NCBI GenBank assembly: GCA_951406725.2
Contig: OX597821.1
Coordinates: 79,236,001-79,300,000, forward strand
DNA length: 64,000 bases
Source: Octopus vulgaris
Taxonomy: Eukaryota
Direction: 5' to 3'
The notes beneath the pieces were generated by a model that saw nothing but the letters and a program-made list of their open reading frames with translations, had not been told where the DNA came from and made no database searches. This document shows positions 1-64,000 of the stretch, piece after piece. A program made the translations under genes and the position numbers. Each line of letters starts with the position of its first letter. The first letter of the stretch is position 1.

Positions 1-480
1 TCCTACTATAAGCAATCTAGCCTTCTCGCTGTCATCTCCTTTACTTCCTCTCGCTTGTCAAGTCCTCACTCCTCTCTGTCTGTCTTTCTTGCCTCGCTGT
101 TGCCTCTCGCCATCACCGCCTTCTTGGCTGACCGTCTCTTGCCAACTGACTCCTTCTCCGGTTCTTGCTGACTGTCTCTGATCGACCCTCTCTCGCCAAC
201 TGACCAACTAACCCCAATGCCAGCCGCATTTATAAAGGGTAGCGTTTTAATTTTTTTCTTAAACTTTCCCTGACCGTAGGGATCAAAATGCCACTTCCCA
301 ACTCATTAACTTTTCCTTACCGGTGACAAGACAAATACCCATTACTTCTTTCTCCAGTCTGTCCGGCTCTAAACCAACGAAATTGGGTCATAGCACTTTC
401 TCGTCTTTTTGAACTCCGCAACACTACTTTATATGAGTTCGTGTGTTGAAGCATTTTCTGCTGTCTGGGGAGAGTCATTT

Positions 481-541
<61 letters not shown>

Positions 542-939
542 CGTTTCAACTAATTTATTTACTTAATTGTCACATACATACATATTTCAAATCTCAAGAA
601 AGGGTCCTCACTCATATTTACACCCATGAACATACAGGGTGATCCCCCAAAAAACAAACGGAACCCATTATAATTTTATTAAATCCTAAAGAGATAGATT
701 TCGGCGTGCATAGAAACATGCACATACATGCCCCATATGGTTTCCCTGAATGATCAAAATGTCATATATCTCATATCTACAAAATGGGCACACACTGACA
801 CCCACAGATTCCCAAACACTAAAACCCATTCTGGGAAAGAAGTGTGAGGGAGCTTCATATGGAGGATGGCTAGATGTTACGGATTTAGAAATATATCGTC
901 GATGAAATATATCCTATAAAAAGAAATTATTCTACTTAC

Positions 940-1011
940 AGTGTGTGTAAACTGGACAGATTTCGGAAGATATCGGCTTTGATTGCTGTAATATCATTTG
1001 AACTTAAATTC
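940..1011 (-). CDS. LRR exon 14 (family A), [23 protein letters not shown](L)
   Basis: 72 nt, AG...GTAAGT, phase 2-2. Confidence 0.9.
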
Positions 1012-1620
1012 CTGGAACATAAAATTGAGTTAATATGTAATTGTATAGAACTTATGTGTAACCGAATTTGGCAAAGCAATTAAATGATGGAATCGATGGA
1101 AATCAGAACACGATGATGATTAATTACATAAAATTCATGGCACTGATGATGATGTTGATGATGATGAGGAGGAGGGGGAGGGGGAGGAAGAAGGGGAGAC
1201 ACAGCTTATGCAGAATTGTGATAGTAGAGTCGATTATAGATTGTGTGGTAGTGATGAGCGTGGTAATGAGACAGAGGAGAAGTGTCTAAGGTCTGTTGTG
1301 GTGATAACAAAGCGTTTATGTAGATTGATTATTCTGATAATGATGGGTTTAGCCTATCTATGGGGATTATGAACATGACATTGAAGATGATTATCTTAAT
1401 ATCGGTGATGATGATGGTTGTGTTGAAGATACTTCATGTGATGGCAGCATTTTGTGGTAATGAATGATATTGATGAGGAGGAGGACAATGATGAATTTGA
1501 CGATATTTATGAACGAGATATTTAACAACAAAAATTAGGAGGATGTCGCTGATGAGAACATGGACGAGAACGTCGACAATTTCCGCGTCACATGTGGTTG
1601 CGGTGTACATAGTATGGATT

Positions 1621-1680
<60 letters not shown>

Positions 1681-2856
1681 ACAGTAGTTATTGTGGTGGT
1701 GGTGTGGTGGTGGTGGTGTTGGTAGTAAAAATATCCGTAGTTGTAAAGGAAGTGACGTTCGAGTGTATAAGAAGATTTAGCAGGGCGGGTAGAACACGAA
1801 ATGTTATACATGCCAGCACATATTCAGATTCACAGACTCACAGACTCATATTTACAGACACTCACAATTACATATTTCTATCAAAACACATTAGGAATGT
1901 AAGGAGGAACAAATATATGGTGCGAATATTAATGGGAATATTTTGAATATTTATTAGTATATTGTCAATGCAATTTTATCAACAAGATTTATCCAACTTA
2001 CAGAGATCTTAAACTGGTCAGGTCATGGAAAGCCCTTACTTCAATTGTTTCGATATTATTATTTTGCAAATATCTGTAAAATAAAATATATTTTCAGATG
2101 CGAAATTCATAGAAGTGTTGTATAACATAAAATATTATGACTAAACAAATACCTGCTGTAAGAGAAAAAAACATGATGGTGATAGTACTGGCGTTGTTGT
2201 AGATGGCGCAAACATTTTTTTGGTTGATAGTATTGAGGATAATGATGATGAATATAAAGTGAGTGAACATGTGAAGTTGTGAGGGACCGGAGTAGAAAAT
2301 CAAAAAGTAGAGAAACAACATCGAAATACAGAAAAAGAATTAAAAAGAGCAGATTTGAGAAATATGAAGAATAACATGGAAAAGTTCAGTAAACGATGAT
2401 GATGATGTAAGAGAAGAACAAGAAGAAACAGAAGGGGAAGATAAAGAATGAGAAGTATAGGAAGAAAAGAAAGTAGTAGTAGTAGTAGTAGTAGTAGGAG
2501 GAGGAGGAGGAGGAGAAGAAGAAGACGAAGAAGAAGAAGAAGAAAAAGAAAAAGAAGAAGAAGAAGAAAAAGAAGAAGAAGAAAAGAAGAAGAAGAAAAA
2601 GAAGAAGAAGAAGAAGAAGAAAATAAAGAAGGACAAGAAGACAAAGAACAACAGGAATGACGACTGCCACAACAACAAGACCAAGAAGACGTAGAAGTAA
2701 AGTCTGTGATGGTATTCAGTTGTGATGGAGACGTAAACATCGCACAAACTTGTTTCCTCTGTTGTCACCCTTTCATATACTTATTATCTAAGGAACAGGC
2801 TCTCACTCACATTCACATATATTAACATACAAAATCACACACTTTGCTCAGAGACA

Positions 2857-2902
<46 letters not shown>

Positions 2903-3619
2903 ATATACTAAATGGTTCGCATAAACTATCACACTCTTATATATCACATAACTAAGAAATGTGCAAACATTCACACACATACATATTCGCAAAGATGAGG
3001 AAGGATAAGAAAAATCGAGATTCAGAAATATATCATCAATGAAATAGTATAAGAACGAATGATTTAACTTACAGATTTGTTAACCTGGACAGATTCCGAA
3101 AGGCGTCTGCTTTGATTTCCTTTATATCATTGGAGCGTAAATTCCTGGAACATAAAATTAAGTTAAGAAGGAATTGCATAAAACATATTTTTGACTGAAA
3201 TTTGGCTAAACAATTGAGGGGTGGTCGTAGATCACGATTATGATTATTTTCATGAAGTTAATGACACAGATTATAATGTTGATATTGATAATGAGGAAGA
3301 CAACAAAGAAGAGAAAGTAGAGGGAGACGAATAAGGAAACGTAGAAGAATTAGATGAAGAACACGATGCAGAGGCATAAGATGGAGATGAAGAAAAATAA
3401 AAGAAAGAAAGAAAGAAAAGAAAGAAAGAAAAGAAGAAGAAGAAGAAGAAGAAGAAGAAGAAGAGCAGCAACCACGACAATAACAGCAATAACAAGAACC
3501 AGAAGATTATCAAATTTAAAGTCTATGAAGGTAATAAGTGTGATGGAGCCGCAAGCACCGCACATCATATATAGACCGAATAACACAGACATTTATACGC
3601 ACGCGTGTATATATAAACA

Positions 3620-3711
<92 letters not shown>

Positions 3712-3732
3712 AGGGAAAAATTAGTGCAGACG

Positions 3733-3825
<93 letters not shown>

Positions 3826-5481
3826 ATGTGTGCATTAAAACGTCTGCACCAATTTTTCCCTTCACTTATCTTACTTTCCGTCACCCACATTCACACACAT
3901 TAACATACAGAAACACACACTTTGGATACAGGCAGTATTTACACATAAACCGAGGCATACGTATGCATGCACTAAATGACTCCCCTGATCTATCGCGCTC
4001 TCTATAACTCAGAAATGGGCACTCGCTCACGCACACCGATTCACAAACAATATAAAACGGTTTTGGAAAGATGGGTGAGGGAGCTTAAAACGAAGGATGG
4101 AAAGGTATTACAGATTTAGAAATGTATCACCAATGAAATACTAGAAAATAAAATTGATTCAACTTACAGAGTTATTAAACTGGAGAGATTTTGGAAGGTG
4201 CCTACTTTGATTTCTTTGACATCATTAGAACTCAAAGATCTGGAACAAAAAATTGAATTATGAAGGAATTGTACAGAAAATATTTGTGACAGAATTTGTG
4301 CTAAACAATTAGGTGACGGAAGCGATTGGGAAGTAGATCATGATGATGATTCCTTAAAGTTCATGGCACTGATAATGACGTTCATGACGATAATGATAGT
4401 TATGATGATGGTGGTGAGCAGAAGGTAGAATAGAAGGATAATGGTGGTGGTAGAGTTGATAGTGGACGTTATGGCGGTGGCAGTGATGAATATGAAGTGG
4501 ATACTGTTGAGAAAAGTATATGGTGTGTTGTGATGATGACGAAGAAGTTATGATGCTGATGATGTTAATGTTGACTATTTAGATAATGTCGGGGATTAGC
4601 ATGTCTATGGTGATGCGGAATATGATGCTGTTGGTCGGGATGTTAATGTTGGTGATGATGATGATGTTTCGAAGATTCTGCATCTGATGGCAGTATATTG
4701 TGGTAATGTATGATGTTTATGTTGTAGAGGCTTATGATGAACTTGACGAGGGTCGTGTTTGAGAAAGATGACAACAAAAATGAGATGACCATGATGAAGA
4801 GTTGGGCGAAGACGGTGACGATCTTTTCGGCAGATGAGGTTGTAATCTACATACACACGATTTGGACGAATACAGAACAACGCGAAGAAATAACGTATCC
4901 ACCCGGCTTTGATTAACTGTATACGCGTTTCGGAGTCAGAGAGATGTAAAAAATGTAAAATCCTATTTCCACTCTACAGCTTTTTTTCTGTTAAATTTCA
5001 CTCATTAGCACACGTGGGTGAGTGGGAAGGAATACGAAATCTCATTCGTCTGTTTGAATTCGGAATTACCTGTCGTTAGATGTATGGTGTCTGATGTCGC
5101 CTAATCAGATAAGTATGTTTAATTCTTACAGTGCTCTCAAATTTAAAATCTTGAATTACTGTACTGAAGAGAAAATATGATAGAGTGGGAATAGGATTTT
5201 ACATTTTTCACATCTCTCTGACTCCGAAACGCGTATACAGTTAATCAAAGCCGGGTGGATTCGTAATTTTTTTTCTTTACCTGCATGGGTTGTTTAGTAT
5301 TGCTGTCTGGGAGATTTTCTTATAGTAGTGAAATAGTTAGTTTTAACTGCTACTTCTAAATTTCGATATGTGGTGAAACAAATTTTTGCTGAATCCTAAT
5401 TATAATTATGCGTATAATTATAGAATTTTGTATATTTTTACCGATAATGATTCTTTTAACATACCGAACTACCTTTTACTC

Positions 5482-5552
<71 letters not shown>

Positions 5553-8500
5553 TATTATTATTACTATTATTATTATTATGATTGTTATTATTTTTATTAT
5601 TATTATTATATTATATATATATATGTCCAACAAAGCGTGATGCCTAAACCAACCAATCAGCTTAAGTAATTGAGTGATACTACACACTGATTGGTCAGAA
5701 TACAGTTTGCAAAACCTAGCACTCTGGAGCCTCTCCCAGCTGTATTTATAGCACAGAATCAATCATCTTGCTACAGTCAAAAATTGTGAAGCATGACTGT
5801 CAACACTACTACATGAACCCGAAGATTGCAGAATTCAATGCATGAAAGTACTAGTTCAATCAGAATGAATATTTAACATTCTACTATTTCATTTTATTTT
5901 ATTCAATTATAATATATTATCTTATAATATATCATTATAAGATTGTAAATAAAACGTGAAAATCAGACAAGGTTGGAATTCTTTTTATTAATATATTCTT
6001 CTATACACAATCACACACACCTATATATATATATCTATATTCCTATTGTGTATATGCCAACATGTCTGGAAAGCAACAAACAAAATTAACAGAATCAGAA
6101 AGAATTCTAATGGAAATTTCATCGAAATTATCAACACTCATCACGATGATTGACACACAATCCTCTATTTAAAGGAAATAGAAAAACAGTCTACAGACGG
6201 AAAACTTGGAAATGAGCACATAAACTCTGAAATTAAGAATTTAGCTGAAATGATACCAACAATTATAAAATCTACAAGAGAAAGCCTACCACAACCTCCT
6301 TGGATGTCAGAAATAAACGAAAGAAATCTGGAAAAAGAGGCACACCGAAAAAGAGAAGAGATACAGAAGACATGGAAAAAACTCCTTAACATAAGAAAAC
6401 AAAACTTCTGGAAGGCATATAAATGCGAAAAATATGCTGAAATACATTCGAAATGGATATCTTTAGCGGCACCCATACTTCCTCGGAAGTACCTAATTAA
6501 AGAAATTGCAGGAGAACCAGAGGAAGAAACTAAACTTCGATGGGACCTTAGTTTGATAAAATTCAGGACCGACATCTCCATTACCCTGTCTAAACAATCC
6601 CGCTACAAAGCCAAATACGAAGCTATCGATAATCAAATCAGAGATGAAATATCCAAACTAACGACCGGCAATATAGCAGAAAAAATGCGAGAACTATGGA
6701 TCAGAGATATCTCAAAAGAAGAAAGCAGATCAAGAAAGTTTTGGCAGCGGAAACAATTATTTCTCGACAAATATGCTACAAATTACGGTAAAGACACCAG
6801 AACTCCGAGAAATAGCATTAAAAGTGGACAACCTCACCAACGCAAAATACACCAGAACACGTGGCAACATGAACACCCGTTTCACCACGAATCGAAGACG
6901 AACTACGGTAAGAACTCTTCCCATTTTGTATGCAAACACCCTAATGCACACAACATGAACAAAAAGCACAAACAAAATAGATATTGTTTTGAACAGACCA
7001 TTAGCAGTAGAAATAACAGGAGATCATTTTCAAGACCTCAACAGAGATTACCCACAAGAAACTGGACAAAAAACCGATCTAGATCTAGAAGTAAACCCAG
7101 ATCATTTCTCCAGGTGGTTAAAAACAATGCTAACAAGAAATTGAAAAGTAGCATACATAATACCAAAAACAAGACAGAAAACATAACGAAACCAAGTAAA
7201 GTACCACAACCAAAACGCAAAATTCATCAAGCAAACATCAACAGGAATATAAATCATAACCAGAAAAAAATCTATTTTTTTACGTCAGGACAACAAACAC
7301 CGGAGAAAGAAAAAATCCAAGAGGAAACATACCCCAAACAACTGAACGTATAGATCCTAAAATAATTAATTTATCAAAAAGAGATCTTGACAATGATGAA
7401 ATCCAACTTCTGTCAAAAGGACTGAAATTCACACCTACACCAACAGCCAACCACCAAGAATTAAAGGAGGATATCCAAAAATTCTGTCGAAAATTACGAC
7501 TTGTAGAATTCTTCGCTAACAAAAGTAATGAGATTGATGAATCCCTAGTAAGGAATAAATCAGATTTCACCCCACCAAAAGGAAGAAATAACTACCTTGA
7601 CCAATACATTGATATCCTGTCTAAATTTCCCCTTAGACGCAATACCAATGTTAGGCCAAACATTAGCAAATCAGAGATGTCTGCATGTAAACGTATACAA
7701 AACGATCAAACAATAATAATTAAACAAGCAGATAAAGGTGGTGCAATTGTTATTATGGATACCGAATACTATAAGGATTTGGTTGAAGACCAACTGAAGG
7801 ATACAACCTTCTATTGTGAAATACCCGCAAATATAGACCACCACATCATGAAAAAGATCAACAACCTGATTTCAACACACCACAACTCACTTACGGATAA
7901 TGAAAAAGACTACATCACCAATTTTGAACCAAAACCCAGCAACTTCTACGGCTTACCAAAAATACACAAATCAAAAAACATTCAACAGGCAGTAAAAGAA
8001 CAAGAAAGTGAGTACGTAAAATTATTACATCCAAAAGACCTAAAACTTAGACCTATTATAGCTGGTCCAGCATGCCCTACACACCGTCTAAGCAATTTTA
8101 TTGACATTGTTTTGAAACCACTATGTACTCACATACCAAGTTTCATCAGGGATGACATCGACTTCCTGTCCCATCTTCCCAAAACAACAGAAACAAATTC
8201 AGTTTTACTAAGTTTTGATGTGGTAAGCCTCTACACCAATATTCCACACGATTTAGGAATAAAGGCGATTAAATACTGGTTAGAAAAACATAGAGAAGTG
8301 ATTCCCAGCAGATTCACAGTGCCATTTATATTAGACACAGTCACACTTATTCTAGAAAATAACACATTCTTCTTCAATGGAAAGAATTACATCCAAATTA
8401 GAGGCACGGCGATGGGAACGAGGTTTGCTCCCGTTTACGCCAACTCTGTAATGGGATACTTAGAAGAACAACTCTACCAAGAGGTGGAGGTAAACTATGG

Positions 8501-10256
8501 CACTGGATTTAGAAAGTATATTGAAAAGGCATGGAAGAGATACCTAGACGACTGTTTCATAATCTGGACAGAATCTCTAAATACTCTGGAAGAGTTCAAT
8601 ATCCTCCTGAACAACCTACACCCATCTCTCCAATTTACAAAGGAGATGAGTAGTACCAAATTACCATTCCTGGATATAATGGTAATTAAAAAAGACACCA
8701 CCATCACCACAGATATATACTATAAACACACAGACACACATCAATACCTAAATTTTAAGTCGTGCCATCTACCACATACAAAACGTAACATCCCATACTG
8801 CCTAGCCAGAAGAATTTGTACTATTGTAGAAGATGCAAATATCAGGAACAAACGCCTAATAGAACTAAGAGAATTTTTGCTCAAACAAAAATACCCATCT
8901 CTACTTATAGAAAATGGCATACAGAGGGCTATAAAAATACCCATACAACAACTTAGGACAACCCAAGGAAGAGGAAAACAAGAACAAATCATACCATTCA
9001 TAGTGACACACAACCCATGTCACCAGAATATCTTCAACATTGCCAAAGCAAACCTACCAATCATTGCCCAAAGTAATGAATTAAAAGACATAATCACGGA
9101 TCGAGCTATGGTGCTTAGTAAAAGACAGCCTAAAAACTTGAAAACATTACTAACAAAGGCAAAATTTGACCTCAGCAACAAAGACCAAACATTCACGGTA
9201 TCTAAATGCAATGATAGCCGATGTGGCACATGCCAATTCATACATACCGGTCAATATATAAACACAAAAACCGGGAAAATATTCACAAACGCGAATATGA
9301 ACTGCAAAAGCAGAAATTTAATTTACTGCATCAAATGCCCAAATTGTAAAGAAATATATGTAGGTCAGACGGGAAACGCACTATTAGAACGCTCACGTGT
9401 ACACCGGCAACAGATTAGAGACCCAGAGGTCCGTCAGATACCTTTGAGTAACCACCTAGCAACATGTGGTCGGAAAATATATATAATATTTCCATTCTAC
9501 AAATTACACAGCCCAAGTGAAATCGAGAGGAAAATCAGAGAAAAGAATTTTATTGATAAATTCGAACCCAAGCTAAATAAGCAATAATAATAATACTTAG
9601 AGGTATTACTTCCACTGCTACGACCATGACCACTAACAACAACAACAATACTAAAGGTGATCAAGATGAAGATAGCAGGAAAATTATCTTATTGAGGGTT
9701 AAAAATTCTATTGCCACCACCATCACCACTAGCAACAATAATTAAGGTGCTGACAATGATGATGATGACAATTGAAATATAAAAATATAAAAATCTCTGA
9801 CAAAGGATATTTACAACATTTCTAAAAATAACTCAACAATTGCTGCTTCGGCCAGGGTCAAGATACAGGACTCTTGACATGTCCAACAAAGCGTGATGCC
9901 TAAACCAATCAGCTCAACCAACCAATCAGCTTAAGTAATTGAGTGATACTACACACTGATTGGTCAGAATACAGTTTGCAAAACCTAGCACTCTGGAGCC
10001 TCTCCCAGCTGTATTTATAGCACAGAATCAATCATCTTGCTACAGTCAAAAATTGTGAAGCATGACTGTCAACACTACTACATGAACCCGAAGATTGCAG
10101 AATTCAATGCACGAAAGTACTAGTTCAATCAGAATGAATATTTAACATTCTACTATTTCATTTTATTTTATTCAATTATAATATATTATCTTATAATATA
10201 TCATTATAAGATTGTAAATAAAACGTGAAAATCAGACAAGGTTGGAATTCTTTTTA

Positions 10257-10298
<42 letters not shown>

Positions 10299-11707
10299 TA
10301 CATATATGGCCGCAATCAAATGGCTGAAACAAATAAAAGTATAAAAAGTATATATATATACAGACGAGTTTATTCTAATTTTTTCCCGCTACTGTCACAT
10401 ACTCTGCTACACAAATTCTGGGGAATTCGCCCACACTCACAATTAGTCATTAATAAACATTAACACACGCTTTGGTGTAAATAGATTTGCACATACATAT
10501 AAATTCATGCAGTAAGTGATTCTCCGGAACTGTCACGCTCTCATACATTCATATCTAACAAATGAGCACACATTCTCATACACAGATTAACAAGCTAAAT
10601 AACAAAGACATCTTTCGAATGGTGGATGAAGGAGCTAAAAATCCAGGATGGGTTAATATTACAAACCTACAAATATAGTGAGAATGAAATATAGGCGCAG
10701 GGGTGGCTGTGTGGTAAGTAGCTTGCTAACCAACCACATGGTTCCGGGTTCAGTCCCACTGCGTGGCATCTTGGGCAAGTGTCTTCTGCTATAGCCCCGG
10801 GCCGACCAATGCCTTGTGAGTGGATTTGGTAGACGGAAACTGAAAGAAGCCTGTCGTATATATGTATATATATGTATGTGTGTGTGTTTGTGTGTCTGTG
10901 TTTGTTCCCCTAGCATTGCTTGACAACCGATGCTGGTGTGTTTACGTCCCCGTCACTTAGCGGTTCGGCAAAAAGAGACCGATAGAATAAGTACTGGGCT
11001 TACAAAAAGAATGAGTCCCTGGGTCGAGTTGCTCGACTAAAAGGCGGTGCTCCAGCATGGCCGCAGTCAAAATGACTGAAACAAGTAAAAGAAAGAAAGA
11101 AAGAAAGATAAAAAAAGTGATTCAACTTACATAATTGTTAAACTGGACATATTTCGGAAGGTGTCCACTTTGACTTCTTTGATATCATTAGAACTCAAAT
11201 CTCTGGAATAAAAAATTGAGTTAAGACGAGATTGTATAGAACATTTTTGTAACAGAATTCTGTGGATATTTCTACAGTGTTGAAGATACCGCATCTGATG
11301 GCGGTATATTATTGTGATGAATGATGTTGATAATGAAACGGACGATGATGTACATGACGATGTTTATGTTTAAGAAAGATAAAAATCTAAATGAAAATGA
11401 TGATTTAGATAAAGACATGGTCGAGCATGTTGATCAATATCACAACATATATGGTGTTGTTTAAAATTGCAGATGATTAAGGCGAATGAATGAACTAGCG
11501 AATGACAGGGGACAAGCGAAATACGAAGAAACCATGTAAAAATAATTGAACGGCACAGAAAAAAATCAGAAGAAGGAGGAGAAGAAGAGGAAGAGCAGGA
11601 AGAAGAAGAAGAAGAAGAAGAAGAAGAAGAAGAAGAAGAAGAAGAAGAAGAAGAAGAAGAAGAAGAAGAAGAAGAAGAAGAAGAAGAAGAAGAAGAAGAA
11701 GAAGAAG

Positions 11708-11739
<32 letters not shown>

Positions 11740-14700
11740 TAGGTTGGCAATCAGTGGTGATATAGATGTAAACACCGCACATGGTGTACAGGCCGAATTT
11801 CAGATACATATTGATAGATTCGCTGGCACAACCTTACACAGAGGCAAAATGCTGATATCTGCACATAAACATGTTTGCACTAATTATTCCCGTTTATTAT
11901 CACGCACCCATATGAAGCCTGAACAACAACACATATTTTGTTCAAAGAGAAATTTTAGATTTACACACAGACATAAGAATGCAAGCACCATATCGTTCCC
12001 ATTATCTATCAACCTCTCGTATTCCCCATATCAAGTAAATGGGCACACCCTAGCAAACGCAGACACACAATCAATAAAACACATCTTTAGAAAGACGGGC
12101 GAGCGTGCTTAGAATGAAGGATGGCAGGGTATTTCAGATTTATAAAATTATCGTCAATGAAATACTAAGAAAGGAAATTGGTTCAACTTACAGTTCTCTC
12201 AAACTGGACAGATTTTGGAAGGTGTCTGATTGGATTTCCTTGATATTATTATGACTCAGGTATCTGCAACATAAAATTGAGTTAATAAGACAATGTAGAG
12301 AACATATTTGTGACGGATGTTTGCTAAACAATTAATTGACGAGATGGACGGAAAGTAGAAAATGATGATGATTAATTCCATGTAGATAATGGTGACAATT
12401 ATGACTGTGAAGGTGATGATGATGAAAGTGGTGATAAGGAGGAGACGGTGGAGGTGGAGGAGGAGGAAGATTCGATAATGGTGGTAGTAGTGTAGGAAGT
12501 AGGAGATTTTGTTGTAGAGGAAGTGATGAATATGATGATGAGGCAGTGGAAATTATATGGTAGCAGTGCTGAGGCAGATGTTATCATGCTGATGATGGGG
12601 GTGGAGTTGATTACGCTGATGTTGATGTGGATTAACATAACTATGATGATGGCGAATATGATGATGAAGAAGAATATGATATTGAAGAAGATGCGGTAAT
12701 AGTTAAGACATAGAAAAAGGAGTAACGGCGAAAACTTCTGAAGAAGAACAAAAAAATAAAGAGAAAGAACAAAGAAAACGGAAAGAAGGAAAAATAGAAT
12801 ATTTACAGAAGGAGTCTTCCATGAATAAAAGAAGTACAAATAGAACAACGAGAAGAAGAAGAAGAAGAAGAAGAAGAAGAAGAAGAAGAAGAAGAAGAAG
12901 AAGAAGAAGAAGAAGAAGAAGAAGAAGGAGAAGAAGAAGAAGAAGAAGAAGAAGAAGAAGAAGAAGAAGAATAGGTTGTAATAATTGGTGATGTAGACGT
13001 AAACACCGTACATGATATACAGGGCGAATTACACGTACATTTCGACACACTCAAAGTCACACATCCATACACCGAGACAAAAATCTGATATATGTACATA
13101 AACATGTTAGCACTATGTTACCGTTAACTGTCACGCATTTATTTATACGAAGCCTGAGGAATAGACCCCTCACACATATTCACAAATAATGCACACTTTG
13201 GTCAAAGACTGATTTTATACATACACATAAGAATGCAAGAACCAAACGACTCCCTTTTCGTACAGCCCATATCTTATAAATGCCCAAACACTAACAAACG
13301 CAAATTCACAAGAAACAAATCACATCTTTGAAAAGACGGGTAAGGATGCTTACAATCAAGAATGGCAATATATAACAAATTTAGATATATATCGTCAATG
13401 CAATACTAAAAATGAAAACTGATTTAACTTACAGGTCTGTTAAAAGGGACAGATTCCGGAAGGTGTCTGCCTGGATATGCTTGATGTTATTGTCACTCAA
13501 GTATCTGCAACATAAAATTGGGTTGATAAGAAAATGTATAGATAATAACTGTGACAGAGTCTTCGCTAAACAATCAATTGATGACGTGGATAAAACGTAG
13601 AACAAGATTACGGTTAATTCCATGAAGATGATGACGACGATGAAGATAGTGAAGACGATGATGATGATAAGAAGGGGAAGGAAGATTGGATAATGCTGAT
13701 AGTAGTGTAGGTAGTAGTGGATTTCATGGTAGAGGATGTGATGAATATGAATATGGGGAAGTGGAGAAGAATATACGGTAGTATTGATGATGAAGATGTT
13801 ATGATGCTGATGATGAGTGTGATATTAATGTTGATTATTCTTGTAATGAGCATGTCTGAGGTGATGTTGAATATGGCAGAAACGAGCTGGCAGAGTGGTT
13901 AGCACGCAGGGCGAAATGCGTAGCCGTATTTCGTCTGCCGTTACGTTCTGAGTTCAAATTCCGCCGAGGTCGACTTTGCCTTTCGGGGTCGATAAATTAA
14001 GTACCAGTAACGCACTGGGGTCGATATAATCGACTTAATCCGTTTGTCTGTCCTTGTTTGTCCTCGCTGTGTTTAGCCCCTTGTGGGTAGTAAATAAATA
14101 GAAATAGGTATTCATTATGATGATGTTCGTCGGAATGTTACTGTCGGAGTTGAATGTAATAGTATTGAAGATTCTGCATCTGATGGTGGTATTTTGGAAT
14201 GGTGAATGATGTTGATGAACTTGACGATGTCTGTGTGTGAGAAAGATAACAGTTGAATAAGTTTGATGTCGGTGATGAGGACATGGACAAAGACGTTGAT
14301 AATTATATCAGCAGATATGTTTACATCAACGTAACGTGACAGTACCCTATGGGAATTACACACCAATGTTTAGCCCTAGGAAGCATCGAACGCTTGCTGT
14401 CGGCTTTGACACATTTTCTGTGTCCTTATATTTCCTAGGGCTAAACAGCGGTGGTGTAATTCCCATACGGGACTGTCACGTTAAGTTGACAGTATGCAAC
14501 CACTCTATCACTCCACCACCGCTCATGTCTCTCAGAGACATTTAGAAATTTAATATTTCTGATATGTTTACATCGTTTTAGACGAATAAAAAAGCTGGTA
14601 AATGACAGAGAAATTAGAAAATATGAAGAAATCGGGTAAAAGAAAGGAGGAAATGCACAAGAAAAGAGAGAAGTAGGGCGAGGAGGAGGAGGAGAAGAAG

Positions 14701-14886
14701 AAGAAGAAGAAGAAGAAGAAGAAGAAGAAGAAGAAGAAGCAGGAGGAGGAGAAGAAGAAGAAGAAGAAGAAGAAGAAGAAGAAGAAGAAGAAGAAGAAGC
14801 AGGAGGAGGAGGAGGAGAAGAAGAAGAAGAAGAAGAAGAAGAAGAAGAAGAAGCAGGAGGAGGAGAAGAAGAAGAAGAAGAAGAAG

Positions 14887-14918
<32 letters not shown>

Positions 14919-16583
14919 TAGGTTGGTAATCAGTGGTGACATAACCGTAAACGCAGCATATGATATACAGACCGAATTACTCATACATTTTGATACACGT
15001 CCAGGCACACATCCATACACAGAGACAAAACTCTGATATATGTACATAAACATGTTTGCACTAATTCTTGCCGTTAACTGTAACGCACTCAATTATAGGA
15101 AGCCAGAGGAACAGGATCTCCCACATATTCACAAACAACAACGCAATATTTGGTCAAATACAGATATTGCACACACACACAGACGTATAAATGTAAGCAC
15201 CAAATTGTTATCCTGATCCATCATTCTTTCATATAACTCTTATCTAATTAATACACTCACACTAAAACACAGATTCACAAACAATAAAACGCTTCTTTGG
15301 AAAGACGGGTTAGGGTGCTTACAAAGAAGGATTGAAACATATTACATCTTCAGAAATATATCATCGAGAAAGCCTAAAATGTAAAATGATTCAACTTACA
15401 GAAGTTTTAAACGGAGCAGATTTCCGAAATCGTCTGATTGGATTTCCTTGAGATTATTTTTATTCAAGTGTCTGGAACATAAAATTGTTTTAATAAGAAA
15501 TTGTATAGAATATATTTGTGACAGAATTTTTGCTAAACAATTAGACGATGGGTTGGATGGAATGTAGAACTTGATGATGGTTTATTCCATGAATATGATG
15601 CCGACGATGGTGATGATAAGGAGGAGGAGGATAGGATATCGAAAGAGAGTGAGCATATAAGGAGGGAAAAGAACATGGATCGAAATAGAATGGGAATATT
15701 TTAAAGATTTAGTAATATAGTGTCAATGAAATAGTATAAAGAATACTTATCCAACTTACAGTTTATTTAAATTGGGAAGGTCATGGAAGGCTCCTGCTTC
15801 AATTTCTTCGATATTATTATTATGCAAGAATCTGTAACATACGAAGATGGAGAAGGTACACAAATTCATGATGTCGAATAAGAAGGAGACAAAGAAGACG
15901 TATTAGAAGAAGCAGCTACATGAAAGACGAGCGGGTATATTACGAGAGCAAAGAAAGAGGATCAACATCCACTACAACAAAAAGGAGAGGAGAAGTAAGA
16001 GGAATGAATGCAAGAGAAGCAGGGAGAGGATTATGTAAAATACAAACGAAGAAATTAGGATAAAATGAAGAATGAACGGAAGACGAAAACAATGAAGAGG
16101 AAAAAGATGATGCGGAAAAAGAATGGGAAAAAGGAAAAGGAGAAGTAGAAGAAGAAGAAGAAGAAGAAGAAGAAGAAGAAGAAGAAGAAGAAGAAGAAGA
16201 AGAAGAAGAAGAAGAAGAAGAAGAAGGAGAAAAAGAAGAGGAAGAAAAAGAAAAAGAAAATAGGAAAGAGAAGTAGAAAATAGGAGGATGAAGAAGAAGA
16301 AGAAGAAGAAGAAGAAGAAGGAGAAGAAGAAGAAGAAGAAGAAGAAGAAGACAAAGAAGAAGAAGACGAAGACGAAGAAGAAGACGAGGAGGAACAGAAA
16401 TATGAAGAAGAAGAAGAAGGAGAAGAAGGTGAAGAAGAAGAAGAAGAAGAAGAAGAAGAAGAAGAAGAAGAAGAAGAAGAAGAAGAAGAAGAAGAAGAAG
16501 AAGAAAAAGAAGAAGACAAAGAAGAAGAAGAAGAAGAAGAAGAAGAAGAAGAAGGCGAGGAGGAAAAGGAATAGGAAGAAAGG

Positions 16584-16615
<32 letters not shown>

Positions 16616-17595
16616 AGAAGAAGAAGAAGAAGATGAAGGAGAAGAAGAAGAAGAAGAAGAAGAAGAAGAAGAAGAAGAGGAGGAGGAGGAGGAGGAAGAA
16701 GAAGAAGAAGAAGAAGAAGAAGAAGAAGAAGAAGAAGAAGAAGAAGAAGAAGAAGAAGAAGAAGAAGAAGAAGGAGAAGAAGAAGAAGAAGAAGAAGAAG
16801 TAATAGTAGAAGAAGATGAAGAAGAAGAGAAAACGAAGCATAGGAAGAAAACGAATACAAAAACTAAACGAAGACCAAATGGGGAAAATGAGAGGACGAA
16901 AGAGTAAAAGAAGGACTAAAGAAAAAAGAAGGAAAAGGAGAAGGAAAGGAAGAAAAGCAATAGAAACGAGCAGTAATATATTGTGAATGAAATATTAACA
17001 ACAAGAATTATTCAACGTACATTGTTTTTAAATTTGGTAGGTCATGGATGGCTCGTACTCCAAGTTTCCGGATATTATTATTATGCAAAAATCTGTAACA
17101 TAAAAGTAGGAGAAGGTAAACAAAATCCTACTGTTGAAGAAGGAGAGGAAGAGAACTTGGAAGAAGAAGAAGAAGAAGAAGAAGAAGAAGAAGAAGGAGG
17201 AGGAGGAGGAGGAGGAGGAATTAGAGAAAATGATGATGGTGAAGAAGAAGAAGTAGAAGAGGGAAGAAGAGAAGAATAAAGGAAAAGGAGAAGAAAAAGA
17301 AGAAACGAATTGAAATTCGAAACGAAGAAAAATTATGGAGAAAAGGATGGAGAAGAAGCAGAATTCGAAAAAGAATATGAAGATAACAGAGAAGAGGAAG
17401 AAGATGATGAAGAAGAAGGAGAAGACAAAGAAGAAGAAGATGAAGAACAAGAAGAAGAAGAAAGAAGAAAAAATAAGGGTTGAACTATTAAGAAATAAAA
17501 GACGAATGATGGGGATGGGGACGAAAACGAAAATGAAGATAACAAGAGAAAGTAACGGAGATGAAGAACAGGGAGTTGACGAGAACCAACGTCTT

Positions 17596-17674
<79 letters not shown>

Positions 17675-18631
17675 GGGGGAGGGGGGCGGAGGGGGTGGGA
17701 GGAGGAGGAGGAGGAGGATGGGAGGATGATGAGGGGAGGGAGGGGTGGGGAGGGGAGGGAGGGGAGGGGAGGGTGGGGAGGGGAGGGAGGTGATGAGGAG
17801 GAGAGGAGGGTGGGAGGAGGAGGTGATGAGGAGGAGGAGGAGGAGGAGGAGGTGCTGAGGTGGAGGAGGGGGATGAAGAAGGGGAGGAGGGGCGCAAAGG
17901 AAGAAGAGCTGGAGTGATAAGAAGTTCAAGCAAGGTTGGCCGGAAGAGAAATTATACATGGACAGACACATTTACAGACACGAAAAGAATCAGGCACTTC
18001 TATCGAAATAGAGGGAACATGTTGGGAGGGAGAAGGACGTGGAGCGAAAAAGAAGGGTCAGATTTTAAAATTTAGTAATATACTTTTCAGTGAAATATTA
18101 TCAACAAAACTTATGCAACTTACAGTGTTATCAATCTCGGCAGGTTATGGAGGGCGCTTACTGCAATGTTTCCTATATTATTATTATGCAGAAATCTGTA
18201 ACATAAGAATTGGAAAAAGCAGAGAAAATCATGATGTTGAAGGAGACGAAGGAGACGATGAGTGCGTAGTGAAATAAGAGGAAAGAATAGAAGGAGGAGG
18301 ATACGTTAGAAGATGAAAAGTGGAGCAGCCAACAATACATCAGAGGCAGAAGAAAATAAAAGGAAGAGGAAGTAGGAAGAAGATGACGTAAAATACAAAC
18401 GCAGAAGTTCGGATAAAATGAAGAAGAAATACAAAACAAACAACAACAACAAAAATACAAAACGTGAAAAGGATCTAGATGGAGGACAACAACAAGAGCA
18501 AGAGAATATGATGATGAAGAAGAAGAAGAAGAAGAAGAACAACAACAACAACAACAACCACAAGAAAAATAACAACAACAAGAACAAGAAGATGATGATG
18601 ATGATGGTGAAGAAGAACAACAACAACAAAA

Positions 18632-18664
<33 letters not shown>

Positions 18665-18670
18665 GAAGAA

Positions 18671-18701
<31 letters not shown>

Positions 18702-20298
18702 AAGAAGAAGAAGAAGAAAATTTAAGAGAAAAAAGTGGAAAATAGAAGGAAACGATGACGTCGCGGTTGCTCTACAGAAAGAAGTAGACGAGGTGGCTTT
18801 GTGGAGTCAAAATGCCAGATTAACAGTAATTAGTTCTAAGTGCGGGACCAGCTTCTTCAGCATAGACAGCGCGAAATCAAAGTGGAAACCGATAACCAAC
18901 ATCAACGGAGCACCCCTAGCCCACAATCCCAACTCTAAATTCCTTGGGGTCACCTAGGACCGACAACTCACTTTCGGCGAGCATGTCAATAACATCTGCC
19001 GTACGATGCAGGGGCAAAATAATCTGCTCCGTGCCTATCCGGCACCAACCGGGGATGGCATAAAGCAGATGTCCATCAGGTCTACATTGCAACTCAACGC
19101 AGTCTAACAGAATATGCTGCGCCAGCCTGGACTCCCATGTTTCAGCCACAAACATCGGCAAACTCGAGGGACTGATCACCAAGCAAATACGCTCGACTCC
19201 TATCGAAGCTGTCATTGCAGAAGCCCAATTACCAACACTTGCACCTCGCTTTCCTACCCTCTCACTCTTCAAAGCAGATGCATGGGCAAACCTACCATAA
19301 GACGATGAGCGTTATATAGTTCTGAACACCTACACCCAGACACCACTCAAGTCAACAACTCCCAGCCTTAGCACGGCTGAACATTGTCCCCCCGTCCCCT
19401 CTCTCCAACGTACGGCATGCACCTCCGCCATCGGAAAATACCCCTTTTCTTACTGCCGTCTACACTCCCACCACGAAGTAGATGCCCGTCGATGTACATC
19501 TGTTGGCAGCTCAACAAACTCTTGCCAGCCTACCCAATTCCCCTGACGTACTCCTTTACACTGATGGCTCGACTAGTGAAGGCACAACCAACTGCGATGC
19601 CGGTGTGGTGGTGCAGATACACGATGCAGTGGTCCACGAGTGGCACGCCCCAACTGGTGCTCGCAGCAGCTCATTCCACTCCGAGAGAGCAGCATTTAAC
19701 GAAGCCCTCCGATGGCTACAGGCCAATGACAACTGGACCTCCGCAGCAACAGTCTGCGATTGCAAATCATTGGTTAAAGCTGTAGACAACCCGTTCCCCC
19801 CAGACCCGACAATTAGAGAATCGCAACAAACAGTAACTCACAAGATTTTGACGGTGATCTGGGTGCCGGGTCATTGCAACATCATCGGCAATGAACCCGC
19901 AGATATGCAGGCGAAACATGATTCGGCGCTGACACATTCGGATGCCGCCATTGATACAACCATTCGTCAGGCGGTTATTCGTTGAATGTTCAAGCCAACG
20001 CCATTTCTGCACCCGCGTCTGAAGGAGGTTTTCGCGAAGAAGCCGGATGAAAGAACCGACGCAGCCCTCTCGAAGCAGACTTCACAGACATGATACGCTT
20101 CTGTAGTGGTGGTCATCATCCGACACTCTCACGGTGGCAAAAGATGGCAGGACGCGGCGACACAGATCAATGCAGACTCTGTGAAGAGGAGGTGGAATCT
20201 GCTGAACATCTCTGGCTGAGATGTCCGGCCCTGATGGTGGCACGCTGCAGCTCTAGCCCTTCTGAGAGTTATTCTCATGCGCTAGAGATAACAAACAA

Positions 20299-20373
<75 letters not shown>

Positions 20374-21657
20374 CAGCGGTAAAGAAAGAAAAGACAGAGT
20401 GGATAAGAACAAGCAGCGTTGGACGGAACAGAAAGTATGCATTACAGCACATACTCACACACACATACACAAAGAATCACAAAACTCTATCGAAAGAGAG
20501 AGCATGAAAGGAGAAAGAAGAACGTGGAGCGAAAAAGAATGGGAAGATTTTAAAGATTTAGTAATTCATTGTCAATTTCATATTATTAACAAGTCTTTTC
20601 CAACTTACAGTGTCATCAAGCTGGGCAGATCACGGATGGCCCCTTTTTCAATTGTTTCGATATTATTATCATTCAATAATCTGTAAGATAAAAGGACGAG
20701 AGAGTAGACAAAAGTCACTATGTTGAAGGAGAAGAAGAAGAAGAAGAAGAAGAAGAAGAAGAAGAAGAAGAAGAAGAAGGAGGAGGAGCAGGAGGAGGAG
20801 CAGGAGGAGCAGGAGCAGGAAAAGAATAAAAAAGAAGGAAAAGAAGTAGCAAATGAATGGGAAGAAGACGAAGAAGTGGAAAAAGAAGAAAAATCGAACT
20901 ATGAAGACGAAAAAGAGGATGATGAGGATGTTGCTGAAAAACGAAAAGAAAGTAACAAAAATAAGAAAAAACGGAGAAAGAAAAATAAGCAGAAGAGGAA
21001 GGAAAACTACTACGTCTACTACTACTACTACTAGTAGTAGTAGTAGTAGGAGGAGGAGGAGGAGGAGGAGGAGGAGAAAGAGTAATAGTAGTAGTAGTAA
21101 CGGAAGAAGAGTCAGAGTGTAAAAGAAGAACAAGCAGGGTTGGTCAGAACGAAGAAGAAGGAGGAGGAGGAGGAGGAGGGGGAGAAGAAAAGAAGAAGAA
21201 GAAGAAGAAGAAGAAGAAGAAGAAGAAGAAGAAGAAGAAGAAGAAGAAGAAGAAGAAGAAGAAGAAGAAGAAGAAGAAGAAGAATGAGTCGAAGAAGTGG
21301 TAGAAAGACAAGTGCGGACAGAACAGATGAAGTGACTAGATTAGGAAATGAAACGAAATGGGAAGAAGAAAAAGGAATAGAAGGAGGAAGTCGAGTATGT
21401 GAAATACATCCTACGATAAAATAAAAAACACAAAACTAAGAAGAAAATGAAGAAGGAGGAGAAGAAGATGAAAAGGACGGAGAGGAAGAAGAAGGAAGAG
21501 TAGAAGATGAAAAAGAAGAGGAAGAAGAAGAAAAAGAAAGTAAAGGAATATCTGGATGTTGACGAAAAAAGAAAAGAAGGGTAGCAAGAATAAAAAATAA
21601 GGGAAATAGGAGAGGAAGAAAACCAGGAAAACAAGAAAAACTACTACTACTATTAGC

Positions 21658-21704
<47 letters not shown>

Positions 21705-23591
21705 AGTCAGAGTGGTTAAGAAGATAAAGCTGGGTTGACCGGAACAAAAAGTAGACTTGCTTAAACATGTTCAGATACACGCACGCAGAGACACACATTT
21801 TCAGACACTCACAACGTATCACACAACTGTATGGAAAGAGAGTGAGGATGCAGGGGGGGGGGGGCAAGAACGTGGAGCGAAAAAGAATGGCAAGATTTTG
21901 AAGATTTAGTAATTCATTGTCAATTTCATATTATTAACAGAAAGTTTCCAACTTACAGCGTCATCAAGCTGGGCAGATCACGGAAGATATTTACTTCAAT
22001 TTTTACAATATTATTATTTTCCAAAACTCTGTAAGAAAAGTAGAGAAGAGAGACAAATATCATTACGTTGAAGTCGTAGTCTAAAAGGACTTAGGATTAG
22101 GAGGAGAGGAGGAGGAGAAGGAGGAGAAGGAGAAGAAGAAGAAGAAGATGCAGAGGCTGGTAATCAGTTGTGATGTCGACGAAAACACCGTACGTGATAT
22201 ACAGACCGAATTTCACATATATATCGATACTCACGCAGGCACACATTCTCAGGCACACGGAGACAAACATCTGATATATATATATATATAATCATGTTTG
22301 CACTAACTGTCACTGTTAATTGTCATGCATTCATTTACACCAATCCTGAAGCACAGCTTCTCATACAGATTCACAAACAATAATACATTTTGGTCAAAGA
22401 CAGATTTTACACATACACAGAGACATAAAATGCAAGCACCAGATTGTTCACCTGATCCATCACGCTCTCATATACCCCATATCACGAACAATAAAACACA
22501 TCTTTGGAAAGAGTAGAGGGGTGCCTAGAATGAAGGATGGCAAGATATAGATTCGTGAATGAAATACTAAAAAATAAATCTGGTTCAACTTACAGAGTCA
22601 TTAAACTAGACAGATTTTGGAAGGTGTCTGATTGGATATTCTCGATACTATTAGAATTCAAGTCTCTGCAACATAAAATTGGGTTAATAAGAAAATGTAT
22701 AGAACATATTTGTGATGGATTTTTTGCTCAACAATTAGATGATGGGATGGATGGGAAGTAGAACCAGTTGATAATTCATTCTTTGAAGATGCTGGCAATG
22801 ATGACGATGGCGTAGATGATGATGATGATAAGGAGGTGGAGATGGAGGAGGATAATAGGATAATGATATTAGTAGAGTATGTAGTAGGGAAGGCTTGTGA
22901 TGTCGGAAATGATGAATACGATGATGAGCAAGTGGAAAATAATATACAGTGGGAGTTGATGATGAAGACGTTATGATGCTGATGATGGGGTGATGTTGTG
23001 AATGTTGATTATTCTGATAATGAGGTGGACTAACATGTCGGAGGTGATGGTGAATATGATATTCATTATGGTGTTGGCCGGGATGTTACTGTTGGAGTTG
23101 AAGTAATAGTGTTGATGATTCTGCATCTGATGGCGGTGGTGGTGAATATGCTGAATGGTGTTGATGACGAAGAGGACGGTGATGAAAGATAATGATTAAA
23201 TAAGTTTGATGTCGGTGATATGTTTACATCGTTTTAGACGAATAGAAAAACTGGTGAATGACAGAAATGAGAAAATATGAAGAAATCGTGTAAAAGAAAG
23301 GATGAAATGCACAAGAAAGGAGAGAAGTAGGGCGAGTAGGAGGAGGAGGAGGAGGAGAAGAAGAAGAAGAAGAAGAAGAAGAAGGAGGAGGAGGAGGAGG
23401 AGAAAAGGATGAAGAAGGAGCAGGAGAAGAATAAAAAAGAAGGAAAAGAAGTAGCAAATAAATGGGAAGAAGACGAAAAAGAGGATAATGAGGATGTTGC
23501 TGAAAAACGAAAAGAAAGTAACAAAAATAAGAAAAAACGGAGAAAGAAAAATAAGCAGAGGAGGAAGGAAAACTACTACGTCTACTACTAC

Positions 23592-23639
<48 letters not shown>

Positions 23640-26282
23640 GGGAGGGGAGAAGGAGGAGGAGGAGGAGGAGGAGGAGGAGAAGAAGAAGAAGAAGAAGAAG
23701 AAGAAGAAGAAGAAGAAGAAGAAGAAGAAGAAGAAGAAGAAGAAGAAGAAGAAGAAGAAGAAGAAGAAGAAGAAGATCGCGTAGGAGGAGGATGGTGAAC
23801 CAGAACGAAAACATCCCCAAAACATTTTTCTTCTTTTACTTTTCTTATTTGTTCTTGTTCTTGATTTCTTGCTCTTGTTCCTCTTGTTCCTCTTGTTCCT
23901 CTTCTGTGAATGTCTGCCCATTTGTTTGCTGTGAATGTATGGAGCGTGACCGATCCGGGGAATCACTTAGTCTTTAGTTGTTTACTCATTTTGTGTGTTA
24001 ATTTTTGTTAATTTCTGAATGTGAGTGGCGGCTGAATCCTCAGAATTTGAATATGAGAGTATAATACCAGGTAAATATAATACCAGGTAAAAATTAGGGT
24101 AAATGTATTTCTGTGTATATTTATACCAATCATCACTACAAAAATGTCACCTCATTTCATTGCTATTTAAAGGAGAACTGGAAGAGGTATTTAGATTATT
24201 GTTTCATACTTTGGAATGATACCATGAAATTCCACGAATTGAACTCTGTCATTTAAGCTTAATTAAAATATAGTTTGTTTTTGGAATAAAAAAAAATTAA
24301 GTACCCTTAAGTTCAGTTTTTTGCTTTATATTGTTTTGTGATATTTTACCTCATAACTTTTTTATACAACTTTTTGTTGCATGGACCAAAACTATGGAAT
24401 TATTTTCACTTTCTTCTATCATTGAAACTGAGATAAATATATTTTGCTTTTAAAATAGAAAAAAAAGTTATTCGATCTGAACTTGATTGGTAGCGTTACT
24501 TACTCTCGTAAAACATCGCTACAAATTTTGATGCAAAACGTTCTCTACCTGACGAAATCTCAATTTCTTATGTCAAAATGTAGCAAGGGACTAGTCGTCT
24601 TCAAAAATGGTAACGGTTTTCTATTTGGTTAAGAACTTAATTAGCGACAAGCGCTGAAAAATGCTCCATATGAATAAATTGCGGTCTTAAGAGTATTATT
24701 CAACTACTACCGTAGCTGAATGATTATTAAATGAAAGTAATTTTGATTTAGAATTGTTTATTTGAGAGTCTTCCATGATTTATGAATGGCATGGCTGAGT
24801 AATCGAACTTTGAAATTCATCCAAGCAGCTACACAGTAAGAGAATTATGAGTATATTAAACAATAATAAAGAGTGATTCTAACATTTTCACGAAGAATGT
24901 AAGAAATCTTATTTAATAGCCAAAAGCATAGGAATTTTGTTTTAATAAATTGATTATATGTGTTTTGAAACTGAGGGACTCATCACTATGAATGCCGAGA
25001 AATTTTGTTGATGTTACATGTGAATGAGGACATTAGGAAGAATCTGTCTGGGCTTTGTGGAGAAAAGTATGTAGCAGGGGTTTTTTTATGTGTAAAGGGT
25101 AAGTCAATTAGCAGTAAGCCATTGATTGATAAACCTTGTCCAGTTCTGAATTAACTGAATTGAATAAGAAGGAAAGGTCCTGGGGACTAATATAAATAGT
25201 AGAGTCATCGGCGATAGATTAGGGACAATAATCGTTCCCGTATGGACCCCTGGGAGACTCCTAGCTGTATAGTGGATAATGGTGATTTGGTGTTTGAGCA
25301 GAAACGTATTGTTTACGCTGTGAGAGGCATAATCTAAACCAGTTGTTAAGAATTCCACGAATTCCCATATGTCTAAGTTCAGCCAACAATATATCTGAAT
25401 GTACAGAATCGAACGCTTTACTGATATGTAAATATAGTGCAAGGAAATATATGTAAGTTAAAGCTGTTCTCCTCTGATACCAGGCATGTGAACTTGGTAA
25501 TTTAGTCCATTTTGGATCGTTTGTTTATATTCTGTCTTCTACCCAACGTTTGCTTGCTTCATAACGGAAAGTATGAGTTTTAACAGTATAAAGATTCTTA
25601 ACATCAAAACTCTTAGGGAGAGTGCATTTTAGGACACGGCAGGGTGTACATTATTTACATTTTAATGGAAATTGTATACTTAAAAAACCATGCTGCCTGG
25701 TATATAGGCTGGTATGAATTAGCATCAGGATTTAAGGACTGTGTCTGAAAGATAACGTTGCTTTAGAGATTGTTGCCCCGTAAGTGTTAATCTCAATTTG
25801 AGGTCAGTAGGCCTTAATATTTTGATTCACCGGGTTTTCTTTTTATAGTTATTGCTGTCTGTATTTCCGAGCTTTTATGGATATTGGGTAATCCTGAGAA
25901 ATTGCCCTCTTTAATTTCAGCTGCATAAATAGTCTATTTCTTTATTTGTGAAAGAGTCTCGTTATTTGCATTTAAGGGCACTGAGAAAAAATTTGGTGAT
26001 TGCATCTGTATGTGTATCTAAGTTCTTGTCACACGGCCTGTAAGGGATGAAGTAGGATTTATTTCTGACAATTGACACACCATTTACATTCTTATTGCCA
26101 ATGGATTCTATAAGGCGGAGGCAGGAGCTAGAATGTTCTAAGCCTGCTTTTAATTCTATGAGGTTTAGAATTAGGTGTGAAGTCTATCAATAAGGGTTCA
26201 ATTTAGTTTTTGCTGAGGTTCTTTTAGATAAATTTATAATTTTATATACATGCATACACATACACACACGCATACAAACATG

Positions 26283-26318
<36 letters not shown>

Positions 26319-29300
26319 CCCACGGAGAGGGCAGGGTCCAGGCCATCTCCAGCACACATCAGTTTGGCTTTCGCCAAGCTCACCTGAAACCTAAGCTATG
26401 CTGATTCTTCTTTACATATTGTCAGTGCGTCCCTGAGCTGGTCGATCGAACTGATGAATATGGAGGTATCGTCCGTATTTCCAGCTTAGTAAAGTGGTAG
26501 TAGCCGAAGTTAACGCCAGATACTCGCTCAGAAACTTTGGTTATCAGATAATCGATGACGACTGAAGAAGTCTGTTGTCGGAAGGCAGCCCTGGATGACA
26601 CTATCGTTGAACGGGAACCAGCGAGAAAATTTGGGTTCACTAGCACTCACCTCACAGCACTCCTATAGAACCGTTGGTCTCGTAAGGCGTGTCGACCACC
26701 TTGAACATTTTCCAGAAGGATGCGTAATAACCGTGTCCAAAGCCGACTTGTTGTGGTGCATCAGCCTGCAGCCTTCCACAACATAGCTATCCATGGCATG
26801 CACCGGTACTCGCTAGATCATTCTATCAGGGCTTTACTCTCATTCAACGCTGCAGATGCGGACTGAAAAGGGCTCGTAGCTGGCCACGCACCACATAGCT
26901 GCATGTGATTAAGGAAGTTCTCCGGAGCCTCGAAGTCACTTTGGAGGATGCAGTGGGGCTGAGACGGGGCTACTAGCAACGAAGAGCCCTGGTGGACTTG
27001 GTCGGGTCTCTGGACGATGATGTCTCTGGGACAAATACCCGGGGTGTCACCAGTCCCTTCAAAGAAGATCATGAAGCAAGCAGGCAATCGTGTTTGTGCA
27101 CGCTCGTCTGTATATAAGCGCGGGCGCGTGTGTGTGCAGGCAAGAGATTAATATGAAAAACGAAGGTAAATACGTGTTTATAATTTATTTATTAAAGTAT
27201 TTTCCTCATATTATAGCCCCCGGCATAGGTTTCTGCTGAATAAGTGACTCAGTCTATTTTGATATAATATTTTTCTGCATTTCGTTGGTTAAACAACCCT
27301 GGATTTCCTCAGTATCAGCTCGGATTTCAAATCCCTATTCCTTTACGTTACATATGTGTGTTTGTGTGTGTGTGAATGTGTGTCTATGTGTCTGTATGTA
27401 TATATGTATATATATATGTATGTAGACGTATATATGTATATACGAAGGAATACACAAAAGTAACCGGAAATGTTCTCTGTGATGTCAACCCGTTGTAGAT
27501 CAGACTTCCGTCACTAAAAGCCACTTGATGCAACCCTCAGGCATCAGATTGCCCACCGGCGTTATCCGGTGGAGTGGTACTGTTGCGTAGTGCGTCTTTG
27601 TTTTGCTGTGTTTCTCCCCAGTTTGTAGGATTTTTGCGATGGCTGAAACAAAGGAACAGCGTAATTCCGTGAAATTATGTTTTCTGCTGGGGCAAGCGGC
27701 CGCTGAAACCATTGTCATGCATCAAACAGCTTACAAGTATACTGCCATGATCAGAACACAAGTTTACGGATGGTTTCCACGCTTTTGGAATGGTCACTTG
27801 TCGCTTGAAACTGAACCTCGTTCAGGGATACCGTCGACTTCCCGAATGAATGAAAACATCACATGAGCTGATTTTGCAGGACAGTCGCCAAACAACAGAC
27901 GAGCTTGTTGATGTGACTGGTGTATCCAGGACCTGCTGCCAACGAATTTTGAACGGGGAATTGTGATTTAAAAGAGTGCAGGAAACTTTGGGCCTCACTT
28001 GCCCAAGATCAGAAGTAGTCACGGCTGAAAGCATGTCGTGATCTTAAAGAACAGTTAGAAGGTGATCCGAAACTTTTTCCGAAGGTCATCATTGGTGACG
28101 AAAGCTGATGCTACGGAGTTTGCAGATGTGGAAGAAGTGAGAAGAAAATTGACAGAAGCGTTAAATGGCATCACTTCGGAAGAGATCCAGCATTGCTTCG
28201 AATAACGGCAAATGAGACTGGACCGATGCATTTCTTCAAATGGAGAATATTTTGAACGCAATAAAAGTGGAAACATGCAAAACAAAGTGGATAAAATAAT
28301 ATTGCAAAATTTCAGTTTCTTTTAGAAAACTCCTCGTATGTATGTATACACAAAACGGCTTCAGTAGAGCTTTTCTCAGATTATTAATAGCTAAAATAGA
28401 TATTATTCCCATCAATTCGTTATATTTTGGTTAAATTGTTTTAAAAAGATGTCAAGATGCCGAAAATCATCAGTATGCGAATGTCAATTCTCTGAGAATT
28501 GTAGAATCGAAGTCATTCAGCTGATGATTCAAGTTGACCTGCATAAAAAAACACAGAAAATAACAACAAAACTAAAATACAGTTTACTTATATTTTCTGT
28601 GGTAAATATTTTTAGAACATACTCTACAAATTTACATTATATTTATAAAGCAATTGTTTTTCAAACAAGTAATATTTCCCAATGACTAACGTAGTGCTTG
28701 AGGTATACAATGTTCTTAGTTTGCTCTTGGTTGCAGACAAGAAGAGATCTCATATTTCGCATTCAGAATATTAGCTGGCAAGCTAAAACTTCATAGCTTT
28801 AAGCTTACGAACGACGGCTTATTGTACTCTACTCCGTATATGTCTTCGCTTTTGCAACTATACTCCATATAACAAGGTGTTCTCCACCTTAAAACCCTTC
28901 AATTACCAGATTATTTTGACAATGAAATGATGTTGGACTTGCTAATCAACTTGTACGAAAGAGGTAATTATTGTGTTGTTATCACTTTTCATTAGCCAAT
29001 GCATGAGTTGCGTTGTCTTTATTAAACTATTTCGTTATTGCAACCACTTTTATTAGATTTTCATACTTTTATATATCTATAATTATAGATATACCGTTAA
29101 ATGTCACTAATTACAATTATAATCAGATATAGCTGATGCTACGAATTCGCATAAAATGGCAGTTTACAGCGCGGACATTCAGAGCGGAAATTATTGTTGT
29201 GTGTTTCCATTTTTGTACTGGTAAGTTTTCAGGTTGGCGCCGTTGATTATTTTTCTGAATGATGGGCCATAGTTTGTGCCGCATCCAATTGTGCCCTTTG

Positions 29301-29664
29301 TTTATCCACGCGAGAATCGATGCGGGGTGAAGAAATAATTATAGACATAAGTCGTATGCATTATTCGGTAGCGTCATAATATCCATGGTAGCTAAGCCTA
29401 AAGGCATTAGCGGTAATACATTTCGGTAACTACATAGAAGTTCCTTTTTATAGCCTCAAATCATTGTCACCATTGACTAATGAACGACTTTCTCACTGAG
29501 ACTGCACCGCTGTCATATTGTTTCCCATGGTTTCGCCTGTAACCGTAAATTGCGTGGAAGATGGGTGATACGCTGAGCCAAAGGGCAGCTGTGTTTGCTC
29601 CAACACAGTATTTCCGTATTTGACGTAATCTCTATATTTAGAGGCTGCTCCATTCTCCCCCACC

Positions 29665-29717
<53 letters not shown>

Positions 29718-31650
29718 CGTATATTCACCATCTGCAGATATACGGATTTCTGTTTAATTCACATCATATCAAATGTGTACAGAAGTGGGTGAAGTCGATT
29801 GAATGGATTGAATATAGTATTGGACTATTTTAGTTAAAAGGGACACTTGAAATGATTAATACAATATAATCTTTTCTACTCTAGGCACATGGCCCGAAGT
29901 TTTTGTGGAGGGTGCTAGTCGATTAGATCGACCCTAGTACGCAACTGGTACTTAATTCATCGACCCCGAAAGGATGAAAGGCAAAGTCGACCTCTGTGGA
30001 ATTTGAATTCAGAACGGATTAATGCAATATAATGCAAATCATTTAATGTGAAATAATACTCAGGAAGAGTTGAACCCATTCTTTACAACCATGGTTATTT
30101 ATTTCAGCTGAACTAGGAGAGACCGATCAGCTAAAACTTTAGTTAAACTTAAATCATTTTGTAAGCTTATAACTAATGTTTTTATTTCTAAAAAGGTATC
30201 GGGTTTATGATATCAACCTAAATGTTACCGCTGACATCCTTAATAAAAATAAGTTTCATAAGCCGTGCATAGCGGACTATTTCACATTCCTCATTTACAT
30301 AATTGAAGAGTCAGGCAATTTAAGCAGATCTCGTAATTATCAGCAGTTTAATTAGTCTAACAGTATCATATTTAATCGTAAACATAATATAGACATGCAA
30401 TAATTAACTGTCGTTCTATTACGAAATCAACTGTAACTATAAACATCTTCAATTTTGGCAAAAATGTTGCGAAATGCAGCATCCTGACACCAACCCAACT
30501 CCAACAGTCAAGCCAGCAGCTGAGAAACCGCGGGCCAGTCCAGCAAGCCAACTTACTTAGAGGGAAAGAAGTGGTAGAACCCTGCCGGATGTCTTGCGTG
30601 ATATCGTTCTTCGTCGCCCTGTTCACTAGTCACATCGCATCTTTTCACAGAATGTCTTCGTTACGAAATTCACACTGACTCTTCACCTCCCTGACACCTG
30701 CCTTCACACCAACTGTTCACATCGCCAACCTTTCTCCGACTGTGTTCGTTACCAACTTGACACGGAATGTAGTTCCCCGTCACCTGATCTGGGATCAACT
30801 GCTCACATTGCTTAATCTTCACATCACCTGACTCTCACCTGCAACCCTATTCAAATCTCAGCTCTCTTCGCTCAACTCTTCATATCACCCTAACTTCACA
30901 ACACCTAACTCTTCACTTACCCAACTCAATCGTCAACTGACCGACAGCACGCATTCCATCACCAAATTGTTCCCCCTACAGTAAAAACGTACACAGAAAC
31001 ATGTAACATGTTTTAAATCAATCACGTGGTCATGAACATTATTTCTCATTAGAATGAATTATAATTCATTATTAGTTTTCTTTTGTAGAACTTGAGAACA
31101 GTATTTTGATTCCCAGTAGTACCATTTAAAATTATATTTATCAGAATATTTCTTCCATTTTATACTTTCCTTCATCACAACAATATATGCGACACGCTTA
31201 GCTAATACTCAGAGTTTTAATACTTCCTGTTCCCTGAATATTGCCATGAGGAATTTTGATGTAATGTTGGTTCAGATATTGGTCTCTTCAATATTGTAAA
31301 TTTTAGACTCCCATTGAGTCAACATGTGCAGAGAAACAATCTACTTTTACTCCAACATAATATGGTTGAAAACTGAGGTCAACAACATAAGATATTAGTT
31401 AAGAACATAACCAACGAGAATTTAAAATACTGAATGTGGAAAATATGTGGAAAACGTCTAATACTTACAAACTTTGAACATTCGGTGGAATGGGTTGTGG
31501 GACCGAAGTCAGTCCCCGAGACGAACAATCTATAGTTGTCTTAGAATATTCACATTTGCATATGCTGCAAATGTCTGAAGCAGCATGAGACTCCAAAAAT
31601 GGTCTCATAAAGAGTAGCAACACAAAAGTTAATTTCAAATGATAAAACAT
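940..31650 (-). CDS. Multi-exon extracellular LRR protein gene (signal peptide + LRRNT + at least 14 typical 24-aa LRRs); 3' part lies beyond the left edge of the window
   Basis: 15 exons with canonical AG/GT boundaries splice in frame without stops: [397 protein letters not shown]. Confidence 0.9.
2002..2073 (-). CDS. LRR exon 13 (family B), [23 protein letters not shown](L)
   Basis: 72 nt, AG...GTAAGT, phase 2-2. Confidence 0.9.
3073..3144 (-). CDS. LRR exon 12 (family A), [23 protein letters not shown](L)
   Basis: 72 nt, AG...GTAAGT, phase 2-2. Confidence 0.9.
4168..4239 (-). CDS. LRR exon 11 (family A), [23 protein letters not shown](L)
   Basis: 72 nt, AG...GTAAGT, phase 2-2. Confidence 0.9.
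4884..5470 (+). mobile_element. Small non-coding Penelope-pLTR-like element with inverted 5' segment and hammerhead motif
   Basis: About 4884-4976 is the reverse complement of about 5181-5273; the body is similar along its length to 47280-47715. Confidence 0.65.
5158..5241 (+). ncRNA. Type I hammerhead ribozyme-like motif (long, imperfect stem II)
   Basis: ACTGTA-CTGAAGA-[55 nt]-GAAA-CGCG-TA-TACAGT; stem I ACTGTA/TACAGT; palindromic stem III ACGCGT as in Penelope minimal hammerheads. Confidence 0.6.
5814..5858 (+). ncRNA. Minimal type I hammerhead ribozyme in the 5' pLTR (variant core CCGAAGA)
   Basis: TGAAC-CCGAAGA-T TGCA gaattcaa TGCA T-GAAA-GTAC-TA-GTTCA. Confidence 0.75.
6062..7353 (+). 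pseudogene. Penelope upstream basic ORF1-like region, with one apparent frameshift near 6160
   Basis: ATG 6062 frame ([20 protein letters not shown]...) stops at about 6170 but continues in the adjacent frame (LYLKEIEKQ...) into ORF 6250..7353, which is K/R-rich. Confidence 0.6.
7260..9587 (+). CDS. Penelope RT + Cys-rich linker + GIY-YIG endonuclease ORF (open from 7260; first ATG at 7677)
   Basis: [98 protein letters not shown]; no stop from 7260 to 9587. Confidence 0.95.
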   Translation, partial: PEKNLFFYVRTTNTGERKNPRGNIPQTTERIDPKIINLSKRDLDNDEIQLLSKGLKFTPTPTANHQELKEDIQKFCRKLRLVEFFANKSNEIDESLVRNKSDFTPPKGRNNYLDQYIDILSKFPLRRNTNVRPNISKSEMSACKRIQNDQTIIIKQADKGGAIVIMDTEYYKDLVEDQLKDTTFYCEIPANIDHHIMKKINNLISTHHNSLTDNEKDYITNFEPKPSNFYGLPKIHKSKNIQQAVKEQESEYVKLLHPKDLKLRPIIAGPACPTHRLSNFIDIVLKPLCTHIPSFIRDDIDFLSHLPKTTETNSVLLSFDVVSLYTNIPHDLGIKAIKYWLEKHREVIPSRFTVPFILDTVTLILENNTFFFNGKNYIQIRGTAMGTRFAPVYANSVMGYLEEQLYQEVEVNYGTGFRKYIEKAWKRYLDDCFIIWTESLNTLEEFNILLNNLHPSLQFTKEMSSTKLPFLDIMVIKKDTTITTDIYYKHTDTHQYLNFKSCHLPHTKRNIPYCLARRICTIVEDANIRNKRLIELREFLLKQKYPSLLIENGIQRAIKIPIQQLRTTQGRGKQEQIIPFIVTHNPCHQNIFNIAKANLPIIAQSNELKDIITDRAMVLSKRQPKNLKTLLTKAKFDLSNKDQTFTVSKCNDSRCGTCQFIHTGQYINTKTGKIFTNANMNCKSRNLIYCIKCPNCKEIYVGQTGNALLERSRVHRQQIRDPEVRQIPLSNHLATCGRKIYIIFPFYKLHSPSEIERKIREKNFIDKFEPKLNKQ
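10083..10127 (+). ncRNA. Minimal type I hammerhead ribozyme in the 3' pLTR (variant core CCGAAGA)
   Basis: TGAAC-CCGAAGA-T TGCA gaattcaa TGCA C-GAAA-GTAC-TA-GTTCA. Confidence 0.75.
10694..11108 (+). mobile_element. tRNA-derived SINE, family 1 (internal TA/TG microsatellite, GAAA tail)
   Basis: A-box TGGCTGTGTGG and B-box GGTTCAGTCCC; near-identical copy at 35022-35447 (minus). Confidence 0.9.
11131..11202 (-). CDS. LRR exon 10 (family A), [23 protein letters not shown](I)
   Basis: 72 nt, AG...GTAAGT, phase 2-2. Confidence 0.9.
12192..12263 (-). CDS. LRR exon 9 (family A), [23 protein letters not shown](L)
   Basis: 72 nt, AG...GTAAGT, phase 2-2. Confidence 0.9.
13433..13504 (-). CDS. LRR exon 8 (family A), [23 protein letters not shown](L)
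   Basis: 72 nt, AG...GTAAGT, phase 2-2; visible in ORF 13429..13623. Confidence 0.9.
13875..14112 (+). mobile_element. tRNA-derived SINE, family 2
   Basis: GAGCTGGCAGA...GAGTTCAAATTCCGCCGAGGTCGAC; copies at 52764 and 57515. Confidence 0.85.
14328..14560. mobile_element. Small fold-back insertion with 14-bp target site duplication
   Basis: Hairpin 14326-14489; GATATGTTTACATC at 14314-14327 and 14561-14574; single copy of that motif in the paralogous intron at about 23217. Confidence 0.7.
15400..15471 (-). CDS. LRR exon 7 (family A), [23 protein letters not shown](L)
   Basis: 72 nt, AG...GTAAGT, phase 2-2. Confidence 0.9.
15760..15831 (-). CDS. LRR exon 6 (family B), [23 protein letters not shown](L)
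   Basis: 72 nt, AG...GTAAGT, phase 2-2. Confidence 0.9.
15940..17900 (+). repeat. Large compound (GAA)n/(GGA)n/(GTA)n microsatellite tracts in LRR introns
   Basis: Direct observation; similar tracts at 2470-2630, 11570-11740, 12850-12970, 14680-14915, 20730-21290 and 23340-23780. Confidence 0.95.
17021..17092 (-). CDS. LRR exon 5 (family B), [23 protein letters not shown](I)
   Basis: 72 nt, AG acceptor, variant donor GTACGT, phase 2-2. Confidence 0.85.
18124..18195 (-). CDS. LRR exon 4 (family B), [23 protein letters not shown](L)
   Basis: 72 nt, AG...GTAAGT, phase 2-2. Confidence 0.9.
18725..20295 (+). mobile_element. 5'-truncated, decayed LINE with RT end, RNase H and C-terminal zinc knuckle (I/Ingi-like group)
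   Basis: NDDVAV...KFLGVT*DRQLTF; [34 protein letters not shown] (RNase H); [19 protein letters not shown]; ends in an (AAC/CAG)n tail. Confidence 0.85.
20609..20680 (-). CDS. LRR exon 3 (family B), [23 protein letters not shown](L)
   Basis: 72 nt, AG...GTAAGT, phase 2-2. Confidence 0.9.
21957..22028 (-). CDS. LRR exon 2 (family B), [23 protein letters not shown](L)
   Basis: 72 nt, AG...GTAAGT, phase 2-2. Confidence 0.9.
22594..22665 (-). CDS. LRR exon 1 (family A), [23 protein letters not shown](L)
   Basis: 72 nt, AG...GTAAGT, phase 2-2. Confidence 0.9.
24760..26230 (-). mobile_element. Heavily decayed CR1/Jockey-like LINE RT remnant
   Basis: Minus strand [10 protein letters not shown] near 25400-25430 and degenerate [10 protein letters not shown] (GVPQGS-like); boundaries approximate. 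Confidence 0.55.
26760..27090 (+). mobile_element. Possible RTE-like LINE 3' remnant
   Basis: Degenerate [10 protein letters not shown](W) motif resembling RTE RxRGRPRxxW, followed by a short GCAA-type tail. Confidence 0.35.
27443..28336 (+). mobile_element. Internally deleted mariner DNA transposon
   Basis: TA-flanked imperfect TIRs (CGAAGG...CCTCG); N-terminal [16 protein letters not shown]...VYGWFPRF...PRSGIPSTS; C-terminus [14 protein letters not shown]; most of the catalytic core is missing. Confidence 0.85.
29872..30016 (-). mobile_element. SINE family 2-related fragment
   Basis: Reverse complement of GTTCTGAATTCAAATTCC...GTCGACTTTGCCTTTCATCCTTTCGGGGTCGA. Confidence 0.75.
31469..31650 (-). 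CDS. First coding exon of the LRR gene: signal peptide + LRRNT cap
   Basis: ATG at 31650; hydrophobic leader; CSICKC...[16 protein letters not shown] is a classic LRRNT motif; phase-2 donor TT|GTAAGT at 31468; upstream acceptor TCTTTTACAG at 31671 implies a further 5' UTR exon. Confidence 0.9.
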
Positions 31651-32014
31651 ATTTTCAGGTGTAGATTAATCTGTAAAAGAAGAAAATATAAAAGATTAGA
31701 AACTTCAATGTCAATTCATTCCCATTGCAAATTCTTCGAATGGGATGACTTTATCTTTGATTTCATTTTCAGTTTAATATTTAAACTTTCCAAACTGAAT
31801 TCAATTATAATTCGAAGTGGTGAACATAATAGATTATAGCTTTAATAAGTGATAATTTCTAAGATAAACAGAACATGAATTGCCCCTGATTACACACGCA
31901 CACACACATACACACACGCGCGCACTCACACACACACAAGTATTATACATATGTGCGATTACACACACACAAGTATTATACATATTAATATTATACATAT
32001 TAATAAACACACAA

Positions 32015-33060
32015 TTAAATGCTTTTGTCTTTCACAACAATATCTGGTTGAGTTGCCTTTATGGTCCGATCTGTACATATTGGGAAGTCCCAAAGAATAG
32101 TCACATTTTCTCCTTCAGTTACAGCCCCAGGTTGGGGCTTGTACCATTTGTCAACAGATTTAATTTTATGACGAAACATTATCCAATGTGGATATTGGCC
32201 AACTCTGTCATGTCTTGATTTGTACTCTACGAGAGATAAAACCTTACATACAGAGATTAGGTGGTCGACTGTTTCTATCCCTTCGTTGCAGTATCGGCAC
32301 TTTGGGTCTGCATTACTTTTCATCATATTGGCTTGATAGTTCCGCGTGAATAATCTCTGATCTTGAGTAGCCAAGACAAAACTTTCACTCTCTGTCTTTC
32401 GCACTGAGCTCTGTAACCATTGATGGGTATTTGCCATGCAGAGATTCTTTCCCACCTATCAGCTAATTGTTCAAGCACATTTTGCTTTGCTATTCATTTT
32501 ACCTTCTTTCCAACAAATTTTGCTACACATCCCATAGGCTGTTCAACCTGGGTATTATGCATAAACTCACTTGAAAATTTGTTGCTCTCCTTCATAACAG
32601 AACGAAGCTTCTTACGTCTTTCATTGTTTTCAACAAACTTTAGCATCCAGTCGTTAGATGTTACAAGATATTTTGCAAGTCCAATTGTGATGGTTTTGTA
32701 GGAGATTTCAATATGGATCAAGCCTCCACCTCCTTCAGTTCTGGATAAGTAAAGGCGATCTGCATCATCTTTAGGTGGTTCAATTTTTTACAGGTCAGCA
32801 GCTTACGGATTTTCCAATCAATTTCCCTTATTTCGCGCATATTCCAGTTCAACACATTGAAACTGTAAATAACAATAGAAATTGCAAAGGAATTTATAGC
32901 TAACATCTTGTTACGGGCATTTAACTTGGGTTTTAGGACTGCTCGAACTCTCCTATAACACTCCTTCCTGATCTTTTTTCATACCTGCTTGTTGAATGCC
33001 AGAACCCTCATTTATTCTGAGGTATTTGTAAGTATATTCTTGCACGAGTTCATTTTTGAC
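32015..33060 (-). mobile_element. R4/Dong-like LINE fragment (RT thumb, CCHC knuckle, start of REL endonuclease)
   Basis: ESESFVLATQDQ, CRYC...ETVDHLISVC...YKSRHDRV, ILWDFPICTDRTIKATQPDIV. Confidence 0.85.
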
Positions 33061-33104
33061 AGTCAACATCCAACACCACTGAATATTATTATTAATATTA
33101 TTAT

Positions 33105-34045
33105 TATTATTCTGTGTTTGACTTTTGCGTTACATTTGCACAAGCTGGTTCCAAGTCTCACCCAGAGACCTTAAGAGGCAACAAGTTGGAAGTTCGTGTT
33201 GCTGCTATACCTATAGGGTGCCATATATTTGGTTTTATACTTAGTGTTATACTAGTGAATGTCTAAAAAACCATACGAAAATTATGTTTGTTTTAAAACT
33301 TGAGATTACATAGAAAGTACTTTGCGTAGGATATGAGCAGTTCCCATTGGCACTATCTTTTGAATTTCTGTCATTTGGGGGTTTCCTGGTACCTGAGTTA
33401 GGTAGCAATCATTCCCAGGGCGCCTATGGCAACAGGTATTGTTTTAGTCTTCAGGTTCCACATTTTGCTGATTTCTATTTCCAGATCTTTATATTTGCTC
33501 AGTTTCTGGTAGGTCTTAACAGATACGTTTATATCGATTGGGACAGTCATATCAATGAGGAGGCATGTTTTTTGTCTGAAGTCTTTTACTATGATGTCTG
33601 GCCTATTCGCATCTATCTTTCTGTCAGTTTGAATGGTGAAGTTCCAGAGGAGTGAGATGTGATCCTTTTCAAGCACTGCAGGTGGTTTGTGTTTCCACCA
33701 GTTTTTATCATAGGGTAGGTCCAGGTTTTTGCAAATTACCCAGTAAATATATTGTGAGGCTCTATCATGCCTGTTGAGATACTCTTTAGGCGCAAGAAGA
33801 CTGCATTTGGAGACAACATGATCAATGGATTCATTTTGTTGTTGACATACACAACATGTTGGGCTACTGCCGTTCTTTAATATGTTGGTCTGGTAGTTCC
33901 TGTTAGGTAGGCATTGATCTTGAGCTGCTATGATAAACCATTCTGTTTCAGATTTTAAGCCAGGCCATTAGCCATTCATGGGTCAGGGCTTTGTCAACAT
34001 CTGCATTATTCACTCTCTTTGGGTTTTTGCCATTCAGAGGTCTTT
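33105..34045 (-). mobile_element. R4/Dong-like LINE 3' end with REL endonuclease and 3' UTR
   Basis: LLWNFTIQTDRKIDANRPDIIV...IDMTVP...KLSKYKDL...IPVAIGALG; abuts (TTA)n. Confidence 0.85.
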
Positions 34046-34059
34046 CTTGCCTATTATTA

Positions 34060-37000
34060 TATTCGACTTTTGCTTTATATTTGTACAAATTGACTCCAGG
34101 TCTCACCCAGAGACCTCAAGGGAGAAGTTAGAATTTAATGTTGGTGTTATGCCTAGGGTATTATATATTTGGTTTTGCACATAATATTGTTCTAGAGGAT
34201 GTTTAAGAAAACATAAGAAAAGTGTGTGTTTTAAAATTTGAGATTACATAAACAGTATTTTACGTAGGATATGAGCAGTTCCCATGAGCACAAGCTTTTG
34301 ATTTTTTGCCATTTTTTGGTTTTCTGATATCTGAGCTAGGTAGCAATCAGCCCCTTTTGCTATCATTCCAAGGGCACCTATAACAACAGGTTTTGCTTTA
34401 GTCATGAGGTTCCACATTTTGCCAATTTCTATTTCAAGATCTTTCTACTTACTCAGTTTTTGGTAGGTCTTGACAGATACATTTATGTCGATTGGGAAAA
34501 TCAATTCAAAGAGGAGGCACGGTTTTATTATCTGAAGTCTTTCAATATAATGCCTGGCCTATTCGCAACTATCTCTCTGTCTCAGTTTGAATTGTGAAGT
34601 TTCAGAGGAGTGAGATGTGATCATTTTCAAATACTAGAGTTGGTTTGTGTTCCCACCAGCTTTTATCAAGAGGCAAGTGCAGAGTTTTGGAAATTACCCA
34701 GTGAATATATGGTGCTGCTCTATCATGCCTGTTGAGATATTCTGTAGGCACAAGAATACTACACATGGAGACAACATGATCAATGGTTTCATTTTGACGT
34801 ACACAACATATTGGGCTATTGCCGTTTCTAATATGTTGACCTCGTAGTTTCTTGTTGGTAGGCATTAACCTTGGGCTGCTATGATAAAAGCTTCTCTTTC
34901 TGATTTTAAGCCAGAAGACACTAACCATTGATGGGTAAGGGCTTTGTCAACATCGGTACTATTAGTTCTCTTTGGTTATTTGCCACTGAGAGGTTTTTCT
35001 TGCCATTGATCAATAAGAATATACTCTTACTCTTTACTCTCTTTTACTCTTTTACTTGTTTCAGTCATTTGACTGCGGCCATGCTGGAGCACCGCCTTTT
35101 AGTCGAGCAAATCGACCCCGGGACTTATTCTTTGTAAGCCCAGTACTTATTCTATCGGTCTCTTTTTGCCGAACCGCTAAGTGACGGTGACGTAAACACA
35201 CCAGCATCGGTTGTCAAGCAATGCTAGGGGGACAAACACAGACACACAAACACATACACATATATATATATATATACATATATACGACAGGCTTCTTTCA
35301 GTTTCCGTCTACCAAATCCACTCACAAGGCATTGGTCGGCCCGGGGCTATAGCAGAAGACACTTGCCCAAGATGCCACGCAGTGGGACTGAACCCGGAAC
35401 CATGTGGTTGGTTAGCAAGCTACTTACCACACAGCCACTCCTGCGCCTATATATCTAAGCAATAGTTTTACTATCTAAGCAATAGTTTTACAACTTGTTT
35501 TCATACGCTTAACTTTTTCTGTACTTGTTTCTAGAACATTTCATTCTAGGATTTGTTGTATTTGCAATTCCCTTAGATATTCCTTTGCCTATTTTGTTAC
35601 AGAATATGATACATTCTTGTTTGCATGCTTTGAGACAAGATTTAACATCCAGTCATCAGAGATTTTCAGGTAGGTGTCTAGGCCAATTGTGGCAATCCTC
35701 ATTGTTAATTCTAGTTGTAAAAGTCTACGGTCACCCTCTTTTCATGGGCGGTAAAGTCGTTCTATATTTGCCTTAATGTGGTACATTCTATGCATTTTCA
35801 ACAATGTTTGTATTTTTCTGTCAAGATTGCATATTTCAGTAATTGACTGGTTAATGATATTGAAACTGTAAATCACGACTGGTATGGCTAAAGTATTAAT
35901 CACTTCGTTCCAGTTTCTTGCATTCAGCTTTGTCTTAAGACATTCTCTTCTGATCCTTTCCGTCATCACTGAAAGTTTGATTCCGTCCCGTTCAAATACC
36001 CCTAGGTACTTGTAGCTCTCTACTTGTTCTAATTCCTCTATGGCATTCTGCTCATCAAGATTAACATTGGAGTTTCCTTTTCCTTTGATAAAGGTAGCTT
36101 TTGCACATTTATCGAGGCCAGATTGCATCCTAGTGCCATCATTGAATTGTTTAACAATCGCTAGTAAGCCCTTGAGTTGTTGGTCATTTTTTGCAATGAG
36201 CTTTAAATCATCCATGTAAATGAGATGATTTATATTTTTCCAAACATTTTATAGCCGTATTGTACATCATCGAGCAATTTCGAGAGAAGTATTAAGGCTA
36301 GAGAAAAGAGGAGTGGTGATAGAGAGTTACCTTAGAAAATTCCACATGGAATTCTTACATCTCCAACATTAAGAGATTGTTTGCCACTCTTCAAAGTTAG
36401 TGTGATTCTTAATGATCCCATACTTAGAGATAAGAAATATCGCAGAGACGTGCTATCTTATACATTTCCAGACATTTCGTAATCCAACATCATCATAGAC
36501 TATCAAAAACTTTTTTATAGTCTATCCAGACTATTGAAAAGTTTTTGTGTCGTTTCTAACAATATTCTAAGATCATCTTATTGGTGAGTAGCTGATCGTT
36601 ACAACCATAGACCCACGTTCAAATCCTTTTTGCTCATTAGGGAATATGCTGCTTTCTATTAAAAATCTATAGGTATATTCAGTCAGGACAGATGTTAGCG
36701 TTTTATACATTGTTGTTAAGCAGGTTATGGGTCTATGATTTGTTGGTTCATTTGTTTCTTCATTTTCTGGAAGTAGGAATGTTAAACCATTAACTAACCA
36801 AGAGGGAATCGTACTAGGGTGTTGCAAAACATTCTTGTAAAGTTTTGTTAGCAGTTCATGACTCTCTGGAAAATTATTCAACCAGGAGTTAGGAATTTTA
36901 TCCTTTCCTGGAATCTTCCATTTGATTGACTTCCTGTGAGCAGATCTTACATGCTCTACGTTGATACCCTTCCACTTTTGCTCTTCTAAAGAGTCTAAGT

Positions 37001-37440
37001 CTGTAGATATTCGATCAATCCAAGGAGCCTTTTCATTGTATGTTTTTCTTTCTTCAACCCAAATTTTATTCCAAAGATCCTGCACTTTTTTTATGGGACA
37101 GACTTTAACTGTAACTGGTACTTTCCCTATCTCCTTGTAAAATGTTTTGGGGTTACTTTTAAACATGTCGTTGTATTTGAAGAATCTAACGAGCTTTTCA
37201 GAACTTGCTATGCTGGCAGCATTAGCTCGTCCCCTTTGTTTGATAGTTTCTATGGTGGTTTCGATGAAAAATATGGTTCTCATAATTAATTTTCTTTAAT
37301 TTTCGGATTTTTGTTGATTTGATAGACTTGTCAAACTGAAGGGTTTTTTAAAACATTTTATGTCAGACCTAAGTAGCTAAATTTGGCGTTCAATACGCTC
37401 TTTCCAAGTAGGCTTTTAGTGGGAATGTTGTCGTTTTCTA
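34060..37440 (-). mobile_element. Decayed R4/Dong-like LINE, interrupted by a SINE
   Basis: RPITCLTTMYK, YMDDLKL, GLDKCA and REL motifs; 3' UTR similar to the 33105 copy. Confidence 0.85.
35022..35447 (-). mobile_element. tRNA-derived SINE, family 1, full length
   Basis: Near-identical to 10694-11108; (AGTAA)n-type tail. Confidence 0.9.
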
Positions 37441-37489
37441 ATCTTTGTATTTTGAAAGTTTCTCCATTTCTTTTAGAGACACGTTGTCA

Positions 37490-40965
<3,476 letters not shown>

Positions 40966-40973
40966 CATCATCA

Positions 40974-41061
<88 letters not shown>

Positions 41062-41129
41062 CAGCAGCAGTAGCAGTACAAATTTATTGCCAGGATTGGG
41101 ATTTAAGTTTTTAATTTGAATGTTTATTT

Positions 41130-41480
41130 GTGTTTCACCCCTACCCTCGTTTGCACTGGATTCCTACAGACTCTCAACAAACTCAGCCTTCGCAACAAAG
41201 GATCCAACGCCTAAACATATAAGAACGAGAAGACGGAGCATCTTCGGGGAACCAAGTTTGATGCTGAAGGTGTCTGACAGGTTGAATCTGACCATCAATG
41301 AGATGTCGCTGGGCATTGTAGTGACCCAGCTTCTGAAGACAGGAACGAACAGACAAGTAGCGATGAACTATCCTGTCAAATGCTTTGGCTTGATTCAAAT
41401 TGCCAAAACCTGATCTATTCTCGGTTCTGTTCCATGATGTTTGCCATTTGGAAATATAACTCTGAAGGCAGATTATACAT
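41130..41480 (-). mobile_element. Tx1/L1-like RT remnant
   Basis: NLNQAKAFDRIVHRYL resembles Tx1 LDQxKAFDRVxH. Confidence 0.5.
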
Positions 41481-41929
41481 TCCTGGTTATTTATGCCCCT
41501 CACAGCGTATCAGCATATCTGCCACTTCATCTACTGAAGTTAGTTTCTCACAACACTCAATCTCCCAGTGCGATAGGGGTAGAAAACTATTTAAGTAGCC
41601 CTTAACTCCCGCTGTCTCAAGTATATCGCTCCTCGAACTTTTTGATTAATTGCTACCGAAATATAGCGTGCAGTTTTTTTAAATCGATGCACATAATCGC
41701 TGCATTCTGCCACTTACTGAATTCTTGCTATAATGGTATGCTGTTCCTCCACCATACCGGCCCAACCGATAAGATTTGAGCTTGCATGTTTCAGAGAACG
41801 CACTGTACCTGGATAATATAAAGCTCGTGTTTCACGTCGAAGAAATGGTCAGAACCCATTCTCACCGCTAGCACGTTCTTTATTATCACTCTCCTCTCCT
41901 ATCTGCCTCTTCTAAGCTACTAATTAGTT

Positions 41930-42244
41930 TGTGTTCTGTTCTTTCATTTGCTTCAGTCATTTGACGCGACTATGATGAAGTGCCGCCTTTAGTCGAACAA
42001 ATCGATCCCAGAATTTATTCATTGTAAGCCTAGTACTTATTCTGTCGTATTCTATCGGTGTTTTTTGTCGAACCGGTAAGTTATGGAGACGTAAACACAA
42101 CAACATCTGTTGTCCAGCGATGGTGGAGGGTCAAACACAGACACACAAACGTAAGGCTTTGGCTGGCCCGAGTCTACAGTAGACTGAACCCGTAATCATG
42201 TGGCTGGGAAGCAAGCTTCTTACCACACAGCTACGCCTTCACCT
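41930..42244 (-). mobile_element. Diverged SINE family 1 copy with internal deletions
   Basis: Colinear similarity to 35022-35447. Confidence 0.8.
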
Positions 42245-42439
42245 GTAGTTTTCTATAACAATTTCTGCTAAAACTAACAGATGTCACTGATTTTTCTCTT
42301 TAGTAAAACACATCACTTACTCTAGATTATATCTCCTATCAATATTTGCTTGACTCGTATAATAATCTGATCCTTGGGACATTTTCACACCGGAATGGAC
42401 GCGATCATCTTCAAGTAACAGGATCCTTGGATTTTAGAC

Positions 42440-43770
42440 ACTAGCAGATAAACCCGGCCTTGCTCGGGATTAAAATAGTATAGCTTTTTTTGTTGTTTTA
42501 ATACTTTAGGTATTATAACCCGATTTCATCCGGGTCTACTCGGGCCGCATTTTAAAGATGACGAACCTCCCCACCCCAAAAAACAAAAATTTTATTAAAA
42601 ATTGGTAATGAAAAAAAAAACAATAGCAAATGTTTAAACAGTCTTTGAGAAGCGACTGCAGAAACCTGCGCAAAATTGAAATAGTACAATACGACTGCAC
42701 TTACAATGTTTTGGATACAATATGTAGTCAAACCCAACCTAATTTTGCGAACTCGGTGTCGCGATGGGAGCCCGTGAGTTCGCAGTTTTACTGGCAGAGA
42801 TGGTCAAGTTGCAGAGGTGGCCAGCGACGTGAAGAAGGTGGATGCAGTCGGGCTAAAAAATTGAGAAAGTTACAATGACTCCAGCGACGGGAGAGTAATG
42901 GCGGAAGGTTCAAAAGTGTTCTTGCAGGGCTTTTTTGTAGACAACACTCCTGCTGTTGCCCGGTTTACCACAAATGAAGGGACTGTGTGGACTGCCGCAA
43001 CGGGAGCATCCGACGCATAGTTGACCGTGGATAAATACCTGCTGTGTCAGATTTAGGCCAACTACAGCATAACTGGAACACCAACCTTCAGTTTAGGGTC
43101 ATGAGGTGAAAGCCTGGGAGGTAGTTGGCTGTTGAGGAATTCAGTAGTTGTTCAAATTTTCAGCTCAATCCGAGCACATTTACTAACAATTTTGACTGCA
43201 CAATTACATGTGAGACAACATCGGTTTTTTACTCAAATATATATTAGAATAGCAGAGATGCCCGGTCTTGCTCGGGATTAAAATAGTTTATTATTGTTTT
43301 ACTTGCTTCGGTATAATAACCCGATTTCATTCGGGTCTACGCGGGCCACATTTTCAAAGATGAGGAAGTTTTCCCCAGGGGCCACGCCGTTCAAATGACC
43401 AAACTCAAAGTTGTCATGCAAACTCTCCAGCAATTTTAACATAAGTGTACATATTTTCAGCTCAATCCGACTTACTAACACTTTTACTTGCACAACTACT
43501 TTTGAGAAGACGTCCGCCCATTTTACAGATATGTAACAGACTTACAGAGATATTCAGCCTTGCGCGGGATTAAAGTGGCATAGTTTTTCATTGTGTTACT
43601 TGTTTGATTATAATAACCAGATTTCATTTGGGTCTACCCGGGTTATATTTTAAAAGATGAGGAATTTTGCCCAAGAAGCTACGCCTTTCAAATGAGCAAG
43701 CTCAAAGTTGGCATGCAAACTCGCCAGCAATTTTAACATAAGTGTGCATATTTTCAGCTCAATCCGACCA
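42440..43770 (+). repeat. Three related tandem units of a non-autonomous Helitron/Helentron-like repeat
   Basis: Starts near 42441, 43250 and 43543 share AGCAGA..CCCGGxCTTGCTCGGGATTAAA (short hairpin), TATAATAACCCGATTTCAT and TTTTCAGCTCAATCCGA. Confidence 0.55.
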
Positions 43771-43839
43771 CATATTTACACATTATATATATATTTGTTG
43801 TGCAAGATTTTTCATGTGAAGTCGTGTTTTGAAACGGAC

Positions 43840-44949
43840 ATTGTTATATTTCGGAATGGTCATTTTGCCAGTTTAGCCAATAAAACGCAAATCCTTCATT
43901 CGTACTATGCCAAACCTATGGCCTCAAAATACTTGATCCACCGGACCTCAGCCATTGCGGACAATGCCAAATTCAATATTTCGATGGCAGACCTCGTCAG
44001 AATAATGCGAAATGCGTCACGCATGTGCGATCCTACAGTGTTAAAGAGATACATACAACATTTCATTCACCGCATGCAGTTCTCACGTTACAGCCATAAA
44101 GAAAGGATCAGAGTATACAAAGGAGCCATGAAGAAATTTGGTAATATATTATGTAATGATAGGAATGGGATTTACCCACACTATAGGAGCAAGCCATGGA
44201 ACACTATGAAAAGGACAAAGAAGAGAATAGGGAAGGCCAACTCTTGGTATGATAGCCATAAATACCAGAGTGTCATGTTCGTCGACACCACCCTTGGAAG
44301 TGAACTGGCGTACCGCTTTAGAAGGACCCTAGACAAACTTAAGCTAAGGATTAAGGTTGTTGAAAAGCCAGGCAACCCTATCAAATCCATAATAGGTAGA
44401 ACCTACCCTTTCAGTAGAACCTTTTGTACGGATAGGTACTGTACTGTATGTAGATTTAGCCCACAAACAAACTGTAAAGCCAGAAATGTAGTCTATAGTA
44501 TAAGATGTATAGAGGGACGATGCAGTAAAAAGACAACGACATACGTAGGGGAAACGGCAAGAAGCATAGGAGAGCGGGTAAATGACCATTGAAGACAACT
44601 CAAGGAAGGTAAAAGCTCATCGATTCTGTACCACCACGCCGAACAGGAACACGGGGGATCAATCAACAACATAGAAGTTAAAATCTTATCCACACATAGA
44701 ACAGATGCAGCAATCAGACAAATTACGGAAGCTACACACATAATAGAAGATAAACCTAGCCTGAATAAGAAACTGGAAAGGAAACTAGCACACACCACAA
44801 CATATGAGGGTAGAGGATCCCCATAAACTGGTTACAATATAAACAAAACCGAAAACATAATAAATAAGATACACAGATAAATAAACATATAGAAATAAAT
44901 AACTACATAAGTTTTTTTAATTTAAAAGATGTTTTCTTTTTTCTTTTTA

Positions 44950-45020
<71 letters not shown>

Positions 45021-45475
45021 TAGTATTGTTGTTATACATACATACATACAAGCATACGTAATGATAATAATAATAATAAGTGGATGTAAACACATGAACA
45101 AAATAAGAATAAACAAAAACAAAAACAAATTACACGAACGTATATAAACAAGATACAAATATTACAGGCATTTCCCCACACACACACACTAACTAAACAT
45201 AGATGCACATAGAGGTATAAGCATAGGCAAATGAAGACACATACAATAGAAATACAAAATGGCTGACGGTTAGTAAGGAGAGACACAAATAAGAAAGAAG
45301 AAAACAAAGGACCACTGATGCGGTCACAGGAGTGTGACGAAAGAACTCTGGCCGAAATAAGATTAAGATTAATGTAAAAAATAAATAACATTGAAGCAAA
45401 ATAACACTAAATATATAGTGCGTGTGTTTTTATTGGCTAAACTGGCAAAATGACCATTCCGAAATGCAACAATAT
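43840..45475 (+). mobile_element. 5'-truncated Penelope-like element (RT thumb + GIY-YIG) with inverted terminal segment
   Basis: YAKPMAS..., CTDRYCTVC, NVVYSIRC...YVGETARS; 43840-43884 is the reverse complement of about 45429-45473; premature stop at 44590. Confidence 0.85.
45309..45353 (+). ncRNA. Degenerate hammerhead ribozyme in the pLTR
   Basis: GGACCA-CTGATGC-G-GTCAC aggagt GTGAC-GAAA-GAAC-TC-TGGCC; core A9 changed to C. Confidence 0.6.
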
Positions 45476-45789
45476 ATATATATATATAAACAAGAACATC
45501 TACAAGAAAGAATCGCCTATATCTAATTTATATGTTTAGATCATCCCACTACTAAGTATGATATTACCTCTTCCTTTCTCATTCATAAACACATGAGTAT
45601 TATTATAATAGATTATCTCGGTAACCATAGGTGTTATGAAAAAATACAGAGCCCAGCAACACCGCCAGATCATTCTATACATGTGTAAATTTTCGCACAA
45701 TTCCACCCAGCCCTTTGACTGTGAATCCCAAGGCAAGAAAGAATCGCTCATGTCAAATTTATATGTATAGATTTCTATGTTAACTATAA

Positions 45790-46830
45790 AGGTCCCCGTT
45801 GTTGAGAATGTTGTTTGTTTCTGTTATTGATGTTGCTGTTTTAAAATTTGCCTTTGTTGGTGAAGTTGTTATTGTTGTGGGTGTTGTATTTGTTGTTCTA
45901 TCACTGTTTATGAGACTAGGCACACTGTTTTCCGACTTATTGTACTTGGTGCTCACAAATTTTGAGGATTTAGGGGTCAAGTCAGTATTTTCACCAGCCC
46001 TCCCTAACCACTAGAGTACTTTGGTGATTTTGGATGCCCTTTCTATATCCGAAGAGTTGACTGGATTTGCATTTAATTTCTTCCATATCGTTTGCTGTTG
46101 CTAGAGGTGGTCGGATTTGTGGAGGTGATCAGGAGATTTGTTTCACGTTTTTCCATGACTGAAAATATGTTTTGTAGCTGTTGTGGTGGGTACTGCTAGC
46201 ACCATCTTTGTAATTGCAGTAGATTTTGCGTTGGAAGCAGGGATGCGGAGCGAGTCATTACTTTCAATTTAACCACTTTGAAGTAGAAGGCTTTGAGGTA
46301 ATCTGTTGTGCAACAAATATAACATTTGGGTTTTTCTACCCTTCAAGAACACCTGCATCTGCCTCGCAATTTCCGAAAAAGTTTGGTACGCAAACTACGT
46401 CTTCTGGAACAACCAAAACTTGGTCTTCCATTACTTTTGTATTTTTCTGGGAGTTTGATTTGATGCTATTTCCCCATGATACTTTAACGCAGCTATTTCT
46501 TTGGCCTGGTCCCTATAAGGAGGTAGATTTGTGACCCTCAGTCCGTCACATGACGTCCCATATCTAAGGGCAGCATCTCGAACTGCAGGAAGGTGCAGAT
46601 CGTTGTATCCATCATACGCACGTCCTTTTTATTGCTGCGGATGGCCACCAGGGTTCCCTGTTGCATTCCTTGGGAGAAATACACTACGGAAGGCTACACA
46701 TCTTCCAATTTTTATTTTCTATTTTGGTTGGGGAAAGGAATTGTAGCTTCGTTTCTGCGCGATTGATGCCCTTATAGATTGTTGTTATTTTCTCGGTGCA
46801 CATCATTCCCCCTTCTGGGAGTGACATGGC
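45790..46830 (-). mobile_element. Possible decayed Tx1/L1 ORF1 (gag-like) remnant
   Basis: Degenerate VLEG.RK.PKCYICxTTDxLKAF zinc-knuckle-like segment near 46290-46350; many stops. Confidence 0.35.
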
Positions 46831-47026
46831 TCTCAAGTAGGCGTAGGGGTGGCTGTATGGTAAGTAGCTTGCTTACAAACCACATGGTTCCGGGTTCAGT
46901 CCCACTGCGTGACACCTTGGGCAAGTGTCTTCTTCTATAGCCTCGGGCTGACCAAAGCCTTGTGAGTGGATTTGGTAGACGGAAACTGGAAGAAGCCCGT
47001 CGTATATATGTATATATATATATATC

Positions 47027-47714
47027 AACAGGACCATTTAAGGACCATTAAAAGGACCATTTAAGGCGAATTAAACTTTTTTGGCTGCTATTTCTACTAA
47101 GTTCAGTATGTGGCAAAGTAATTTATTTTACTAAGCCCTAATTATATAATGTAATATTTTGAATTCGCCTTAAATGGTCCTTTTACATACTGAACACTTG
47201 GTGAAATTGATTGATTAATTAATTTTACCCTCAATTGTTAATATTATAATTCATTTCTCTCCGTCATACTGCCTCGGTTCTCGCGGTTAAAATATAATGT
47301 TTGCTAGATAGACCACGTGGGTGGAAAAGGAGTGCAGAAATTTACGCCTGCGCATTTTGAATTTGTTGGCACTGTCAGTAGGAGCTGGTTCATCTGAAGC
47401 GACAAGTACGCCGATGGGTAAAGTTCCTTCTTTTTAGTGTTTCCAAATCCAAATTAAGAAATTTTGAGCTGACGATAGAAATGCTGATTTTATTTGGCTA
47501 ATCTTGAAACGTTGACGTACTCAAACGATCTATGTACTTGTGATATTTTTCTGTATTTACCTCCAAACCTTCGTGAGCTGTCTGGAGTAAACATTATCTG
47601 AGAGAAACTTTCTTTAAGTAGTAGAAACGGCTAAAAAAACTTTTTGGGCTGCTATTTCTACTAAGTTCAGTATGTGGCAAAGTAATTTATTTTACTAAGC
47701 CCTAATTATATAAT

Positions 47715-47715
<1 letters not shown>
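47027..47715 (+). mobile_element. Non-coding hammerhead-bearing element with terminal direct repeat (Penelope-derived/retrozyme-like)
   Basis: About 47074-47150 is repeated at about 47638-47715; short inverted piece AAAAGGACCATTTAAGGCGAATT at the 5' end; inserted in (TA)n. Confidence 0.75.
47463..47525 (+). ncRNA. Type I hammerhead ribozyme
   Basis: TTTGAG-CTGACGA-T AGA...TCT T-GAAA-CGTTGACG-TA-CTCAAA; intact core, 6-bp stem I. Confidence 0.75.
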
Positions 47716-47788
<73 letters not shown>

Positions 47789-48707
47789 TCCCCACAACAT
47801 CGCTTGACAACCGATGCTGGTTTGTTTATGTCCCCGTAAATTCGCGGTTCGGCATAAGAGATCGATAAAATAAGTAGTAGGCTTACAAAGAATAAGTCCT
47901 TGTGTCGATTTGCTCGACTAAAGGCGGTACTCTAGCATAGCCACAGTCAAATGACTGAAATAAGTAAAAAAGTAAGTAATAATACGTTTCCCCAAATTTG
48001 TGACTTTCGCCGAAGATGATTTTTCTTTATCGTTGTTGTTGCTGTTGTTCCTGCTGCCCTGATAGATTATGTTAATGTTCTTCTCGTTCATTTTATTGTT
48101 GTTGTTGTTGTTGTCTCAATTGTGGCGGCTGCTGTCGACGTTACAGTTGTAGTTATTGTTGTTGTTGCTAAAGCTATCAGCGACGTTGTTGGTAGCTTTA
48201 TCGCTGCTGCTGATTACATTATTATTGTCATTGTTGTTGTCGTAGTTCATACTAATACTAGTGCTATTATTGTTACTGTTGTCGTCATCGTCGTCGTCGC
48301 TGCGCTGATGTTGTTTACTGTTTTGTGTTTTATTGCTTGTAGTTTCTTTTCTTCTTTCCATGGGAGTGGCAACCGACTCGTATGGCTGACTACTATGTCA
48401 GATCGTTCAACTACGACGTAAGAGGTGAGGCGAATACATTTCCTCCAAAAACTACTCCGCTATCTAAATTTTTAGGAAAAGAAATTAATAGAAGATATGT
48501 ATGGGAAAAATTCTCAGAATGAGCTGATGCCAGTTCCATCATTAGAAATGGGAGAATCTCCTTCAGTAGAAACCTGGATGCATCCGCGAAACAAAAGTTA
48601 CAATTTCAGCGCTCGGAAATATTATAAATCGTATAAAGAGTAAATTTAGAGGAAACTCACCAGCGATATTCCAAGCTTAGAAGTCATGTGTGATGCCTAA
48701 TAATAAT

Positions 48708-48900
48708 TCTTTCTAATTTGGTCAAAAAGTCGGCAATTTTAGGGGAGGAGATTGTCCATTAGTTCGACCCCGTTCCTAAATTGGTATCTCTTCGATACCC
48801 GAAAGATGAAATACAAATCCAAACTCGGGGAATTTGAACTCATAACGTAAAAACGCACGAAATGCCGCTACTTCTAATCGTCCGACCTGTCAACTCACCG
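48708..48900 (-). mobile_element. Old SINE family 2-related copy
   Basis: Degenerate match (GAATTTGAACTCA.AACGTAA, CGAAATGCCGCTA). Confidence 0.6.
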
Positions 48901-49044
48901 CATTCATAATAATAATGTTTTCGTTATTAGCCACACAAAACAGAAAAGGACAATACAACACAAGGGACAAGATATATACATATAGAGATATATGGACACA
49001 CACACACACAAACACATATATGTATGTGTGTGTGTATGTATGTA

Positions 49045-49382
49045 TAGCCTCGGGCCGACCAAAGCCTTGTGAGTGGATTTGGTAGATGGAAACTTAAAGA
49101 AGCCCGTCGTATATATGTATATATATGTGTGTGTGTGAGTGTATTTGTGTGTGTGTGTGTGTGAGTGTGCGTGCGTGTATGTTTGTGTGTCTGTGTTTGT
49201 CCCCCTAGCATTACTTGACAACCGATGCTGGTGTGTTCATGTCCCCGTCACTTAGTGGTTCGGCTAAAGTGACTGATAGAATAAGTACTAGGCTTACAAA
49301 GAATAAGTCCCGGGGTCGATTTGCTCGACTAAAGGCGGTGCTCCAGCATGGCCGCGGTCAAATGACTGAAACAAGTAAAAGA

Positions 49383-49385
<3 letters not shown>
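49045..49385 (+). mobile_element. 5'-truncated SINE family 1
   Basis: Matches 10790-11090. Confidence 0.85.
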
Positions 49386-49421
<36 letters not shown>

Positions 49422-49588
49422 CTAAATATTAATTTACTAAAGATTGCCGAAACTATGCATAGTCCAGAAAGGAGAGGGTAAACGTTTTTATTTCTCTTTC
49501 CATTTCAGAATTACAACTATTAGTGGTTTGGAGTTTAGCTGCTCTTTCTAGTGAGTCGGATGTCCTATTATAGCCATCCCTTATATCT

Positions 49589-49693
<105 letters not shown>

Positions 49694-51026
49694 CATACAC
49701 ATACATACATACATACATACATACATACATACATACATACATACATACATAGAGACGTTTTGGCCAAGTCTATCTTTCAATCTATATGTTATATCGTTGG
49801 CGCGTCGGCAGAAATGTTTTACCGTATATTTTCTGGGTCTCTGCATTTAGAAGTCAAATCCCAGCTGTTTTGAGTAGTAAACGAGAAACCCTACAAATAT
49901 TCATCGCAAGTCTAGTCATTGTAGCCATTGTTCTAGTAATCTACTTAACGCTGGCAGGGCATTGTGTGGGTCCTCCCAGTTCGTACAAAGAGCACTGGAG
50001 AAGGTTCACAAACACAAGGTCTGCCCAAGGACAGACCACTAATAGCTTATATATGCACGATTCGTGTATAATTATCTCCGTTGGATTCGACTTTCGGGAA
50101 AAAATGCAGCACATGTTTTTGTACATGCATAACTGCATTAATATTTAGACTACACGAAATTATTTTTGTTTTATTTTTAAATTTATGCACTTAAAACTTT
50201 GTATCTACATTTATGTGCACCTGGTTGACAAGCATTTGTCACAAGTTTTGGTGTCCAAAGTTTGCAGCAATATCAAAACCTTGCAAATTCGAATACAAGT
50301 AAGAATATGTAATAAACATGTAGAAAAAAGTATATGCGCAAGATACGTACAATTCCACAAATTATGCGGATAATATAAAATATTTTTTGAATACACGAAG
50401 CTCTACAATGGGATGTATACAACCAGAATGTGCACACAAAAATGTGTACATTAGGGCTTTTATGCGTATATACACGTACATCTATATGCACATGTATGTG
50501 TATGCGTATGTATAGTGTAGTGTTTGTATGTGTACATGTACACACATGCGGATGTGTGTTGTTGCACAGGAAAAAAACACATAATAACATAGATGGAAAC
50601 AAAAATATGTACAGTAACCTATGAATATACACTAAAAATAATGGTTATATAGCTATAGAAATGTTATTTTTTCCAATCTGCCCCATTTGTTTTCCCTCAG
50701 AAGTGTGTTGTGTTTATATTTCTGTCTACAATTCTACGTTGAGTCATTTATGATGCATATTTAGTGAATATACGATCCTCATGTAGGAGATGCTCTTGCT
50801 ACATGTGAGGGAAATCTCTCCATTTTGGTGCTCTTTATTTTTAGCCTTACTTAAAACTACATGTAACTACCCAGTATTAAATACAAGCTCTCGTAGATAT
50901 ATTCCCACTCTGCTAAAAGACTAACCATGAGATTTATTTATGATAATAACAAAGAATGGTATCAAGGAGCAATGCTTGTGATTATGTTGAAAAAGTAGAT
51001 TTGTTTTATGACAAATAAATTCGGTA

Positions 51027-51315
51027 GAGGCACATGGCCTAGTGGTTAGAGTAGCGGACTCGCGATCGAGGGATCGCGGGTTTGAATCTCAGACCGGGCT
51101 ATGTGTGTGTTTATGAGCAAAACATCTAAGCCCACACGGCTCCGGCAGAAGGTGATGGCGAACTTCTGCTGACCCTTTCACCACAACTTTCTCTCACTCT
51201 TTCAGCTCACCTGCGACGGACCGGCGTTCTGTCCAGGTGGGAAACCTATCCGCCAAGGAAACCGGGAAACCGGCCCTTATGAGCCAGGCGTGCCTCGAGA
51301 AGGAACAAACAACAA
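51027..51315 (+). mobile_element. tRNA-derived SINE, family 3
   Basis: TGGCCTAGTGGTTAGAG A-box, GGTTTGAATC B-box, GC-rich body, (AAC)n tail. Confidence 0.7.
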
Positions 51316-51612
51316 AATAAATTCGTGAAATGAAAGCCCTTTCTTCTTAACTGCTGCCAGTTAATCTTTCTGCTGCATAAATGGGTGCGCGTTTCTTTAA
51401 TTGTTGCTCATGTTCTATTTATTAAACTTTCATGGGTCTCAGGTTTCGTTCTTACATTATAATACGCCAAACTTTTATTATCAGAATATGAGATGGAATT
51501 CCACGCGGATTTTGTTTATTTAAAAACTCCACTTGAAAATTTAGAGCTCAAATTTATCATTATCATTATAATGATCATCATCTTGATCATGATAATCTTT
51601 ACCCTTATCCTC

Positions 51613-51644
<32 letters not shown>

Positions 51645-52763
51645 CATCAATATCTTCGTCCTCGTTGTCGTCAACAGCATCTTCATCGTCGTCATCAACG
51701 TCATCGTCCTCAACAATTATCGAATCATTGATTTTATATATTTTCTTGTTAGACCCGGTATATGAGCTGCAGAATATCATTAAGTTTCAATGTTTCACTA
51801 ACTTTCGTAGTCAGCACAATCAGGCAGATTCCCAATGTGAGTTATATAAATCAAAAGAGGCAGTTTGTTCATCATTGATGATGTTAACTGAATTTACAAT
51901 AAATAAAGTGGACTACATCATCGACAATCATTGCTTATGGTATGGCAAGCATACAATCATTAAGCCCAGCATTGTAAGTGAAAATAACATTTCTAATATT
52001 CAAGATACAAATATGAAATCCTTCTTGCTCAGCACTTCCCTTTTTTACTGCAAGACGAAGCATTTTCTTATATTTCCATAATGGGTTTTCACGCGTTACC
52101 ATAATGCGGCATTTTTATATCAACATTGCTGCCTCTTTGAATTAAATTAGCTGTCTGATGATAATCACCTCTACTTATCAAAAGCTTTACACTAAAAAGA
52201 TGACCATTTCACATAATTTCCTTCAGAAGTTCATCATTTATACGGAGTGTGTTACATGACAAAGTAGAGGATTTATAAATAATGAAAGGTGGAGTATCAT
52301 TTAACCACTGTGCACAGTTCCTCATACATTAAGCAGTTATTCTAGTTGTTATATATGGAAGGATGCCCTACCTCCCCCACGTATAAAGTTCAACAATGTA
52401 AAGTTGTCAAGGTAGTTTTATCCCAGATCCACCAGATGCAACTGAAACGAAAAATTGTTTTATCACTTTCAGTAGCATCAACTTTTCTCTCAAACACAAT
52501 TATTTGTCAGGAATTGAGTCTTTTGATTCCCTACTCAACTTATGATCGTGCCTCCTAAATATTTTTTGATCATTACAACAAAAATCCGGACATGGGTTTG
52601 GTAGGCCTAATATTGTACAACTAACTCCATACGATCACAATATCAAATCTATCTCCTGTAAGGATATTTAAAGGAAATTTCTTTAAAGTAGCTTCGTTAA
52701 AAGTCTTCAATGAATGCATTTTCATTCAGCTGCTCATTTCTACAAGGTATTTTAGCGTGTTTT

Positions 52764-53000
52764 AAGGCGGCGAGCTGGCAGAAACGTTAGCACGTCGGGC
52801 GAAATGCTTAGCGGTATTACGTCTGCCGTTACGTTCTGAGTTCAAATTCCGCCGAGGTCGACTTTACCTTTCATCCTTTCGGGGTCGATAAATTAAGTAC
52901 CAGTTACGCACTGGGGTCGATGTAATCGACTTAATACCTATGTCTGTCCTTGTTTGTCCCCTCTATGTTTAGCCCCTTGTGGGTAATAAAGAAATAGGTA
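52764..53000 (+). mobile_element. SINE family 2, full length, with flanking direct repeat
   Basis: AGGTATTTTAGCGTGTT on both sides (about 52745 and 52997). Confidence 0.9.
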
Positions 53001-53994
53001 TTTTAGCGTGTTCACTGCATATAGCAATGCATAGTTTCCCCTCAGTTGAGATGGGTAAAAGATCAATACCTGCAGATTCTTCTAGACATCCCATACACTT
53101 ATTAAAATCACTACGTAAAGTGTGCTTATCGGCTGCTTTCCGGAATGTTTCAAATACTTCACCATTTCCATTCACAGTTGGTAAATGCATTTAGGTAATA
53201 TATTAAAGTTTTTTGAAGTTTTCTTGAGATGTTCGTTTGTCTGTCCAGTTGGGGGATACAGTAAGACTTTTGCAATGAAAAGGATGTTTACAATATCGAA
53301 TATTCACGGAGAGTAAAAAGAAAGAAAACATATTGTAGATAGTGAAGTTTGAAATTTTACTAAATACGGTCTTTTATATGACCGCACAGAGAGAATTGGT
53401 AGAGTTCTTAGTATAAAAAAGAAGATGATGTTTACGTTTTTGAATGCTCAAGGAGAAAGGAAAGGGAAAGGATAAGCATTCACACAGTAGTTGTAGATAT
53501 TGAAGGTTTTTTTAAAGATGATCGTTTGTGTGCTCGAAAGCTGTAGGTATGTAAGTTTCCTAACTTATTTTATTTTGAGGGAGATTTAAAATATTCACAG
53601 GAAATTGTAGATATTCCAGTCTTTGGGAATAGTAGGAGGAAGAGATTTTCACCTTATGGGATTTTTGAATTTCTAAATTTTTGTTCTTTTCCTTTTGGAA
53701 TTTTTCTTTTCTTTTTAAAAGTTTTGCTGTGTTTTATAGCTTTTTGTAGTTGTGCAGTATGTATATATTGGCAGGTGCTTACTTCCTAAATGTTTTATCG
53801 TGCATTTAATCGTGTTGTTACAATAAAAGGCATGTTTGCATATTCTGTTAATCAAGGAAGAAGGGAAGAAAAAGTGTTCACACAAAATTGGAGATATTAA
53901 CGTTTCTACATTTTTTGAGGTGTTTATTTGTATGTCCATTCAGAGAAAACTGGTGTTTTTTTTACAATAAAAAAGATGTTTACATTTTCGAATA

Positions 53995-56200
53995 TTTAAA
54001 AAATGAGCAACTGGAAGACCCGGAACCAGATGGAGTTCAAGGCGACAGGATCAAAAGCTTTGGTGAATGTCATGCATGAATAGCTGCGCAACGCAACACC
54101 TTGTTAAATGCCGACCAATAACACCAGAGTGGTTGACGTTCGGTAGGACGGTGCTGTACCAGAAAAACATTGTAAAAAGCAATACGGTATCTTGTTTTCC
54201 ACTTATGTGGAAGTTATTGACTGGAATACTCGCAGAGTCAATGTACGGACATCTGAAAAAATGGAGTCCTGTCACATTAGCAGAAGGATTGCAAGCGTAA
54301 GTGCAGATGTACTAAGGATCAACTCCTGATAGACAAAGCTGTACTGAGAGACTGCAAGAAGAGGAAAAGTAACTTAGCCATGTTATGGATCGATTATCGT
54401 AAGGCGTACGATATGACCTCACATTCTTGAAATATGGAGTGTATGAATCGATTTGACATTGCATTGAATGTTGAGCGATTGCTTGGAAAAAGTATGGCGA
54501 ATTGAAGGACAGACCTGACAGCATACTGAAGGAGTTTAGGGACAGTAGAAATTAGAAGGGGCATCTTCCAATGGGACTGCCTGTCCCACTGATCTTTGTA
54601 CTGCTCTTGATACCACTGACACTGATTTTGAGGAAAGCAAAAGCTGTGTATGTATTCAAAAGCCGTCAAGAGAAAGTCAACCATTTGTTAGTCATGGATG
54701 TCCTCAAACTGTATGGTAAAGCTGAAGCCCAAGTCAGTTCCCAAGTTAATACAGTGTATACGTTCAGTACTGATATCAGAATGGATTTCGGACTGAGAAA
54801 GTGTGGTAGGTTAGTCTTGAAGAGAGGCAAAATCAAATGTATTGACGGGCTAACGGTATTGTCGGGAGTGGTTATGAAACAGATAGAAGAGACGGGCTAT
54901 AGGTAGTTGGGGGTTTTGGAAATGGATTAATTGATGCAGAAAGAAATGACAGAAAAATTTAAGGTGGAGTACTTGCGCAGACTTAGACTGATCCCTAAGT
55001 CGAAAGTAAACTGAATAAAATCGAAGCTATCAACACCTGGGCGGTTTCACCCCTTAGATATGGAGCATGGCTAATCGCATGGACAGTAGACAAACTAAAC
55101 GGATTAGACAGAAACACAACGACGTTTCTGACCAGATATGGGTCACTCCACCCCAAAATGGCACAGACAGATGGTATGTGCCAAGGAAAAGAGCGGGGAG
55201 AGCACTTATCGGATGCGAATATAGCATTAGAGTAGAATTAAACAACATAGCATGGTATGTAAAAAAATTCCTCAGAAAATCTCTACAATTAGAAGTAAGA
55301 AGATCAGGCCTGTGTACGATGAAAAAGATTAAGCACTATACAAGAAATTGAAAACGAATGAAGTTGAAAATAGGGGGGTAAATAAAAGAACGCATGGTCA
55401 ATTTCATAGAGATGTTGAAGATAAGACAGACAGAGAAAAAAGAAGGCTGTGGATGACAAAAAGTGATTTAAAACCGAAAACGGAGGCTCTAATCTGTGCT
55501 ACCCAAGAGCAAGCACTAAGAACAAACTACATAAAATACAGAATAGACAACACAGCAGAAAGTGATAAGTACAGATCTGTGGACAAAACGGTGAAACCGT
55601 ATGGCTTATTACCAGCCAATGTACGCCACTAGCCCAGAAGGAATATAAGAGACGCTACGACAATATAGCCAGGCTCATCCATTGGACACTTTGCAACAAA
55701 TATGGACTTGACAGAGCAAAAAATTGGTACGACCACAACCTGAAAGCATCGTCGAAAATAGAAATGTAAAGATCCATGAGATAGAGAATAGGAAGCCAGA
55801 CATAGTTTTAATTGAGAAACAAAACAAAGTATGCTGGATCATAAATATAGAATTAGAATGCCCAGCTGACAACAAGGTATGTGATAAGGAAGAAAGAAAG
55901 AAGAGAGATGTGACAGGTTAGCTTGGAAAGTTAAGAATTTGTGGTCGATGAAAAAAGTAGTAGTAGTACCAAAAATTGCCGGAGCCCTGGTAAAAGTAAG
56001 CAAAGATCTCGAGAAGTACGTGGAACAAATACGGGCTACAATAAGGGTGGAGCACTTGCAGAAAACAGCACTGCTTGGAACGGCTCGAATAGTCCGGAAG
56101 GTGCTCGAAAAATAAGAGGTGATACATTAGTTCACCGGTATTGAACAGCGGATATTGTACTACATCTCCAGCGTTAAAAGCTGTGTGAAGGCAATAATAA
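53995..56200 (+). mobile_element. Decayed R4/Dong-like LINE, 5' truncated, complete 3' end
   Basis: [49 protein letters not shown]-like, RKPDIVLIEK, LQKTALLGT; ends in (AAT)n/(GAT)n. Confidence 0.85.
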
Positions 56201-56658
56201 TAATGATGATGATGATGATGATGATGACGACTTGACGACGACGACGATGATGATAATGATGATGATCCTTTCTACAAAAAGTACAAGGCCTATTTCGGAG
56301 TAAAGGATATATCAAACTGTCAATCGTAATAGAAGACACCCATTACTTACATCAAAATTGTAACATATGACAAGAATAGAGTGAGAAAAAAATGGGAAAC
56401 TTACCTGAGAAGAAAGGTAATGTTGAACTGATCATATATTCCATATATTCATATATTCCATATTTACACCGATGGTGTGCTTTCGTTTCTTTCATCGAGA
56501 ATTAAGAACTGTAAATAATGTTTTTAAAAATAAACCTCCGTCAACCAGGATCTCACTATTTTCAACCAATCAAACTTACCAAGCATTTTTATGAATTGTG
56601 TATATTTCTCATTGCTTTTCTCAATAGATTTCGCCTCTAACCACCTCTCTTATGTATG

Positions 56659-56694
<36 letters not shown>

Positions 56695-56697
56695 CAT

Positions 56698-56734
<37 letters not shown>

Positions 56735-56753
56735 TATGTATATATATATATAT

Positions 56754-57141
56754 ATAACATAAGGGACTAAAGCCATCTGAATATGGCTAGGGACAGGGCA
56801 GGGTGGTGGGGGTGTTACTGTTGCATTTAGCCCCAGGCGAACATCGACGTCGCTAGATAGGCTTGACACCGTCACGGTGTCCTTTAACCTGCAAAGAGAG
56901 ATAATTCCCCGATGAAGCGGAAACCACACACGGACCATGGTTTCAAGGTGTATTGCCTATCGTCAACGTGTGGTAGGCCTCCGCTTCCTCGACGAAATCT
57001 CACTCTGCAGGTTATTCATATATAGATTTTCAAGCAAAATACATTTGCTGATTTCGAAACTGGGGCTAAATGCAACAGTAACACCCCCACCACCCTGCCC
57101 TGTCCCTAGCCATATTCAGATGGCTTTAGTCCCTTATGTTA
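56754..57141 (-). mobile_element. Small non-coding fold-back element with hammerhead ribozyme
   Basis: About 80-bp perfect inverted repeat (56754-56835 vs 57060-57141) next to (TA)n; structured interior. Confidence 0.75.
56923..56974 (-). ncRNA. Type I hammerhead ribozyme (variant core UUGACGA)
   Basis: Minus strand CACACG-TTGACGA-T AGG caataca CCT T-GAAA-CCATGG-TC-CGTGTG; GUC cleavage triplet; palindromic stem III. Confidence 0.75.
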
Positions 57142-57514
57142 TCGAGCAGTTACTGTCTATATCTCTTCTAGAGAATTATTATTGCTATATATATATACAT
57201 ATATACATATACATATATACATATATACATATATACATATATACATATATGTATATATGTATGTACGTATGCAAGCAGTTTTCTTTTATTTCTCAGTAAC
57301 GTTCCTCTCTTAAAAAGTCTTTTCATATAACCGTGTTAAGTCAAGTGCATCTGAAATTTGAAAGGCTAATTTCAATACTTACAAATATGTCCCACATCCA
57401 TCCAAGTATTGAAACTGGATATTGTGTGAGAAATTTTGAATTCAGTAGATCACACAAAGATATACATATGTACCCTCAGGCTATACATATGTACTAAAGA
57501 TATACATATGTACT

Positions 57515-57650
57515 AAGGCGGCGAGCTGGCAGAAACGTTAGCACGCCGGGCGAAATGCTTAACGATATTTCGTCTGCCGTTACGTTCTGAGTTCAAATTC
57601 CGCCGAGGTCCACTTCTCTGTGTTTAGCCCCTTGTGGGTAGTAAAGCAAT
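57515..57650 (+). mobile_element. SINE family 2 with internal deletion
   Basis: Matches the 52764 copy at both ends; flanking ATATGTACCCTCAGGC repeat. Confidence 0.8.
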
Positions 57651-58766
57651 ATATGTACCCTCAGGCACACATACATATGTCTCCTGGGTGAGTGTGACCC
57701 AGAGCGTACTGTTATGACCGAGACTTAGAATATTGGGGAGAAAAGGAGGAATGATGTATCTCTTTTTGTAGGATTGAAAATACACAGCCTTCTAGCTGTG
57801 ATGTAATGTATATACGGGTTCGAGTGAGGCTAGTATTCCTATCACTCTCTAGTTCTTGTGACCCTTATTCTTGAACCAGACGGATCACAGAGCTGAAAAA
57901 CATGTATATTCTCTAAATAAACAAGAAATAGGGCAGAATATTTCTGCTCTTGTCTCACTGAGAAGACAGCATCAGTTGTATTTATTCTTGCCATAAAAAC
58001 AGAAATCACGTCTACATTAAATTTCTCTTTCTAAGCAAATCGGATGTAATTCTTTTTGTAACCTTCATAACTTGCCCCAACAGTTTAACACCTCAAGCAT
58101 TCTTCCTTTAATACATTACCTTTGCCTTTTATAGCAGTTAAAAATGGTATTACCACAAAAGTCACTGGGTATGAGACTCTCCTATTCAAGCTGATTTAGT
58201 TAGGGGCTGTCTAACCCGCATCCCACTCACGAGTATTTCGTATCAGATACCTTCCCTACCTTCATATCTTTAAACGCATTCTCCACTGTACGGCTGTAAA
58301 TTTGGATGGATGCCCCCCCCCCCTCAACTGGGTTTACTTCCGATACACTCTTTATCCCTCTCCTATTCTTTTCATCCAACAAATTCTCATTATATCACGC
58401 CTGCTCTTCTTTCTTTACATTTCATGAATAACAAGAGTATCATTATCATTCCGTACATAATCTCCATCAATAATGTCTTTCATTTCTCTCCCAGACAATC
58501 TTGCCATTCAGAATATGCCACACTTCTGATGTCTTAAAACAATGATAAACTTCTTACTCTGCTCATCTTCCTTTCTTTGATATAAATGTTGCGTTGTTTC
58601 TTTTCTTGCAGCTTGGTGTTGCTTTTTGTGATCCTCTTTTGCCAATCTTTCCAAACCTGTCCCTTAACCTATGTGGCCCTTTCTATGCAGCTATTCCACT
58701 ACATATATAAATTACATATGTATGTGTGTTTGTGCGTGTTTGTATACATATATATACACATATATA

Positions 58767-59218
58767 CAGGACAGTGCTTATAGCACCAGGAAGACATCTC
58801 CTCCAGTTGGCTAATGACACACAGTCTGTGTCCGATTAGTATTTGCAAGGGAGGTCATCGCTCCCATGTCTAGCCTTACGTCATACACCCGGACGCAAGT
58901 TTCTTGGTGGCTACCTCCCCTCCCACCGAGCATGTGTTAATCACTACCAAGTGATGAAAGTTCATTCCACTCGCAAATTATTATATATTTTTCTAGCGTC
59001 TCACAGTCGCTGATCTCGTAAAACGGAGAGATATGTTATTTTAAATTTAATATAACATATACAGATTTAATACAACGTATCTCTCTCTTTTACGAGATCA
59101 GCAACAGTGAGTCGCGAGAAAAGTATATAGTGATTTGGCTACAGATGGGAGTTGTGTGTCGTTATTCAGCTGGAGGAGATGTCTTCCTGGGACTATAAGG
59201 TACAGTAGCACTGTCCTG
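58767..59218. mobile_element. Tc1/mariner-type MITE
   Basis: TA|CAGGACAGTGCT...AGCACTGTCCTG|TA; TIRs of about 60 bp; additional internal palindrome at about 58970-59135. Confidence 0.75.
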
Positions 59219-59378
59219 TATGGCACGCCACATTCAGTTGGCAAATATAGTTTACAATTCCGTGCTGCTACTGTTTATATATCTCTCAGAAATTTTATAT
59301 AAGATATGTATGCATGCATGTATGTATGTATATATACATATATGTATGTGTGTGCGTGAATGTGTGCGTAGTGTGTGT

Positions 59379-59422
<44 letters not shown>

Positions 59423-60339
59423 TTATGTATGTACTTGGTAAGGTGGACACCCTTCGTTTAACTCCCTACAGGTCGAAAAGTAAACTATTTCAAAGGCCGG
59501 GTGAACACAGGAGAATCAACAACCCTCCAATGGCTGGGAGTTCGATATAACTGCTTTTGTTGTAACATTTCTCTTATGTAATACCAATGATGTAGAATAG
59601 TTGTTTGTTTGGCAGGAATGTATTGGCTGTTTTGGGAGGGAGTCGGAATTGCCATGTGCAAAGGTTCTCTCCTTCTATTTTTCCTCAGACGCAGCCAAAA
59701 CGCACAGCCTTCGAACGACAAGGCACATAGCCTGCGATCGGCAAAACACAAAATTGAAAATTTCATGAGAGAACAAAGGTATGAGTCAGGGAAGATGGTA
59801 AGTCTCTCAAAACCTGCAGCAGGAAGTCGCCTTCGTTAGTATGTCTTTGATTGCGCAAAAGTGTTTAGATCCCTAACAGGACTAAAAAATACACGTCCCT
59901 GCTTCGTTGAGTAATCAAATGTGGCATATTTCGGAATCAAGTTGCAACCATAATATGTGTTAGTTTATGTGTCATTGTATGCGTTTCTGTTTGGGTGTAT
60001 GTGTGTGTTTTTAGAGGACATGAATTACGTATTTAATTTTAATAAGCTCACTGCAGTTTCTAGTGGTTACAGTGCATGCAGAGATGAGTGCTTGGGAATA
60101 AGCTTATAGTTTCTTCGAAGCTTCTAAAACGAAGTGCTTGTTTGTTTTGGAAAGCATTTATATACGTGGAAAAGATTAGCATGGAAAGCGTAAAAATGCA
60201 TAAGAAATGCTGTAGAATTTGAAGAATAGAAACGACAATCAGAAATAATCAGAGTTAGAGACAGAGAGAGTGTGAGTGTGTGGGGTGTGTGTGTGTGAGT
60301 GAGTGTGTGAAGGAGGGAGGGAGTGAGTGTCTGTGTGAG

Positions 60340-60380
<41 letters not shown>

Positions 60381-61719
60381 ATGTGTGTGTGTGTAAGTAC
60401 ATAATGAAGCCACATATTTATGAGTGTTCATACATATTTATACAAAATACAAAAAGTATATATGTTAATATTTATTGTACGTATCACTGACCTTAAGAAT
60501 CCAGACAAAGAAAAAGGAAATGGAAAATGAGAGACTCTAAAATTTAAAAAGAAAAAAATAGAAAGTGAAGAGAAATACTATGAAACACTTATAAGGAAAT
60601 ATTGTGTTAAGGTCGCAAATCTATCCACGTGTTTGTGGCCTTACAGCCTCTTACATGACTGACAATCTGACTTATCATAATGCTAGAAGAAGGCATACAC
60701 AACACTGGTAATTCCTCCAATACACATTGTACAGTATCACAACGTCAGGGAACTCATTCGGATGAAGAATACAGAGCAGGAAGAATTGGTCAAAAGAAGG
60801 AACTACCAACGAAAACTAATAGACACACGAGACAAAATAATTCAACTGCTCATATCATTGCAAACTGTTCCAATCCTGTACAACACACTCGATTAAATAA
60901 GCCAAACAACACCTATAGGAATCAGCCTATATTTCCTTATCCTAACATGATCCCTAAAGTAGTAGAGAACTGGTACCTTGCTAACCTACACGAAAGAGAC
61001 AGATATATTAGCTAACACCTGCAACTCAGCATCCTCATCCTGCGCTTTAATATACTGCTCTCTAGAAAGAAGACCTGAAGAGTCACTACCCATCGAAGAG
61101 AAGTCATGAGCCTCTAATTTATAAAACAAAATGACCAAGTAATACCTGACAAATCACGAATGGAATCATTCGGCAAAGAAGACTTGGAAGAAATGTCTTT
61201 CGACATCGAACACGTCGCTGCACATGGAGCAAAAATACCAGGAAAATCATCCTCCAACTGTTCTGTATTACCTGAACTCCCTGGAGAAATAGTGACAATA
61301 GGATCAACACTAACGTGGACCCTACAACATCATTTCCGATCAACACCCAGAAATGGGAGAGAGTCAAGAACACCTACACTCACCTCACCAGAAATCATAT
61401 ATTCAGAAAATGGAGAGGAGCAGAAGAATTGCCGCATTATACCCCGAAACAAAACATCTGAGTTCCCTGACGACTCATCAAAAAAAGACAAAATATCCTT
61501 CGAAATCAGAGACTGAAGAACTCAAGTATCCCTCAAGATTGTTACGGGAAGTGGGAGAGACGTATCTCTCATACGTGACACAGAACATATTGAAACAAAG
61601 GGCAAAAACTCCTTCCGAACTATGGAATCTGAGGGTTTACAAACAAAACTCTCCGAAAAGAAAGGCTTAGGTGCGACAAACACAAAAGCATTTTGGGGAC
61701 CTGTGAACTAAACCCCCAT

Positions 61720-61765
<46 letters not shown>

Positions 61766-61996
61766 AGTATGTATGTATGTATGTATGAATGTATGTATGT
61801 ATGTATGTATATATATATTATTTCACAGGTTATTTAAATAATTAGGTGCTATTACAGATTACTAAGGTTCCAAGGTTATAGCCGAGACGGCAGTTATAGA
61901 GCCATCGGAGATTTCCGATGCAGCGGATATATAATTGTTAAACAGGACGTCAAACATCTCAAGTCATATACAATATTATATCATATTATATTATAT

Positions 61997-62047
<51 letters not shown>

Positions 62048-62091
62048 CATGTATGTAAAACTGTATTTGTGCACGTGTATATTCATTTACT

Positions 62092-62462
62092 TTTTCAGTC
62101 ATTTGATTACTGGAATAACGCCTTAACGTGTTTTAGAGGAACAAATCGACCCCATAATTTATTGTTGCCAGACTAGTATTCATTCTATAACTTTCCCTTG
62201 TCAACCCGCTCCATAACAGGGACGTAAACACACCAACATCAGTTGTCAAGTGAGAGTGAGGGGGACAAACACAGACACACATAAGTATATACATAGATAT
62301 AAGACGTGTTTATTACAGTTACTCTCTACTAAATACACTCACAAGGCCTTGGTCAACCCGAGGATATAGTAGAAGACACTTGCCCAAGATGCCATGCAGC
62401 GGAACTGAACCGGAATCTATGTGTTTGGGAAGTTAGTTTCTTACCACACAACCACGTCTCCG
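62092..62462 (-). mobile_element. Diverged SINE family 1 copy
   Basis: Colinear similarity to 35022-35447. Confidence 0.8.
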
Positions 62463-63174
62463 TCTTCACACAGCTCCGCCTCCGCGAGATATAAATATAC
62501 ATATATGTGTTTGCGTAAGAGTGTGTGAATGCGTCTGTGTGTATGCAGTGGGGACCCAGGATCTTTTTTGTTTCCAAAAAATTACTATATTAGTTGGGAA
62601 TCGCAATTTGTAACAAATGGACACATTTTTATGTATTCTATGTTGTAGCAGACCAGAAACATATAAAACAGTTATGCTCTGAAAAACCTTGGTCCCGGTA
62701 CTTTTTTGGTGTTGGATCGGCCAGAAAGGGTGTGACCCGGGCAACTAGGGCAACACCCCTGCCTCAACTACTGGTATCTATGTAGACATGTAAGCTTGCT
62801 GCATTTATATGTTGATGGATGGATGGATGGATGGACGCATGTATGCAGGTAAGCTTGATGTATGTATGTATGTATGTATGTATGTATGTATGTATGTATG
62901 TATTATGAATGTGTATGCGTGTGTCATTTATTGAGTCACCACTATACAAATGGCAAACAATGCTAATTTCTTTGAGAGAGAAAGTTGTATGAAATATTTG
63001 GAGAAGAGGATTGTTGACTATTTTAGGAGCAAAGCTTTGTTGTTTACTTCACTTGACTTAACATTTAGAACATACTTAAACAACCTGCCACTGTCTTGTG
63101 TCTCGACTACTACAATGTATCAGAATATTAATGCAATGACAAGGACGTAGTACTACAATGTTGTGGTAAACAAC

Positions 63175-63231
<57 letters not shown>

Positions 63232-63323
63232 TATCATCATCAGCTTTATATTATATATGCATATACATAATATGTATATAATACATACATATTTATATGT
63301 GGGCGTATGTATTTATATATATG

Positions 63324-63371
<48 letters not shown>

Positions 63372-63395
63372 TACATATATACATATAGACATACA

Positions 63396-63419
63396 GATAG
63401 ATAGATAAGATAGATAGAT

Positions 63420-63503
<84 letters not shown>

Positions 63504-63518
63504 GGGATAGATAGATAT
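63396..63518 (+). repeat. (GATA)n microsatellite
   Basis: Direct observation. Confidence 0.95.
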
Positions 63519-63811
63519 ATTACATGTGTGTGTCCGTGTAACTACAATAAGGGCTTAGAAATAAATTTCCTAGCCATATGCTGAGAAAAAGACGCTAAAT
63601 TGCCTCATCACTGAAAAAAGTCAGAAACACATGTTGAATTCGATGCAACAAGCCAACGGAAATTTTCGATAAGATAATTCTGCATTAGCTAAAATCTGGA
63701 TCTGCCCAAATGCTCTCCCATCTTCAGCGGAAACATACTATAGATATAAATGAGATATTTATTAATGCACATAGGAAAGCGAAACGCAAATCCATAAATA
63801 CGCATAAATTC

Positions 63812-64000
63812 CCCATTCTGCTGCCAGTTTGCGTAGACGCAGGCCAGCAAGTGTCCGAGCAAGTCCGGCATACTACGATAAAATTCATAGGGCAGACCAT
63901 CCAGCCCCGGCGACTTGTTCCTGGCGCATTCATCCAGCACATCCCCGACCTCCGCAGCTGTAATCGACTCTTCACCACATTCGGGCTCCCGCGCCGAGAG
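63812..64000 (-). mobile_element. Tx1/L1-clade LINE RT fragment, continues beyond the window
   Basis: NKSPGLDGLPYEFY...LACVYANWQQNG. Confidence 0.8.

What the first reader, a model, noticed from the sequence alone, without database searches (positions are those of the whole stretch)
15472..22593. Two cassette families carry their own intron flanks and are joined inside microsatellites
Seen: order in the transcript is A-B-B-B-B-B-A-A-A-A-A-A-B-A. Family A exons share the plus-strand flank CTG(G/C)AACATAAAATTGAGTTAA...TTTGTGACAGAA...GCTAAACAATT. Family B exons share CTGTAA...AGAAGG...GATGTTGAAG and GAACGTGGAGCGAAAAAGAATGG...GATTTAGTAAT. In mixed introns (15472-15759, 22029-22593) the switch from one family's flank to the other occurs at a GGA/GAA run. 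Inference: simple repeats act as shared recombination joints for unequal crossover or template switching between modules.
Basis: partly seen in the sequence, partly recalled or inferred. Interest (0 to 1): 0.7.

Follow-up and report, generated by a model that had tools for sequence, protein, structure and literature searches.

The report
Microsatellite-hinged LRR exon array, octopus receptor
An octopus gene, likely an adhesion G-protein-coupled receptor, builds its leucine-rich-repeat arm from two old families of duplicated 72-base exons; intron microsatellites likely served as swap points for some exchanges between the families, but several junctions, including one of the two first flagged, are ordinary deletions.

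Summary
The array is real. A minus-strand gene has a signal/LRRNT exon and 14 in-frame 72-nt phase-2 LRR exons in the order A-B5-A6-B-A. A and B are separate clades, each with its own intron flanks, although their donor flanks share an ancestor. Relatives are octopus LRR adhesion GPCRs; this gene's 3' end lies outside the window.

The microsatellite-joint idea holds only in part. Junction 22029-22593 has GGA/GAA runs in both parent types. Junction 15472-15759 does not: its B side starts in unique sequence 115-161 nt from any triplet run, so it is a deletion-type join. An unlisted A|B junction upstream of exon 1 fits best: a 166-nt B-type patch, 162/166 identical to 20811-21015, bounded by GAA/GGA runs.

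In a by-eye list, 6 of 8 family-switch ends lie at runs (background 23-39%), against 1 of 12 other junction ends. Units are about 15-45% diverged, and an independent run carries the 15472-15759 junction unchanged, so this is old germline evolution, not somatic shuffling. It combines two known themes: LRR exon arrays (Tetrahymena, Ectocarpus) and microsatellite-bounded duplication (sea-urchin SpTransformer).

The parts
31469..31670 (-). First coding exon: signal peptide and LRRNT cap (ATG at 31650), ends in phase 2
   Evidence: Pfam LRRNT E 1.4e-6; 100% identical to NCBI model P0001
22594..22665 (-). E1, LRR exon, family A
21957..22028 (-). E2, LRR exon, family B
20609..20680 (-). E3, LRR exon, family B
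18124..18195 (-). E4, LRR exon, family B
17021..17092 (-). E5, LRR exon, family B (weaker donor GTACGT; donor flank mostly lost)
15760..15831 (-). E6, LRR exon, family B
15400..15471 (-). E7, LRR exon, family A
13433..13504 (-). E8, LRR exon, family A
12192..12263 (-). E9, LRR exon, family A
11131..11202 (-). E10, LRR exon, family A
4168..4239 (-). E11, LRR exon, family A
3073..3144 (-). E12, LRR exon, family A
2002..2073 (-). E13, LRR exon, family B, with an unassignable acceptor flank
940..1011 (-). E14, LRR exon, family A; the gene continues beyond window position 1
23334..23415 (.). J1: A|B switch in the intron before E1, inside a GAG/GAA run present in both parent types
   Evidence: A side 23216-23333 matches 14560-14679 at 111/118; B side follows
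23416..23651 (.). Young B-type patch with its TAG run, copied to or from 20811-21060; bounded by GAA/GGA runs at both ends in both copies; one 39-nt deletion between short direct repeats
   Evidence: 162/166 identical over 23416-23581; alignment
22074..22153 (.). J3: B|A switch in intron E1-E2, containing the GGA/GAA tract; two-sided
21085..21440 (.). Relic of a lost B cassette inside intron E2-E3: start of a B donor flank joined through a GAA/GGA run to a B mid-intron segment (J6, one-sided)
   Evidence: z 6.6 and 3.5 against local triplet shuffles
15632..15637 (.). J4: A|B junction in the 288-nt intron E6-E7; short GGA run on the A side only, B side in unique sequence
   Evidence: spanned by one contig of an independent run
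1611..1688 (.). J5: A|B switch in intron E13-E14; TAG run shared with B parents, A side ends in unique sequence
11261..11277 (.). J7: deletion of about 350 nt within an A acceptor side; both ends in unique sequence
23905..24062 (-). Inverted relic of an A-type donor flank upstream of E1
   Evidence: 70% over 180 nt to 10399-10578, opposite strand, E 1e-15; alignment

Best explanation
This is a germline array of 14 or more symmetric 72-nt LRR exons in an octopus gene that is likely an LRR adhesion GPCR; it likely grew by tandem duplication of exon-plus-flank units through unequal crossover, and same-strand GAA/GGA runs likely served as pairing joints for some exchanges between the diverged A and B units. 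SHOWN: exon structure, the two clades, co-duplicated flanks, junction positions, and that runs are now the only long exact A-B matches. INFERRED: within a family, hundreds of bases of flank homology suffice for misaligned crossover, so no repeat is needed. Between families, unique homology has decayed to 15 nt or less, so strand exchange or template switching lands in the runs (J1, J3, the young patch). Other junctions (J4, J7, lost cassettes, donor-flank deletions) are deletions with little or no shared repeat. Because every exon is phase 2-2, any gain, loss, swap or skip keeps the frame and changes the length or binding face of the LRR solenoid.
For: Exons and open frame; clades; flanks. 6 of 8 family-switch ends lie within 10 nt of a triplet run of 12 nt or more, against 23.3% of TE-free intron bases (P 0.003); 2 of 4 switches are two-sided, against 3% expected per switch (P 0.005). 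Other ends 1 of 12; Fisher P 0.004 for the contrast. Longest exact A-B match 95-104 nt in runs, 10-15 nt with runs masked. 61 of 64 counted triplet runs are purine-rich on the plus strand, hence in direct orientation. The young patch (162/166) is bounded by runs. J4 is carried unchanged in independent run X7: one contig over 14920-16075, 9 other letters, no gaps. Octopus relatives have 1-14 detected LRRs in varied A/B order, and five record pairs differ by whole 24- or 72-aa blocks.
Against: Only four switches, listed by eye after seeing the data. With a looser low-complexity background (38.8%) P rises to 0.043, and to 0.16 if J1 is left out. All ends together give 9 of 22, P 0.05. Half of the switches are one-sided. 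Homology must end at a run when the flanks beyond are unrelated, so tract ends cannot be placed more finely. Runs may have grown after the joins. Intron E6-E7 aligns at both ends with intron E13-E14, so both may descend from one ancestral B-to-A intron, with no family switch. The 7TM region of this gene was not seen.
Confidence: 0.48

Rival explanations
1. The microsatellites are bystanders. Each intron is a donor flank plus an acceptor flank conserved near the splice sites, with a fast-decaying repeat-rich middle. Mixed introns are ancestral, or the products of crossovers anywhere in that middle, so homology appears to switch at a run.
For: Runs plus purine-rich sequence make up 38.8% of TE-free intron. 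A and B donor flanks share an ancestor. E6-E7 matches E13-E14 at both ends with about 700 nt missing. Paralogues carry interleaved A/B orders such as ABAA and ABAAAABAABB, so A-B neighbours are old. 11 of 12 other ends avoid runs.
Against: J1 puts a B mid-intron segment behind an A acceptor side where no B exon follows, with runs at both ends and 97.6% identity to E2-E3. In J3 the switch zone is only about 80 nt and mostly run.
Confidence: 0.32
2. The runs are fragile sites rather than shared joints. GAA/GGA or TAG tracts stall or break forks, and repair by microhomology-mediated template switching or end joining joins a run to any nearby sequence, giving one-sided junctions.
For: J4, J5 and J6 each have a run at one end only. 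An inverted donor-flank relic begins about 130 nt from a 99-nt GAA run. A 39-nt deletion lies between short direct repeats. Fragility of GAA tracts is recalled knowledge; PMC11161834 was seen as a search listing only.
Against: J1, J3 and the patch's right end have the same run class in both parents. Most small deletions are far from any run.
Confidence: 0.13
3. The joins at repeats are assembly errors: reads or contigs from different introns were merged through GAA tracts.
For: J1 and J3 lie in repeats and were not checked against reads; the patch is near-identical between two places.
Against: J4 is spanned by an independent contig. The two patch copies differ by 4 substitutions and a 39-nt indel. 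The exon chain is open throughout.
Confidence: 0.04
4. The array is actively or somatically reshuffled, VLR-like, with the runs acting as recombination signals.
For: Cassette architecture resembles that proposed for Ectocarpus ROCO genes (PMC3341825, passages). Paralogues vary in repeat number.
Against: Exons are 46-83% identical and flanks about 55-90%, while another run differs by 9 of 1156 nt with the same junction. All 14 exons are in-frame parts of one gene, not donor cassettes. No recombinase signal was seen. Exon skipping in relatives can explain diversity.
Confidence: 0.03

Closest known systems
Octopus-specific adhesion GPCR expansion, group 3 (Ritschard et al. 2019, PMC6408891; passages read)
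   Same: Octopus adhesion GPCRs, 5 of 22 with LRRs. The window's first exon is 47/60 identical to P0006, which has LRR and 7tm_2 domains, and 37/59 to P0036, which has LRR and GPS.
   Different: The passages seen do not treat LRR exon arrays or intron repeats. This gene has 14 or more LRRs, and its GPS/7TM part was not seen. No tree placing it in group 3 was built.
Tetrahymena 90-bp LRR exon arrays (Xiong et al. 2019, PMC6564038; passages read)
   Same: Fixed-length phase-2 LRR exons, exon-intron units duplicated together, shuffling attributed to unequal crossing over.
   Different: 90 against 72 nt; the helper repeats there are REP retrotransposon remnants, not microsatellites (search listing shows 0 occurrences of 'microsatellite'); thousands of genes.
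Brown-algal ROCO LRR arrays (Zambounis et al. 2012, PMC3341825; PMC11378527; passages read)
   Same: 72-nt phase-2 LRR exons, variable number, inverted relics in introns, alternative splicing.
   Different: Intracellular GTPases; the inverted elements there are whole exons. 'Microsatellite' occurs 0 times in the main text of PMC3341825.
Sea-urchin SpTransformer (Sp185/333) clusters (PMC3091723, abstract and outline; PMC8634487, passages)
   Same: Microsatellites at the edges of duplicated segments, proposed to drive duplication and conversion; inferred from position, as here.
   Different: Whole genes with flanks (2.7-4.5 kb) are the unit and the repeats are intergenic GA/GAT; here the unit is one exon and the runs are intronic GAA/GGA/TAG.

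Membership tests
Octopus LRR adhesion GPCR | Signal peptide, LRRNT and typical 24-aa LRRs related to the octopus family | tested here: met
Octopus LRR adhesion GPCR | GAIN/GPS domain and secretin-type 7TM in the same gene | not testable with these tools
   The 3' end lies beyond window position 1 and no genome is held; shown only for relatives. The NCBI model P0001 ends after E5 in unrelated sequence.
One-repeat-per-exon LRR arrays | Fixed-length symmetric phase-2 exons, one LRR each | tested here: met
   14 of 14
One-repeat-per-exon LRR arrays | Intron flanks duplicated with the exon | tested here: met
One-repeat-per-exon LRR arrays | Exon skipping or variable repeat number | tested here: inconclusive
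   Seen among database records of relatives; not shown for this gene.
Microsatellite-bounded duplication (SpTransformer type) | Both edges of duplicated or converted segments lie at microsatellites | tested here: inconclusive
   Met for J1, J3 and the young patch; not met for J4, J5, J6, J7 and three further deletions
VLR-type somatic LRR assembly | Incomplete germline gene with flanking donor cassettes | tested here: not met
   All cassettes are in-frame exons with splice sites
VLR-type somatic LRR assembly | Cell-specific rearranged DNA | not testable with these tools
   Only assembled contigs were available; they drop rare variants

The most novel reading that the evidence does not exclude
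The octopus LRR adhesion GPCR family uses intronic GAA/GGA microsatellites as recurrent hinges for shuffling single LRR exons between diverged cassette families, within and between paralogues, so that receptor ectodomains are remodelled quickly in the germline and further varied by exon skipping.
Probability: 0.2. Interest if true: 0.65.

Novelty: new variant of a known kind. Interest (0 to 1): 0.4.

Why it matters
If repeats in introns give diverged symmetric exons a common pairing surface, they extend the time over which exon shuffling can work after unique homology has decayed. That would be a concrete route by which repeat-rich cephalopod introns remodel the ligand-binding arm of an octopus-expanded receptor family. 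The array keeps datable junctions, so the long-standing proposal that microsatellites drive duplication (made for SpTransformer from position alone) can be tested across many paralogues. On this locus alone the effect is suggestive, applies to a subset of junctions, and both ingredients are known.

Tried and rejected
No genome was held, so there was no genome-wide paralogue or downstream-exon search.

Expression: no RNA holder was listed on record. Eleven runs guessed to be RNA held 0.70 of the words of the first-exon stretch. Two of them (X12, X18) laid on 14920-16075 gave only 31-38 nt pieces and no joint; this says nothing for or against splicing of E6-E7. Run X3 had a hole over 15606-15783, so it is silent on J4.

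Recombination scan within A units: 23 of 168 triplets had p < 0.05 (8 expected), best p 0.0015, not significant after correction and not independent; inconclusive.

The idea that E13's acceptor side is a diverged A side, and that A-A and B-B introns are reciprocal products of one crossover between TAG runs: alignments were weak and mixed (z -2.1 to 3.4 across 12 tests); not adopted. The truncated ends in introns E8-E9 and E11-E12 could not be assigned (z 2.0 or less). The patch's match to intron E4-E5 was not significant (z 1.5); its B origin rests on its second copy in E2-E3 (z 5.2) and on the adjoining B donor relic.

No full-length orthologue was found: the longer-protein search gave only generic LRR proteins and P0006, and the representative search was swamped by generic LRR proteins. 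P0002, an unnamed record 51/60 identical in the first exon, shows four B-like repeats, but it is a chimeric-looking model and was not used to count cassettes.

Earlier scan notes: none. No structure prediction was run.
Full report
WHAT IS THERE. The finding lies in a minus-strand gene. A profile scan of both strands found 14 exons of exactly 72 nt with GT..AG sites, at 22594, 21957, 20609, 18124, 17021, 15760, 15400, 13433, 12192, 11131, 4168, 3073, 2002 and 940 (E1-E14); nothing else came close. Each encodes one typical 24-residue LRR, with phase-2 introns. An upstream exon (31469-31670) encodes a signal peptide and an LRRNT cap. Together they read 396 codons without a stop. The gene runs off the window at position 1. 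The first exon is identical to an NCBI Octopus sinensis model (P0001, XP_036361051.1) that stops after E5. Its relatives include octopus proteins with LRR plus GPS or 7tm_2 domains, so the gene is likely an LRR adhesion GPCR of the octopus expansion described in PMC6408891 (passages). That is an inference, because the 7TM part was not seen.

THE TWO FAMILIES. The order A-B5-A6-B-A is right. A and B are divided by the only starred branch of the exon tree (100/100); 9 of 11 inner branches are unresolved. Acceptor flanks are family-specific: 68-90% identity within A, 53-75% among E2-E6, and no A-B homology. Donor flanks of A and B are homologous, so both families come from one exon-plus-flank ancestor. 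E13 has an unassignable acceptor flank, and E5 lacks most of its donor flank. Exons are 46-83% identical, so the duplications are old.

THE TWO CITED JUNCTIONS. In intron 22029-22593 (J3), B homology ends near 22073 and A homology starts at 22154, with a GGA/GAA tract between. A B parent (E3) has a run right after the same flank, and an A parent (E7) has one right before it. This fits a shared joint. In intron 15472-15759 (J4), A homology ends at about 15632 next to four GGA units, but B homology starts at 15637, about 120 nt inside the B donor flank. The four B copies have no triplet run within 115 nt of that point. The intron aligns at both ends with intron E13-E14, with about 700 nt missing. 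J4 is a deletion-type join, not a shared microsatellite joint. It is real and inherited: run X7, not flagged as a source of this DNA, has one contig over 14920-16075 with 9 other letters and no gap.

Upstream of E1, a full A acceptor side ends in a GAG/GAA run (23334-23415). It is followed by a B mid-intron segment that is 162/166 identical to 20811-21015, then TAG, GGA and GAA runs. Both ends lie at GAA/GGA runs in both copies. This is the youngest exchange and the best support for the joint idea; its direction is unknown. The adjoining A segment is also unusually close to intron E7-E8 (109/118 against 95/125 next to the exon, Fisher P 0.0007), and its left limit is not in a run. In intron E13-E14 (J5) the B side has its TAG run, but the A side ends 107-187 nt from any run in A copies. 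Intron E2-E3 holds the relic of a lost B cassette, joined on one side to a run. Deletions in the A flanks of E10, E1 and E12 have both ends in unique sequence. An inverted A donor flank lies at 23905-24062.

Of 13,991 TE-free intron bases, 17.0% are in perfect triplet runs of 12 nt or more, 23.3% within 10 nt of one, and 38.8% in runs or purine-rich sequence; outside the array 1.5% are in runs. Family switches: 6 of 8 ends at runs (P 0.003 strict, 0.043 loose); without J1, 4 of 6 (P 0.029 and 0.16); 2 of 4 two-sided (P 0.005). Other junction ends: 1 of 12. All ends including the patch's right end: 9 of 22 (P 0.05). The list was made by eye after seeing the data. Left out were TE insertions, indels under 30 nt, the 39-nt deletion in the patch, a 31-nt insertion in E14's donor flank, and three junctions with no assignable parent (introns E8-E9, E11-E12, E12-E13). 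Events may not be independent. The breakpoints are therefore not independent of runs for between-family switches, but the runs are not a general joint.

HOW IT MOST LIKELY WORKS. Symmetric phase-2 exons tolerate any gain, loss or swap. Within a family, long flank homology likely drives unequal crossover. Between families the unique sequence shares at most 10-15 exact bases, while GAA runs give up to 95-104, and 61 of 64 counted runs lie in one orientation. Exchange between A and B units would therefore tend to resolve in the runs. The orientation bias could equally come from common descent or from splicing constraints. The main rival is that runs are bystanders in a decaying intron middle and that mixed introns are ancestral; interleaved A/B orders in relatives show that A-B neighbours are old. 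One-sided junctions also fit breakage at runs with microhomology repair. Somatic shuffling is unlikely.

FAMILY CONTEXT. Among 31 octopus or unnamed relatives scanned (chosen by hand for LRR content, and including this gene's own model), 1-14 LRRs were detected per record in varied A/B order. Five record pairs differ by whole 24- or 72-residue blocks, consistent with exon skipping or variable cassette number. These are gene models, not checked transcripts.

RELATION TO WHAT IS KNOWN. One-repeat-per-exon LRR arrays with co-duplicated introns are described in Tetrahymena (PMC6564038, passages) and brown algae (PMC3341825 and PMC11378527, passages). Microsatellite-bounded duplication is described for sea-urchin SpTransformer genes (PMC3091723, abstract; PMC8634487, passages). 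Eight searches of the open library listed no paper on LRR exon arrays in octopus or on intronic microsatellites as joints for single-exon shuffling. Only the top listings were seen where many papers matched (for example 15 of 342), most subscription papers are missing, and no supplements were read; those of PMC6408891 may list this gene.

VERDICT. Observation partly confirmed, interpretation partly supported. A new variant of a known kind, interest 0.4.

Noticed in passing
window 5625-10259: Retroelement in intron E10-E11 with a 775-aa RT plus GIY-YIG ORF (7260-9587), an upstream 399-aa ORF, and 99.7% identical 344-nt direct repeats (5647-5990, 9916-10259): a young, possibly intact Penelope-like element (label recalled).
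   Followed up: partly
window 15471-15527, in runs X7 and X3: Contigs of 572 and 563 nt carrying an A-type acceptor flank have about 8-10 times the depth of the locus contig (435 vs 46; 44 vs 6), with the same loose end in both runs: perhaps a younger, near-identical A cassette array elsewhere in the genome. Depth is not a copy number.
   Followed up: no
window 14316-14573: A 230-nt insertion with an internal inverted repeat (14326-14382 / 14432-14489) between two copies of a 14-nt word, like a target-site duplication.
   Followed up: partly
window 4885-5272: Inverted repeat of 92 nt, 94.6% identical, in intron E10-E11; MITE-like.
   Followed up: no
window 18760-20290: Decayed non-LTR retroelement fragment with an RNase H domain inserted in intron E3-E4, ending at CAG/TAG runs; limits read by eye.
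   Followed up: partly
window 1012-23822: Strong strand bias of triplet runs in the array: 61 purine-rich on the plus strand against 3; the pre-mRNA therefore carries pyrimidine-rich runs. Triplet runs fill 17% of these introns against 1.5% of the rest of the window.
   Followed up: partly
window 32015-40328: Several decayed non-LTR retroelement copies upstream of the first coding exon, including a 551-aa RT-like frame interrupted by a GAA run at 38080-38175.
   Followed up: no
window 56396-56410 and 56573-56585: Two minus-strand donor-like sites far upstream; possible 5' UTR exons of the LRR gene (read by eye).
   Followed up: no
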